From Antedon mediterranea (taxonomy: Eukaryota > Animalia > Echinodermata), in assembly GCF_964355755.1 (NCBI RefSeq), contig NC_092677.1, positions 5,168,101 to 5,232,100 on the forward strand: a DNA stretch of 64,000 nucleotides. The letters run 5' to 3'. The stretch's first letter is position 1; the number at the start of each line of letters is the position of its first letter. Positions 1-64,000 of the stretch are shown here, piece after piece. The translations under genes and the position numbers were made by a program. The notes under the pieces were generated by a model, which worked only from the letters and a program-made list of their open reading frames with translations, ran no database searches and had not been told where the DNA came from.

Positions 1-180
1 AGGGGCCCTATTATTATGCGAAAATGTCCCTTTCGGCGCTTCCCCTCACAAGAAGTGAGGTTTCCATAGAAACCAGTTAACATAAGCTTGACGTTATAAT
101 GCTGCTTTTCAATTAGTGCAAAATAGTAAATTCAAGTGACTAATAATAGGTTAAAACTATGGAACGCCGGGAGTGCCACT

Positions 181-535
181 TTCGGCGACCTTTTAATGCG
201 GCGACTGCTATTTCTTTCGGCGACCTAAGCATTTCGGCGACTTTGGTACTTTAATAGCGGCGACTTTTCCATGCGGCGACTCGGCGACTTTACCATTCAG
301 CTGCAACTTTTTATGCGGCGACTCGGCGACTTTACCATTCACCTGCAACTTTTTATGCGGCGACTCGGCGACTTTACCATTCACCTGCAACTTTTTTATG
401 CGACGACCCGGCGACTTTACCATTCAGCTGCAACTTTTTCATGCGGTGACTCGGCGACTTTAACATTAATTTTTATGTGGCGACTTTGTTTCGGTTGAAT
501 AACTTTGTCGGCGACTTCTTTATTTGGCGACTTAA
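181..535 (+). repeat. Subterminal tandem array (~42-bp unit ATGCGGCGACTCGGCGACTTTACCATTCASCTGCAACTTTT, ~4.5 copies, plus scattered CGGCGACT cores)
   Basis: Directly visible; explains the repetitive ORFs 208..423 and 271..498. Confidence 0.9.
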
Positions 536-759
536 GGATTAGGCAGCTTTGTTGTATGCCGACTAATTGCGCAACGATAACAGCTTAACCTTGGAAGGTC
601 ACGAGACATTTTGCAACGTCTGGAATGAAAAGGCTAACCAACTTATCAGGATCAAATTACCTCTCTTATCTGTTGTTGCATGTAGCGCATGCCAGAGTGT
701 TGATTCATTTAGTATTTTATTATTATTCATGTGTACATCTTTATGAAAGCACCTTCAAA

Positions 760-3700
760 ATGAAAACTAATTTAGGACATCTTCATGTCAATTTTGAAAG
801 AGAAAATGTAAGGATTTTTGTTTGTTTTTTATTTAGTAGAATAAGCTGGCCTCTATAGCCACCTATATCTCTACTAGGCTAGACCATGGAGTAAAGAATT
901 CTTTACTCCATGGCTAGACCTAGCTAGATAGGGAGGCCCTATAATATTAATAGGCCTAAGCCTAGTAGGCCCCTATAACTTGTAAGGTGTAGGCCCGGCT
1001 AGACTCACATTGTCACAATAATTGAGAAATTTAGTAGTAGTTAATAGTAGTTTTATCCAAATAAATACATCATTAATATCATTACTGGTGCCATGATTCA
1101 TGAAGGAAAGTTCCTCCATGTCCATGGTGGTAAAAACTATGTATTGTAGGCCTACAAAACAGAAAAGGTCCAGCTTTCTAGGTCTGATAACTGATTAATT
1201 AATGGGTAAAACAGACCAATGTAATAATAAATTTGTTTGCCTATTTAATATGAAACCTACACTCAATAAACAATCTTTTTTCATCAAATCAAAGCAAAAA
1301 TGTTTATTTAAATCATTTGGAGAAGCTAATTTTTTAATTAGCCCTCATTAGTTTGCTTATTGCATGGTGCATGCAAGTATTTGCCATTGATCAATTTATA
1401 AAAGAGGTACTTTATTCTCTTGTCATTGTCCTTTGTCTGCCATTTTTAAAAAACTTTATTACATTTCTATGTTTATATATTTTATAATTATGTTTTTGAT
1501 AGAAAATAAATATATATTTTGATTTGATATTTCAAATATTGTTTGAATTTGGGTAAGATAAACATTTTTTTTTAAATAAAAATTATTTAGATTGATACTG
1601 CAAACATTGGTTCACTAACCAACTCTGAACTTGACATGCTGGGTGTAGTGTCGATAGGAGATAAGCACAGACTTCGTAACAAATTCAGATTAAATGGTAT
1701 GTTTTTACTGTTTCAATTAATTGCTAGCATACAGTACAGATAATAAATACTGCAACATTGGGACGCGTAGACTACGTTTCGTACGCGTGGCAACTTCGTA
1801 GGTTTCGCGTGGCGTAATCTACGCAAGCTAACATGCTACGCGTAGTCTACGCGTAGCCTACGAAGCGAGAGCTAGGAGGGGAAATCCCAATGTTCAGATT
1901 ATTGTGTACTGTGCTGCATGCACCACACACGGAATTAGTTAACGAATTTGAATACTAGTTTTCATCAAATTTAAAATGCGAGTTAATTACTGTGAAGTAA
2001 TAATAAATGTATTAATATTAGTATTAATTACTGTGTGTTGTGTTAAAATGGGACATTTATTTTTATGAAAGAAGAACAAGTGTACATCTATCACCGACCG
2101 GCCAACGTACGGACGGCGGTCGTCGTCTGTTTAAATTGTGTGAAATGGCCTCCGACTAGGCCTAGCTAGCTAGCTAAAAAGGAGGGTTACCGGCGTACCT
2201 ACCGACAGTTTAATTTTAAAATATGTGGTACGCCTATAGTACTTATAGGCCTACTTAGTAGTAGTACTGTATGATAATCCATACTGTGTACATCGTCAAA
2301 TACGATGTACATGGCGTGAAAATGTGAAATAATGTGGTATAGCCTAGGTGACAGAAGGATATTTCCTCGATACGACAGTTTTCGCCGTGAAGCTGCTGTT
2401 TACCCACGTGTGTGTATCGCGCAGTACTACTCTACTGTCTGAACTATGTTTGTTTACTAGGCTATATAATGAACAATGTTTCGTTTTAAAATTGCGTTTA
2501 AATGAAATATTACGCTTATTTAGTACTATGGGATAATATGGATTGTTTAAATACTGTAAATGTCAAAATAATAGAATACAAATACGATATTATTTTTGTT
2601 CCAACGGAAATCGAGACGGATCACTCCATTCGTAATTCATTCGCCCAGTGTGTTTATATATCCACGTGTATTTTGGCTTTATTTCTGTTATATATTTGAA
2701 GTAAATGAACAAAATTAAATACCACATACAATATAATTTTTTTAACATTATTATATACTAGATCTGATAGGCAAGAGTCTTTGACCATAGGAGGACCTTT
2801 AACATCAGCATCAACGTCAGCATCTTTCAGGTATATTTGTCTTATTTTTCAAGGCATAAATCAACTTTTTTATTTTTGGTGAAAAAATTATCAACTATAT
2901 AGGGCATTGTCTCTAATGCTTACAACAAATATATTTTTTCAGCTCAATTTCTTATAAATACTGTAGTTACTGTAATTTTAACAGTTCTTTCCTATTTTTG
3001 TGTGTAAGCAAAGACTTTACTGGATAATCTGTATGGTTCTTATTTGTGTTATATTATTTTTTTCAGCCAGTATTGCTCTATTTTAGAGGAGTCAATTTAT
3101 CTGTCTTCTGACTCTGCAGAAGATGATTATGATGATGAAGACATTTCAGTAGCAATCATGCGCAGCTTGATGGATGAGAAGTAATTTTTATTTTTATTTT
3201 CTGTATGTGTTTTTGTAAGTTTCCAGCAGTGTTAAATCACCGAATGGGTACAGTATTATGCTTTTTCACGATCATGATCATTCTACATTTACTATTTTCT
3301 ACTCTAACTTTTGCACTGTTTAACAATATAAACATGTCCAATTATTATTATTATTGAAATTGTAAATTAAAAAAAATATTTTAATACATCTGCAGTTCCA
3401 CTCTGCAGTTCCACTAAAGATTTTTTCTGTTTTCCAGACCTACTACATTGACTACTGCAGAGTTGTTTAACTCGTTGAATACAGCAAAATCAGACAGCAC
3501 AACAATTAGTATTTTCAACATCTGCAGGACTAGAATTTGGGATGGAGCAGTAAGAGGCCTGAAACGGAAAACATTTGATCCAGCCAACCGGATTTCCGTC
3601 AAATTCACAGATTCAATTGGGCAGACAGAAGGTGCAATTGATGTTAATGGCCCTCGAAGAGAGTTTTTTTCATTAGTTCTTGACCACATTAAAAACAGCA

Positions 3701-6268
3701 ATCTTTTTGAAGGACCACCTACCCAAAGAGTATTGGCAATGAATGGCACAGGTAAGATACTAGTATTGTTTTGTGTTGTAAAAAAAATAGCAAATTCAAA
3801 CTGAAAAAAGCTTGCATACACAAAACCCTGCCCCTTAACACTAATGTGAATTCTCTGTAAATAAATACTGGCATGATGGGAAAGATTGTAAGTGTAAAGT
3901 AATGGCTGTATCATTGATTATAGTAAAGTAGGACTAATTACTGTTTTACTAGTACAACCATCCAATATGTTTTATGTATGAGACAGGTCCTTGCTGTGTG
4001 TTTAATGGTAAACGGTAAAGCTTCGTATCCATCTTTACACATATTATACCAGACTTCCGACCACCATGTAATTAACATTACATAAAAAACATACCTGGGG
4101 CAAAATAATAGTAAGTTGATATATATATTTGTTTTTTTCCAGCTATGGCCAATGACAATTACTTTTATGCTGGACAATTGATTGCTATGTCTCTTGTACA
4201 TGGCGGTCCATCACCAACGTTTTTTTCCAACACTCTGTACGAGGCCATAGCCTATGGATACAACCGTTCAACTGCTGGACTTGATGATGTTGGCGACTTA
4301 GAAATACAGTCAAAATTGATGAAGGTAAACATTTATTATTGTAAAACATTACTTGCATAAACTATCATAAAATTAAATTGTTTGTTTATTTTATTTGTTT
4401 ACTACACACATTGTATGCAAATAATATATAGTAAGAACACTACAAAGTTTTGGATGAGAGTTTGGTGTATTGGTTATGTATCCAGCCTCTCACAGTTGAG
4501 ATCGCTGGTTAAGTTTTTTTTTCGTTTTTTTTTGTGGACCTTGATCTTTGACCCTGACCTTTCAAAATGTAACCACAATTATATAGAAGATACAAATCTT
4601 TCTTTATTCTGGATATTCATTCAATATTTGTACATTGTTCTTCCTTGAAGTCCAGTTAACACTTACAAATTACAAATATAAACAATAAAAATGGAAAATT
4701 ATGAAAACGTTTTTAAAGACTACAATATCACAAGAAGCAAGAGAAAAATACAGTTAGATCAAATTTTTAAACGATTGCAAAGTTAATGAATTTATAGAGC
4801 TGCAAATATCTGGTGAAAGATTATTCCAGAGTTTGACTGAGTTTGTTGAGAATCGGATAAAAACTGTGGTCTCTAGGCTGTTCACAGACACACACCAACA
4901 TACAGGGGTGAAAATATAACCATCTTGGCGGAGGTCAAATATAGCTATTAACCATCTTTGTGTAATCAAAGAATGCTCTCTTTTCTGTTATTATTCAACA
5001 TTCTTATTTATAGAATTTATTTAATATCCAATATGCCACTGAGCATTTTAGATTTTCCAAAGTTCAAATGTACTTAATGTTCAATTCCAGTTTGATTCAT
5101 GCTTAATGTTTTTATTTCTGTCTAGATTCAGTCATCCACTTCTGTTGAGTCACTACAATCAGCTGTGGATGAGGCTGAAGATTTTTTGAGTTTAGCGGGT
5201 GTGTTAACACACATAGACTCGCTAGATAAAAAAAAACAAAATTGTGTCCAATGCTGTAAGATTCTATGTCCTTGACAGGACACGATCAGCCTTTGAAAGG
5301 TTTGTAAATTTGTAAGAAATTGGTATATGTTAGATGTTATTGAGAATCGTTATGCAAAGGTCAAAACAATCTGTAGACAAAATGGAACAATTTATGTGAT
5401 CATGAAATAGACCATGCATTTCAATTTCAACATCATCAAAATGAAGGTTAACGATATATATAATTTCAATTCAAATGGGCAAAAATTAAAATAACTGTAA
5501 AATCTGAAATATTGTGTCTACTTGAAAGGTCAAGCTCAGCATCCCGTTATTAGATTTCCTTGGCCTGACTTTCCTTAATTCATTCATTTTAAAATTATAC
5601 GCAAATTCTTATTTATCCTTTTTTTGTAGAATGCTTTCCGGGCTTGAGACACTTTGTGTCCTGCAAATTGTCAGAGAAAATCCTGTAGCATGCAGGAAAT
5701 GCTTCCTACATATTGAAGTTCCTGCAATAACAGCAGAAACGCTGAGAGACGTCTTTTTTGTTGCTTATAGCGAGAGAGGAAGCAACAAAAGAGCAAAGGA
5801 AGAGGTAACTGCCGCTTTCTGGTATGATTACCTGCTTGACATTGAAGGTACAGTGTGAACAATTTTTAAATTGAGCGTATGTATGTAATGCAATTAGTGT
5901 ATTAATTGAACTACAGTATTATGTTATTGTCTATTGTATCTTTTATTTAAAAATACTTTGGTTGCATGGGCTTTTCTTAACATAATGAAAATTGTCCAAC
6001 TACACCTGTTTCATTTTTTTTTTCAGAGGGAACAGTCCAATCTACTCTAGCTGATGTATTGGCTTTTTCCAGCGGAACCACCAGCATCCCAATAACGACC
6101 TTTTCAGAATTGCCCACAATAAACTTTTCGCACAGCGATGAAAAATTCCCAACAGCAAACACATGCAGTGTGGTGCTTAGACTTCCAACTAGCCACTCCG
6201 ACTACATCAAATTTAAAGAAGCTATGGATTTTGGTATCCTAAATTCGCAGTCTTTCGGCACAGCATAG
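760..6268 (+). CDS. SAM-UIM-HECT E3 ubiquitin ligase (G2E3-like HECT), spliced; one frameshift, so possibly a pseudogene
   Basis: Exons 760-807, 1591-1696 (NLGHLHVNFEREN/IDTANIGSLTNSELDMLGVVSIGDKHRLR, SAM-like), 2762-2830, 3067-3180 (DDEDISVAIMRSLMDE, UIM-like), 3438-3751 (EGAIDVNGPRREFF), 4143-4324 (YFYAGQLIAMSLVHGGPSP), 5126-5299, 5630-5847, 6027-6268 (FPTANTC with catalytic Cys, terminal SFGTA*). One extra A in the run 5228-5236. Exon 2-to-3 phases mismatch, so an exon is missing or lost. Confidence 0.88.
885..912. mobile_element. 28-bp perfect palindrome CATGG...CCATG with 7-bp TSD (micro-MITE)
   Basis: CATGGAGTAAAGAATTCTTTACTCCATG flanked by GCTAGAC at 878-884 and 913-919. Confidence 0.65.
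1754..1894. repeat. Small inverted-repeat element in HECT intron
   Basis: AACATTGGGA...TCCCAATGTT ends and an internal ACGCGTAGACTACG inverted pair; CpG-rich compared with the AT-rich intron. Confidence 0.45.
4430..4940 (-). mobile_element. Partial Helentron-like (HINE) non-autonomous element, same family as 59657-60226
   Basis: Reverse complement begins ACCTCCGCCAAGATGGTTATATTTTCACCC and shares long blocks with 59657-60110. Confidence 0.7.
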
Positions 6269-7037
6269 TATTTGTATAATTAGATGTAGCTGTAGTTTCT
6301 TTATAGTGTACGCCAAAAATTAAAGTGTGGAGCTCTATTACATCACCTACATCCCCTCTAAAAAATTTGTGCAAATCTTTGTTTTACTATTTCACATTTG
6401 TTTAAATAGTTCTTAGTTGCAATACATAGGTACCTTTCATTTTAAATTTCTATACCTAATGTTTGTTGTTGTTGTTCAAAATTTGAAATTGGTACAAGCT
6501 CCTTGTTTCAATTTGTTTGTATTTTTTTTCATTTTTAGACAAATGTAGATCTACAGTAGTATCTTTTATGTTGCTAAGTAGAGTGTAGCTTCCCCCATAT
6601 GGATTTATTGCTGTCTTTTCCAAATCAAAATACTGTGTAACATATTGCATCAATATTTAATACTTTTTTACCATACATTTTTCCATTTATTACAAAGTTG
6701 TTGTTGTATTATATGTACAGTTTATAAATTAGTCTAGTCTCTGTACAACTATGCATCATATTTTCTTTGCAATAAAAACTTTTTACTAATATTTGTTGAA
6801 ACTTATTTACAAACTTTCTAGTTAAGGTAATTACATAATACGTTATTCAATCAACAATACTTTCATTCCTGAATTTTGTATCTTTTAAGAGAAGCATAAA
6901 CAGGGATAGCAAAATAGAAAGGAAGTTGAGGGGCACTGGCTATTGATGAGTTATTTCTAAAATATTTTTATTCACTAACTTTATTCACAAATTTTGTATG
7001 TCAGGGATACTGTACTACAGTATTTAAAAAAAACGAT

Positions 7038-8934
7038 TTATTCATCAATAACATTATTACTGATGTACTGTAAGACATCACAATACACGTCTACACCATG
7101 CTGAGAGCTAGGTCTTAATGGGCTGATTTCTTCTTGTAGCTGATGATACACTTCATCCATCAGTAGATTTCGTGGCTCTTCAACTACTACATGCCCTCTT
7201 GCTCTTTCATCTAATTCCAGATCCGCTGCAACATGCTACCAAACAAAGAAATAATAAAAATCCATTATTTACCAAAATTTATTTATTTGGACCTTTTATT
7301 AATTTAGAAGAATTTCGAGGTTAATAATAAAGGGCAAAATGAGCTTTAGGATGTTTCGCCTCCAATTACATTTTCATCCAAAATAAAAATAAAATGTTGT
7401 CAATTACCTCTTGCAAAACATCATCAAAGCCAGTGTACTGTTCAACCTGCCCATCAACCCACAATTGCAAAGGAGTCTTTCTATTTTCCGTTCTTATTTT
7501 ATGGTTGATCCAACCATTAAACCAATCTTGAAGTGATCTATTAATTCTCGGAGTGAATACATATTGTAATGCAAACAATTGGATCTCATCTAATGTATCC
7601 AAATCCCCAGAGTTTTCCAAGTGGGAAAATAACTGATAAAAATACTGTTAACATCCTTGGAAAACGTCTCCCCAAAGTCTTTCTATTCTCTGGTTGTGGG
7701 TGCTCTTCCCAACTATTAGACCTGGTTCACCTGTAAAATGCACATTGCCAAGTTGTTGTAATATATTCAATTTTACTACAATATACAGTGTTAACAAAAA
7801 ATACCATAAACAATCAAGCATTCAAAATGTATAATTGCAAAAAAAAAAACCAAAACCGGAACTATAATGCTTCATTCCTATATTTACCTCTTTTTTGTGT
7901 TATGTACTGCCAAACTTTAACATTTTCTCCTCCAGCATCTGATCGGACACGTAATGGAAGCCCGTACATTTCAACTGCTTCTTGGAATGCTGTAAGCACA
8001 GTTGATGATCGATTGTTTGTAGAACATTTTAGGTATACTGGAAGACGACTATAACCATCAACGCCACCATGAACAACAAATCCCCATCTTAAAAAAAAAA
8101 ACCAAATTTGAAAATTCATAATACCCCTTTTACACAATTTTATTGGATTTTAGATTTAATATAAAAGAAAATGCAAATAATAAATTCTGAATAAATTTCA
8201 ATAGGGCTACCGTTTTACAAAATTACAATTAATTTATTTAAGCCTCTTTTGGTCAATAATGTGGCATGTAATTACTATTTTTCTTTTGAATTATTCTGTT
8301 ATATTATGTTTCAAATTATATCAAATTAAATAAAACTCTTTTGGTTTGAATTGAAACGCCTTTCTTAGTCTATCTAATCATCTTGTTTAAACCAAACAAA
8401 CCTTATTAATTTGTGGTTGCCATCAATATGCCAAAGGTGCTTAGGTCCTTCTACAGAGTAGACACGTCTGTGTAAACGTCTCCTCCTCCTAAAATCTGCC
8501 CCTCCACCATCAATCTGTCTTAATGATTTTCTCAGATCTTTTCTTGGTACAGTTATGTGTCTATGTTTTAAATAACCTTTCATCATGACTTCTCCAGTAT
8601 TTGGGTGACTCATTAATATAGAATGAACATTATCATCTAGTGTAGCTTCATCAATGTCACTATACATTCGAGAAGAAATGCCCAAACTTTGTAATCTTCT
8701 AAACACAGTTCGGCGGCTTACAGACAAATGAATTGCAATTGAGTTGACATTGTACCCAGAGTCAAGTAACCTTTTAATAATTTGATTGTCTGAATCACTA
8801 TCCTGTTGCAGATTTTCCTCCATTTCCATTACTCTTTGACATTCTTCTTTTAACTCTGAACATTGTTCTTCATCTTCAATTCCAAGTTGATGGAATTCCG
8901 CATCAGACAGTTCAGTAACTATTTCGATAGTAAT
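7038..8934 (-). pseudogene. Integrase-core (DDE) transposase, IS3EU-like, with N-terminal SAM-like segment and HTH; one premature stop; first exon not located
   Basis: Exons 8934-8402 (ITIEIVTELSDAEFHQLGIED; IAIHLSVSRRTVFRRL HTH; WHIDGNHKLI), 8087-7888 ([19 protein letters not shown]), 7730-7408 (GKSTHNQRIERLW) and 7235-7038 are all phase-compatible. In-frame TAA at 7650-7648. Confidence 0.88.
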
Positions 8935-11710
8935 CTACATAAATTCAGTAAATTGATTATTACCTAAATTAAAGTTGTCATGAAAAACTAGAAATGTATT
9001 AATATTAGCAATACTACAGGGCATTTAATAATTATTTTTCTATTTATAATGTTGTTTGTGGGTCATACTAATCTACACCAGTAGGACTTTTATGGTATAA
9101 AAAAACACATCAACTACATGTTTTTAACATGGTCAAAGGTAAATTTAATTTATATTTATTTATTACTATTGCTCTTAACCCCCGAAGCAAATCAGCCTCT
9201 ACAAATTCCCATTTTCCTCACAATAAACATAACAATTAACATTATTATTATTATTACTTGTATAGTGCACATTACTGCCATGTATTTAAGTACACAACAC
9301 AAACAGTTTAATTTAAAGAGATCAGATCCTAGGCCTAGTACACTATATAGTAGAGAGGGCCTAACTAAGGCTAGAGTACTAGGCCTCGCCTAGTAGGATG
9401 AGGGGCCTACTAGCCTAGGTTTACAGCCGAAACGGCCGCCAACTGAAACGGCCGCCAATTGAAACGCAATTAAATGTATGAAACGCCGCGTGTGCCGTTT
9501 GTCATACAAAACGACGTGTGGTTTAATACAATTGTTTTACTTTTTTTCAGATTGAAATGACTTTAGACGTATGTGACTTAATAAATATTAACAGATAGGC
9601 CTAGACGTTTTTTAATTATTTATGTATTATTATGTTTATCGTATAATAATGAATATTGTGTAAACATAATTGAGTTTTTTATATATTTTTTAAATGTAGG
9701 CCTATACAGTAAAAGTGTAAGGAAAAGAATTGGAATTGGACAAAATAAATGATAAATAATTACTATTATTATATTAAAATCTAAATTCTTCCTAGTACTA
9801 ATACTGTAGTAAACCTATATAGTTAAGTTCAATAAATGTTTAAATATCCTTATTATTAAATTTTATTCTTTTTTTAAGAATTAGTTTTTTAAGATACATT
9901 ACTTTTTTGTATTTACCGGTAACACTATTTCAAACAATTGTAGCGGTTTCGTTGCGGAAAATCATCATGTTCGCAATTAAATCATATAACATATAATTAA
10001 TAACAATTACGTTAGATAAGAAGACAACTTAGGGCGTTGACATCACAAACTCAACACAATCGATTCAACGCAACAATAGCGACTTTATTTACAAACAATA
10101 CACACACAGACACTAGCAAATGCTAAACAATACGCAACACGATTTTATTCAAAATACAAACGATGACATTTTATTCAGATTATTGTTATTTTAAATTGTT
10201 TACAATTAATGGTGGTCAAGGCTTTAATATTAAAAACAGATCATTATTTTTATTTCACATTACATTAAATATTATATTACAATTAGTAACCTTTATTAAC
10301 AACTGATTTATTTATGTATTATGAATCAAAACGAACTTTATAATTAATTTATTTCATATATGTACAATAAAATAGATTTCAATAATCATTAATAATAATA
10401 ATAAAATAATCAGATTGCTTAAATAAGTTAGTTTGCATACAGTAGATAGTAATTATAGAGAATTGATTTACACTTTATTTTTCAAAATATCTTAAATCAA
10501 ATATGTTTGTACATTAGCAAAGTTAATTAAATATTACACTATTTGTATTAGTGAAGTCTTGATTTGTATTCTAAGGATTACGTGCGTTTCGGCTGATGAC
10601 ACGGCTTGATGCTAACAGCAACGATCTTGCAGTTCGTGCACCTCTTACGTACTCGTCCCAGTATCCGTTCAATCGTTGTGTTGCAATGACGGCATGTCGC
10701 GACTGTCTTCGGATCTCATCCTCTCTAAAAATGAGCTCTGCATTGATGGCGACCATCTCACTCTCCTCGTGAAGAAGCTTACACAGCAAGTAGAAGTGAA
10801 GGTTCGCTGTAAAAGAGAACAAAACAATGTTAAATAACAAACTATACTAAAAACAAATGATGTTCAAAGAACAGAAAAAAAACTAACTTACCTCGCTTAG
10901 CTCTGTGATTGAGGCGTTGGTGGTAACCTTCCAAATCGTTGTTGGTGCGAATTTGCTGTCGGAATATCACCCAATCCATTGGACTGTAGATGTCACCATT
11001 AATCCAGTAGTCGTCCATGTAAGTCAGAAGTTCCTGGAGTTGAGGCGATTGCCCGGCGTTGCGTCGCATCCGTCTGAAGACAGCCTCCACATGTTCCACT
11101 GGTAGCGTCGGGAGAGCCATAAGTTGTCTGATGAAAAGTCGTGTTGCTGCTTGTTGGCGGTACGCTCTCTGCAGACCGACATCCTGCACCTTCCGAAAGA
11201 TTGCCTGTAAGAGAGAAAAATTAAATTGTTAGTTAAGAAAATTAAACGAAAAACGCCGAACAACGCATTTGTTGTACAAATAAAATCAATAAATAAAAGA
11301 CATCACATACCTGTGTGTAATGAAAAAGACATCCAGCAATTTCAACATTTGGTAGTACTTGGCGAATAGACTGCCATATGGATGCCTCATAGTCTGCCAC
11401 CACTTTCACCACGTTGTTTTCCGGCAACATCCGCATAACAGAGCGCAACACGGCCGTGTAGTCCACACTCCTCTTGCCTGACATCACAGCAAATAGTAGC
11501 GGTACTTGCTTCAACGATGTCCCCGTCCTGATAAAGCTGTGAATACTGAAGAGCTGGTAAAATGGATCTCTTATCAGCTTAAACGTACCGTCCAAGTACC
11601 TGTAAAGATAGTTTTAAAAATGTTATAAAACAAGTATGTACATTGTAATTTAAACAAAATGAAAGTGTACAGGGAAAAATTCTTACCACACTCTTGCTCT
11701 TCCCAGTATG

Positions 11711-13720
11711 AGGCCTAACAAAAAAAGCTCATTTACAATATATTAGGAAATTAAGTGTCGCCTGTGTAAATGGTGACTCCAAACGTTTTTTTAGTTATGT
11801 TAAGACAAGGCGTAAGACTGGACAAGTCAAAAACTTTGTTTTTAATGGTATACCCTTGGTTTCCGATATCGATGCGGTAAATGCATTTTCCACATTCTTT
11901 GCGTCAAACTTTAACGAACCTAATCGTAATTTCAATGTTAACCATGAGATCTGTAATTGTGTTCACCCAGATATTGTTCCCCTTAATAACATTAATATTA
12001 CTGAAAAAACTATTTTCGAGGCTCTATTGTCATTGAAACCCAACAAATCCCCTGGACCAGACGGGATTACACCTAAAATGTTATCCATGTCAGCTCCAAT
12101 TATTGCCCCAGTGTTGTGCAAAATGTTTAACAAGTTCTTAACGGATGGCTTTGTACCAAAAGATTGGAAACTCGCGAATGTCACTCCTATTTTTAAGTCA
12201 GGTAATCGTAACGATGTTAATAATTATCGACCCATATCGCTATGTTCTATTATAGGTAAGGTTTTTGAACGTATTATAGCAGATAACATTCTTTTTCATC
12301 TTCAATTTTTTGGATTTATAAGTCCCACGCAACACGGGTTTTATCCAGGTAGATCGTGTGTTACACAGGCCTCAGCGTTATATCATGATTGGTCACAAAC
12401 AATGGATGTTAGACAACCTCCTGTAATTGATGCAATATTCCTTGATTGGGAGAAGGCCTTTGACCGTGTTCCCCATGATTTAGTAATCAAGAAACTGCAC
12501 AACATGGGAGTATGTGGACCTCTCCTAAAGTGTCTTCACTCCTTTCTCAGTGACAGATTCCAACGTGTTGTTCTTAATAAGGAGCATTCTGATTGGGATA
12601 GAGTGGGCTCGGGTGTTCCTCAGGGATCAGTGTTAGGCCCGCTTCTATTTAATCTCTTTGTTTATGACCTACCTCTAAATACCTCTTCTGTTATGAAGCA
12701 GTATGCAGATGACACAGTAATTTATAAACCTGTATTCAGTCGTCATGATGCACTTACCTTACAACAGGATCTTTGTAAAATTTCCAAATGGTGTGAGGAT
12801 AATAAAATGAAATTAAATGCAAAGAAGTGTAAAGTCATGCACATAACTAGGAAACGTAATTATATCCCTCATTTTATTTATACAATCGAATCCAATCCCC
12901 TTGAAGCTGTTAATTCACATAAATATCTTGGTATTAACTTCTCACGTGATTTAACATGGTCTGCTCACGTTAATGATGTATCGATGAAATCAATGAGAAT
13001 GCTTGGGTTTATCAAACGGTTTGTAGGTTTCAATGACACCGAAATTTTACTACGACTTTTTAATGCACTATGTCGACCTGTTATTGAATATGGTGCTCCT
13101 GTGTGGGATCCACATCAAAAACAACATAATATAGCTATTAACAAGTCATTAAGACGGGTTACTAAATTGTGTGTTGAAGGCGATTTCACTGACAGGCTTA
13201 AGATACTAAATTTACCAGATATGGTTCAAAGAATGAAATTTCATAGTATAATTTTTGTAGTTAAGTGTTTGCATAATTTAATTGATTTTGATATATTTGA
13301 ATACCTTACAATTAATTCTCGGTATCCAGAGTCGCTCACCTTTAAACACATGTATGCTAGAACTAATGCATTTAAATACTCCCTGTTTGTTAATTTTCCT
13401 CGAATATGGGAATGTATCCCGCATGAAGTTCGTAACAAAGTCCTGTTTAACTTTGGGGGGTTTAGAAGGGATTTGAAAAAATGTATTACTGATATCGAAT
13501 TCATCTAGACTATCACTGTGTTTTTATGTCTTTTGCGTTTTTCGTACTATTAGTTGGGAAAGCCACTCGACAGTGCAGTTCTTTTGAACTGATCCACTTT
13601 TGGTTACCCGCAGGTGCTGATAGTACTTTGTTCTGTTTTGTTGAATGATGCCGTGCCTTGTTTATGATTTGTGTATGTTACCTGGAAATTGAATAAAATA
13701 AAATAAAATAAAATAAAAAA
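11711..13720 (+). mobile_element. 5'-truncated CR1-group (CR1/L2/Crack-like) LINE
   Basis: (AAATA)n 3' tail at 13692-13720; ATG duplicated at 11708-11710 and 13721-13723. Removing it restores the MULE frame ...AMMDILGRARVW. Confidence 0.92.
11712..13508 (+). CDS. LINE ORF2 reverse transcriptase (uninterrupted, endonuclease domain missing)
   Basis: KSPGPDGI, YRPISL, QHGF, LDWEKAFD, GVPQGSVLGP, YADD and KYLG motifs; the frame is open back to the insertion point. Confidence 0.93.
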   Translation, partial: GLTKKAHLQYIRKLSVACVNGDSKRFFSYVKTRRKTGQVKNFVFNGIPLVSDIDAVNAFSTFFASNFNEPNRNFNVNHEICNCVHPDIVPLNNINITEKTIFEALLSLKPNKSPGPDGITPKMLSMSAPIIAPVLCKMFNKFLTDGFVPKDWKLANVTPIFKSGNRNDVNNYRPISLCSIIGKVFERIIADNILFHLQFFGFISPTQHGFYPGRSCVTQASALYHDWSQTMDVRQPPVIDAIFLDWEKAFDRVPHDLVIKKLHNMGVCGPLLKCLHSFLSDRFQRVVLNKEHSDWDRVGSGVPQGSVLGPLLFNLFVYDLPLNTSSVMKQYADDTVIYKPVFSRHDALTLQQDLCKISKWCEDNKMKLNAKKCKVMHITRKRNYIPHFIYTIESNPLEAVNSHKYLGINFSRDLTWSAHVNDVSMKSMRMLGFIKRFVGFNDTEILLRLFNALCRPVIEYGAPVWDPHQKQHNIAINKSLRRVTKLCVEGDFTDRLKILNLPDMVQRMKFHSIIFVVKCLHNLIDFDIFEYLTINSRYPESLTFKHMYARTNAFKYSLFVNFPRIWECIPHEVRNKVLFNFGGFRRDLKKCITDIEFI

Positions 13721-15450
13721 ATGTCCATCATAGCATCAGTTGCAAATAAAACATGCCGTCCACCATCAATGACCACATCGTCTCGAAGAAAGCCTGGTGC
13801 TATGTTGGTTTTGGAGTTCGAATTGCAAGTTGGACGGATGCCTTGGTCTGGACAACTTTCGTCGTAGGTTGGCTTGTCTTGCGAGGCTGGAAGGTTTAGG
13901 CAGAGTAGGATGAAGAGCAATTTGACCAACACCGATGTCATCACGCATTATGGTGTCCACGATTTCAGCTGCTGAGTCGAAAGGTCGTTCCAGAGCTGTA
14001 GCTTTTATCTTACGACGGATCACGGCCACCTTACCACGTCCTGTAGAGTAAAGATGAAAGGGAAAAAGAAATACACACATTATTAATCAGTAATTCACGA
14101 TCATTTTGAGTTAAAGCGCATGATTTGCAAACATGTTTTTTTAGTTTTATATTGATCGAAACGTCGAGAAACTCAACAGTTTTCGAGAAACTCAACAGTT
14201 TTCGGAACAGATATACGTGGTGTACTTTATCAAAAATTTGATTTTGCCATGCATAATATATTGCTGAATAAAAAAAAAATGTGGATGTGAGATGATAAAA
14301 ACTATAAATGCACGTACCTGGCATCATCCCGCATATGTGCTCGTGGAGTCCTCTAGTATATACCCCATCTCTTTCTAAAACCGTTGCTTTACAGGTTAAG
14401 GCAGGAGTCCTACGGTAGCACCGCCAAGTTGTGTTCGCCCGCCTCCGATCAACCTTCTTTGTATATTGGTATCCTAGGCTATCTATCAAAGTTGCCTGTT
14501 AAATAAAAATGTCATATGATAATAAATCAAACGCAAAGAAAAGTTAGGCAAATCATGTTTCAACAGTTGGAACTTGCTTCAGAAGATCAACAAATAAAGT
14601 TTAAAATATTAATTTATAATTGGACCTGCCTCACTTCTTCCGGAGATTGCTTTATATTATTACATAAGAATAACATGTATAAGCACTGAAACAAATACTA
14701 TCTAATACGGTATAATTATTTAAAATAACAATAAGAATGTAAATTAAATCAATTCCTTTTATATCCTAGACGGATCTACTTTTTTTTCCGAAATAAAAGA
14801 TGAATGAATGAATAACAAAAATAAATTCTGAACTATGAAAAGAGCTATATAAAATACACCCTTACCTTTCCTTTCGCCGATGTGCCTTCCTCCACTACGT
14901 ACTGGATTTCGTCACCCTCGTCGTCATTTCCTGCCACAGGATTCGGCTGTGGATAAGGATTCTCCATCTCGACTTCCTGATGTACTTCTGGCTCAACAAA
15001 CTGTCCCAGGTCGGCGGCAAACACATCGATTTCATCTGGCATCGGTTGATCATTTTCAGAACATTGTCGGCAACTCCATTCAATATAACCATTCTCCACT
15101 CCTCTTAAATACTCTGCTCGCGTCACTCCACTATCACACTCGCGATGTTGCCATCTATCACACTCCTCACATAGCAGTCCTTCTTGATTCTCGATAACAG
15201 GTTGTTGGCATTCAATACAAGCGTTCATGTTGATAATTTGATAAAAAGTAATGTTCAATTGGAAAAAACTCCATTTTAAAGGAAAACGCAAGCACCAAAA
15301 AGTGCGTGGCATTTCTGTGCAAATAATAGATTATTGTCTTTATGTAATGTTAGATGACGCCGATACGCGGAGCTCCACAGATAATGTGACTAGGCGCGGT
15401 TAATGCGCTAACATCTAACATAAATTCAAAACAATTAGCCCCGCGAAGGT

Positions 15451-16450
15451 GTTGTTGATACACATAATAGTAAAACAATAGGACACAACTTCATTTAAAG
15501 TGCTTTATTTGCACGTTAGAATGTTTGAATATTATTCCACAATTTCATATGTTATTGAATTTAATATAGACCTAATAAGTAACAATATAAATAGCTTTAC
15601 TACATAACATATATTAATATTATTACAGTACGTTTGTATTTGTTTTGCCTATTTCAACTTCAATAATTGATACAGTATTTGTTTGAATACGTTAAATAAA
15701 TTTATATTGCGCTTAGAATGGTGAATTATTATAATAAACATTATTTTTATAAAAACTTAACTAAAAAATACGTTTATTCTTTGATTTTATTCTTAAACAT
15801 ATTGGTTGGTTTCATTTATTTTTTTTCTCCATCATGGTTTCATAGGCTTTACTGTACGTTTATAATACTGCATTGGCTTGTTGTAGCTGCGGCGGTATTG
15901 GCGTCCCATAGAAAATGTTGGCGGCCGTTTCAGTCGGCGGCCGTTTCGGTGTTGTTGATACACATAATAGTAAAACAATAGGACACAACTTCATTTAAAG
16001 TGCTTTATTTGCACGTTAGAATGTTTGAATATTATTCCACAATTTCATATGTTATTGAATTTAATATAGACCTAATAAGTAACAATATAAATAGCTTTAC
16101 TACATAACATATATTAATATTATTACAGTACGTTTGTATTTGTTTTGCCTATTTCAACTTCAATAATTGATACAGTATTTGTTTGAATACGTTAAATAAA
16201 TTTATATTGCGCTTAGAATGGTGAATTATTATAATAAACATTATTTTTATAAAAACTTAACTAAAAAATACGTTTATTCTTTGATTTTATTCTTAAACAT
16301 ATTGGTTGGTTTCATTTATTTTTTTTCTCCATCATGGTTTCATAGGCTTTACTGTACGTTTATAATACTGCATTGGCTTGTTGTAGCTGCGGCGGTATTG
16401 GCGTCCCATAGAAAATGTTGGCGGCCGTTTCAGTCGGCGGCCGTTTCGGT
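15451..16450 (+). repeat. Exact-looking 500-bp tandem duplication of the MULE subterminal region including most of the TIR
   Basis: 15451-15950 and 15951-16450 read identically; GGT microhomology at the junction. Confidence 0.92.
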
Positions 16451-17104
16451 CACACACCCTAGTTAGTAGGCCTACTACCGGGATCGGAGTACAGTACTAC
16501 TATTCTAGGCCTAGTTTGCTTTCAGGGTTTGTTTATATATATATTTAAGTCATATTTATTAAGTATTTGAGAAAACTCATTAAAAAAAACAAGGTAGAAA
16601 AGACCCAACAATATCTTTCAAAACACGATCGTTGCTGGTGGCCGAATGACGTACTTTCTGTACGCACCACGTTGTAGAGTTCATCCATTGAGTACACACA
16701 GTAATTGCTAGGCCAAATAATAACATAAAGGTTTTACCATTCCCCGTCGGGGAGGAAAACATTTATATAGTATTACAACGCCAGTATTGACATGCATGTA
16801 TTTAGCGCGGTAACTAATGTACACCCCTGTTACGGACTGGACCATTAATCGCTCCACGAAACCACGTTGGAGCGATTCTCCTCCGCACACAGCCAGAGCG
16901 AGAGAGAAGCGAGGTCGAATAAATACAAGTTTTTACCATTTCCCGTCCAGGGGAAATCAGTTCTCTTATAATTACAGCCCCGATACCGTGCGCATATGTT
17001 TACGTTGATATTATTTAATTGCACACCTCATTTTGGACTGTACCATTTTCGGAACCTTGTTTTGTTTTCATTATAAACATGGGCTGATGTCAGACAAATA
17101 TCTG

Positions 17105-17261
17105 CGCCAGTAAGGCAAAAGGCACACCACAATAAAGACGACCGGATACGTAAGACTCAAGTAGAATAAGATCTTTATTCGTCAAAACCAAATATCACAA
17201 CAATAACATAACAACCAGCGGCCATGATATATATACCTAGATAGGGGGCGCTAGACTGGCG
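17105..17261 (-). repeat. 3' LTR (CGCCAGT...ACTGGCG)
   Basis: Direct repeat of 22402-22558. Confidence 0.95.
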
Positions 17262-17381
17262 TAATCATTTTTTTTTTCTCTTCTCATAAAACACAAAAGT
17301 CAAAAACAAAACAAAGCAAGCAAAAGCACTCAAAATCTAAATTGAATGGTCGAAACTTAACTATATAATACGAATGAAACA

Positions 17382-20300
17382 TTATAAATCAAGAACGTAG
17401 TCAGCGAGATGTCTAGGAAATCTGCGTGAACGTGTGGATGTGCGATGAGACAACTGTGCTGGAACTTCCATTGGTGATTCTTCCGGGGTCTGTATGGATG
17501 ATGACTTGTCGTTCACCTCATCAGGAGAGGCAGAAAGAGTTGACGGTACCTCGGGTGGAGGAAATAGAGACGGATCAACTGTGAAATCAGGTTCTTCATC
17601 AGAGGTGTCGCAGTGGCGTTGTGAGGTTGGTGTGGGAGAATGATGAACGTCAGTCGGTACAGTAAAACACTCTGATTTCTTTACACGATAAGTAGCGCTT
17701 CTCAATTGTGAGTGCGTAAACTTTCGGACGTTGCACCACTTTCCATCTACAGAAACAACGAGATAGCGATCTCGTGCACAGGTCTTGCGACGATCTGTCC
17801 ACAGGTAGACTAAATCACCAACCGTAATAGAAACGTCAGGTGCTGCACACGCGACGGATGCCTTAGACTTTTCGCTGTGCGCGTGATTAGAGGCTCTGAG
17901 GTGCTGTTGGCTGATAATCAACTTGCGGTCAGAAATAGGGATTTGGTCATGAGTGAACTGATCTCGCTGTGTCCACATTTCGCGAGACGACAATCCTCGT
18001 GTTCGGATACGGGAGTTAAGACGAGATGTGGCGACAGCAAGCACCGTCGGTGAGATGGGACCACCACCAGGCTCTTGCCGAAGTAACTCTTCTGACAATT
18101 CGCGTACAGCTTTCTCTCCAACCGGGTTTTTGTTGATGTTCTTAACTCTGCCAATTTCGATCGAAATCCTATGTTTCAGTAAGACGGGATCGTGGACGAG
18201 TGCCATGAAGCCCGGGGCAGGGTCTGTGCGGATGGTTGCTGAGGGGCCCTCCACGGGGCACATGCCAATGCATAAGCGAATCAAGGTATCGCGGCGGAGA
18301 GTATCGTGCTTCTCATCGCTGATTAAACACGAAAGGGTGTAAGACGTCACCGTCTCTCTGACAACAAGAATAAGTTGACGCTCGCGTTTTAGGACATCGG
18401 CGGCAAAGGTGACTCCGAGCTTCGACGGAGGATCATCAGTGGACTGCTCAATTGCAGTGGTGGGTACAGTACGGATCGAGCCACAGTGATGACACGATTC
18501 TGACACCTGTTCGATGGTTTTGTCCAAGTCAAGCGCAAAGAAGTGGCGGCGAACGGATAACTTAAGTTGGTGACTAGTTGGGTGATCTAGCCGGACGTGA
18601 AGTGATGTCAGCAGTCCGTTTAATACGGGGCGAGGGACAATAATACATTCATGCTTAAGTGAGAGTGGTTCAGTGCGGTTGACTACAAGGAGACCATCTC
18701 TTCCAATGGAACAACAGTTAAGGTACCGTTTAATGTCCCTGACATTGGTTAACTTTTTAGATGGGCGCGTTCCTTGAATAAGATGAGCTTTTACACGCCG
18801 AAGGTCAAGACACTCGGATTGGATGGCTAGCCGAGCTGGCCGACTGGTGAACGGGAGTTTGGCGTCTCCAGTAATGAAATCACGTATCGATGAACGTAGT
18901 ACCGTTGACTCTATCGCGCCGTTGACAAATGAGCAAACCTGACAGTTGTCAACTGAGCATGGTGGAGCATTGCGACTAGCAAAGTCGGATGGGACGTTGG
19001 CTGAGCCTGCCAGGTGCCGAATAGAAATCTGGTACCTGCTAGCGGTGGACAGGAAGGTGGACACACGGGGACTGACTGAGAATTCTCCCCTGCATAGCTT
19101 TTCAAGCGCTTGGACGCATGGCTTACTGTCAGTTAGGACACATGTGTTATGTCGAGACTGGATAATAAAAGGACTAAAATGTTTAACGGCTGCCGCGATA
19201 GCCAAAGCTTCGATCTCGCAGGGTAGCCATGTGACCTGACGCGCACGGAGTTTGGCACTAAAAAAGCCGGCTAACTGTGGTTTGGATTCACGAGTAACGT
19301 ATAAGGTTGCGCCTAGACCATGACTTTTAACAGCACCATCCGTAACGATCCACAGTTGGTCATCGGGATGAGGTAAAACTATGACCTTGTTTGAGTCAAG
19401 TGCGTTCTGTGCTACTTTAAATGCTTCATGTAAGGCATCGTACCAATGTATTGTTTCTTTGGACTGTAAGCCGGCTATGGCTTCTTCCAGTAAAGCGATG
19501 AGAGATGCGCACTGAGGTAAAACGCGTGCTAACACCTTATATGCCCCGATAAAGGAGCGTAAACCTTTTACCGTCGGTGGTGGAGTGCATGCCTTTAACG
19601 TTGAAATACGATGAGTATTTGCGCGAATAGAACCTAGGGACCAGGTCCACCCAAGAATGGTTGTAGTTTGTGGACAAATCACCGTTTTGCTAGCAGACAA
19701 TCGCAGACCACACTTGTAAATGCATTGGAGTAGACGCCGCCAATTGTAAATTAACTCCTCTAAACTGTCCCCTCCACAATAAAGGTCATCCGCAAGCTTT
19801 GCTACTACTCCCTCCTTAATCAAATCCCCCAGTACCCGACAAGTCAGCTCTTCGAGGGCGGTCTCTGAACCAGGCATACCCATGGCACACCGGGCATAAA
19901 CTCTCACACCTCGAAATGGTGTGGCAACGCCGCAGTACTTCATAGAAGCGCGAGACAAAGGAATCTGGTAAAAGGCCTTTGTGAGGTCAGTAGTGATTAT
20001 GTGCTTCCATTTTGCGATGTTACGTAGAACGGAGTTGACATCCGGCATAAGGGAGGGTTGGGGTTTTGCATATCGTCCGACCTCGGCGAATGCTGTAACC
20101 AGACGGTAACCACCACTCTCTTTTTTGACAAGGAAAGATGGGTTAAGATATTCGACTTGGACACCGACGTCCTCGGGGCGAACAAATACTCCCACTTCCT
20201 CAAGCTCATCAAATTTGTCCTGTAGCTCAACCAGTTTATCTCTGGAGTACTGAGGAACTCGACCTTTCCTCTGAGGAGGCTGTACAGGTCCCATGTTAAC

Positions 20301-21269
20301 AACAGCCTGGAATGGGCCAACAGAGCCGTTGTAGGCTTTAATCATAGGATCGAAAACAACATCGTATTCAGTAAGAATGGATTGGAATTGGGATTTCACA
20401 TTCTGTGGGAGGATATGGTCTGGATCTAGCTTGACATAATCAGAAAACGCGACAGAGGAAGGAGGCTTACAGGGCTTAGATGGCGACTTTTGGGGAATAG
20501 CATTTTCGGCCGACAATGGCACAAAGGTGGGTCGGACTTGGCAAAAATGTTCGTGTCGTTTGATGACCTGAGGTGTGTCGGTGGAGTTTGGGATACGTAC
20601 CCTTCCCGCAACACTAGAGACCAAGTCAAACTTTGGCCAGGTTCGAGGAAACGTACCCTTACTATGTGGTTCGAGAGCAAACACGTCATCTTGTTGGATG
20701 AAGTCAGACGGAATGGCTACCTCGATAAATTCTCCCGGCCATATAGTGGTCTCCTTTTCAGGAGCACGAAGCACACAAGCACGTCGAACCGTGTTATGGT
20801 GAAGGCCCTGTACCTGGGAACCATAGATGTACGTGGTACCGTCACCCAATTTGATTTCCCGCTTCGCAGGTCGGAGGGCGATATCATTTAGCTCCATAAA
20901 AGGAGTTCCGGCAAGAATGTCGACGTCAAGTTTTTCGACAACGAGACCCTCAAATTTGAATTCCCTGTCGTCCCTTGTGAGAATAATTGTGGTTTCGCCT
21001 ACGACCGAAAGTGGGGAAGATCCGTCAGCCTGATGGGCAGACTGAGAGCTACTTTTAATGGTGGCGCCAAGGGCAGTGGCAGCAGTAAAGGCAATCATGT
21101 TTCCTGTAGCCCCACTGTCTAGTGTGATTCTGGCTGTGTGGTGTTGGTGAAATGTGTCAAGGTATGGGGACTGGCGAACTTGGACTCGTAAAGCTGTCGA
21201 CGGTGCACTATTATCACCAGGTTCATCCGAGGTGTTATCATCATCGATGATGCCAACGATTTGTCGGGC
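17382..21269 (-). CDS. pol: Gypsy pol polyprotein (protease, RT, RNase H, integrase)
   Basis: The frame is open upstream of the listed ATG and includes the LDSGA protease motif. Also [32 protein letters not shown] (RNase H), H..H..C..C, and the ADV/RTDP/EKAV integrase triad. Confidence 0.93.
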
Positions 21270-22203
21270 TTAAGGCCATGTATTTCCTGTCTGACTCGGG
21301 CAAATGAGGGCATTCACTGAGGAAATGCTTGTCGTCCGATCGGCCGCTCTGTTTACAGATAGGACAGGACTTGTGTTGGGAAAACTGTGGTCGGGAGAAT
21401 GACTGCCGAGCATTGGAATTTCGGCGTGAATCAGTAGAGCGGGGTGTGAAAGCTGAAGGAGAGCGAAATGTGGATGACCGAAAAACACGCGCATCATCCG
21501 CAGTTCGTAACTCTTCTAAGAGAGAGTCTAAAGCTTGAGAAATCTCCGGTTTCACTGACGCTAGAGTTCGAGTGCGGAGCTCAGTGCCATACCTTTGCTT
21601 AACCAACTTAGGAAGGCCTTTGTGGATGAGAGAGAGCCAAGTAAGAACTACCAAATTTTCCAACGAGGGTGAAAGTTCTTCGTCCTCCTGTATTTGGGCG
21701 TCATGGTGGGAAATGCCCCCGTCTTGACGTAGTAAATTATCATGGACGAAAGCAACTAAGCGCTGATAGAGATCTTCCGGCCTTTCATTATCTTGTAAAA
21801 GTATATCAGCAAAATCAATAAAATGGGCGCCGGTTGACTGGAATCCATAATGCAGTCGGATAGTTTGCCAAATTTGTGAAAGTGAGGAGGAGCTTTTAAC
21901 AATGGTATTCCGGGAAATTATAGGGCAAAAATTAGCGATCTGACCGAGCATGAGTTCAAGGATAGTGAGTTTTTGTTGGGCGGTATGACGACGTGCAACA
22001 GGTACCTCCTCATTGTCGTCAGTTAAGCCGCGAAGGGGGGATGCCCTGGTTTTGGGACGCCAAACAGAACCATCTAGGAGAAATGGGGCAAAATTTGCAT
22101 CAAGTGAGAGTGTGTAGATAAGGTTTTGCTTCCAGTTTTCGAATGTATTTATAGTTTCGTTCTTGGTTAAGCACCATTGCTTGGGTGCTCTAGTACCGGC
22201 CAT
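21241..22203 (-). CDS. gag: Gypsy gag-like protein
   Basis: [10 protein letters not shown] start just downstream of the PBS; C-terminal CPICK...HFLSEC zinc-knuckle-like motif. Confidence 0.85.
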
Positions 22204-22401
22204 GGTAAGAAATATATACAGAAGTCTAGGTGTTGTCAGTTGCACGTGTGAAGCAACAGCCGATCGGCGCCTGTGAAAGCGTAGAGTATGTGATGATATG
22301 CTAGCTCGATTTGTTGGGCTAGGCCTACTAGATTAGGTAGGCTACTCACCAGTACTAGTCGAATAATGGTGGGTGGGCTCGTAATCGTATAGCTGCCACC
22401 A

Positions 22402-22558
22402 CGCCAGTAAGGCAAAAGGCACACCACAATAAAGACGACCGGACACGTAAGACTCAAGAAGAATAAGATCTTTATTCGTCAAAACCAAATATCACAACAA
22501 TAACATAACAACCAGCGGCCATGATATATATACCTAGATAGGGGGCGCTAGACTGGCG
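22402..22558 (-). repeat. 5' LTR
   Basis: Direct repeat of 17105-17261, followed on the minus strand by the PBS. Confidence 0.95.
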
Positions 22559-23373
22559 CTGCTTTAAACGTCAATTTAGCAACTTATTAAGTCGTTTCAT
22601 AAGCAGAGAATGTATAAAGCAAGTATACAATGCAGACATGTTAGATAGAAATATACTAAAAGACATGTAATAAACGTGTTAGAAGAACGTAATAATTGTA
22701 CTTTCTACACCGAGCGGCGGAAAACCCATTCACAGTCACAGTTATTTGAGCGAATACTGTACTTGGCCTAAAACACTAGCGCTGTATTTTAATTTAAATA
22801 TTTGGCTTACGGTTACGAAAATACAAGGAAACATCATTTTATAATTTTACTATTAATATTATTAGGCTATTTATTGACCTATTAAAGATCGCTAAATATG
22901 TTTTTTTTTGTGGGGGCTTAGGTACAGTAGCTCTCTATTCTAGCCTCCCTGTTGTACACTTCTCACTGTACGCCTCACATTATATAAAATAATACGACGT
23001 GAACTCTAAACAAAACCCCGATGAAAAACAATTTACATGAATTCTATAAACTTTCTTATTTATTGTTTGCCTAAACAATAGAGAAAAAATAAACTTTGTT
23101 ACATACAGTAACAGGCGGGTTCAGATTACCTAAATATGATGGTAGAGGCCTAAACAATAGAAACAAAACAAACTGATACCCACGTGTGTGTTGTCGCGGG
23201 CGTCGTACCGGGAGTTCCATATTTTACCAGTAAAAAGCTACAAAGTGATGACGTCATGGTCCACACGGCAAATACAGGCACGCGGCAATTACACATATTT
23301 TACACGCGCGACAAACGCGGGTTATGGTACATGATTTGTAGTCAGTACTGTAGTGTGTATTCATCTGTTGCAG

Positions 23374-26300
23374 GAAAAACTGCAAAAATTCATTTTAATA
23401 TGTTCTTAAAACAAGAAATTAATCAATTTATTTTTTGTAAACTTGAATCCAATGAATGGAAGAAAATTGCCGATAGTTTTACAGATTGTGGCAGATTTGA
23501 AGTTCAATATGATAATAAAAAGCAGACTGGTTTTCTGGAAATATCTAAAGTTGAAACTTCTGATGCTGGTGAATACCGTTGCCAATATATGCCTAAAGAA
23601 AATGAGAATTTTATTTATTCAGCAAAAAGCCAACTACAAGTTTGTAAAACGTGTAAGTATACTACAAATTGTAGTTTTGCCATATTTACATTATAAAGGA
23701 CTGTTCAAATAAAATATTAAGATGCTGGAATGAAAACTATAAGTTAGGGAAAAATAAATTTGATTTTCTTTTTTTTTTTTTTTTATTTTTATCGTGTTTT
23801 GTTAGTACTTTACAAATCATTAGTGCGCACAAATCACAGATATTTTTGATACACTTTACAACACAGAATTTGACCTAAAATGTATTCATACTTTTAGATA
23901 TGACACATCCGGAAACAGGATTCTTGTGTGTGCAATGTAAGTACATATTTTGACTCTTTTATTGTCTCTATGAAAAATAGATGTGATAATTAACTGTTTA
24001 AGAGCATACTTTCTACTTTCTATTAAGCTATTATCTCCTAAAAAAATTATTAAAAATTTCTCGAAATAATATTAGATAGGACGCATCGTAACATATACAT
24101 TAAAGCTTGTCTACGACAATTGAATAATTGTACCAACGGCGTCGCCGTAGGCCTACTCAAGCTATAAGCATTTCAGTCGATCAATTTATACCGTTAACGG
24201 TATTATCATTGTAAACGGTTTATTTGACGGTTACTTTTATATTTTACGGAACTCACGTTTATTCAATGATTTAAATATGACGATTTTTTTAAATGATAAA
24301 TAAGTCTGTCTGATATTGTTTGAGTAATAACATAATGAAAATTGTAGGAAATTTGGATACGCTCGATTGAATGTGATGAACTGTGAAGAAAGTGATAATC
24401 CAATTTTTAAATTTCAGATTGCCATAATGCCGTCATAACAGACTGGTCAAAATTTTACTTTAAATCATATCTAAAGTTCATTAGCTTTTATTATAAGTTT
24501 TAAAAAGTATAGGGGTCATCAACCATCCTTAAGAGCTATAATCGGTTTAAAAGTGGCATATTTTATACAAATTTGCATTAAATTACAAATTTTCAAGTGC
24601 ACGATTTTTAGAGTTTGACGTGGACGTGAGATATATAATATTTTTTTTTCGTAATAAATTAAACAAGCACAAGCAAGTTATGGTATCTAGCCTATTGATT
24701 TTTATTTTTATAATGTAGGTGAGGTGTTTTCTACAGCTGATGGTAGTGAACCAGGTAACACATACAGGTAAATTGTGTTATTACTATTTTAACAATTCAG
24801 TAATATACTAATGATGTGAAAAATCAAAGGAAACTAATAAGTACTAGTATGTAACACCTAAAAAACTCTAGGTCTAGCTGCATTTATTAATGTATTTTTC
24901 ACAATAAATGTCCTAATCCTTTGAAAGTGCACATGATGGGTTAAATAGTAGGTCTCGGCCACGGCAAATGTGAATTTAAAATAATTAATATGAATTTCAA
25001 AACATGGCAGCATTTTTAATATGTCACAGCACAGCAAATTTAAAAAGCCACATGGCTGCCACAGGTTTTCAATTTGTCTTGCCTTTTCAATTTGTCATCT
25101 TTGCCAACTCCAATGCATAATGTGAGTTTTGTCATGGTATTACACGATTATAATATAGTTTGGAGTACTGTATTAATTCAATATTAACTTGTAAGTGTTT
25201 ACCATAACATGTGTTTACCTTAACATTATACCAGTAGGTTTTATAGGTTTTCATATTCGTCGAAACTATTGAAAACATTTTTATAGTTTCTATTTATCTC
25301 ATTTTTGTATATTTTTTCAATAAGTATAAAAATGTTCCTTTGTTGTTTTTTAAGATATCCTGCTGTAGTCTTTATAAATTCCCATTTTCTTGTCTTTTGT
25401 GAGAAAAACGACTCAGATATAATAATGAGGAGAGGAAAGATGAACAGTAACGGTTTGATTGAATGGGAAAATCCAAAAGTGATTTTACAAGAAAATGGTA
25501 CAAGGTATTAATTTATATAATGAGAACATTATTGATGCATGAGTAATAACAATTCTCATTTCAAATTGTACTTGTTAAAGTGTTCCTGATGTGTCTACCA
25601 TTGTTGGTGCCAAAAATGTTTTTGAAACTTGTTCTTCACATGATTAAAACATGTCAATAATTTGTTCTTTATTTATTTTTTTACAGATTTCAGAACCTGG
25701 TGCCAATTGTGACAGATGTGAAAATGGGAAAGGTGATTCTCATGTGTGTTAGACAAAATAACAAGACAAAAGAGAGGAAGATAATAAAGATGAGAACAGA
25801 TGATAATGGAGAGAATTGGAAAGGACCAAGTGATGTACAACTTGATTTGAAAGACATTCCAGTAGATAGTTTAAGTAAGTAGATTTTGATTTGTATTTGT
25901 AATGAGAGTATGGGTGGCGCATTTGGTTAAAACATTTGTACTCCAATCTTTATTTCTTTTTTAAAAATAGCACTGATGAATATTTTGTGACTATATACTT
26001 AAAAATGCTGGATTTGTGTAAATTTACATTTTTCAAGGAGGCATTTTTTGGTTGATTACATTTTATAGATGTCACTAGCGAGAAGAAGTATTATATAGGA
26101 TATCTTTTTTCAGGGTTATTTTATTTATTATTAGGCTATCGCTCTCTATAGAGTGATAGCCTATTGTAATTGTCAAAAATTTCATTTTTTCTGCTCATTT
26201 TTTGTGTCTCGCAGATCTCTAAAACGGCGAAAGCTGTTCAGCTGTAACTCGGCCAGTAGGTGCACGTATATATGTAGTTGTGCACCTGACTTTGGCTTAA

Positions 26301-29300
26301 TGAAAATATGGCCGCGTAGCGTAACTACGATTTTCTGAAATTCTTAAATTGACTATAACTTAAAAACTAACAGCCTTTTTTAAATGAAACTTGGACACAC
26401 GTAAGCTTCATGTCAAGGGTCATCTTTCTGTATCATCAGCAAAATTTTGAAGATTATGTTTTTTTCGCGTACGCGCGCTTTGAAAGTTAAAAATGCTCTC
26501 TACACGTTTCAAGACATTTTAAGCATTTCTACGGTGGCCTATAAGTGTCACAGCAACTTTCAAAAAATATCACGGCAATTTTTTCAAAAAAATCCACGGC
26601 AATTTGAAAAAAGCCACGGCAATTTGAAAAAAGCCACGGCAAATTAAAAATAAAACATCGCGGCAAATTAAAAATAAAACATCGCGGCAATTTAACAAAA
26701 ATACCACGGCAACTTAAAAATGAAACACCACGGCAAATTAGTATTGAAACACCACGGCAAATTAATAATGAAACACCACGGCAAATTACAGAATGCCACG
26801 GTGGAAGTGAAACCTTTGGAATCTTCGATTTTTTCTGAGGTAAGTCATTATTTGTGCATTGATGTAAATATTATTATTATTATTATTACTTGTATAGCGC
26901 ACATGTATACAACATTAATTATAATCAGCGTCGCTTCACATCAATTAGTATCGTAAATATTATATTATATTAATATATTTAACTGCAGCAGTTTACGTCT
27001 TTATTGCACTCTTCTTGAACTTTCTAGGCCGGGCTAGACCATAGGCCTTATTACAAGGTAGGCCTAGGCCCTATAACATTCTACAATGTTTTAATATATT
27101 TACAGTATAAATCTGTTTTTTATATAACAAGTTTTTTTACAGTAGACCTAGCTACTACTGTAGGCCTAAGGCCTATGCCTTAGGCTAGTAGTAGGCATAG
27201 CTAGACCTAGTGCAATAAACACGTAAATGCTGCATTTAATTAAATTAATAATAATATAATAATTATTTATTTACTTCAATGCACAAATAATTACTTTACC
27301 TCAGAAAAAATCGAAGATTCCAAAGGTTTCACTTCCGCCGTGGCATTCTGTAATTTGCCGTGGTGTTTCATTACTAATTTGCCGTGGTGTTTCAATACTA
27401 ATTTGCCGTGGTGTTTCATTTTTAAGTTGCCGTGGTATTTTTGTTAAATTGCCGCGATGTTTTATTTTTAATTTGCCGTGATGTTTTATTTTTAATTTGC
27501 CGTGGCTTTTTTCAAATTGCCGTGGCTTTTTTCAAATTGCCGTGGCTTTTTTCAAATTGCCGTGGCTTTTTTCAAATTGCCGTGACTTTTTTTTAATGTT
27601 GCCGTGATATTTTTTTTAAGTTGCAGTGACACTACCGTACATTTCACATTTTTCAAACAAATTTGCGTTGTGCACGTAGCCCATATGCAGCCTAGAAAGC
27701 CCGTTTTTGCGCTTGATTATTGTTCTATATATTTTTGTGATACATTTCTTTCATATTTGATGAATTATGAATGTAAAATAATGACACGCGTGCACGTCAA
27801 ACTTTAAAAATCATGCTCTTGAAAATTGGTAATTTTATGCAAATTTGTGTAAAATTATGCCTATTTTGAATCTATTATAGTTCCTCAGGATCAACAGTGA
27901 CCCCCGATATTTTTAACTTAATATGTAAGTAGATATGTTGTAGATATGAATCCATGCAGAATTTTTACCTCTCGGTGGTTGTAGACGTCATCGTATGGCC
28001 ACAGGAATGTAAAATATAGGAATTTTTTCTCTTTCGGCACAGGTCGACACATTCAATAGAGCGCATACCACGTAAACGTTTTTCAATATTCTATTACTAA
28101 AACAATTCCTCTTTAGACTTATGAACTTTTTTTTTAATTTAAAAAGGTCATCATTTTCAAACAATTGAATAAACGTGAGTTGTGTAAAATAAAAAACAAC
28201 CGTCAACTAAACCGTTTACAATGCTAATACCGTCAACTGTTGACGCTTATTGAACAATTTTGATCCAGCTGTTCGTTCGTTATAATCGTTTTAGTGTAGC
28301 CTACTGTAGACTGAGCATGATAAATAACATGTGCGTGTTACGATGCATTGGGCGATAGCCTAACTCGTCACCATGATGAGTTCAAATTTAGTTATTTTAT
28401 TATTATTTTCGCTTTAAAAAAATAAATACAAATAACTTGTTTTCCAGGCCTTTGTGATGGTGTATGCTTAAGTTCTGGGAAATTGGTTGTTGCAGGAGTT
28501 TGGAATCTGGAAAGTAATGACAGTAAGAAATTACATACAGTAATAAACAATCTATAATAGAGGTGATAAAATAAGGAACCTTTAAACCTTAAACAATTAG
28601 TTTAATTTAAGGCATTTTTCTAAATAAAAACACTTGCATTGCCAAACCTATTTTTGTTCTTGCATCATCAATGCGCGAGATTATGAAAAAGGGATGCAAT
28701 AACAATCATATTCTCCCATTTTATGATGATAATTATGTGATGTAGAATTTAATAAAATCATCTTAAAACAAGTTCCTTGATATACATAATTTACAACACA
28801 TGTACGAAAGTGTTATTTGTAGATACAGTACTGAGAATCAAATATTATACTGTACTTTATTTGTATTTTTCAAATTTCAAATTATTGATTGTTTATTTTG
28901 CAGATAATTTAATTGTAATGACAAGTACTGATGATGGTGATATATGGAAAACTGTGCCTGTCTCTAAACCAGGAGGTGTTACATTAGGAACACACATACA
29001 AGTAAGTTTAAAGAACACAAAAGTTAATTTTAGATTGGTTTCTTTGATACACATTATCTATATATTTGTTAACAAGCATTTGCAGCCTTTGTGCTGCTGT
29101 TTGTATGTTTTTATACAACTTACCGAATTAAATAAATAAATCACTATCACACACAAATATGTTTTTCTGCATTATACCAATTAGTCCTATAATGTGATTT
29201 GTTAATTAGATTGCTGAAAATGCAAATAATCAAGTTTGTATTCTCTGTTCATTGGAAGACTGCAAGAAGTCTGTTAAAGTTTACAGCAATGATGGATGTG

Positions 29301-30038
29301 AAACTTTAAAGATTCAGGATGCATTGTTAGAAATAAACGTAGGATGTCAGGTACAGTACCACAATTTCACCTACTTTGTTTTACACATACTACGGTTTTA
29401 TGTAGAGAACTAAAGTATATTAGCGTCATTCATTGTTTTCTATTTTATTAGTTTGACCTACACGTCATGTCGAAAAAAGCCTATTTCCCGAAATTTAATA
29501 AATATATTAATAAAACAACAATAATAAACACACAATTACGTAGTCTTAGTGTGATTTGTTAGTTTCGCAAAATAAGACAATTGGATTTTTAAAAAAAAGC
29601 TTAATACTATATCATAAAGTATGAAAAGAAGATACTGTAAATAAAATAAAGAAAGGCTATATTATTAAAATAGGCCTATAATTCCGTCTGTGTCATGTAC
29701 GTAAGCTGTCACGTCCAAAATATAAGCTGGGAAGGGTTGGCGTCGCTACGTTGTATGAACAACTCAAAGTTTTTTACTTGATCTAATCAATTATTGTATA
29801 AAAGCTAAAAATTTTATAACAAATAATGAACAATGATGTACCGCTACATATTTAAAAAAAATTATTCTATTGATTAATATTGCTTCTTCATTCATCATTT
29901 CACAGTTACTTATATTAACTGGGTGGTTTAGGCTCAATTTTTCCTTTATGGACGGTAATAATATTTAATTTAATCATAATTAATTAATTATGTATTATTA
30001 TCTAGGGTGGTATTGTACGCTTACCAACAAAGACAAAT
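23374..30038 (+). CDS. Ig-domain plus sialidase-fold (NEU2/3/4-like, Asp-box propeller) protein, probably catalytically inactive; 5' exons not seen; last exon broken at ~30038
   Basis: Phase-compatible GT-AG exons 23374-23652 (Ig, LEISKVETSDAGEYRC), 23898-23936, 24719-24767, 25355-25504 (YR/YPAVV...FLVFCEK...IMRRG), 25687-25874 (TDDNGENW), 28448-28522 (DGVCLSSGKLVV), 28904-29001 (STDDGDIW), 29210-29350 (SNDGCET...GCQ) and 30006 onward. Confidence 0.78.
24080..24640 (-). mobile_element. Diverged inverted copy of the internal part of the 26131-28393 element
   Basis: 24530-24630 aligns by eye in reverse complement to 27785-27890, and 24180-24290 to 28140-28240. Confidence 0.55.
26131..28393 (+). 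mobile_element. Helentron-like non-autonomous element (HINE/DINE-type)
   Basis: 5' hairpin TAGGCTATCGCTC...GAGTGATAGCCTA; 3' subTIR GCGATAGCCTAA (28352-28363) followed by stem-loop AACTCGTCA-CCA-TGATGAGTT; T-rich flanks. Confidence 0.7.
26530..27639. mobile_element. Non-autonomous IS3EU-like foldback element
   Basis: TACGG...CCGTA termini; perfect 6-bp TSD CATTTC (26524-26529, 27640-27645); ~330-bp TIRs containing ~21-22-bp CACGGCAA tandem units. Confidence 0.88.
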
Positions 30039-30464
30039 GTTTTGTTACATACAAATGGACGTACCTTGAAATCGGCATGCACTATATTGTTCAATAAAGA
30101 CACTGGTCGGAAACAAGATTCTATCATTATACTGAGATTAGGTTCATGAGTTAATAAACTCATGTGGAAAAAACTTGCATATCAAAAACAGTTTTGTCTG
30201 GCTAATCGGCTAGACTTCTTCAGCATGAGGTGATGTTATTAACTGTTCCGTCATTATAGATTTTTTTGTAACCTCAGTCAGAGGGTGTTTAATAATTAAC
30301 TGTTGTGTATTATAATTATACTTTAAGTAGTTTGTAGAATAAGGAGAGGATACTTTTTTTCGAATGAAAATATCTTCTATTATATTTGTTAAAACATCAA
30401 ATTGCAGTAAATTGATTCAATTACCTCGTTAGTCTAATAAAAAATAATTTATATCACATTGTAA

Positions 30465-30660
30465 TTCAATTCAAAATTATTTAATCATCCCACACGGGGC
30501 AATTCAAATAAAAAGGTCTGGATTAAAATGATCTTACAAAATATACAAAATATCACAATACACAGTACAAAACAAGTTTAATCAGCAAACGATTCGGTCA
30601 GACCTCCTAAGATAATGCAAACCTTCTCGATTTAATCAAACTTTTAAACCCCGGTTACGA
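30465..30660 (-). mobile_element. Probable LINE 3'-end fragment
   Basis: Reverse complement ends TTGCCCCGTGTGGGATGATTAAA...TGAATTGAAT, a hairpin plus short repeat tail typical of CR1/Rex-group 3' ends. Confidence 0.35.
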
Positions 30661-32201
30661 GGCGGGTTTGTGAAAATGATTGGGTTTGTCCGTCTGATTA
30701 TATTGAAATTGCTATTTCGCCGACATTCATTTTGTAGCGCACGTGGTTTTGCGAGTTTTAACGGATTGCGTTTATACCAGGACGAGGTCACTGCTTCCTT
30801 ACTAACCAGATATTTCCGTAATCACTGCAGTGTATATCAGGAAAATCTTCCTTTGAATTATAGGTCTTCGTTACGAGATTCGACTTTAGACTTGCATAAC
30901 TATTTATCCGTACTGTACATTGGGTTCTGCGTTACGGGCTTTCTGTGTGTGCACACTGTGCATTGCGTAGCGAGCTACCACAATGACGCACGCGGCATCG
31001 ACAGTTTGCGAGCAAATATTTTTCTACGAGGCCCTTAATTGTTTATAGTCCACGAATGACAACGTAGTCAGAGACTACGACATGCTATCGTTCATAAGAA
31101 ACGAAAGCAATCTTTTTCAACCAACGGTTGCCGTCCGTGGCCAATCATTAAGGACTTTACGTAATTTATGAAACACGACACGACGGGAAGCCACATGACG
31201 GTGCTCATGAATAATAATGTATGCACGAGCTTTAACAAAGTGGGCGGAGCTTAGAGTGAAATTCCGTCGTCTTTAACTTTTTGATAACGATAAAGTTGCC
31301 AATTTCCCGTTTACGGAGAACGACTAGAAATAATGTGTAAATATACAGTTCAAATTAACTTAAACGTGGAATTTTCTAACTCTAAATAATATTTGAACGA
31401 GGCCCTAACTAGGCCTATGCTGTATCACCAGAACCAAGCGATTCAGTAGAGCCCCGCGCCACGAAACAGGGGAGGGAGGAAGATCGTCGTCTCAGGGTTC
31501 GTTACTAATAAAACGGTTATGTTGGCTGTATACGAATTTACGCTCTAGCGAATACAGGTAATTCGTCTTCTCCCCTAACCGTCATGTTTTGTATGTCCCT
31601 ATTATCATGGCTAGTCTGGCTTTTAGTTCAGTTCCGAACCTTTATGAGTAAACACCATGGTTATAACTTAATTGGCTCGTCTAATTAGGAGAGCCATTCA
31701 TGTTTGATAACTATGGAAATTGCAAGAAGAGGTATATATGGATGGAAACAATTACCATCAATCAGTTTCGTATGTGAACGTCAAAGAAAGGCGGTACATA
31801 TTTTATCGTCCGTTAAGTCGTACAACACCGTTGGCGACTTAGGTTAACGTAACTCTCAACCGTACATACATTTTATAGACATAACAGTGGAAATCGGTTA
31901 TATCCGGGTAAACGTAATTTGGGTGTTGTGCGTTCTTAGCTATCCGCTGCGTAACGCACACCGTCCTGGTACGGATAAGGCGACGACGACAATTTCACGA
32001 GTGACAAAAGTATTCAGCCTACGACAGGCTATTTTTTTATAATATAAAAGGCTACGATCATATACGAAGCAGTGGAAGGATATCCTTTTACTTTATCGTG
32101 GACAATTATGTTTATTAAGCAGTAGGTCTACATTTAATGTATGGTCTATACGACGGCCACCAACTTAACTTTAATGGGCAACACACATCACTCACTACAA
32201 C

Positions 32202-32228
32202 CATGGACCTATAAAGTATAGGTCCATG
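32202..32228. mobile_element. 27-bp palindrome CATGG...CCATG with 7-bp TSD (micro-MITE)
   Basis: CATGGACCTATAAAGTATAGGTCCATG flanked by CTACAAC and CTACCAC (6/7 match). Confidence 0.55.
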
Positions 32229-33029
32229 CTACCACAACACCCACTTGAGTTATACCAAATAATTATACTGGGAGAGAGTGATGTTCCATTCATCGCCAAT
32301 CAATACGTTTGTATAAACGTATATTAAATAATATTAATTCTAGAAGTAGCGCACAATTCATATTACCGAATTTTGCCCTTGCGTAAATTTATATAGATTA
32401 TTGTAGTAGCAATTCACAACATTGTCAGTAGTCATTTCGAAAAGTAAAAGAAGCCCATCTTAAAAAAAACCCACCCAAGAGTACTACAAAAGGCCATGGG
32501 CTTCTTTTCGAAGCTTATTAATTTGTCTGATGTTAAAAAAATCTTTAAGATTATATTTTTGTTCTGTACATCAGTAGGCCATGGAATTTGTTCTGAAATA
32601 AAAGTTATTATTAATTGATAAGCTGAATCAACTTGCCTACAGAAGGAAAATCCTCAAAACAATGATGTATTAAATACCCGATATGCCCTGCTTTATAATT
32701 AATTAGAGCATTTCATACTATATTTTACGTTACACTAAATGTTTACTAGGACTACTGAATGTTAAACAAATAAAATTGATAATAAATCATTCATTCTTAA
32801 ATTATTAAATAGAATATCAATTTAAAAACACAATTTAATGAAGAAAGAACAATAATTAAAAATGTATATTCTGAATAAAATGGAGAAGCATAACTCACTT
32901 GTTTTGTGTGTAAAAATGATAATAAATACTATTAATTTATACATAAATTATAAAGGTAAACAAAACCTTATTTTGATCTATGTACACTTTTCTTTCTGTT
33001 ACGACCATCAATACAGCCACCAGAGTTTC

Positions 33030-33716
33030 ACATTATTTTTCTGTATATAAACTGTTCCCTACTATCACGTCTGCCGTCGCCTCTGTCACCAAATGAAGCT
33101 ACTAGTCCTTGATACTGATGATTTTTGCATTCGATTTAAATTTCTTCCTTTTCCTATAAACATGATAACATTAAGATTAGTTAAAATAAGTGTTTCTGAT
33201 TGTCTTTGGCCAGTTTAATAGTGATGTAAAGCAAGAATTTTATATGTTTACTTCTACTTTTGCAATGTATACTACTTTATTAGACGTAGGCTTGAAATAT
33301 CCCTCATCATCTCTGTCGACATCAGAGCTTGCTGAAACTTGGAGTCCTTGACTTGATAGTGATGTTGTTGACGTTCGATTTCTCTTGCTTCTCGCTGTTA
33401 ACAAATAAAATAATATATAGGTAAGTAAACGTGTATTGTTTATTTGGATAGCTTGTTATTCTATTATAGTTTTAGGTTGTTACTCTATGCTGAAATTTGA
33501 ATTGGTTAGCCTAACTTAGCATTTTTATTCAAATTGCTTTTGATTGCAATTCAATATAAAACCTGTGCCTTGTTTAGCCGAAATTGAATATAGAACGCTA
33601 ACAAAATGTTTACTTGTATTCTCGTTCTAGATCTTGCTTTATTTAACATCCTGGTATCACCAGACTTCACTTGTATTTCATTTCCATTCCCTTATTTTTC
33701 TAGGCGATGTGTTTAC
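33030..33716 (-). pseudogene. Orphan decayed copy of the cytoplasmic-tail exons of Ig receptor A
   Basis: NKARSRTRIQ exon end at ~33614; HHYQ...DVDRDDEGYFKPTSNK exon at 33275-33395 with a duplicated TCAAG frameshift; IECKNHQYQGL exon with an in-frame TAA. Confidence 0.8.
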
Positions 33717-34605
33717 TGAACAAGTTAAAACACACAGGTAGAATGATTTTCTTTTTTTTGTCTTGTGTGAGTTCTTCTCACGTTTATTTAAATTCTCATT
33801 GATGAATATATTATATACATATAAGTACATTTGTGACAATTAAAAGTAAGTGTTTAGAGTAGTTAAAATACCGGTATATTTACATAATAAGATGCCAGAA
33901 TTCATTATATTAACCATATATTTTCTCATTTAAAATTTTAGATACGATGTTAATTAAGTAGAAATGAAAAATGGCGGTAAAATACATGATTAAAATTGTC
34001 TTGTTAAACTATCTTATTTGTGATCTTATTTGTGTTCGAGTTTGTGTTCGAGTAGAGAGGCTATAAACTCAGGGGAGGAAAATGTAGTATCCTCCCTTTT
34101 CACCAAGATAAGATGGATGGTATGAAAAAAAGAGGAATGCAATAGGTTGAAAGTTAGTTATTTAGAATGATAGCATGAAATGGTATATTTAATGGAAACC
34201 GTAAGGTTAGAGTCCATACACGGTGCAAGTCCAAGATGCAATTTTGGCTCTGTGTGTATGTGAGACGCTTCATACCCGATGTCATCTTAGTACAACTACT
34301 ACTTACAATTTGTATTTACGGTATAACATATTATAGTAGTATAGAAGTATATATATTGAACAAATACACATACCTATAGATTAAATTGACACGTATACGA
34401 TATAAAATAATGCAAATATAGAAAGATATATATGTAAAACAAATACCAATACCTACAGATTATATTGACATGCTACATGTATTTGAACTATTGTCATCTT
34501 AAAAAGGTATACTGTATGTGATGCTTATAAACAGATTTTACGTTGATATGCAGGATTTGTGTCCATTATGATAAGGTAAGAAAGAAAAAGGAATCGATAA
34601 AATAA

Positions 34606-35830
34606 TTAAATTATTAACATCAAGTCTTTAGATAGTTTTAATAATTTATCTTTTAGGTTATTCGTCCATTTCTTCTGAGCCTTATGTAAATTATTCATAA
34701 ATTCATTTGTTAATAAATGCTTTAATTCATAGTAAAATAATCTCCAAATTATTTTTGATTCCTGATTTTGTTTCTTTTCTTTTCTTATTACTAAACACGA
34801 TTTATAGATGCAAAAAGTAAATATTGAAATAAGTTCATTTACAGTTTTCGTTTCCGATCCTTTAACAATATTACGCCAGGTTATATCAATCTTTTGTACA
34901 AAACAGTTTGAGATCAAAAACTTAAATACAATCCATATGGGTTTAATCTTATTACATGAAAATAACAAATGTTTTTCATTTTCAATTTCACTATTACATC
35001 TTTCACATATGTCATTCATTGAAAGTTTCCAAATTTTTAACTTACTTTTACACGCAAGAATACGATGTAGTAGTTTGAAATTGAATTGCGCGACTTTTGT
35101 GATATGTGTCATAGAAAACACCTTGTTATACCATACGGTATCCCATGCAAAAGTGTAATTTTGAAATTCTATTTCCCATTTTTCTTGTGCTATAGGAGTT
35201 GATATTATATTTTCCACAAATAAATTATAAAATAGTTTTGCATTAAGTTGTTTTGTATGAAGCCAAAAGCAATCGGTGTTTGTTTGATTATTTACATTAT
35301 TCACCATTCAAAATAATTTCCTTCCATGATTGTGGTATAGCATTCATTAGCCCTATATATTCAATTAATCCATTTTGTTTCTGTGATAGTAATGGTAACA
35401 CTTCATTCATTGGTAATAATATATTCTCCTTAATTATGTCATTCATTGTTCTAAAGCCTGCATCAAGCCAAACTTTGAAATAGATTGACTTTCTATTTAA
35501 CTGTATACATTTATTTTCCCACAATTGTTGGTTTTTAACGTCTTCAATGTTTTGTGGGTCAGACCAGTTAAAGTTGTTAATATTAACTATAGCAATTATC
35601 ATTTCTCTATAGAAAACAGGCAATAATTTTAGATCAGGATGCTCTTCATTGTTAATTTGAGTGATATTAACAGTATACTTAATAGGGTGCATAAAATAAC
35701 TCGGTATACATTTCCATTTTCCTGGATCTGGGCTAAGGAGTCGCTTAACCCAATTTAACTTCAATGCTTTGACTTTTGCATTCAAATTAATCATATTTAA
35801 ACCACCTTTATCTGTTTTTCTATTGAGTGT
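34606..35830 (-). mobile_element. L1/Tx1-type LINE ORF2 C-terminal fragment (5' truncated, frameshifted)
   Basis: KGGLNMINL..KVKALKLNWVKRL; FNFKLLHRIL; CERC...EKHLLFSC zinc-knuckle; two overlapping frames. Confidence 0.85.
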
Positions 35831-36137
35831 GGTAAAATGATTTTCATTAAAAAAACACAAATCATTTTAAATGAAAAGGAAACAAGGTAATTAGTATTGT
35901 GTTGACCAACAAACATTGGCAAACATTGTTTGCTGGTTATTATGTTTCTTACATTTAAGCAATCAATTATTAAGTTTCATTTGCTATGTTATTACCAATG
36001 ACATTAATATCAAAGAACATTTTGTAAATTGTATTTAGAAACAACTACGGTACAAAAGATGTCTCCAAAAAGTGGACAAGTTGATTCTAAAAATGTAAAA
36101 CATGTTTTTAAAGTAATTCTACACATTTACTATACAG

Positions 36138-38162
36138 TTTTCAGAATCTAGTACCAATTGTGACAGATAAGGAAAATGGAAAAGTGATTCTAATGTGTGT
36201 TAGACAAAATAACAACAAAAAAGAAATGAAGATAATAAGGATGAAATCTGATGATAATGGAGTCAACTGGACAGAACCAGAAGATGTACAATTTGATTTG
36301 AAAGGCTTACCCATAGATTTTATAAGTTAGTATAAGTTTATTTATTTGTATTGAAGTTGATATTAAATATCTGAGTTGTACATCATGGTTTTGAATTATG
36401 AATTAGTCATCTTAAGAACCATGGTGTGTGCCTCTATCTTAGTTTTTTCTGTTATTTATATTTTTCTAATGTCAGTACAAGTATTATTATTAAGATTATA
36501 AACCCATTTACTGATACCATACACAAAAAGCAACAATTAAAACAACCAGTTTTACACAAATGTTTTATGTAATTACCAAAATACTGATTTGTTATAGGGG
36601 TTTTATTTGTTTAAAGTTTTTTAATAAACATTTGTATAAAGAAAATTTTTACTTTTATCTATCTTGTTACTTATTGAAAAATGTTAATATATATTTGTTT
36701 TACTTTATGTAGTAAACAGTATAAATGTACTACAGTAATTAATGTGCAATTATATGAAATATGTATAAATTGTTTTTCAGGCCTTGGTCATGGGAAAATT
36801 GGCTGTTGAAGGAGTATGTAAGCTGAGGATATTGAGAGAATTATAGAAATTAATTTAATTAAGAAATCTTTTTAAAATTAAGGAGGTGCTCAAACATTTA
36901 TTATGTACATAAAGGTGGTTGTTGTTGAACTGTATAATTCAACAACAACCACCTTGGGAGGACACACACAAGTAAGAAACTTGGAAATGCCCAGGGTTTC
37001 ATTTCTAATTACAACATTTTAGTGCCACTGTGTCAAAAACCAGTATATGATTTGCTTATTAGGTTGTTGAATATGCAAATGATGATGTTTACATCAGCTG
37101 TTCATTGGAGGGACTGTAAACAACGTTTCCATGTATACGGTGATGAAGGATTTTTAAAAAGCGTTTGATGTCAAGACTGAGGATGCACACCAGGTGTACT
37201 CAACAATTTTTTTTTATTTGTGTCCCTTTTATAGTTTCATTATATCAATCAACGAGGCAGAGCTGAAATATAAAAAAAAATATTTTATATTCAACGAATG
37301 CAAATTATTCATAAATTCATATTGAATCATTGCTGAAGTATATGCCAGGATGCTAGGCCATTAAAAATGGCAGGGCTCCAATGCAGCGTTCTGGAACCAT
37401 TGCAACATGTAACTTGATAACAAACTGCTTATGTAATTTTTGTACACATTATAAGTTTAGATTTTATTTTCTATTCTAATATGAGATGTGGTTGTAATAA
37501 TAAATCCTGATCAATTGTTTTTGTTATAATTGTGAAACTGCTACCCCCCATATTCATTAATAATCAATTCATCAACAAGCAAGAATTTGGTGAGCGATAG
37601 CACACAATAAACTCATTTTGCGATAAGATTTTCTTTTAGAGGTAATTTGATTTCCACGATGAAAATTCTGTTCTATTCTACACAAGTTACCTGCATTTAT
37701 TAGCGTGTGGCCGGTATATAGTATCACACGTTTGCCTTGTGTGTAATAAAATCGGTTTTTTGGCTGAAATTTTTATTATAGAGGATATGCGAAACAAGCA
37801 TACCCCATAGTTACTTTAACATTATTTAATGATAATATCATTTTATGTTATTTTGGATTATATTATTATCTAGGGTGGTATTGTACGCTTACCAACAAAG
37901 ACAAATAAGTTCTACCAAATAGCAATGGCAAGTCATGGAAATGAAACAAATAAGGATCTTACACTTTACCTAAGTGAAGATGGTTGTAAAACCTGGTCTC
38001 AGTTTTACACGCTAGGTGCAGTGAATGCAGAAGAATCTGACCTAGCTTACTACAGTGTAAAAAAAAGGGAAAGAAGAAGCAAAAGGAATAGTGTGTGTTT
38101 ACAGTTATGGTTCAGAAACAAAGGGGTATAATATTGGAATGCAGTTGATGTTTGGTAAATAA
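36138..38162 (+). pseudogene. Second, decayed copy of the sialidase-fold exons, including the only complete terminal exon (37874-38162)
   Basis: 36138-36326 FQNLVPIVTDKENGKVILMCVRQ...SDDNGVNW parallels 25687-25874; deleted or frameshifted exons at 36781 and 37063; terminal exon NKDLTLYLSEDGCKTW...AEESDL with one extra A in the run 38059-38066. Confidence 0.8.
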
Positions 38163-39319
38163 TTAATTATGCCGGAAAAAAGAAATTCAGAAAAAGTTCA
38201 ATGCCTTTCCAAACCATGGCCACATTTTATTATTTGACTCTTTTATGTTTTGCTATATTTTGTCTTTGAATAATTCAGAATTTCCATAAACTTTAAAAAA
38301 AAAATGTTGTTTTTCTGTGGGTTCATTTATTCAACAAATTCACAGCAAATTGGATTATTAGCATTACAAAAATTGCACATAGAATATAATACTTACTGCA
38401 AATAGTCTGGAAAGAATTATTTAATTAACTTAAATATAATATTTTTACCGTAGTATTACAGTGGTGGTTAGGAAGCAAGTGTACTAATTAAATTACTTAG
38501 AAGTTTAGAATATATATTTCAAATTCCAAATTGTGAGAAAAAAGTCATACAAACATTTTAGACTTTAGATTTTATTAGAATTGCTAATAAAGAGTTAGCT
38601 GTCATTCGCGAATCACTATATTATTATGGGGTTTGTCTTTGAATAATTCAGAATTATTATGTGGTTGGGATATAAAGTAACTACATTATTTTATATCCTT
38701 TTTTGTTATTAGATTTTACAATTTCCATATCTTTAGTAGGGGCCAACTTTTAACATTAATATCATATGTATTATGTATGTAATGTATTAAGTAGTATAAG
38801 TACTATATTATTATAGTTTTTGAACATTCCTTTTCTTTTAATTCTCCTGTGCTCTGTAGTCTTGTTTGCCGTGTTGTAAATATTGATGTTCATGTCCCAT
38901 TTATAAATCTTCTCCACTGTTTTCATACTTTAATCATTTCCATGATAATAACAATAATAGTAATAATAACAATAGTTCATTCTTAACCCGGTCATTTTTG
39001 TGTGCCATACTATTTTGAACAAGATGTGCATAAACCGAACGTCATACGTTTTGCATAGTTCTTCAAAATAATTAATTTACTTATACAAAACATGAACTTC
39101 TATGTCACTGCAACAGTGATGAATGAATAATTTGTGATGAAGTCACAGAGACTACGTGAACATGAACCAAATAAAAAAAAACGCCGCGAAGAAACAGCAG
39201 TCAAAATAAGCTCCGCGCTGAAAGAAAATGTAATTATCATTTACAGAATTAAACACGGAGTAAAACAAGTGTTTTTTAATTGATTAAAATACCTGTATTG
39301 TGCTTCTTTTCATAGTGCA

Positions 39320-39988
39320 TTACACCTACATTTTTATTCTATTATGGCGTATAATTACCGAATGGTAGAAAGAAGCAGCGGCGACGGTAATAGCGTGTGT
39401 TTACACCTACATTTGTATTCTATTATGGCGTATCACCAAATGGTAGAAAGAAGCAGCAGCACCGACGACGGGAATAGCGTGTGTTTACACCTACATTTGT
39501 ATTCTATTATGGCGTATATCACCAAATGGTAGAAAGAAGCAGCAGCAGCGACGGAAATAGCGTGTCTTTACACCTACATTTGTATTCTATTATGGCGTAT
39601 ATCACCAAATGGTAGAAAGAAGCAGCAGCAGCGACGGAAATAGCGTGTGTTTACACCTACATTTGTATTCTATTATGGCGTATCACCAAATGGTAGAAAG
39701 AAGCAGCAGCACCGACGACGGGAATAGCGTGTGTTTACACCTACATTTGTATTCTATTATGGCGTATATCACCAAATGGTAGAAAGAAGCAGCAGCAGCA
39801 GCGACGGTAATAGCGTGTGTTTACACCTACATTTGTATTCTATTATGGCGTATCACCAAATGGTAGAAAGAAGCAGCAGCAGCAGCGACGGTAATAGCGT
39901 GTGTTTACACCTACATTTGTATTCTATTATGGCGTATCACCAAATGGTAGAAAGAAGCAGCAGTGGCGACGGTAATAGCGTGTGTTTA
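39320..39988 (+). repeat. Minisatellite, 8 copies of an ~81-86-bp unit with variable (AGC)n
   Basis: TACACCTACATTTGTATTCTATTATGGCGTAT(AT)CACCAAATGGTAGAAAGA(AGC)n..GACGGTAATAGCGTGTGTT repeated. Confidence 0.95.
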
Positions 39989-41683
39989 CTGCTATTGCTC
40001 TGGAAAATTATGCAAAGAGGACAACACAGAAAAATTCTGAAAAAAGGGAACGTGATACGATGGGTCTTGTTTCCACAACATTGCATGTTGATTACATATG
40101 CATGTTTCAGCAGTGAGAGGGTTTAATGATTATGATGGTACTGTGTGTGGACGTGACTCTTTACCCTTCAGATATTTTAGAAAATGGTAGAGTTTGGTTC
40201 AATTGCTTATAATAGGAGGCCTATACTTAATGCCTATAATAACATTTCAATCCTAGTTCAAAGTTAAAAATCTGTTATTGCATTCAATTGTGATTGAATG
40301 TTACAAGTTAATAAAAATATTAAAACATTAAGATAAACATTTACACTAAAACAGTTTTAATTAATGTATAATAATATATAAAAGCTATAATACATGCAAA
40401 CATTATAGTAAAATTTGTCGAAAATTCAAATACTAATGTAAGTGGAATATAAAATGTCTCCTTATTCTACAACTGTTTTGATCAATCATCACCTGATTTC
40501 ATCAACAGCTATTAGTATAGGCTAGATGATAATAATAAGCAAGACTCTAAATACACATATAATTATAACGCCAATAAACCAACTTTTTGATAAATTACGT
40601 TTGCTCTCAATCAACACGCTCCTCCTTTACCCTCTTGAACATAATATAATGTATTTGTTTCGATTTCGTAAAAAGAAGTCATTTTATTCTCGCTTTTTAA
40701 ACTAACTTCTGAGACAGGTAGTTAATAAGTTCGATTATATGCTCCTTGTTTTCCAGTTAAAATTATTATTTCTGCTACTCGGAAAAGTGTATTGTTTAAT
40801 TATTCAAATAGTGTAGTAAGAAAGGTACTGGCCACAAATGTATTGTTGATTGTTGTTAATATCAGGCAACACTGTGATTTTACTCTGCAGCAGCTGTGTC
40901 AGTTATTTCTAGCCTTCTGATTATAAACATGTTGCTAATTTATGTTTTATATTTTATACGGCAATAATATGACTTATTACATGTCTTAAAATGCCTCTCT
41001 GTAAAATAATTGTATACAGAAATGGTATCTCACTGGGTAGTTTAAACAATCCCCTTACTGACGTGCTTATTTAAATACTAATCGTATAGCACAAAAAATA
41101 ATCCTCAAAAATTGTGAAACACAAAGGAACTGTAGATTGATTATTAGAATATAATTAATATATTTTGTTGCTGTACATTTAAACTATGCGAGAAAAACAG
41201 TACAATTGAGAATAAACTATAATGAGCGTGTACATTTCTACCTATTTTACAATGCTCTAATTGTATTAGTAGGCCTAGTCCCCTAGATGACTATACATTG
41301 TTTTTTAGAATATAATTTTGTTGCTGTACATGGCCTTTAAACTACTACGCGAGAAAAAAGTACAATTGAGAATAAACTATGAGCGTGTACACAAATTTAA
41401 GTATAAACATTTCTACCTATTTTACAATGCTCTAGTTATATTAGTAGGAGGCCTACTCCCCTATAAATGATAATAACGAGAATAAACAAAACTTATTTTA
41501 TACATAAATTACGCTTAAGCAGCTTTCGATTGTTATTGTACTGTATATGTTTGTTTTGTTATGACTCTCATATACTCACAGAAAACCATTTTGTATAAGA
41601 CTTTCGCTTATATGTTTCCTCGTTTACCATCTACTTTATCTTTTATATTTATTTCCTTCCTTCAGAATTAAACAACATTTTAT

Positions 41684-44600
41684 TTAGTTATAGAACTGTT
41701 GAGAATAATGTGGTTCTTGAGTCTTTCCTTTTTGTGACGTACTAGTAACACTATCACGTGACATATGTCCTTCGTACTGGGGATTTTGACATTCTATTTC
41801 AATCTTTCCTCCTCTTTTCTGAAAACAATAACATGGATTATTATTTTGATTAATTGATTTTAAAAAATTAAAACTAATAATTAATCATCTTTAATGGACC
41901 TTGGCAGTAGATAGAACATCAATTTCATTGACTTCTTCAAACCCAAAAAACTTTTACAATTACAATTAATTGATTATTAAATCAGTTAGTGCCACACTCC
42001 AATTATTGTAGTATAGTGATCATAAAAATGTTAACCTCTAGTTTGCGCACTTCTTTCTGTGACGCATTAACGTGTTTATCTTTTTTTCTGTGTTTATTAG
42101 AAACTCCCTGCAGTCCTTGGTATTGAGGATTTTTTATTTCTATTTCATAAAAAAATAAATAAGTTAACATTGGTTGAAATGAAATACATAATACCCCAAT
42201 TTATTAATTTTTTAATACATACTACTTTATTAGACGTAGGCTTGGTATATCCATCGTCGTCCACGCAAGAGCTTGCTGACTCTTTCAGACCTTGGTACTG
42301 AGGATTTTTGCATTCGATTTCTATCACTTCTTAGTCGTTAGTTATAAGGGTATTGTTAAACGTCTTATGTGGCGATGCCCAGTGACATTATGGTTCGTTT
42401 AAAATGTTATAATTGTATTTTTGAAATACATACTATTTTAGACGTAGGCTTGACATATCCTTCGTCATCTATGTCAACATCAGGGACTGCTAAAACTTGC
42501 AGTCCTTGGTACTGATGATGTTGACTTTTGAATTCTCTTTCTCTCTGTTAAACAATAGATGGTCATGATCGTTAGGTCCAAACATAAATAATTTGTATAT
42601 TTTGCTTTCAAAAGTGTATCACCTGTCTTAGAAATACGAAAATAACTAAACTAAATTTTAACTTGACTTGGTTAAAGTTAGGAACTCACTATTGACCTTA
42701 ACTACGATTTTGATTTCAACTCACTTAACTACACATCAATTTGTAGCCAGGGAATGGTAACCATTTTTGTTGATCACCCATGTTTCTACTAGTGACTTTT
42801 CGATACATACTACCTTATTAGACGTGGGTCTGACATATCCCTCGTCATCTAAGTCGACATCATTGTTTGCCGAATTAACTTGCAGATCTTGGTAGTGATG
42901 ACGTTCAGGCTCGCTTAATCCTCTCTGATAAATAAATGGTTTGTGTTAGTATTATTGATGTTTAGTTGTGGTATTTGATATATAATTATGAGAAAAAAAA
43001 TTAAACTAGCACAATTGACTTTAAGATACGATAGTTTACATAGAAAGTTTACCTGTATTCTTGTCCTGGATCTTGCTTTATTTGACGTCCTGTTAGCACT
43101 AGCCTCCACTGTAGGACCTTTGTTGAGCTCTTTGTAATCTCCAGAATTTGAAGAAAATTGCAATGCTTGATTTTGTTGAGGAATTTTAGATTTTAAAAGG
43201 ATGTCTTCTTTTATTCGTTTTAGCTATAAAAATATCGGTAAACGCAGATACTATCTAATTAAAGTTTATCTGTGCTTTCAATTATTATAAGTTTCAAGAA
43301 AGTTAATATTTCATAAAAATTTAAAAGTACTTACATAGATATATCGGGTTATTATAAACGTAGGAACAGAGCAAAGAATTGCAGTTATTGCTATAGTTAT
43401 CAATATACTAATTGCATACGAACAACCACCTATAAATGTCAATGTAAAATTTTGAAATAATGTTATCTAACAAAACAATGTTATACTACAGAAACAATTA
43501 CAAACGAAGTCACACAATTTCATACATGCAACGTGCATCAACGTGCACAATATTCATCTAAAGTAATTTAATATTAAATTAAAACATTATTCTTCAACGA
43601 AGCAAGTGGGAGTTAGAGTTTGTCATATTGTTATTACTTTCGTCGTGGTCGTCGGCGTGTTGTCATTAACAAAGAAATTACACTCGATAGGGTGTGTTGT
43701 AATTAAAATTACCTGCTGTGTTTTTTTCATTTTCTGCATAAAATGTAAAACTTGTTTGACATATTTTATTAGTTCCTAAAGATGATGAATTTTGTATTAT
43801 CAGTACTGCTGGCGGTTTCGGATAGTCCTCTGCTGTACATGTTACAAGATCATCTTCAGGTTTAAATGTTACAATGATATCTAAACAAAACGAGTAATAT
43901 AACCTTGAGTACTGTTAATATTCTTTATTCTTTATTTAGGGTCCCAAAAATATATTATTGAATTATTGTATATTTTATGAACTTTATATACCATATATAT
44001 ACAACTGTCTTCCTTCACTTGTTTTAGCATCATCTCCTTTAAACTGATCACTTTCTGCTTTACATGTATATCTGCCACCATCTTCTTCAGTAGCTGATTT
44101 AATCTTAAGAACTGACTCTGTACTGTTATTTGCAATATCATATCTAGAAGGGTTGTTGGTGTTGACTGTATGTCCATCTTTATACCAAGTAATGTAAGGA
44201 ATAGGATCACCATCATGTTTAATACAGGTAAAGGTCACTGATTGACATTCATTGATGACATTTGCTGACGCAGAAAGAAGTGGTTGATCCAAGTCTGAGA
44301 AAAATTTAATAAAGTATCCATGTTACAAACTTGTTCTAAATGTTTGTAACAATATACTTACTTATTTGTTTCTAGTTTTACATATCTTCGATCTTACTCT
44401 TTACATACAATATATACCGTAATTTTAGAAATAAATACATGTATCTATATGATAATTTGGGTTTGTTATTGTAAAACTCGTTAGTGGGTGAATGGATGAC
44501 GCCCTATAAATATCACAATGTGTATTAGATGTAGTTCCATGTAAACCTTTTGATTTCGTTTTTAAAGCGGTTTTAATTTTTCTATAAAATACATTTTACA

Positions 44601-46503
44601 AAATACAAATTAATGAATGAGCTCACGCTATTCCACCTGGTATAGTACATTCTTCCGGCAAGAGAGACACGTTCGACAATCATTCAACGTTCAGTCCGTA
44701 AGTACCACCATTGTTCAATGCTTATTTCTGATATCACAATTAACCCTACCCCTCCCCACCTCCTGTTTTATGTGTAACACTTTAAATAAGATTCATGCAC
44801 GGTTTTATTAGGTTATAGAATTGTAATGTAGGCCTACTATAGGTAGTAGAAACTCTCGTTACAAGTTACATCGGCACGCCTTCTCCCCCTAATTGAATTT
44901 TGTGCCAATTTCTGATATACAACAAATCCGCAACGCTTGTTTAATGTTACAAACGATAGACCTAGATTCGCGTAGGCCTACTGTATTAATATTAGGCTTT
45001 TGGGTAACAAATGTCAGCACCCAAATCCAAGTATTCGAGTCATGTGAAAGTTACTGGTACTGGTAGCGAATTGTGTACATATTTCTTTAAGGTACACTTT
45101 TTATAACAACATTCATGTACTGCATACAGTATTCTTACTTTTACAACAGAAGCCATGGCCTAGGCTCAATCAGACACGATTGTCATTGCATCCAAATCCA
45201 CTTTCAATTTGGGTAATTATACTGGCACTTCACCATATTCAACTTTGTGCATATTTTAAAAATATATATAACCCGCCTCATTTGTGTGTAACAATTTATT
45301 AACATTCATGTACAATAAAAGTATAAATATATAAATTATGTACTAAATTGTGTATTTTTTTCTATCATTAATCAGACAGAAATGACAAACGAAAATCAAG
45401 CTAGAATTGATAAGGCAATAAAGGATTTCGGAAATGTGTCGAGATACAACAACATGTACTAAACAAAATCTCATATAACCAAGAAAAAATGTTCCCTTTT
45501 TAAAACTCTTTATACTCTCTCCAATCCAATGATTCCTCTTAACTGATTGAAACATTGTAGGCCTAGATTCAGTACTGAATTACTTATAATAAATAATAAG
45601 TATATGTAGTTGGCATATTTGATTTGTGTTAATAAAAAACCATCATTATGTTTTTCATTGTACAATAATAATAAAAATACTGTATATATAATATATATAT
45701 TTTTTTAATGTATATATTTATATGTAAAGAATTGATTATATTCTACTAAATTTATAATATAATAAGGATTGAGGGAGATACTCGTTGTGCATTATTCATA
45801 TAAAGGAAGTTATGTGTTAACTTACAATATACAGTTAGTATAGATGGATTTGATCTTTTAATTTCACCATCTATTGTTTGTATCTCGCACTGAAATGTTC
45901 GTTGAGAATCATCTCTGATTGGTAGTGACATCACTAAGTCTGCTTTCCCAGGTTTTATGTTTAATTTAAAACGCCCATTTACTAGCTTCTTATCATTCAC
46001 AAGGTTATATGTAGATCCATCTTCATCTAATGCATCCCATTGCATTGCAGCAGGTGTAGGAGTAACTCTTGAATGATTACAACTTAATACCACTTTAGTA
46101 TCACCTTCTTTGGCTTCCTGGTTAGATGTCAGTTGACCATGTGATTCTAACAAAATAAATTGTGTTTATTATTGTTTTGGTCCGTTTATGCGAACTACAA
46201 ACATACCACGATGGTATCATTTTAAGTTGAAATTCATTCTCATTCATTCGTTCGTTCTTGTCGTCTCACATTATAAGTGGTCAACGTAATGAAGATAACG
46301 TTTTCTGGCATATGCACAACTTTACCTACCAGTTTGTCATGGTTAAAATTAATTAATTACAATTAATAAATAGGCATATCAATACATTAATTAATTAATT
46401 ACAATTAATAAATAGGCATATCAATACATTTAGCGTTTTATACTATAATTAATTTACCGTCAAATGAATGTATAACAATTAGCAGCGTCAACCATAATGT
46501 CAT
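41684..46503 (-). CDS. Ig-superfamily type-I membrane receptor A (signal, V-like Ig, I/C2 Ig, shortened third Ig, TM, tyrosine-motif repeat tail)
   Basis: Exons 46503-46458 (MTLWLTLLIVIHSFD), 46146-45826, 44294-43992 (ITWYKDG...EDGGRYTC), 43880-43713, 43429-43335 (TM AISILITIAITAILCSVPTFII), 43223-43053, 42924-42814, 42544-42434, two repeats with unclear acceptors (~42330-42225, ~42145-42037) and 41818-41684; the confidently placed exons are phase-compatible. Confidence 0.85.
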
Positions 46504-47576
46504 CTGAAAAAAATGACGATCTGAAAATCTGAAACGATGTCTACCCTCTTTTACCGCTGCCGTCATCTTTTTCTTATGCCGACAACATCACTGTGAAATT
46601 CAAATTGTCTTTATTAATCCTTTGGAAAATTCATTTATTATATATATTTCGACAACTAGGCGTAAGTTGAGTGGCCCAACCGAATTTGAACCACTCCTTC
46701 CAACCTTTTACTTAACACCCTCCTCATCTATTCTGTTTCCCAACTGAGCTCTTAAAAGCCCCCGCTAAACGTTATTTTTTCAAATTGGCTGCTTTGCCTA
46801 CCAAACTTCCACCAATGCCGTTCCTGATAATATCAGTTGTATATTGTCAGAACTCAGCACGGAGGTGGTCTACGAAATACGCGATTTTCTACTAAAGGTA
46901 ATTAGGACAATTAAATTATTTTGTTCCTCGACCTTTCTTTCAATTTTTAAACAATGTTATAGTTAGAAAGCGCCTACGTTATACTTTAACAAAATTCCCA
47001 ATTACATAATATGTTATGTTGATATGTATAAACTCTTTTAAATTAAACTTCAACTCAAACGATTTATTGCTAGTAGATAGGCCTAAATAAGTTTTTTTTT
47101 ACCATTTTAACGATTTTATTTTATTTTTTATTTGAACAATATTTAATTTATACACTTAACTTGTTCTGAATATTTCATATTTTATGTGTTTGTATTTATA
47201 TGTTTTATGGAGGGTCCTTAATGATCAATTCCTTTACTAGAACTGGATAGGCTACCCTCATTAAAGATGGTAATAGATAAGTAAATTCAAATAATGAAAG
47301 GACGTGTGTGTAATAGTAATAATAAAAGAAATAGGCTAAACGAGACGAATGATGGCTTACATACCCTTTATAAAATAAGAATAAAAAACAACTTACATTC
47401 TTGGTCTAGGCGCAACCTATGTCTATAGCTATCATCAATTGCTTTATTATTCAACAGAGACTAACTTGATGTCGATCAGCTTTTCGGTGAAAACAAGTGG
47501 AAATTACTGAAATTTATAGAGGGCAGCAACCAAAAGTATGATCATTATTTGAGAGGTATATTCAAAGATAGTGTAT

Positions 47577-50194
47577 TAGTCCATGGGATTTAGCTAAAAA
47601 ATGACCATTTTCTCACACAAATTGCAAGAAAAGGTTTTTTTGATGAAATGTGTTCTTTAGACCCTACTGAACACATTTATCAACGTTAGGACATTTTTCG
47701 ACAACGGGAAGTAGCCTAATTTGCATAATTAAAAATGGCCGCCATTTTTAATAACGTACTCTGTATCTTGGAAACCGCTAGTCACAGATACTTAATTATG
47801 GTGTCAAAATCGTTAAAATATATGTTTTTATATTCACTTTATTGAAAAAGTTTGTCCAAAAATGAATGGAAATGCTATTTCTAACATTATTGACCTTTGA
47901 CCTTGAATTCTCATATCTCAGCAACCACTAATCGGAGATATACAAATTAGGGCTTAAATTGTTCAGAAACTACACATTTATATCCAGTCTAATGGCATGT
48001 TTTTGCAAAAAATGGCGGATTCTAACATTATTGACCTTTGACCTTGATTTATCATATCTCAGCAACCACTAATCGGAGATATACAACTTAGGGCTTAAAT
48101 TGTTCAGAAACTACACATTTATATCCAGTCTAATGGCATGTTTTTGCAAAAAATGGCCGATTCTAACATTATTGACCTTTGAACTTTACACTACATAAAA
48201 TCGCATAACTTTGAAAATATTGTACATATGAAATTATTTTTAGTGTCAAATTGTTCAGAACATACATGTTTCTATAGAGTCCAATGACACATTATGTCCA
48301 ATAATGGCCTATTGTATGGTTATTAACATTTGAACTATATTTGAAAAGGATTTAAACCCGGAATCTTCTTCATGTGGACATCCATTAGAACATGCGATTT
48401 GGCACAAAATGTAAGAGTTGCAACGTTGACTTATTATGTTTAGTTTAAAGTAGGCCATTGGTACATTAAATTTATAAACTATTGCATTCATCCATAAACT
48501 GCCTACAAGTTTACACGTTTGTTTATTTTATTTCTTATCGTCTTCGCAGCTGAAGCTGAATTACAAGATATTTATATTAAAAGCATTAAAATTGATGGTT
48601 AAAAATGCTAAAAATTAAACCACATAGAAACATGGTACATACACAATACATTCACGTAAAAAAAGTACAAAAACAAATTATAAAAGGTTAAAAACTATAC
48701 ACCACTAGTAGTCATACTGTATATGGTTATTGAAATAATAAATAAATTCCATAAGAAACTGAGGTTTTTACTGTATACGGCGAAAATATTGCAAGTGGTG
48801 GTCAGCCTAATTATGAGTCTCGATAGCCAATTTAAACTAAACTAAATATGTTGCATTAATATCGATCTTTTAGAATTCCAGTTGTCAACAATGCGTCTAG
48901 TAGTAGAAAAGGCCTTCTTAATAAGACTATGTTTCAACCTAAAAGAATGCCCTCAAGAGTAAATATAAACTAGGGAGTTGTTATTAGACAACTCCCTGTA
49001 TAAACTAAATAATCTTTAGAAATTTGTTTGTTGAATATGCCATTTAATGCCAATTTAATTTGATCGAAAAATAAATTACTAATTTGAAAAAAACTTTAAT
49101 AAACCTGCAAAATGACATGGCCTATTTAAAGTATGTACAATATATCATTAAAAAAACGACATCTTTGTTGGCTCTGTTAATAGTGTGAACACCAACTTTC
49201 TCCTGAGTAAGATGTAAGACCTAATTTAAAATTTATTAATAATCCAAACCTATAATGTATGTATACATAGTCTAATATTTTTTTTTAAAGTGAATATTTT
49301 CAGTAACTAAATTAAATCAACTGGTTACATGCACTTTAAATTACCACCATATTCTAAACAACAAGTACGGTAGTGCCAAATCACATGTTCCAATGAATGC
49401 CTACATGAAGAAGATTCCGGGTTTAAATCCTTTTCAAATATAGTTCAAATGTTAATACCATACAATAGGCCATTATTGGACAAAATGTGTCATTGGACTC
49501 TATAGAAACATGTATGTTCTGAACAATTTGACACTAAAAATCATTTCATATGTACAATATTTTCAAAGTTATGCGATTTTATGTAGTGTAAAGTTCAAAG
49601 GTCAATAATGTTAGAATCGGCTATTTTTTGCAAAAACATGCCATTAGACTAAATATAAATGTGTTGTTTCTGAACATTTTGAGCCATATTTTGTGTCTCT
49701 CCTATTAGTGGTTGCTAAGATATGATAACTCAAGGTCAAAGGTCAATAATGTTAGAAATCCGCCATTTTTTGCAAAAACATGCCATTAGACTGGATATAA
49801 ATGTGTAGTTTTTGAACAATTTAAGCCCTAATTTGTATATCTCCGATTAGTGGTTGCTGAGATATGAGAATTCAAGGTCAAAGGTCAATAATGTTAGAAA
49901 TAGCATTTCCATTCATTTTTGGACAAACTTTTTCATTAAAGTGAATATAAATACATATATTATTCTAACGATTTTAACACCATAATTAAGTATCTGTGAC
50001 TAGCGGTTTCCAAGATACATAGTACGTTATTAAAAATGGCCGCCATTTTTAATTATGCAAATTAGGCTACTTCCCGTTGTCGAAAAATGTCCTAACGTTG
50101 ATAAATGTCTTCAGTAGGGTCTAAAGAACACATTTCATCAAAAAAACATTTTCTTGCAATTTGTGTGAGTTAAAAGTCTAAATCCCATGGACTA
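47577..50194. mobile_element. Non-autonomous foldback DNA transposon, Academ-like
   Basis: TAGTCCATGGGATTTAG...CTAAATCCCATGGACTA termini; ~820-bp TIRs with an internally duplicated ~145-bp block; TAT on both flanks. Confidence 0.8.
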
Positions 50195-50525
50195 TATTCA
50201 AAGCGTCATTTCGATGACACCGCCGCCACACCCCTTAGTTACGCTTCCCCCTCCCTGCACACAGCATTGTTTGTATGATTCAACAATGTCAGAAAGAATG
50301 TGAAAAAGGCATCTGCTAGCTAGGATATTATGGCAGTAATTGGTAGTAGTAGGAGGCAGCCTTGGTCTAGGTATAAAGTGAGTGGATTATTGAACATCAT
50401 CATCATTTTATCTTTTTAGGGTGCTAGTAGGCCACTGCACTTTCGCAATCTCTCGAGCTTACCCATTTAAAAACAGGATCTCCTAAAAACATTCTGCGCG
50501 ACGGCGGTGATGATGAGAGGCGACC

Positions 50526-53500
50526 ATGCAGAACCTCTGTTTGATAGTAGGCCTAGTCTAGAATAGGCCTTCTACTAGTACTAGGGCTAGGCTTAGCTAC
50601 GTACTAGCTAGGCTAATAGAGGGTGTGTGACCGAAACGGCCGCCGACTGCAACGGCCGCCAACATTTTCTATGGGACGCCAATACCGCCTGGCCTATACT
50701 GACTGTATGACCGGTTGGGCCGCTGACAGGTTGAGCCGCCGCTAGTTTCTATGAAACGCCCAACGCGTCTTTTACTATATGTTATGATTCAGATACAAAC
50801 GTGCAAAAAAGTAACGTATAACATTTGGCGCCTAACATTTTATTGTTTTTCAAGGTTTTAACAGTTAATCTAATACAATCTAAATGTATAATTACATACT
50901 GTAGGCCTACTTCATTTTGTTGTTTTTATCAAAGTAAAGTATACAGGTTTATTGTTTTTACCAGTTAATCTAATACAATAAAATATATAAAATTATATAA
51001 TTAATGTACAATTTCGTTTTTTTATCATAGCAAAGTATAGTATACAATTTACAAAAAGGTTCAAATAGTTAATCTACAATCAAATACATAACTACTTAAC
51101 CTACAATTGTGTTGTTTTTATCATAGAATAATATAAATTTATTATAAATACTGTAATGATATATTATTTTTCACAATTTCTTATTTTCTAGCTACAGTAC
51201 TTTAATCATACATACAAGTTTACACAGATACACAAGTTCAAGACCTGAAGATTTTTTGTGGTATCGGTGGTACTTTAACATGTTCCAACATTTCAATTTA
51301 CAAAAGAATTGCTTTACCTGATTAGGGAACCCTAACCCTATATTGTATTTTATATATAAACATTATTTCAATTTTATTTCCACAATATAATAAAATACAT
51401 AGATAAATGCAATGAAGTGATTATGTGGGGGAGAGTCATATAACAACTTTAAGTTTGACCCACCCCGAAATATAACATTGAATACGAAAAAGAAAAAAAA
51501 TATACATAAACTAATAATAAATAAAAGAAAACAAAACTACAATTTCTATTTAAACCATATTATCCGATCTTAACTGGTCTTATAGCATTTATATATTTAA
51601 CGTTCATCATATCTTAAAAGTAAATAGTTCTTGTATACTAATTTAAATCTAAACATATTATTATGTACTTATTAGGTGTTTTCAACAATATTACGATTTT
51701 AATAAAAAATAATTAGCACCAATTAGCCTAAGAAACCTAACTAAACATAACCAAATATATTTATTTTTTACCGTATAAAATGTTAATACGTAATATTTAT
51801 TGTTTTCCGAGAACAATTTATAAAATATATGAATGAAAATAAATATATATAGGCCCTATATAAATTATCTATTATCTTATTTACAGAATTAAAATTAAAT
51901 TTAATATTTATAAATATAATGAAACAATCACGATTTTTAATCTCGTTATTTAATTTTGGTTACACAGTATTATTTTTTTTTAAATATCTCTGTACTATAC
52001 TGTATATACCGTAGTACAGTGATTTTTTTAAATTTATGTGACAAACATTAGTATTTCAATGACAAAAGTTTAAGAATATTTAATTTTAACAATTAGACAG
52101 ACCTACTTTACATACAGTACTTTCACAATGTGTCGAACATCACTATTAAACTTGTTAGGTCGTAAATTATAATATAAAACAACGAGCACCGCCGATAGCG
52201 TGCAATTGGCGTTTCATAGAAAATAACGTTATTCTGGCGGCAGCTCAACTTGGTGGCGGCTCAACTTGGCCTAATCCGTCTGTAGGCCTTGGCCCTAAGG
52301 CCCACCCTAGAGTGTAATATACTGTAGGCCTGCACTACGGTACTACAAAATTACTACAAGGGCTGGCCTATAGAAACGTGTAAACTGACTGATTTTTGCA
52401 GATTAATAATTCAATAAAACTGTTCTATTTCAGTGTTTTGTAGCTGTGTATTATTTTGTAATCTATTTTGGTATGGTAAATGGTAAGTTGATTGATCATG
52501 ATTGTTATTTAAAATTTTTTTTTTTTTTAAATTTTTTTTTATGTAGAAAAAAATGTGTATTATCTATTTATCGTCACCGTCCTATACTGTACTAGTGTAA
52601 ATAGGCATTTACAAAGAATTTTGTTTCAAAATTGCTTGAAACAAATAGTTTATAGTCAACTCTATTATACACAGTAGTTAAAAAACATCCGTTAGGCAAA
52701 AACAGCTTGATGTCCGACAACCATTTTTAATGGATATAATATCTAAATTACAGACTTCTAAGGCATTTTTTCTTCAGGTTACAGTACGCCATTTATTAGT
52801 ATATTTTTGTATTAAAAATAAGTGCAATTTCCATGAACCTAGCATGGTGGGTCTGAGGTAAACACCCCATCACACCTCCAAATATTTATGATACTTTCCA
52901 AAACTGCGTGATTCGTGAACAGATTTCTACTAGAATGTAATTTACAATAAAAAAAAACAAATACCGGTAGCTAAATTAAGTAAAAACTCATTTTTCACAA
53001 GCATTTTTTCATTTATTTTCAAAAAGTAAAAATGACTTTGCATGCATAATAAGTTAAAACAGGCCAACAAAACCCAACTACAGTAATAATTAATAGTGGG
53101 TGTGCAAAATGAGCGCAGTTTGAATGAGCATTTTTTTTACTCTAAATCATAATTCTTTGCTGTTCCTAACTGTATTTTCACTCTAATTATTATTTAACAT
53201 ACCATGTACAGTAGGCAAGCCCATCAACCATCTAGAAGTGTATTGTTAAATAAACTCATGATTTGGTATTTTCAGAAGCTCATGGTCAGTTGGTGACAAC
53301 TTCTGACCAGATAGCCAAGGAAGGTGATGCTGAAGTAGTGATAACTTGTGATTATTCACAATTTACTTCTACTGCACCACTTGCAGTACAATGGGATGAA
53401 CTAGATGAAAATGGAACAAGCACTAACATTGTAAATTATCTGAAGATAGAAAATGGCCGTTTTAAATTAAACAAAACACATGAGAAAGCCGAATTGCTGA

Positions 53501-56500
53501 TCTCACAGCCAATGCGATCTGATTCTAAACGAATATTTAAGTGCGAAGTACAAGAAAAATATTGGAATATTGAACCATCAAATCCAGCAACTCTAACTGT
53601 ATATTGTGAGTTTAACAGGTTAAATTTATATACTCGTACATTAATGACACCTATGCTTGTTTATTAATTGGTTGATTTTTTGTCTTTTTATTTTAATGTT
53701 AATTTTAGTTCCATTCTAATAGAAAAATTATCTTCAATACTTCTATCCAACATAAGCATAGAGAGCATACTCTTCATTGCTTTGTTCCATTGCCAAAATC
53801 TAAAATCTTTTGCATACATTAATTATGAGGAAATACCTCGAATAAATTTTCTTTATACATTTCATTCAGCACATACATACTGAATGTGAGTATTTAGCTG
53901 GTGTTAGAATCAAACTAAATCACTGTTAAAGTCACTGTAACAAAATAATGTATTATTTTAACTTGGTTGAAAGTTAAATAGCCTGTGAAAAACACTATAT
54001 TCAGTCGGCCAAAAACAGTACATGGCATTTTGTTACTGTATGATATCTTGCAAGGGTGAATATGTTTTTTGCACGTTAATTTATGTACAATGTTTTTCTC
54101 AGACTTAGGGCGCGTTTATACAACACACTATTACACGCATATTCAACACGCCTACGAGAAGTGTGTTGTATAACACCGAAGAGATTCCGTGTAATGAGAT
54201 TTTAATTGCAAAAAAGGCTACTTGGCTGAATCCTAAAATGTTGTGGATTCCCGGTTGCTGTTGGAAGTGTCCTCAGGGTATTGTTTTGACCTCTCGTTAA
54301 ATATAAGTATGTGCTGTGAAAATGTTGACCAAATCTAGTAGATAATTGTGCTTTTTTTGCATATTTTAACTGATTTAGCACTTAACATTAACGCTAATTA
54401 ATGTTGGCATAATTTGGAAAAATGTAGCATAGTTTTATCCTAATTCTAAAACATTATTTTTTTTATTTCAAAAGCAGATTTAAAAAATCAATAACTGAAT
54501 AAACTAAATTTTAAACGAAATCATCCATTTTATTAAAATCCTTAATAAACTAATATTAATTCATAATGCATGCGAGTATATATACATTACAACTTAGGAT
54601 TATGGTATAAATAACACGGTATTACGATTTAATGTATAACTGCAAGGTTTTTGTGGGGTTGATCTTGGCCCGTGCAACACGCTAAAAATTAAAGAAGTGT
54701 TCAACAAGCACTGTCTATGAAGGTCAATCAGTGACCTTTACCTGTAGTAAATCTGCATAAAAGAATAAATATATACATACAATGATTTAACAACATTTAT
54801 GATTTTTACTCTGGAAAATCTATTCTTAAAATACAATTTATATTTTCTTCCTTTTAATAATCAGACTTGGATCAACCACTTCTTGATGCCTCAGCAAGTA
54901 CTGTCTATGAAGGTCAATCAGTGACCTTTACCTGTAGTATACCTGATGGTGATCCTATTCCTCACATTACTTGGTATATAGATGGACAGACAGTCAACAC
55001 CAACAACCCTTCTAGATATGAGATTACCAATAACCGTACAGGGTCAATTCTTAAGATTAAATCAGTTACTGGAGAGGATGATTCAGGGAGATATACATGT
55101 AAAGCAGAAAGTGATCAGTTTAAAGGAGATGCTAAGACAAGTGTTGGAAAACAGTTGAATATAATTGTATATTGTATGTACAAAGTTAACTTTGGAGAAT
55201 AAATCAATAATTTATCAATATTAAATCAATATTATTTTCATATGAATGATACACACATGCATTATGTGGTCAATATTACTACAAAAAATGGTTTTATGAA
55301 ACATTGTTATCATATCTTTGTCTGCTATAAAACAATGATTCAATTAATGTAAAATTGTTTTAATTTATGCCTTTTTTAGATATTAATGTTACATATGAAT
55401 ATAAAAGTGGTTTAGCAACATGTACAGCAGAGGGCCATCCTAAGCCATCATCAGTATTGATATTACAAGATGGAGAAGTGGTTAAGGAAGGAAACAACAC
55501 AGCAACCATAGAAATTAATGATGAGATATGTCAAACAAATCTTATATGTTATACAGAGAATGAAAAGCTAAATAAAACAATGACACTACAGAACTGTACA
55601 GAAGGTATACCAAATGTTTTACAGATAGTTTTAGATATTTACTTTAATGTTCCTCAATTTAAAAACTAAGACAATTTTAAGATCAAGGTCTCTGACCCAT
55701 ACCATCTTTTAAATTCGTCTGCAAATAAGCTTCCGTCTAGAGGTTCAAATGTAGATCTAAGTAATATTTTCCACTGATAAAATCTCATAACATTTGAGCT
55801 TGACATAATGTGTAATTCTATTGATTCAAATATTTGTGTTAAATCATCAAATGTTAATAAGGGTAGACCCTTGCAATCTAACATGGTTGACAACAGTTTA
55901 GTTGGTAATATGGTAGCGTCAATAGTATTAGATACTTTTAGTAGTTTAAGTAAGGAATGTTAGCAATATTATTACCAAGCTTCCTAACAAGACCAGTCCC
56001 TTAGATCCCATCCCTACATGGATATGAAAGAGTTGTGCTGACGTTTTATTGCTTGCCATTTCCAAAATTTCTTTGTCGGGCTGTAATTACACCTTTGATT
56101 AAGAAATCAAAATTAAACCCAGATGTTTTAAAGAATTATCGTCCAGTCTCTGAGGCTGTGTTCGGACGTAAAATCAGTTAAATGTGTAACATTACATGTG
56201 TAGTCAGTGATCGTTCGGACGATGAACAATTTACATGCGTAAACTAACCCAGCAGGGTCATATTTCATGCATCTCTTTACACTATTAAGGTCAAATTGCT
56301 CCTTATCTTGCCGTTAATCAGCTTGTGGTTTAAGGTGTAAGTGAAAAATCCACCTCATGAAACAGCAAGTTTATCTCAAAATTTACACAACACGCGACCA
56401 TTGCACATGTAAATTTGTTCCGTCCAAACGGGCTCCAACCTTCCTACCTTAGGTAAGATTATAGAGTATCCAGCCATTTCCTGCTTTAAGAGACGCATTA

Positions 56501-59500
56501 AAGATAATAACCTTAATGAAACATATCACAGGCCCGTAGCCAGGGGGGGGGGGGGTTTATGGTTCGGGCGAATCCCCCCTTTACAGCGAACCCCCCTTAA
56601 CCAACTGCGAACCCCCATCCCCGACTGCGAACCCCCATCCCCGACATGCCCAATACCTCACCCTCATCTCCAAAAATCCTCCAAATACGTGCCCCACAGT
56701 ACAAAAAGTTGTTTGTAAATTGAAAAATTCGTAAACTTGTTCGTGAACCTTCTTCTCTGTATGAGCGTCAACTAGTGATACGTGTCTGTAAATTTCGAAA
56801 AGCTGCAAATGAATTGCCGATTTTAACCTGAAAAATAAATGTTTGGTCCCTGCATGTAACATGATATTGACGCGTCTCATAGCGAGCTGGCGCACGAACG
56901 ATTCGTACAAAGGACACCGCCAGACAACTGCGTACCTATAATTGTTTAGATCACTGGCAGTCAGGCAGCATGCATAAAGTATATAGCCTTCCGACGTACA
57001 TCAGTATTTATGTGTGACTATGAAGTATAATGTATCATAGAGGATTATAGTGAATATTAATATTTTACACTATAATATCTATGGTATCAAGTACTGACGT
57101 AGTTCACATTATGGCATCCGATTATTTTTTTCTAGACCACCAGCCGATACGTACTAAAATGTATCACTATCACCTATTTACATATTTATATTCCTCAACA
57201 AATTGCTGTAAATAAATATTATAGATAGAGCTAGCAAATAGTATTTGCCTTCACCCAGTGTGCTTTTTTCGGGGCTGCTCCTAGATATACGTTCGCATTG
57301 AACTTGAACGCAAAACAAAATACGGAGTAAATGATCAAACAATCGGCGGTTCCGCACAGAGCACGCGCATCTAACATACGGCAACAAATAGTTAACGTCA
57401 TTTAAATTATCGACGTGTTTGAGGAGGAGGAAAAAAGTATGATCTTTTTGCTCATTGGTTATATAGCATGCTGCACGAAAGTGTCTTTTCCGGCCATCTA
57501 GGGGTGTCATTTAACAAAATTCGCTTCGCATCAGGCTGGGTGAGGGGGGGGGGGTTGACCCAAATATTTAGTGTCCGAACCCCCCCTTGACAGATCCTGG
57601 CTACGGCCCTGTATCAGTCGGCATATAATCGTTTCATAGTACGGAAACTGCTCTATTACGCATTAAAAGTGACATGTTAATGGAGCTTTATAAAGGGAGA
57701 TCTATTTATTAGTTTTGCTAGATTTATCCTCTGCATTTGACACGATAGATCACAACATCAGTTGTGTGCAGAGGGAATTTGGCATTACTGGTTCTCTGCT
57801 TTAGATTGAGTAACTAGCTGAAATAACATCAGGACCGTTATAAAATAGTTTGTTTACTTGGTGAATACTCTACAAACCATGATTTGCAGTACGGTGTTCC
57901 TCATGAGTCCATTGTTGGACCTTTAATTTTCACTGTGTATGCTTAACCTATCGCTGCACTGGTTGCCTGTCTAGCAGAGAATTGAGTAAGATATTAGTGC
58001 ATGTGTGTACAATTCTCTCCATGACCTGGACCCTGACTGTGTAATTTGATCTCAAAATACCACTTTGGTATAGGATATTACTGTCTTACCATTCCTAAAA
58101 CTATGGTGGTCTTTTGGTGATAAGTCATTTTCTGTTCTGGGTCTCGATTGTGGAATTTCCTACCTGATTGGGTTCGTGAGGCTTCTATTATGTGCAATAT
58201 TTTAGGAAACAACTTAAAAACACATCTTTTTCCAAAACTTTTGTAATTTTGTATATTTTTATAGTATTTTCAATGCCAGTTGTAATATTTTTGATTATAT
58301 TTAAAATGATTGTATATAAGATTTATATTTTTGTACAGCGCTTTGGTCTCTGGGAAAAGCGCTATATAAACAAGAAAGCCACTCCGAGAGTGCATATACC
58401 TCCGCCTACCTCCTACATAAGATTTCTCAGGGCGGTAATATATATTTGTGTGTCTAATGCTGTGTGTGATTTAGGCTAATTTCACTACAAGCATTTTTAT
58501 GCGAATTTGGTGTAATGGTTATGTATCCAGCCTTTCAACTAACAATAGTATCAATTGACTAACAATAGAACAGCAACGGCAAAAACAAACGGGTGAATTT
58601 TTAAAAAAAAATAAATTAAATCAAATCAAGTTTTAAAATTACAAATCACAAATTATAACTCTTACCTACAAAAAGGAAGTTTTTAAAAGTAGTTCTCGAG
58701 AAAATGTAATTTAAGTCCTATCTTTTAACACTAGCAGGTGTGAAAATTATACTAAAAAGTGGTCCAGAATTGGGACTGTGGTCCCAAAATTTAATGGAAT
58801 GGTCATTGACCACATATCTCTCTGTATTTTCATTTGGTAAAGATCTTGAAGTTGTAATTACTTTTTGAGTAAATAATAAAATCAACCAAAAACACATTGG
58901 CTGACAATCAATTTGACTATTTTTTGCTTTAAATTACACTTTTTGAAGGTAAATAAATTTGTTTTGATTCAATTTTTGGTCAAAGTTATTATGTGAAAAG
59001 CCATATTAAAAAAAAAATTGTTTTAAGAATTATTTTTTTAGGAGGAGAATAATGGCTGTTGAATGTGTTTCACAGGCCTGGTTTGTCAGCCAAATTTGCA
59101 ATGCTAATGGGTTTTTTTTATGATTACTGGTGCAACCAACTGGCATTAAAATACATAAGTTATAATATTCTATCAAATGTATTCTTGTTCAGGACTAGTA
59201 GTATCTAGGAATTTTCTTTCCCAACAATTTTTTGTGAACTTTCGTACTATATTATAACACTTTCAATTTCTAGTAGTATAGATGTGCTTTGTCACATGCT
59301 CCACTACTGTATTACTATTAGACATTTCCAATTTGAGAAAATTTAGGAGAATAACCTATAATATTAAACCTCACTAACAATAGTGAAGTACATTACTTAC
59401 TGTAAAAGACATTACATTACATGATTCAATCATTTGTATTTGATGTTATGGGGTTTTACTTTTCTTTACTTTTTCATGGAATTTTCTTTTTTTTTCTTCC

Positions 59501-62500
59501 CCACCCCCTTTTTTTGTTTGTAGTTTTTTGCATTAAAACCATATTTCCTTGTTAAAAAACCTGTATTTCCTGACTTCCTTATTCAATTTCTTATGAGGTG
59601 AATTTACAACGGAACCTTTCACATTGTTTACAGTACATCATAGTAGGCCTAGTGTATTATTACCTCCGCCAAGGAGGTTATGTTTTCACCCTTGTGTGTT
59701 TGTGTGTGTGTCTGTGAACAGTCTGGAGGCCACAGTTTTTATCCGATTCTTACTAAATTTGGCCACAATTATCTATGCCTCAAAAGCTCGGACGAGTTCG
59801 AATTTGAGGGGAAAAGGTCATAGGTCAAGGTCACAACTAACAAAAAACTATTTTACTGCCTAGAGACCACAGTTTTTATCCAATTCTCACCAAACTTAGC
59901 CACAATGATCAATGACTCATCATATAATTGTGGTTAAATTTTGAAGGGTCAGGGTCAAAGATCAAGGTCCACAAAAAACAAAAACAAAAAAGAAATAAAA
60001 AAAATAATAATAATAAAAAAACCTCAGTGGGACTTGAACCAGCAATCTCAACTGTGAGAGGCTGGATACATAACCATTACACCAAACTCTCATCCACAAC
60101 TTTGTAGTGTGCAGTTAGCCTATTTACACTTAGAACTAATAAATAAAAAATATATATATATATAGTTCCGGGGACATTTTATGAATGGGAATTTTACAGT
60201 AGGCGGAGGTTTATACTCTCTAGTTTACAGATATTAGGCACACACTAGTAAAATACTTTTAACCAGTGTTTCAAATCATATAGTATGTATCATATAGTAC
60301 GGCAGTATGTAAATTTTTCCTTTTTTAAAATTCAAGCAATAGTTTACTTCCAAAGAAAGTTTCTTATACAATTTTAATGAATATGGTAATTGAAATGCAT
60401 ATCATAATTTATTAGGTATTTCAGAAGGTTTAGGATCATTCTACATCATCCTGATTGTTTTGGTTTGTGTTGCCTTGTTGCTATGGTTACTGCTTCTTGT
60501 TTGTAAGTAAATACTGTAGTAATTATTATTTTAATAAATTTACATCCATTTGTATTTAATTTTCTTTTTTAAGTACAAATTTATTTAATATATATTTATA
60601 ATAATTTTCATAATATTACTTTATTATAATGTTGTTAATAAGTTTTTATGATCAAAAAATAAGAATAGGTGTAGAATTATACAAATTGTACTTTTTATTT
60701 TAGATTTTATTCTTTACAAGAATATTGAGTGGAGCAATACAGATATTGATACAGTGACAGTTGAAGGTGGTAAACCAGTTGAGATGAGTTGGAAATACCG
60801 TCCAAGTATTGCAAGGTTCAAGACAGTTGAAATAAGGAAAGACAACAAGGTGCTTGGTTCAAATCAAAAGCAATTCAGTAGTTGGAAAACAGTCTGTCAG
60901 TTTGCCTGTTATTGCTGTCTTTACTTTTGTGGATTCTTTTGTATTGAATACTGTAAGAAATCATGTAAGTTATTACATATTTTTTGTTTATCCTAAAGTA
61001 TATTAATATTTTTCATACCATTTTATTTGGTTTTTTTTTCAAATCATCAGTTGAATAATTTAATTATTTTTTATTGTATTTTTTTGGACAATAAAATGAT
61101 ATGTAAATATTGATTTCTATATTCAATTTTCAATTTATTTATTCATTTTCTTTTTTACTAAAATGTTTTAGGTACTGACTGTATTTGTCCGTTTCAATAT
61201 ATTGTATTAATGCATTAACTCTTTGTTTTATTTCATAGTTGAATACAACAATAAAGATAAAAAGAAACACAGGTGAGTTTAGGTTTTTTAACCATTGTAA
61301 CATGATGATAAGAAGTTGGGTAGCCGAGTGGTTAGGACACTTGACTGTCATACAGAGAGACCTGGGTTCAATTCCCGAAAACTCCCAGTCTACTCAGCGG
61401 TAAATGAGTACCTGGTTGAAAATACTAGAGAGGATAAGGCGGCGTGGAAAGAAACTGGCCACCCTACCACATAATGCAGAGGCTTAGTAAAATGAGCTCC
61501 TAACAGCTCATTCCTGTACGTTCAGAACTGAATACTGAACTTACCTAACATGATTACATACATTATTTTTACTTTTTAAAATTTTAATCAAAGTATGAAA
61601 AACTAGTCTCACAATAAATTTTATTTCAATTTATAATAAAAAAGCTGTTTATTATGAGTGACAATAGAGGAGTGAAGAGTATCAGATGATTGTGAATGAA
61701 AGAGAATGTCCTGATGGTACAGATGGAGGTCCTTCTTGTTGTAGTTTAATATTATTATCTTGTATTATCTTAACCCTACAGCAATGGTGATAGAAGTGGT
61801 GAAGAGAGTCGCATGAACGGCAGTGAAAGAGAAGAACCTGATGGTGCAGATGTTCCTCTTGTTGTAATCAAATCCAGTTCACCAAACCAGTCTGCAGAAA
61901 CTGAAGACACTGCTGCACTTCCTAAATCTGGAGAAACATCAAAGGTTGGTACTATGAGAATAGTATCAACTAACTTGAAAAGACCATATATGAATAATCA
62001 TCTATTGTATATCATATTGGTATATCTGTCGTATATAAATATCTACTGCCAAACCTTACTCTTAAAATGCTATGTCAATAATTAATTCTACCATTATTTT
62101 GTGGCATTAAATTATGTCTAGTTATTTTGTATGTTGATATACAGTATATTGAATTTTTTTCACTTTCCTACAAATTCTAAAATAGATAAATAAATATAGC
62201 ATATGCTTACAACGTTATGCCTAGCTATCTTGCTATTTATTTAAATTTTCTGAATTTTCTATCAATCTCAAAATCATCTTATTTTACAACTGTCAAGGCA
62301 AGAAATTACCTACCACATGAAACAACCAACAATTAATAATGTTAGAAAAGAATTGAATTATTCTACGTATTTTACTGTCAATGTGTCATATTGAAAAAAA
62401 AAAATTAAATAATTGTGTCAAACATTACAGTATTTTAAAACATTCCTAAATGTAAAATCTGTTTCCTTTTTTTTATTCAAAGACAAATCCTGTTGATGAA

Positions 62501-62537
62501 GATAGTGAACTTTTAGCAGAACATCATGAAACATCTG
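50526..62537 (+). CDS. Ig-superfamily type-I membrane receptor B (paralog of A in the ectodomain, different cytoplasmic part); 3' end not resolved in the window
   Basis: Tentative exon 50526-50546 plus 52434-52482 (signal), 53276-53605 (V-like), 54865-55173 (I/C2), 55380-55604 (third Ig), 60416-60502 (TM FYIILIVLVCVALLLWLLLLV), 60704-60964, then acidic exons ~61782-61943 and ~62483-62537 (less certain). Confidence 0.8.
50621..50689 (+). mobile_element. Solo terminal fragment of the MULE at 9418-16459
   Basis: Near-identical to the reverse complement of 16392-16459. Confidence 0.8.
50701..52280. mobile_element. Non-autonomous MULE-like element with imperfect TIRs and very AT-rich interior
   Basis: GAC...GTTGAGCCGCC...TTTCTATGAAACGCC on the left is mirrored at 52205-52280; same TIR architecture as the 9418-16459 element. 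Confidence 0.6.
56154..56434. mobile_element. Probable MITE (Harbinger-like ends)
   Basis: GGCTGTGTTCGGACG...CGTCCAAACGGGC; splits the L2 YRPVS/NLP motif. Confidence 0.45.
56529..57611. mobile_element. Non-autonomous hAT-like element with 5-bp TSD
   Basis: CAGGCCCGTAGCCAGG...CCTGGCTACGGCCCTG TIRs; TATCA duplicated at 56524-56528 and 57612-57616; subterminal CGAACCCCC motifs. Confidence 0.8.
58369..58540 (-). mobile_element. 3' end of an inverted Helentron-like copy related to 59657-60226
   Basis: Reverse complement ends GTAGGCGGAGGTATATGCACTCTCGGAGTGGCTTTCTTGTT (subTIR plus hairpin); shares the TGGTGTAATGGTTATGTATCCAGCC block. Confidence 0.55.
59657..60226 (+). mobile_element. Helentron-like (HINE) non-autonomous element
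   Basis: 5' TTATTACCTCCGCCAAGGAGGT hairpin, (GT)-rich tract and 3' subTIR GGCGGAGGT. Confidence 0.7.
61313..61545 (+). mobile_element. tRNA-derived SINE (Deu/Nin-domain-like body)
   Basis: A box TAGCCGAGTGG and B box GGTTCAATTCCC, then ACTCAGCGGTAAATGAGTACCTG; no proper acceptor stem. Confidence 0.7.
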
Positions 62538-63134
62538 GTGGGTATAAACTTTGCTATTTATTTATTTTCTTGATTACTTGTTTTAGCTTCAGGTGGAACA
62601 TGAATAGTTTATTTTTTACTTATTATTCATTCCAAAAAGTCCTGTTTCAAAAGAGTTGAATGTACTCTTACTTCAATCAATCAATCAATCAACTTAATTA
62701 TTTTTTTTTGGCTTAAGGGAGTAGTTAATAGGGGGCCAAACTCAATCAAGCAAACTATTCTGTCTCAGAAATTAAATCATTGTATTGTTGAAATTGCTAA
62801 TGAAGTACAGGTTTATTTATTTTTTTATTTTTTAGAAGTATTAATATTACAATATCTATGTTTGTTCTATCTTTATTTAAGGAGGACCCTTCAACATCGG
62901 TCATACAGTAAGAATCTTTGTTTAAAAACTTTAAAAGCGCAGTAGCATGCACAAAAAAATGTTTGAATATTGTTATAGCTAAGTTATGCAATCACAATTT
63001 CTATGACAATAATTGTGTAGAGATATGCATCAATTCTGAAGCATTTATAGAAAATATAATCTGTGTCTATCTAGATTCCAGTATTAAAATTAAGTTTTTT
63101 TTAAACATGTGAATATAATAATCCAAGCAATGTT

Positions 63135-63395
63135 GATTCAAGTGGTTATGGGCTGAGTGTAAGGCCGGTGTGCCGCAAAATAAAATATGTTCTTCATTGG
63201 TAAGAATTAGTCTTCTTGGACTGGATGTCCTGTTTACAAACCTGGTTTGTGAGAACCCAGTGCATCCCAGTAGTGGTTACCCCATTGTACTTGGCCATCT
63301 ACCCCTGTTTCACTTGTACACAATTTAGCCCAGTTACGCTGCAAGCTGGTATTTAGCACTTAGAGGTTTCATGACATCAGGCGCTTTATTAGTCC
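63135..63395 (+). mobile_element. Degenerate SINE-like relic
   Basis: CAAGTGGTTA A-box remnant and L2-type tail AGCACTTAGAG...AGGCGCTTTA. Confidence 0.35.
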
Positions 63396-64000
63396 AGGAT
63401 ATTATTAAAATTTATTAAAAAGTCTCCCCAACCAAGATTTGAACCCGGACTACTGGGGCTTTTATGGTATTGTTCAAACCCCATTGGATAGCGACTCTTT
63501 CACTCTTGGTGTGGTACAGCCGAACAGCACTAGTCCTTAAATTGTACTCACCAGAGATCAAATTGATATTCCCTCATCTTTCAGTATTTTAAAGCAGGAA
63601 CAATTTTTCCATTTTTGTTCTATATAATTTTTGAGATCATGCTAATGTGTTTTCTCTTAATTTTCAGCTTTTTACTTTTAAACCTATTTATGTTGTGCAA
63701 GCTGGCTATAGTGATTCATACAGATGAACTAATATTGAATTTGTATTATTATATAGTCTGTTTTAATCATTTGTTTGTGATCAACACTTTCATGAAAACA
63801 TTTACAGTAGTACTCTTTATGGTTCTATATTTTCTAAAGGTTGTTGATTGATTGATTGAACAAAAATGTAACGTTGGTATAGAAGAAGTATAAACATAAA
63901 TTAATATATTTTTATTTATAAATTAAGATTACGTATGTATTAGGTATAGTTAAAACAAAGACAATGACCGCTCAAACTCCCAACTGTACAGTATAGTTTT

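Follow-up and report, generated by a model that had tools for sequence, protein, structure and literature searches.

Genes and Ends of the Element

The window, a 64,000-nucleotide stretch of contig NC_092677.1 of the echinoderm Antedon mediterranea, contains near its left end a HECT ubiquitin ligase gene on the plus strand and a transposase gene on the minus strand. Both genes are spliced and they converge, with stops at 6268 (plus) and 7038 (minus); the initial annotation, made from the sequence alone, had put the stops about 770 bp apart, and 769 bp were measured. Nine exons of the ligase gene were found, running from an ATG at 760 to the stop at 6268. Exon 1 (760..807), which was absent from the initial annotation, supplies the ATG and the first half of a SAM-like domain and closes with a phase-0 donor, while exon 2 (1591..1696) supplies the second half and ends in phase 1; the ligase of a related locus, L006, has the same intron phases. 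The SAM exons are followed by a linker exon (2762..2830), present too in database model P0009, and by an acidic linker exon (3067..3180) that contains a UIM-like motif at 3131-3169. The HECT domain is spread over an N-lobe exon (3438..3751), exons at 4143..4324, 5126..5299 and 5630..5847, and a C-lobe exon (6027..6268) that includes the catalytic PTANTC at 6149-6166, a Phe four residues before the end, and the stop. This last exon matches the Pfam HECT family (PF00632; E = 8.8e-10, 39 bits vs a cut-off of 23.9), and its catalytic Cys is followed by 34 residues, where HECT enzymes are expected to place it about 35 residues from the end. No PHD/RING-like zinc finger family was matched in Pfam on P0009 or on the scanned ligase exons. 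A multicopy repeat at about 1730-2660 occupies the intron between the SAM exons and the rest of the gene, and a search of 1697-2761 for an intermediate exon gave four candidates, none convincing. The matches listed for run X10, which is presumed to be RNA, include no splice joints.

Four exons of the transposase gene were found, extending from an acceptor at 8934 to the stop at 7038 and comprising 417 codons. The exon at 8402..8934 encodes the second half of a SAM-like domain, two HTH regions and the first catalytic Asp (WHIDG), and the exon at 7888..8087 encodes the second catalytic Asp (RSDAGGEN). The catalytic Glu (HNQRIERLW) is found in the exon at 7408..7730 together with a premature TAA at 7650-7648, and the final exon (7038..7235) ends in the stop. 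Numbered over the 417 codons found, the catalytic residues are D171, D228, and E261. The exons match Pfam PF24764 rva_4 (four exon pieces; E = 3e-25 and 3.6e-21) as well as HTH families, which bears out the integrase-core transposase of the initial annotation; the in-frame TAA had been missed there. By hand count, the transposase core shares 66 of 105 residues with IS3EU-1_CVi_1p as given in the supplement of PMC10045372.

The left terminus of the element lies at 158..171 on the plus strand (TATGGAACGCCGGG) and is of the IS3EU TAYGG type, reading TATGG. It is followed by a subterminal array of 42-43 bp units around GGCGAC (183..532), so that the TATGG end with a subterminal repeat array described initially is present; the units are likely to be binding sites for the transposase. 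Matches to the left end number three in the window on both strands, including the left end itself, where 0.03 would be expected. One of these, at 9477-9490, was discarded, as it is on the same strand and inside the end of a neighbouring MULE. The other, at 23208..23221 on the minus strand, agrees with the left end at 12 of 14 bases and is a candidate right terminus, but a doubtful one: the flanks of the pair (TAAAAC and TTTTAC) agree at three of six bases, no repeat array was found at 23208-23221, and the match is situated within multicopy DNA.

The DNA upstream of the transposase is taken up by the MULE at about 9418-16458, by a Gypsy element at 17105-22558, and by a further multicopy repeat. 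The first exon of the transposase was not found in searches of 8935-9420, 16455-17125 and 22556-23240, and the SAM profile described below recovered none from the whole window. A SAM-looking stretch at about 16500-16560 was considered for this exon and rejected, its score being outside the top 25 for the profile. The contig of run X5 diverges from the window at 9419. Both the missing first exon and the original right end may have disappeared next to the point where the MULE inserted.

Decay of the Window Copy

Several lesions separate this copy from a working element. The HECT assignment and the intact PTANTC of the initial annotation stand, but a surplus A (as assembled) in the A-run at 5228-5236, within the exon at 5126..5299, causes a frameshift in the HECT domain ahead of the catalytic Cys. 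In the Anneissia homologue the frame continues across this site, which the database model skips. In the transposase, the TAA at 7650-7648 falls eleven codons past the catalytic Glu; run X1 is the same as the window here, and runs X5 and X8 have a sense codon. Additionally, the ligase exon at 1591-1696 ends in phase 1 and the exon at 2762-2830 requires phase 2, so that, with the exons found, the SAM part and the HECT part do not share a reading frame. The SAM-UIM-HECT ligase of the initial annotation thus keeps its SAM region, which is recognized by profile, but a continuous frame was not found. The frameshift, the stop, the break between SAM and HECT frames, and the missing first exon together make this a broken copy, which as assembled encodes neither protein in full.

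Among the matches listed (40 of 305), there are 13 coding differences, 10 protein-changing and 3 silent, a ratio that roughly fits neutral decay and is weak evidence for it. The depth of the X1 contig is about 16-35 over the coding part vs hundreds to thousands over the nested repeats, and by this measure, which is not copy number, the window copy looks like a single locus. The stop in the transposase, together with a depth like that of a single locus, suggests that the copy is dead, and one broken in this way is a poor experimental subject. The element is very probably a decayed IS3EU/GingerRoot DNA transposon whose cargo is the HECT ligase gene.

Recurrence of the Gene Pair

The pairing of this ligase with this transposase is not confined to the window, as the two genes are present together at five further loci (L006, L008, L013, L015, and L016). 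A scan of metagenome contigs anchored on the ligase gave 12 loci representing seven distinct elements, of which L006 and L008 include an rva_4 transposase convergent with the ligase. No transposase is seen in the remaining five, each of whose contigs breaks off within about 1.7 kb of the gene on one or both sides; at one ligase locus, L004, no transposase was found within 3.1 kb downstream. A scan of genome contigs anchored on the transposase gave nine loci, of which four were remote bacterial matches and were excluded. Of the animal-type loci, two are on contigs of 2-4 kb that have no HECT, and a HECT gene was found at all three with 10-kb flanks (L013, L015, and L016, on two contigs). The conserved convergent linkage that the initial annotation wanted tested is borne out as linkage but not as a fixed arrangement: the genes are convergent at L006, L008 and L016, but divergent at L013 and L015, which share one contig.

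The locus L013 is complete. Its ends, CATGGCGCGCCAT..ATGGCGCGCCATA, lie at 1052 and 15226, with an array at each and both genes within, and it is flanked on both sides by CTTTTC, a perfect 6-bp target duplication; its left terminus reads CATGG. No clear pair of ends with a duplication was found for L006, L015, L016 or L004. The recurrence at five loci and the enclosure of the pair at L013 agree with the earlier proposal that the ligase is encoded by the transposon.

The initial annotation had contrasted its proposal with HECT homologues that are single-copy host genes unlinked to the transposase elsewhere. Transposase-linked loci recur, and the fish relatives of the ligase are multicopy, residing on several chromosomes per genome. 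Furthermore, the ligase proteins of Metynnis, a characiform, and Archocentrus, a cichlid, are 92% identical over 672 amino acids. The characiform and cichlid orders diverged more than 200 million years ago. Dispersed copies with this degree of identity across orders are as expected for a mobile gene, and the comparison of sequences suggests horizontal transfer of the fish ligase genes. No relative of either the ligase alignment or P0004 was returned by searches of viral contigs.

Of 45 database proteins examined, 19 have a recognizable C-lobe motif, and all 19 retain the catalytic Cys, as do 9/9 C-lobes read from the loci. The HECT ligase would be a catalytically active E3 that benefits the element. 

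A quite different explanation is that the element carries the ligase passively, as a host gene without a role in it, or that the gene is an ordinary G2E3-like host gene lying beside a transposon by chance. GingerRoot elements do capture gene fragments (PMC6839031, in the sections available), the G2E3-like (GL-Metazoa) HECTs are classed as a host family in the consulted text of PMC3673628, and the read depth of the window resembles that of a single locus. This explanation is nevertheless very unlikely: the ligase is paired with transposases of two subtypes and in either orientation, the L013 pair sits inside ends with a duplication, the Cys is kept throughout, and the fish genes occur dispersed, with near-identical sequences in different orders.

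Relationship to Known Elements and Ligases

In the portions consulted, IS3EU elements are described as ending in TA..TA, usually with 6-bp duplications, and as forming one lineage with GingerRoot (PMC10045372), and as poorly characterized elements that encode two proteins (PMC8232023 and PMC10853768). The window element resembles them in its rva_4 DDE core, TAYGG end and two genes, and its relative L013 has the 6-bp duplication. It differs from them in having a HECT ligase as its second gene, which goes unmentioned in those parts of the IS3EU descriptions, and in that the element has SAM on both proteins, is broken, and has only a candidate right end. Fungal IS3EU elements, according to the accessible text of PMC12730594, have TAYGG..CCRTA ends and carry alpha-kinase and TET/JBP genes. 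The resemblance to the window element extends to the ends and to an accessory modifying enzyme oriented opposite the transposase; in the window, unlike the elements in that text, the accessory is a ubiquitin ligase and the host is an animal.

For the ligase itself, the closest known counterparts are G2E3 and the G2E3-like proteins (GL-Metazoa; PMC3673628) and fish NHRE3 (PMC13623101). As far as the consulted parts of these papers allow the comparison, all are divergent HECT proteins, and they are the nearest structural neighbours in the Atlas and share the database label. In contrast to them, the window ligase is without PHD/RING fingers or NHR and has SAM, a UIM-like motif, and linkage to a transposon. 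The HECT of human and mouse G2E3 is described in the same sections as non-functional, whereas the window protein keeps its Cys. By these sequence features the window ligase would be a G2E3-like HECT and not an orthologue of G2E3.

A database model from Antedon mediterranea labelled 'G2/M phase-specific E3 ligase-like' is a 100% match to one ligase exon, and so a gene bearing this kind of name can indeed be transposon cargo, as had been suggested. Given that genomes unrelated to one another contain the pair, many genes called 'G2E3-like' probably belong to transposons. The multicopy 'G2/M phase-specific E3 ligase-like' genes of fish and invertebrates would then be reassigned to a transposon superfamily, which bears on studies that read such G2E3-like expansions as host adaptation, and the second gene of the poorly described two-gene IS3EU superfamily would gain a name. 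The main texts of PMC3673628 and PMC13623101 contain no occurrence of 'transpos' and treat the genes as host genes. Likewise, the main text of neither PMC6839031 nor PMC12730594 contains 'HECT' or 'ubiquitin', 'hect' does not occur in the main text of PMC10853768, and 'ligase' does not occur in PMC9587614. No description of an IS3EU element paired with HECT was found in the literature searched (mainly titles and abstracts); Repbase and the Kojima 2019 review, which lie outside that search, may state it.

SAM and UIM-Like Modules

A SAM profile was built from seven SAM-type transposase N-termini and used to search 12,429 pieces. The spliced ligase exons 1 and 2 scored E = 2.8e-5 and the transposase exon scored E = 2.6e-4, and neither score was reached by any of 2000 shuffles. 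The SAM halves of the window gave no match to SAM in Pfam. The SAM-like exons of both genes begin at phase-0 acceptors and share the intron position, in agreement with the equivalent acceptors seen initially.

Structural predictions were examined for P0153, a relative of the transposase modelled from an alignment (the single-sequence fold of P0001 reached a pLDDT of 35). Residues 1-57 of P0153 are predicted to form five helices with pLDDT 92-96. This N-terminus superimposes on the tankyrase-1 SAM (VIA) with Z = 9.7 and an rmsd of 1.8 Å over 57 residues; a VIA Z below about 13 can reflect a common helical arrangement, and SAM-containing entries make up 47 of the 50 matches listed. Foldseek also returned SAM entries, with a weak best E of 0.27 and a probability of 1.0. 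The SAM fold that had been postulated for the transposase N-terminus is thus supported by the predicted structure of a relative, and the profile would tie the SAM halves of the window to it. The predicted fold resembles the five-helix SAMs of tankyrase, BICC1, ANKS3/6, and Shank; here, unlike in those proteins, the domain is part of a transposase and of a ligase carried by a transposon, and oligomerization is putative. A SAM-bearing transposase does not appear as a domain combination in any paper searched.

A SAM-like N-terminus is present in 8/157 transposases, a share that is overstated because the query was of SAM type, and a homologue search with the SAM region recovered only three transposases. 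The window transposase clusters with the SAM-type transposases (FastTree split support 0.96 in an unrooted tree of 145 sequences). None of the 45 database ligases scored has SAM, many being partial models. The L006 ligase has a two-exon SAM with the window intron phases and 33% identity over 48 residues, and the transposase beside it is without SAM, its N-terminus being a different helical domain. Other ligases carry other modules: an N-terminal zinc ribbon in fish, a CUE domain in L010 (E = 8.9e-6), and UBX in 38% of one Atlas cluster. A ubiquitin-like fold in the ligase N-terminal domain is unconfirmed, with a weak RA-domain match in L004 only (E = 0.034) and no named Atlas family. With such different N-terminal modules among the relatives, SAM is best regarded as a genuine yet exchangeable interaction module in this lineage.

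The UIM-like motif of the ligase, DDEDISVAIMRSL at 3131-3169, fits a UIM pattern (an acidic patch, then a hydrophobic-x-x-Ala-hydrophobic-x-x-Ser helix) that is also fitted by 14/20,000 shuffles and that was constructed after the motif had been noticed. The Anneissia protein P0030 starts with the MRSLMDEKP also present in the window ligase. The motif reported initially is a putative UIM by match to this pattern only; Pfam gave no match.

The initial annotation had proposed that the ligase docks on its own transposase by SAM-SAM contact. In its narrower form, a SAM-SAM heterodimer would dock the ligase on the transposase of the SAM-type lineage and deliver it to the transpososome. The presence of SAM on both proteins with an identical intron position speaks for such a dimer, although a common intron may also stem from exon shuffling from a single source, as does the place of the window transposase within the SAM-type clade. 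The net charges, -10 for the transposase SAM half and +1 for the ligase SAM with its basic last helix, would suit a head-to-tail pair, but the transposase SAMs of relatives are not strongly acidic. In the window, moreover, the SAM exons do not share a frame with HECT. Among the transposases only a minority have SAM, none of the database ligases scored for it, and L006 carries it on the ligase alone. Owing to this rarity and to the mismatch at L006, SAM-SAM docking is unsupported as a general mechanism, and even for the SAM-type lineage it is unlikely. A complex prediction of the half-SAM exons only (38 + 35 residues, alignment unused) gave no verdict, with a score of 0.01, and weighs on neither side.

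Possible Functions of the Ligase

The proposed mechanism is directed at the element itself. The ligase of intact elements would ubiquitinate its own transposase complex, which the host proteasome would then clear; this could serve to eliminate the product complex once strand transfer has taken place, or to keep the dose of transposase down. SAM may provide an extra contact between ligase and transposase here while being dispensable across the family. MuA product complexes require ClpX for dismantling, which makes a self-directed ligase plausible. The recurrence of ubiquitin-binding modules among relatives (CUE in L010, UBX in the Atlas cluster) is also counted in favour. There is no co-variation between the two proteins in their N-terminal modules, as L006 illustrates, and this is counted against. 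On balance, the transposase complex may be the substrate, with somewhat less than even confidence.

Alternatively, the ligase may target host proteins, such as factors of silencing or innate immunity, or else the chromatin at the element. The N-terminal module, being swappable, would select the target, and SAM would bind host SAM proteins. The fast swapping of ligase N-terminal modules would fit this, as would a SAM ligase adjoining a SAM-less transposase at L006. Fish NHRE3 degrades host ISG15 according to the consulted sections of PMC13623101, and the TET/JBP cargo of fungal IS3EU is read as anti-silencing in the available text of PMC12730594; both count for host targets and against a self-directed ligase. 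A Neuralized+HECT cluster that is a structural neighbour of the window ligase would point the same way by analogy. No host target was identified, and the keeping of a single enzyme class across very different hosts fits a job internal to the element at least equally well. Targeting of host proteins is thus conceivable but short of probable. With either the self-directed ligase or the host-directed one, the turnover of eukaryotic transposase complexes or the manipulation of host ubiquitin signalling by an element becomes testable.

The most inclusive reading joins these strands: an active HECT ligase of animal IS3EU would dock by a SAM-SAM heterodimer in the SAM-type lineage, ubiquitinate the transpososome, and have given rise to the multicopy 'G2E3-like' genes and perhaps to G2E3 and NHRE3 as domesticated host genes. 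As a whole it is improbable. A match to G2E3 is placed among the unclassified repeats of Cottus in the accessible text of PMC5638112.

Ligase Relatives at Other Loci

The ligase-anchored scan of metagenome contigs yielded a locus (L008) in which a transposase fragment (3516–3818) adjoins the ligase, and by eye this fragment resembles a different IS3EU subtype than the window transposase. This apparent difference in subtype suggests that the ligase is common to elements across the superfamily. A domain of ~100 residues near the ligase N-terminus recurs in the complete element L013 (8624–9370), in L016 (15827–16675), in the metagenome loci L010 and L004, and in the database protein P0022 (residues 88–198). 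This domain looks ubiquitin-like by eye; it matches no Pfam family, and its clusters in the Atlas structure-cluster resource are unnamed.

Five of the comparison loci (L013, L015, L016, L014, and L017) lie on contigs that have been assigned to MAG records of bacteria or archaea yet hold animal-type DNA with introns, which is likely host contamination of these assemblies. Genes for a receptor tyrosine kinase and EGF repeats are present at L013 and L015.

Within the window ligase gene, intron 1 contains a perfect 29-bp palindrome (885–913) that belongs to a high-depth repeat. In the public sequencing run X5, a 157-bp tandem duplication (2668–2824) that is absent from the window lies over the linker exon.

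Neighboring Elements and Genes

Upstream of the transposase lies a MULE-like transposon (9418–16458) with transposase exons, a PHD-like finger ORF (14845–15330), a nested LINE reverse-transcriptase ORF (11712–13508), and inverted ends with GGCCGCC motifs; the sequences on its two sides do not make up a clean duplication. The right end is doubled by an exact 503-bp tandem duplication (15448–16450), either genuine or an assembly artefact.

Beyond this transposon is a multicopy repeat in two parts (16503–17101 and 22559–23221), interrupted by a Gypsy-type LTR element (17105–22558). The LTRs of this element, each 157 bp, are 98.7% alike, its gag and pol reading frames are both long and open, and its site is joined across in public contigs. 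The split repeat has an internal direct duplication of ~200 bp and an IS3EU-like CCATA near its end, and is possibly a non-autonomous IS3EU relative.

Plus-strand exons of an immunoglobulin-domain gene (23154–23696 and 60652–60996) span the region 23154–61000, which also includes a tandem array of ~84-bp units (39320–39989) and pairs of Ig-like exons that are duplicated, with the copies oppositely oriented (43984–46165 and 53254–55202).

Follow-up and report, generated by a model that had tools for sequence, protein, structure and literature searches.

Two tandem gene fragments at the locus

The window, a stretch of 64,000 nucleotides from Antedon mediterranea, carries, in tandem, two copies of the 3' portion of a gene that joins immunoglobulin (Ig) domains to a sialidase-like propeller, designated here copy A (23374-30038) and copy B (36138-38170). 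Their features are listed in Table 1. The sequence-only reading had drawn nine consecutive exons, from 23374 to 37874, as a single gene. The nine exons can indeed be joined: their splice sites are AG/GT and their phases (1,1,2,2,1,1,0,0) agree. The resulting model shares 60% identity over 361 aa (E 1.5e-138) with the RefSeq protein P0004, an A. mediterranea paralogue, so this series of exons is not due to chance. However, the exons are not consecutive, as the final exon of copy A itself lies at 30006, and four propeller exons of copy B, partly frameshifted (36138-37193), fall between 29350 and 37874. The nine-exon gene is a chimera of two tandem copies, not one intact gene, and both copies are broken. 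Three joints in DNA-like runs (25437-36125, 28951-37056 and 29304-37857) were considered as splicing and rejected, as they are matches between the paralogous copies at 85% likeness. A PDB search with a single exon returned chance-level matches only.

Table 1. Features of copies A and B and of the duplicate between them.
Positions	Strand	Feature	Evidence
23374..23652	+	Copy A, Ig V-type exon	Pfam V-set E 2.9e-6
23898..23936	+	Copy A, 39-nt exon	AG/GT, phase 1-1
24719..24767	+	Copy A, propeller exon 1, ending in YRYP (Arg21 equivalent retained)	
25355..25504	+	Copy A, propeller exon 2, loop bearing Asp46 in active enzymes deleted	
25687..25874	+	Copy A, propeller exon 3, Asp-box TDDNGENW	Pfam BNR_2 E 0.0066; 80% to P0004
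28448..28522	+	Copy A, propeller exon 4	
28904..29001	+	Copy A, propeller exon 5, Asp-box STDDGDIW, His at Glu218 position	HMM alignment to C. perfringens NanI
29210..29350	+	Copy A, propeller exon 6, Ser at Arg237 position	HMM alignment to C. perfringens NanI
30006..30038	+	Copy A, own last exon, cut after 33 nt, then repeat DNA	Self-blastn
33000..33700 (approximate)	-	Broken duplicate of cytoplasmic-tail exons of the adjacent tyrosine-motif Ig receptor	Repeats D10, D11, D14, D17; translation
36138..36325	+	Copy B, duplicate of propeller exon 3, frame open	80% DNA identity to 25682-25905
36781..36971	+	Copy B, degenerate duplicates of propeller exons 4 and 5	Pairwise alignment
37063..37193	+	Copy B, duplicate of propeller exon 6, frameshifted	Three tblastn pieces, different frames, vs P0004
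37874..38170	+	Copy B, final propeller exon with SEDGCKTW as its Asp-box; Asn replaces Arg304 and Glu replaces Tyr334	

The first exon of copy A is homologous to a post-transmembrane Ig domain of the intact paralogues and lacks the B-strand Cys. Its tblastn matches to P0004 (residues 773-866) and P0003 (115-206) start at 23364-23367. Because this Ig homology runs on upstream of the acceptor at 23374, the acceptor is probably cryptic, and the exon probably 5'-truncated. Where the following 39-nt exon stands, the paralogues encode either one complete Ig domain or two, and by-eye comparison with them suggests that this exon likely preserves both ends of an Ig exon whose middle was deleted. At the other end of copy A, positions 29993-30038 are identical to 37861-37906 (self-blastn, 46 nt, 100%), and the letters of the junction at 30038 recur as a loose end in sequencing run X4.

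Exons 1-8 of copy A are open over 339 codons with intact, canonical splice sites, and the branch length of 0.35 is similar to those of the intact paralogues, with no lengthening. Copy A therefore died recently or may still yield a truncated protein. Comparison of its exon 25688-25873 with the copy B duplicate (62 codons) gave a dN/dS of 0.51, which also points to a live gene. If copy A is alive, it would make a shortened product of one Ig domain and four to five blades, perhaps dominant-negative or soluble, either by reading into the repeat past 30038 (386 aa) or by splicing to the 37874 exon (424 aa). This was judged improbable, as either ending lacks the strands that close the propeller, the Ig exon appears 5'-truncated, and the 23 kb upstream of copy A, which contain transposons, hold no family start codon, signal or membrane exon. 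Likewise, a tblastn search with eight paralogues found no ectodomain or membrane exons on the same strand upstream of 23364 within the window, and a database search for proteins of at least 110 aa identical to exon 25688-25873 found none, the best match being 80% identical.

In copy B, the open exon at 36138 encodes a segment 89-90% identical in amino acids to P0004 and P0005, and the exon 4 duplicate has a 17-nt deletion. The last exon has one extra A relative to the paralogues, in the run at 38059-38066, and its spliced frame ends at a premature TAA (38129-38131) before the last propeller strands. The claim that the reading frames stayed open thus fails at this exon, and the VYS motif that had been set against LYE is present in its shifted frame only. 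A sequencing error behind the extra A is disfavoured, as a 76-nt contig (record 14 of run X3; depth 35, flank depth 33-37) matches 38033-38108 with no differences and crosses the A run without a gap; this contig has 26 letters to the left of the run, short of the 31-letter rule, and the sequencing run may be the assembly's own sample. A loose end at 37890 in run X5 reads as an exon junction of P0006, from spliced RNA-like contigs for a paralogue.

The broken duplicate of cytoplasmic-tail exons sits between copies A and B, and marks a tandem duplication, of about 10 kb (limits approximate), of a convergent gene pair. The locus is likely pseudogene debris. Since what it holds is most likely dead, study is better directed at the intact paralogues.

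The gene family and its propeller

The fusion of Ig domains to a propeller is found in RefSeq proteins of A. mediterranea and Anneissia japonica, and the intact paralogues of these two crinoid genera share the active-site losses seen in the window. The proposal of an Ig domain fused to a dead NEU-type propeller and kept by selection therefore stands for the family, but not for the locus as a working gene. A full-length member begins with three Ig domains and a single transmembrane helix, and continues with another four to six Ig domains and the propeller; these architectures are automated RefSeq models, in which continuity from helix to propeller is predicted. A search with the last exon gave seven matches, all A. 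mediterranea proteins, five of which include both Ig and BNR_2 domains, and BNR_2 scored above its curated cut-off in six of seven paralogues.

A profile search of 1.84 billion representatives returned 10 matches at E<=1e-30, all from crinoids (Antedon and Anneissia). No V-set or I-set domain was present in the 28 non-crinoid matches scanned, among the 150 listed of 378. A word-based search with alignment added no animal members, and the look-alikes in the ESM Atlas were ordinary chordate and bacterial sialidase clusters. A search of the open-access literature, supplements excluded, found no paper on an Ig plus pseudo-sialidase protein, as had been supposed, or on a crinoid sialidase-like receptor. 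Measured against that literature, the family is a new receptor architecture. Identity between the Antedon and Anneissia proteins is 42% in the propeller and about 30% in the Ig chain, and the fold of the dead propeller appears to have been kept by selection.

Catalytic residues were surveyed in 10 aligned propellers (8 Antedon, 2 Anneissia) and 60 control homologues. Arg21, in the F/YRIP motif, is retained in all 10 and in the window. Each of the other five residues is lost. The acid/base Asp46 is a gap in eight propellers and in the window and Thr in two (kept in 55 of 60 controls), Glu218 is His in all 10, and Arg237 is Ser or Thr in all 10 and Ser in the window, also by HMM alignment to NanI. 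Arg304 is replaced in every propeller by Asn, Asp, Glu, Phe or a gap (Asn in the window), and Tyr334 is Glu in eight, Ser in one and Cys in one. Glu218, Arg237, Arg304 and Tyr334 are each kept in 59 of the 60 controls, and across all six residues the control figure is 55-59 of 60. The second Arg of blade 1 (Arg41-like) is absent from all 10, and the active-site loops are shortened. YRYP, HIQ, LCS and EESDL in the window align with Arg21, Glu218, Arg237 and Tyr334 as first read by eye. The third Arg is replaced as reported, but by Asn, the Lys that had been assigned to this site being one position further on. The four Asp-boxes are all in place, though the third is degenerate. Deletion of the loop bearing Asp46 had been overlooked.

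In metazoan NEU1-5 the six catalytic residues are reported as completely conserved (PMC3431349), and the word 'inactive' does not occur in the accessible part of that paper. In contrast to these animal sialidases, the crinoid propellers represent a lineage-specific, expanded family that lost five of the six residues yet kept its predicted fold across two genera. A gain of new chemistry would be one explanation for the pattern, with the His at Glu218 and nearby conserved Cys residues forming a metal or small-molecule site. This His is present in all 10 propellers, and Cys82, Cys131, Cys198 and Cys233 (P0004 propeller numbering) are invariant in all 10 across the two genera. However, the His may be an early substitution that was simply inherited, and the replacements of Arg304 and Tyr334 vary between genera, so that such a site was considered highly improbable.

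The model of the P0004 propeller (pLDDT 90, pTM 0.91) has human NEU2 as its best match (Z 36.7, rmsd 2.6 Å, 323 aligned residues), which supports the NEU-type propeller that had been proposed; the model is biased to the sialidase fold because active sialidases were in its alignment. A six-bladed NEU2-like fold is thus predicted for the family propeller. By both profile and tree, its closest intact relatives are sialidase-3/4-like proteins of crinoids. In the tree, one side of a branch with SH-aLRT support of 94-95 holds the dead clade together with the crinoid NEU5-like enzymes. Forcing all intact animal enzymes together cost 11 lnL units (p-AU 0.048, a borderline value); at 1.4, the stem branch is long.

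Membrane topology and function of the intact paralogues

One strong hydrophobic helix (hydropathy 3.1-3.6) is present in each of the four full-length proteins, and by Pfam and hydropathy the N-terminal V/I-set domains precede it. Before the helix there are 33 N-glycosylation sequons against 15.5 expected; after it, 40 against 36.3 expected. Two segments, one just past the helix and the other 120-200 aa further on, match positions 3-51 and 61-98, respectively, of a family Ig profile, with four of five N-halves scoring above all 1000 shuffles. Because its flanks match two halves of the Ig profile, a weaker Cys-rich hydrophobic stretch between them is taken to sit within one Ig domain. The stretch is missing from P0008. 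An EEYxMM motif lies in the Cys-rich insert in four of five genes. The fold prediction for the split Ig region has low confidence (pLDDT 35). As read from the sequence, the B-strand Cys is missing from three of the six Ig domains that follow the membrane helix in P0004, and a hydrophobic N-terminus was seen by eye in P0005 and P0006. In full-length members, the Ig domain seen at the locus and the propeller come after the transmembrane helix, and the sequon counts, the split Ig domain, the motif in its insert and the missing Cys suggest that both are likely in the cytoplasm.

Ig domains are usually extracellular, and P0004, P0005 and P0006 each have a 19-residue window with hydropathy of 1.75-1.77 after the first helix. 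The Cys-rich stretch could accordingly be a second membrane span, which would place the Ig chain and propeller on the outward or lumenal side as a lectin or as a decoy for sialylated or microbial glycans, the glycan role first suggested. Inactive trans-sialidases of Trypanosoma cruzi, as described in part in PMC5504189, act as lectins. However, the stretch is absent in P0008 and elsewhere lies between the two halves of one Ig domain, and there is no sequon enrichment past the first helix. The T. cruzi lectin is also defined there by a single change, of the nucleophile Tyr to His, whereas in the crinoid propellers two triad Arg and the Arg41-like residue are lost in all 10, the Asp loop is lost and Tyr334 is mostly Glu. 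A second span was therefore regarded as doubtful.

It is also conceivable that the RefSeq models merge two genes, one for a short Ig receptor and one for a soluble cytosolic protein of Ig repeats and dead propeller, an obscurin-like scaffold. Five Ig-containing models (P0003, P0007, P0011, P0013 and P0018) do start after the helix. However, a single chain is modelled in five different genes (P0004, P0005, P0006, P0008 and P0157), one Ig domain spans the supposed boundary, and P0011 and P0018 begin precisely at the second half of the split domain, like truncated models, all of which make a merger very unlikely.

The proposed repurposing of the propeller was borne out in part. As the topology clues favour the cytoplasm, a scaffold or decoy that binds proteins is preferred to a decoy for glycans, which is weakened by the loss of two of the three carboxylate-binding Arg and by the likely cytoplasmic position of the propeller. 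By analogy with paramyxovirus H and G, the propeller likely works by binding protein and not by cutting or binding sialic acid.

The reading that we consider reasonably probable is that the window holds two broken tandem 3' copies, likely debris, of a family whose intact paralogues are predicted single-pass Ig receptors with a dead, likely cytoplasmic and likely protein-binding propeller. Before the divergence of Antedon and Anneissia, the 3' end of a gene for an Ig receptor would have captured a cytosolic crinoid NEU5-like sialidase gene, with the active site lost once and the fold then maintained by selection. In the resulting receptor, N-terminal V, I and short Ig domains would face outward and bind a cell-surface ligand. 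Past the membrane there would be an Ig domain split by a Cys-rich insert that anchors to the membrane, together with a YxxM docking motif, then a rod of Ig domains with the propeller as the terminal docking surface. Turnover of the cluster by tandem duplication may have left copies A and B as by-products. If this is correct, membrane receptors that carry a folded Ig chain plus a pseudo-glycosidase on what is likely their cytoplasmic side would represent a new build of invertebrate recognition receptor.

The window also includes one head-to-head pair, at 46146 (minus strand) and 50330 (plus strand), consisting of a propeller-type gene and a receptor with tyrosine motifs whose ectodomain belongs to the same family. 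The tail of the neighbour receptor has YxxL and YxxP motifs, and the propeller-type genes carry YxxM. The spacing of the motifs in the neighbour tail is not that of a canonical ITAM. With alternating propeller-type and tyrosine-motif genes, related ectodomains and pseudogenes, the cluster is a candidate set of crinoid immune or self-recognition genes. Paired receptors, in which a tyrosine-tail signaller is matched with a dead host cytosolic sialidase that serves as an integrated decoy or sensor on an intracellular Ig rod, are an unlikely reading of this arrangement.

Comparison with known systems

The crinoid propeller resembles the metazoan GH33 enzymes NEU2/3/4 and NEU5 (human NEU2, PDB 1SO7/1VCU; crinoid XP_071940874) in its modelled six blades, Asp-boxes, motif order and Arg21. 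Unlike these enzymes, it lacks five of the six catalytic residues, has shortened loops and forms the C-terminus of a multi-Ig membrane protein.

Paramyxovirus H and G, such as measles H and henipavirus G, are the most likely working analogues. These are neuraminidase-fold propellers with a vestigial cavity that keep none or one of seven sialic-acid residues and bind protein, according to the part of PMC3433257 available. They differ from the crinoid propeller in being viral, extracellular and derived from HN, and no sequence relationship is claimed. The inactive T. cruzi trans-sialidase (Tyr342His) is a dead sialidase in an expanded family of surface proteins, as outlined in PMC5504189, and PDB 3PJQ from this species is among the fold matches of the propeller model. 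It has a single substitution, keeps sugar binding and is extracellular, whereas the crinoid carboxylate site is dismantled.

By description, the cluster is like the Alr family of the Hydractinia allorecognition complex, in which clustered IgSF genes and pseudogenes encode V and I-set ectodomains with tyrosine motifs in some tails; the accessible part of that account (PMC9546547) mentions no folded cytoplasmic Ig chain or pseudo-enzyme. In plant paired NLRs (RRS1/RPS4, RGA4/RGA5), as summarised in part in PMC9528088, the genes lie head-to-head and one includes a captured host domain, often C-terminal. The single pair in the window, of a propeller-type gene head-to-head with a tyrosine-motif receptor, may be a comparable arrangement, though the crinoid receptors are an unrelated class of protein. 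If the integrated-decoy reading is true, they would be an animal cell-surface counterpart of the plant pairs, and the first animal pseudo-sialidase receptor family. PTK7/CCK4 combines an Ig ectodomain with a cytoplasmic pseudokinase. The crinoid proteins are similar in being Ig receptors with a dead enzyme as a putative cytoplasmic module, but here the dead enzyme is a glycosidase and is borne on a rod of further Ig domains.

Pseudo-sialidase receptor family

The sequence-only reading had proposed the fusion of an Ig domain to a dead sialidase propeller in one nine-exon gene (23374..38162). A paralogue search found intact fusions in Antedon and Anneissia japonica proteins, and the pseudo-sialidase receptor family is real. 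A search with the last exon of the gene returned seven proteins out of 26 candidates, all RefSeq Antedon mediterranea and on one 28.6-Mb contig. As exons of the family receptor P0004 match window positions 53266-62539 at 95-100% identity (tblastn), the window belongs to the same gene cluster. Among 1.84 billion representatives, a profile built from six propellers matched 378 at E<=0.001, of which 10 reached E<=1e-30. These 10, like P0018 (4.5e-18), come from Antedon or Anneissia japonica, and several carry Ig domains; a V/I-set domain was found in none of 28 other matches scanned. The next-ranked matches were crinoid, brittle-star and hemichordate 'sialidase-2/3/4-like' proteins, which we assign to the NEU5 group of PMC3431349.

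The domain order in the full-length models (P0004, P0005, P0006 and P0008) is V, I, short Ig, one membrane helix, 4-6 Ig and propeller; the model of a further receptor, P0157, is without the N-terminal part. The Ig exon of the flagged locus pairs with a post-membrane Ig domain of the paralogues, not with the ectodomain (tblastn). A sequencing run guessed to be RNA-like includes a P0006-like paralogue spliced across an exon junction, together with last-exon contigs that lack the extra A seen in the window, hence family members are probably transcribed. An Ig plus pseudo-sialidase receptor family was described nowhere in the portions of the literature covered by our search. In kind, these are clustered invertebrate IgSF receptors, with the pseudo-enzyme module as a new variation.

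Active site, fold and origin of the propeller

Ten complete family propellers, the window model, six animal sialidases and 60 other matches of 330-400 aa were aligned, with the partial propellers P0001, P0002, P0012, P0015 and P0018 excluded. Arg21 is retained in all 10 family propellers, and Asp46, Glu218, Arg237, Arg304 and Tyr334 are each retained in 0/10, as compared with 55/60 controls for Asp46 and 59/60 for each of the other four. The position of Arg304, previously read as Lys, is occupied by Asn. An HMM alignment to C. perfringens NanI gave the same Glu->His and Arg->Ser pairing, and the pocket loops are shorter than in intact enzymes. As judged by sequence, the family propeller is almost certainly catalytically dead. 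Sialic-acid binding at the old site would also be unlikely, because two triad Arg residues are gone and Glu is at the nucleophile position.

The proposed Foldseek comparison with NEU2 bore out the fold: human NEU2 was the best match (E 5e-17) of the P0004 propeller model (pLDDT 90), with Z 36.7 and rmsd 2.6 A over 323 residues, a whole-fold comparison of a model whose underlying alignment contained active enzymes. Identity between Antedon and Anneissia is 42% for the propeller and ~30% for the Ig chain, and the propeller is therefore conserved, not decaying. In quick trees, the dead clade formed one group (support 100) placed with crinoid NEU5-like enzymes (support 94-95); its stem is long, and the alternative placement was only marginally rejected (p-AU 0.048). 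The crinoid NEU5-like sialidases P0016, P0017 and P0022 have intact catalytic motifs. The Antedon enzyme P0016 begins MGGSTS, which we take to be a possible myristoylation signal, and by eye has no signal peptide. Given this absence and the cytosolic location of human NEU2, the likely donor class is taken as cytosolic, a point in favour of a cytoplasmic propeller.

The flagged locus and its surroundings

The predicted exon structure held for eight exons of copy A (23374-29350), with AG/GT ends, compatible phases and 339 open codons, and the Asp-boxes and substituted active-site motifs were found in the window. The first exon is an Ig V-set (E 2.9e-6) and the fifth matches BNR_2 (E 0.0066; both Pfam). 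Exon 37874 does not follow 29350 as had been supposed, since copy A has its own next exon, 30006, which is the same exon as 37874 in the tandem copy B. Exon 30006 ends abruptly after 33 coding nt with repeat DNA beyond, and the 30038 junction is also present in a DNA-like run contig, as an X4 loose end.

Copy B includes duplicates of four propeller exons (36138-37193), with a 17-nt deletion and frameshifts. The run 38059-38066 in exon 37874 has one A more than in the paralogues, and the claim of open frames throughout fails there, the spliced frame ending at stop 38129; the VYS motif is present, but in another frame. The extra A recurs in record 14 of the X3 contigs, from a DNA-like run that may derive from the assembly's own sample (0 differences over 38033-38108, with only 26 letters left of the A run). 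Repeats spaced by 10451 and 9439 nt, together with a broken tail copy of the neighbouring minus-strand tyrosine-motif receptor (~33000-33700), indicate that a convergent gene pair was duplicated in tandem. Copies A and B are ~80% alike overall, yet 29993-30038 and 37861-37906 are identical over 46 nt. Among paralogues, conservation is highest in the last exon (75-84% aa). Gene conversion or a crossover point here could account for both features.

In the 23 kb of window upstream of the copy A Ig exon, where an LTR element and a LINE lie besides DNA transposons, tblastn with eight paralogues found no family exons; homology of the Ig exon extends at least 10 nt upstream beyond the 23374 acceptor. 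The LTR element lies just upstream of copy A, and the near-identity of its LTRs points to a recent insertion. A 39-nt copy A exon occupies the place of whole Ig domains in paralogues and looks like an internally deleted Ig exon. The flagged locus is most probably pseudogene debris.

Receptor genes, transposons and repeats in the window
Feature	Position	Strand	Details
HECT-ligase-like (presumed) exons facing exons with a presumed integrase-like motif	3418-8934	plus; minus	possibly a transposon with HECT domain
Transposase-like pieces	10571-15330	minus	presumably MULE-like transposase, FLYWCH-like and PHD-like motifs; broken by LINE reverse transcriptase frame 11712-13508
LTR retrotransposon	17105-22558	minus	presumably Ty3/Gypsy-like by motifs; 157-nt LTRs 99% identical; gag 363 aa, pol 1295 aa frames
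Inverted repeat arms	24190-24626 vs 27789-28240; 26587-26843 vs 27296-27552		copy A introns; nested non-autonomous transposons
LINE 3' fragment	34606-35866	minus	between copies A and B
Tandem array	39370-40053		~84-nt units, variable AGC runs
Tyrosine-motif Ig receptor	46146-41685	minus	V, I, shortened third Ig exon; membrane exon 43429-43335
P0004-type gene, 5' half	50330-62539	plus	signal exons 50330-50377 and ~52434; ectodomain; membrane and Cys-rich exon 60688-60963; runs past window end

Membrane side, neighbouring receptors and proposed role

The propeller probably lies on the cytoplasmic side, as predicted from sequence features. One strong membrane helix is present in each of the four full-length proteins, and sequons number 33 before it (15.5 expected) and 40 after it (36.3 expected). 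A weaker Cys-rich hydrophobic stretch follows the helix in three of the four, P0008 being without it, and sits within a split Ig domain, the two parts of which align with family profile positions 3-51 and 61-98; four of five N-halves scored above all 1000 shuffles. Counted against cytoplasmic placement are the low-confidence fold of the split region (pLDDT 35), the automated gene models and five Ig-containing models that begin after the helix. In P0004 (326-545) and paralogues, and at window 60688-62539, this domain is the first Ig after the membrane, and what interrupts it is an insert of 120-200 aa carrying the Cys-rich stretch, presumably CYSTM-like, and a low-complexity linker. The insert includes EEYxMM, which we take to be a PI3K SH2 docking site, in four of five genes.

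The tyrosine-motif receptor and the P0004-type gene lie head-to-head and have a common ectodomain family (I-set exons 87% identical). The tail of the former repeats YQ(D/G)L ... DDEGYV(R/K)P, i.e. YxxL and YxxP motifs, and its frame is open for 471 aa when two degenerate exons of the tail, near 42326 and 42139, are left out. No signal exon was located for this receptor.

We propose that the outward-facing Ig ectodomain would bind a surface ligand, and that inside the cell a membrane-anchored split Ig with its tyrosine motif would be followed by an Ig rod presenting the dead propeller as a docking surface. By analogy, a protein-binding role is somewhat favoured. Measles H and henipavirus G retain at most one of seven site residues and are protein binders (PMC3433257), and the T. 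cruzi inactive trans-sialidase, with one residue changed, is still a lectin (PMC5504189); on these accounts the dead propeller is closer to the former. The head-to-head pair of propeller-type and tyrosine-motif genes is reminiscent of both Hydractinia Alr clusters (PMC9546547) and plant integrated-decoy pairs (PMC9528088), as analogies only.
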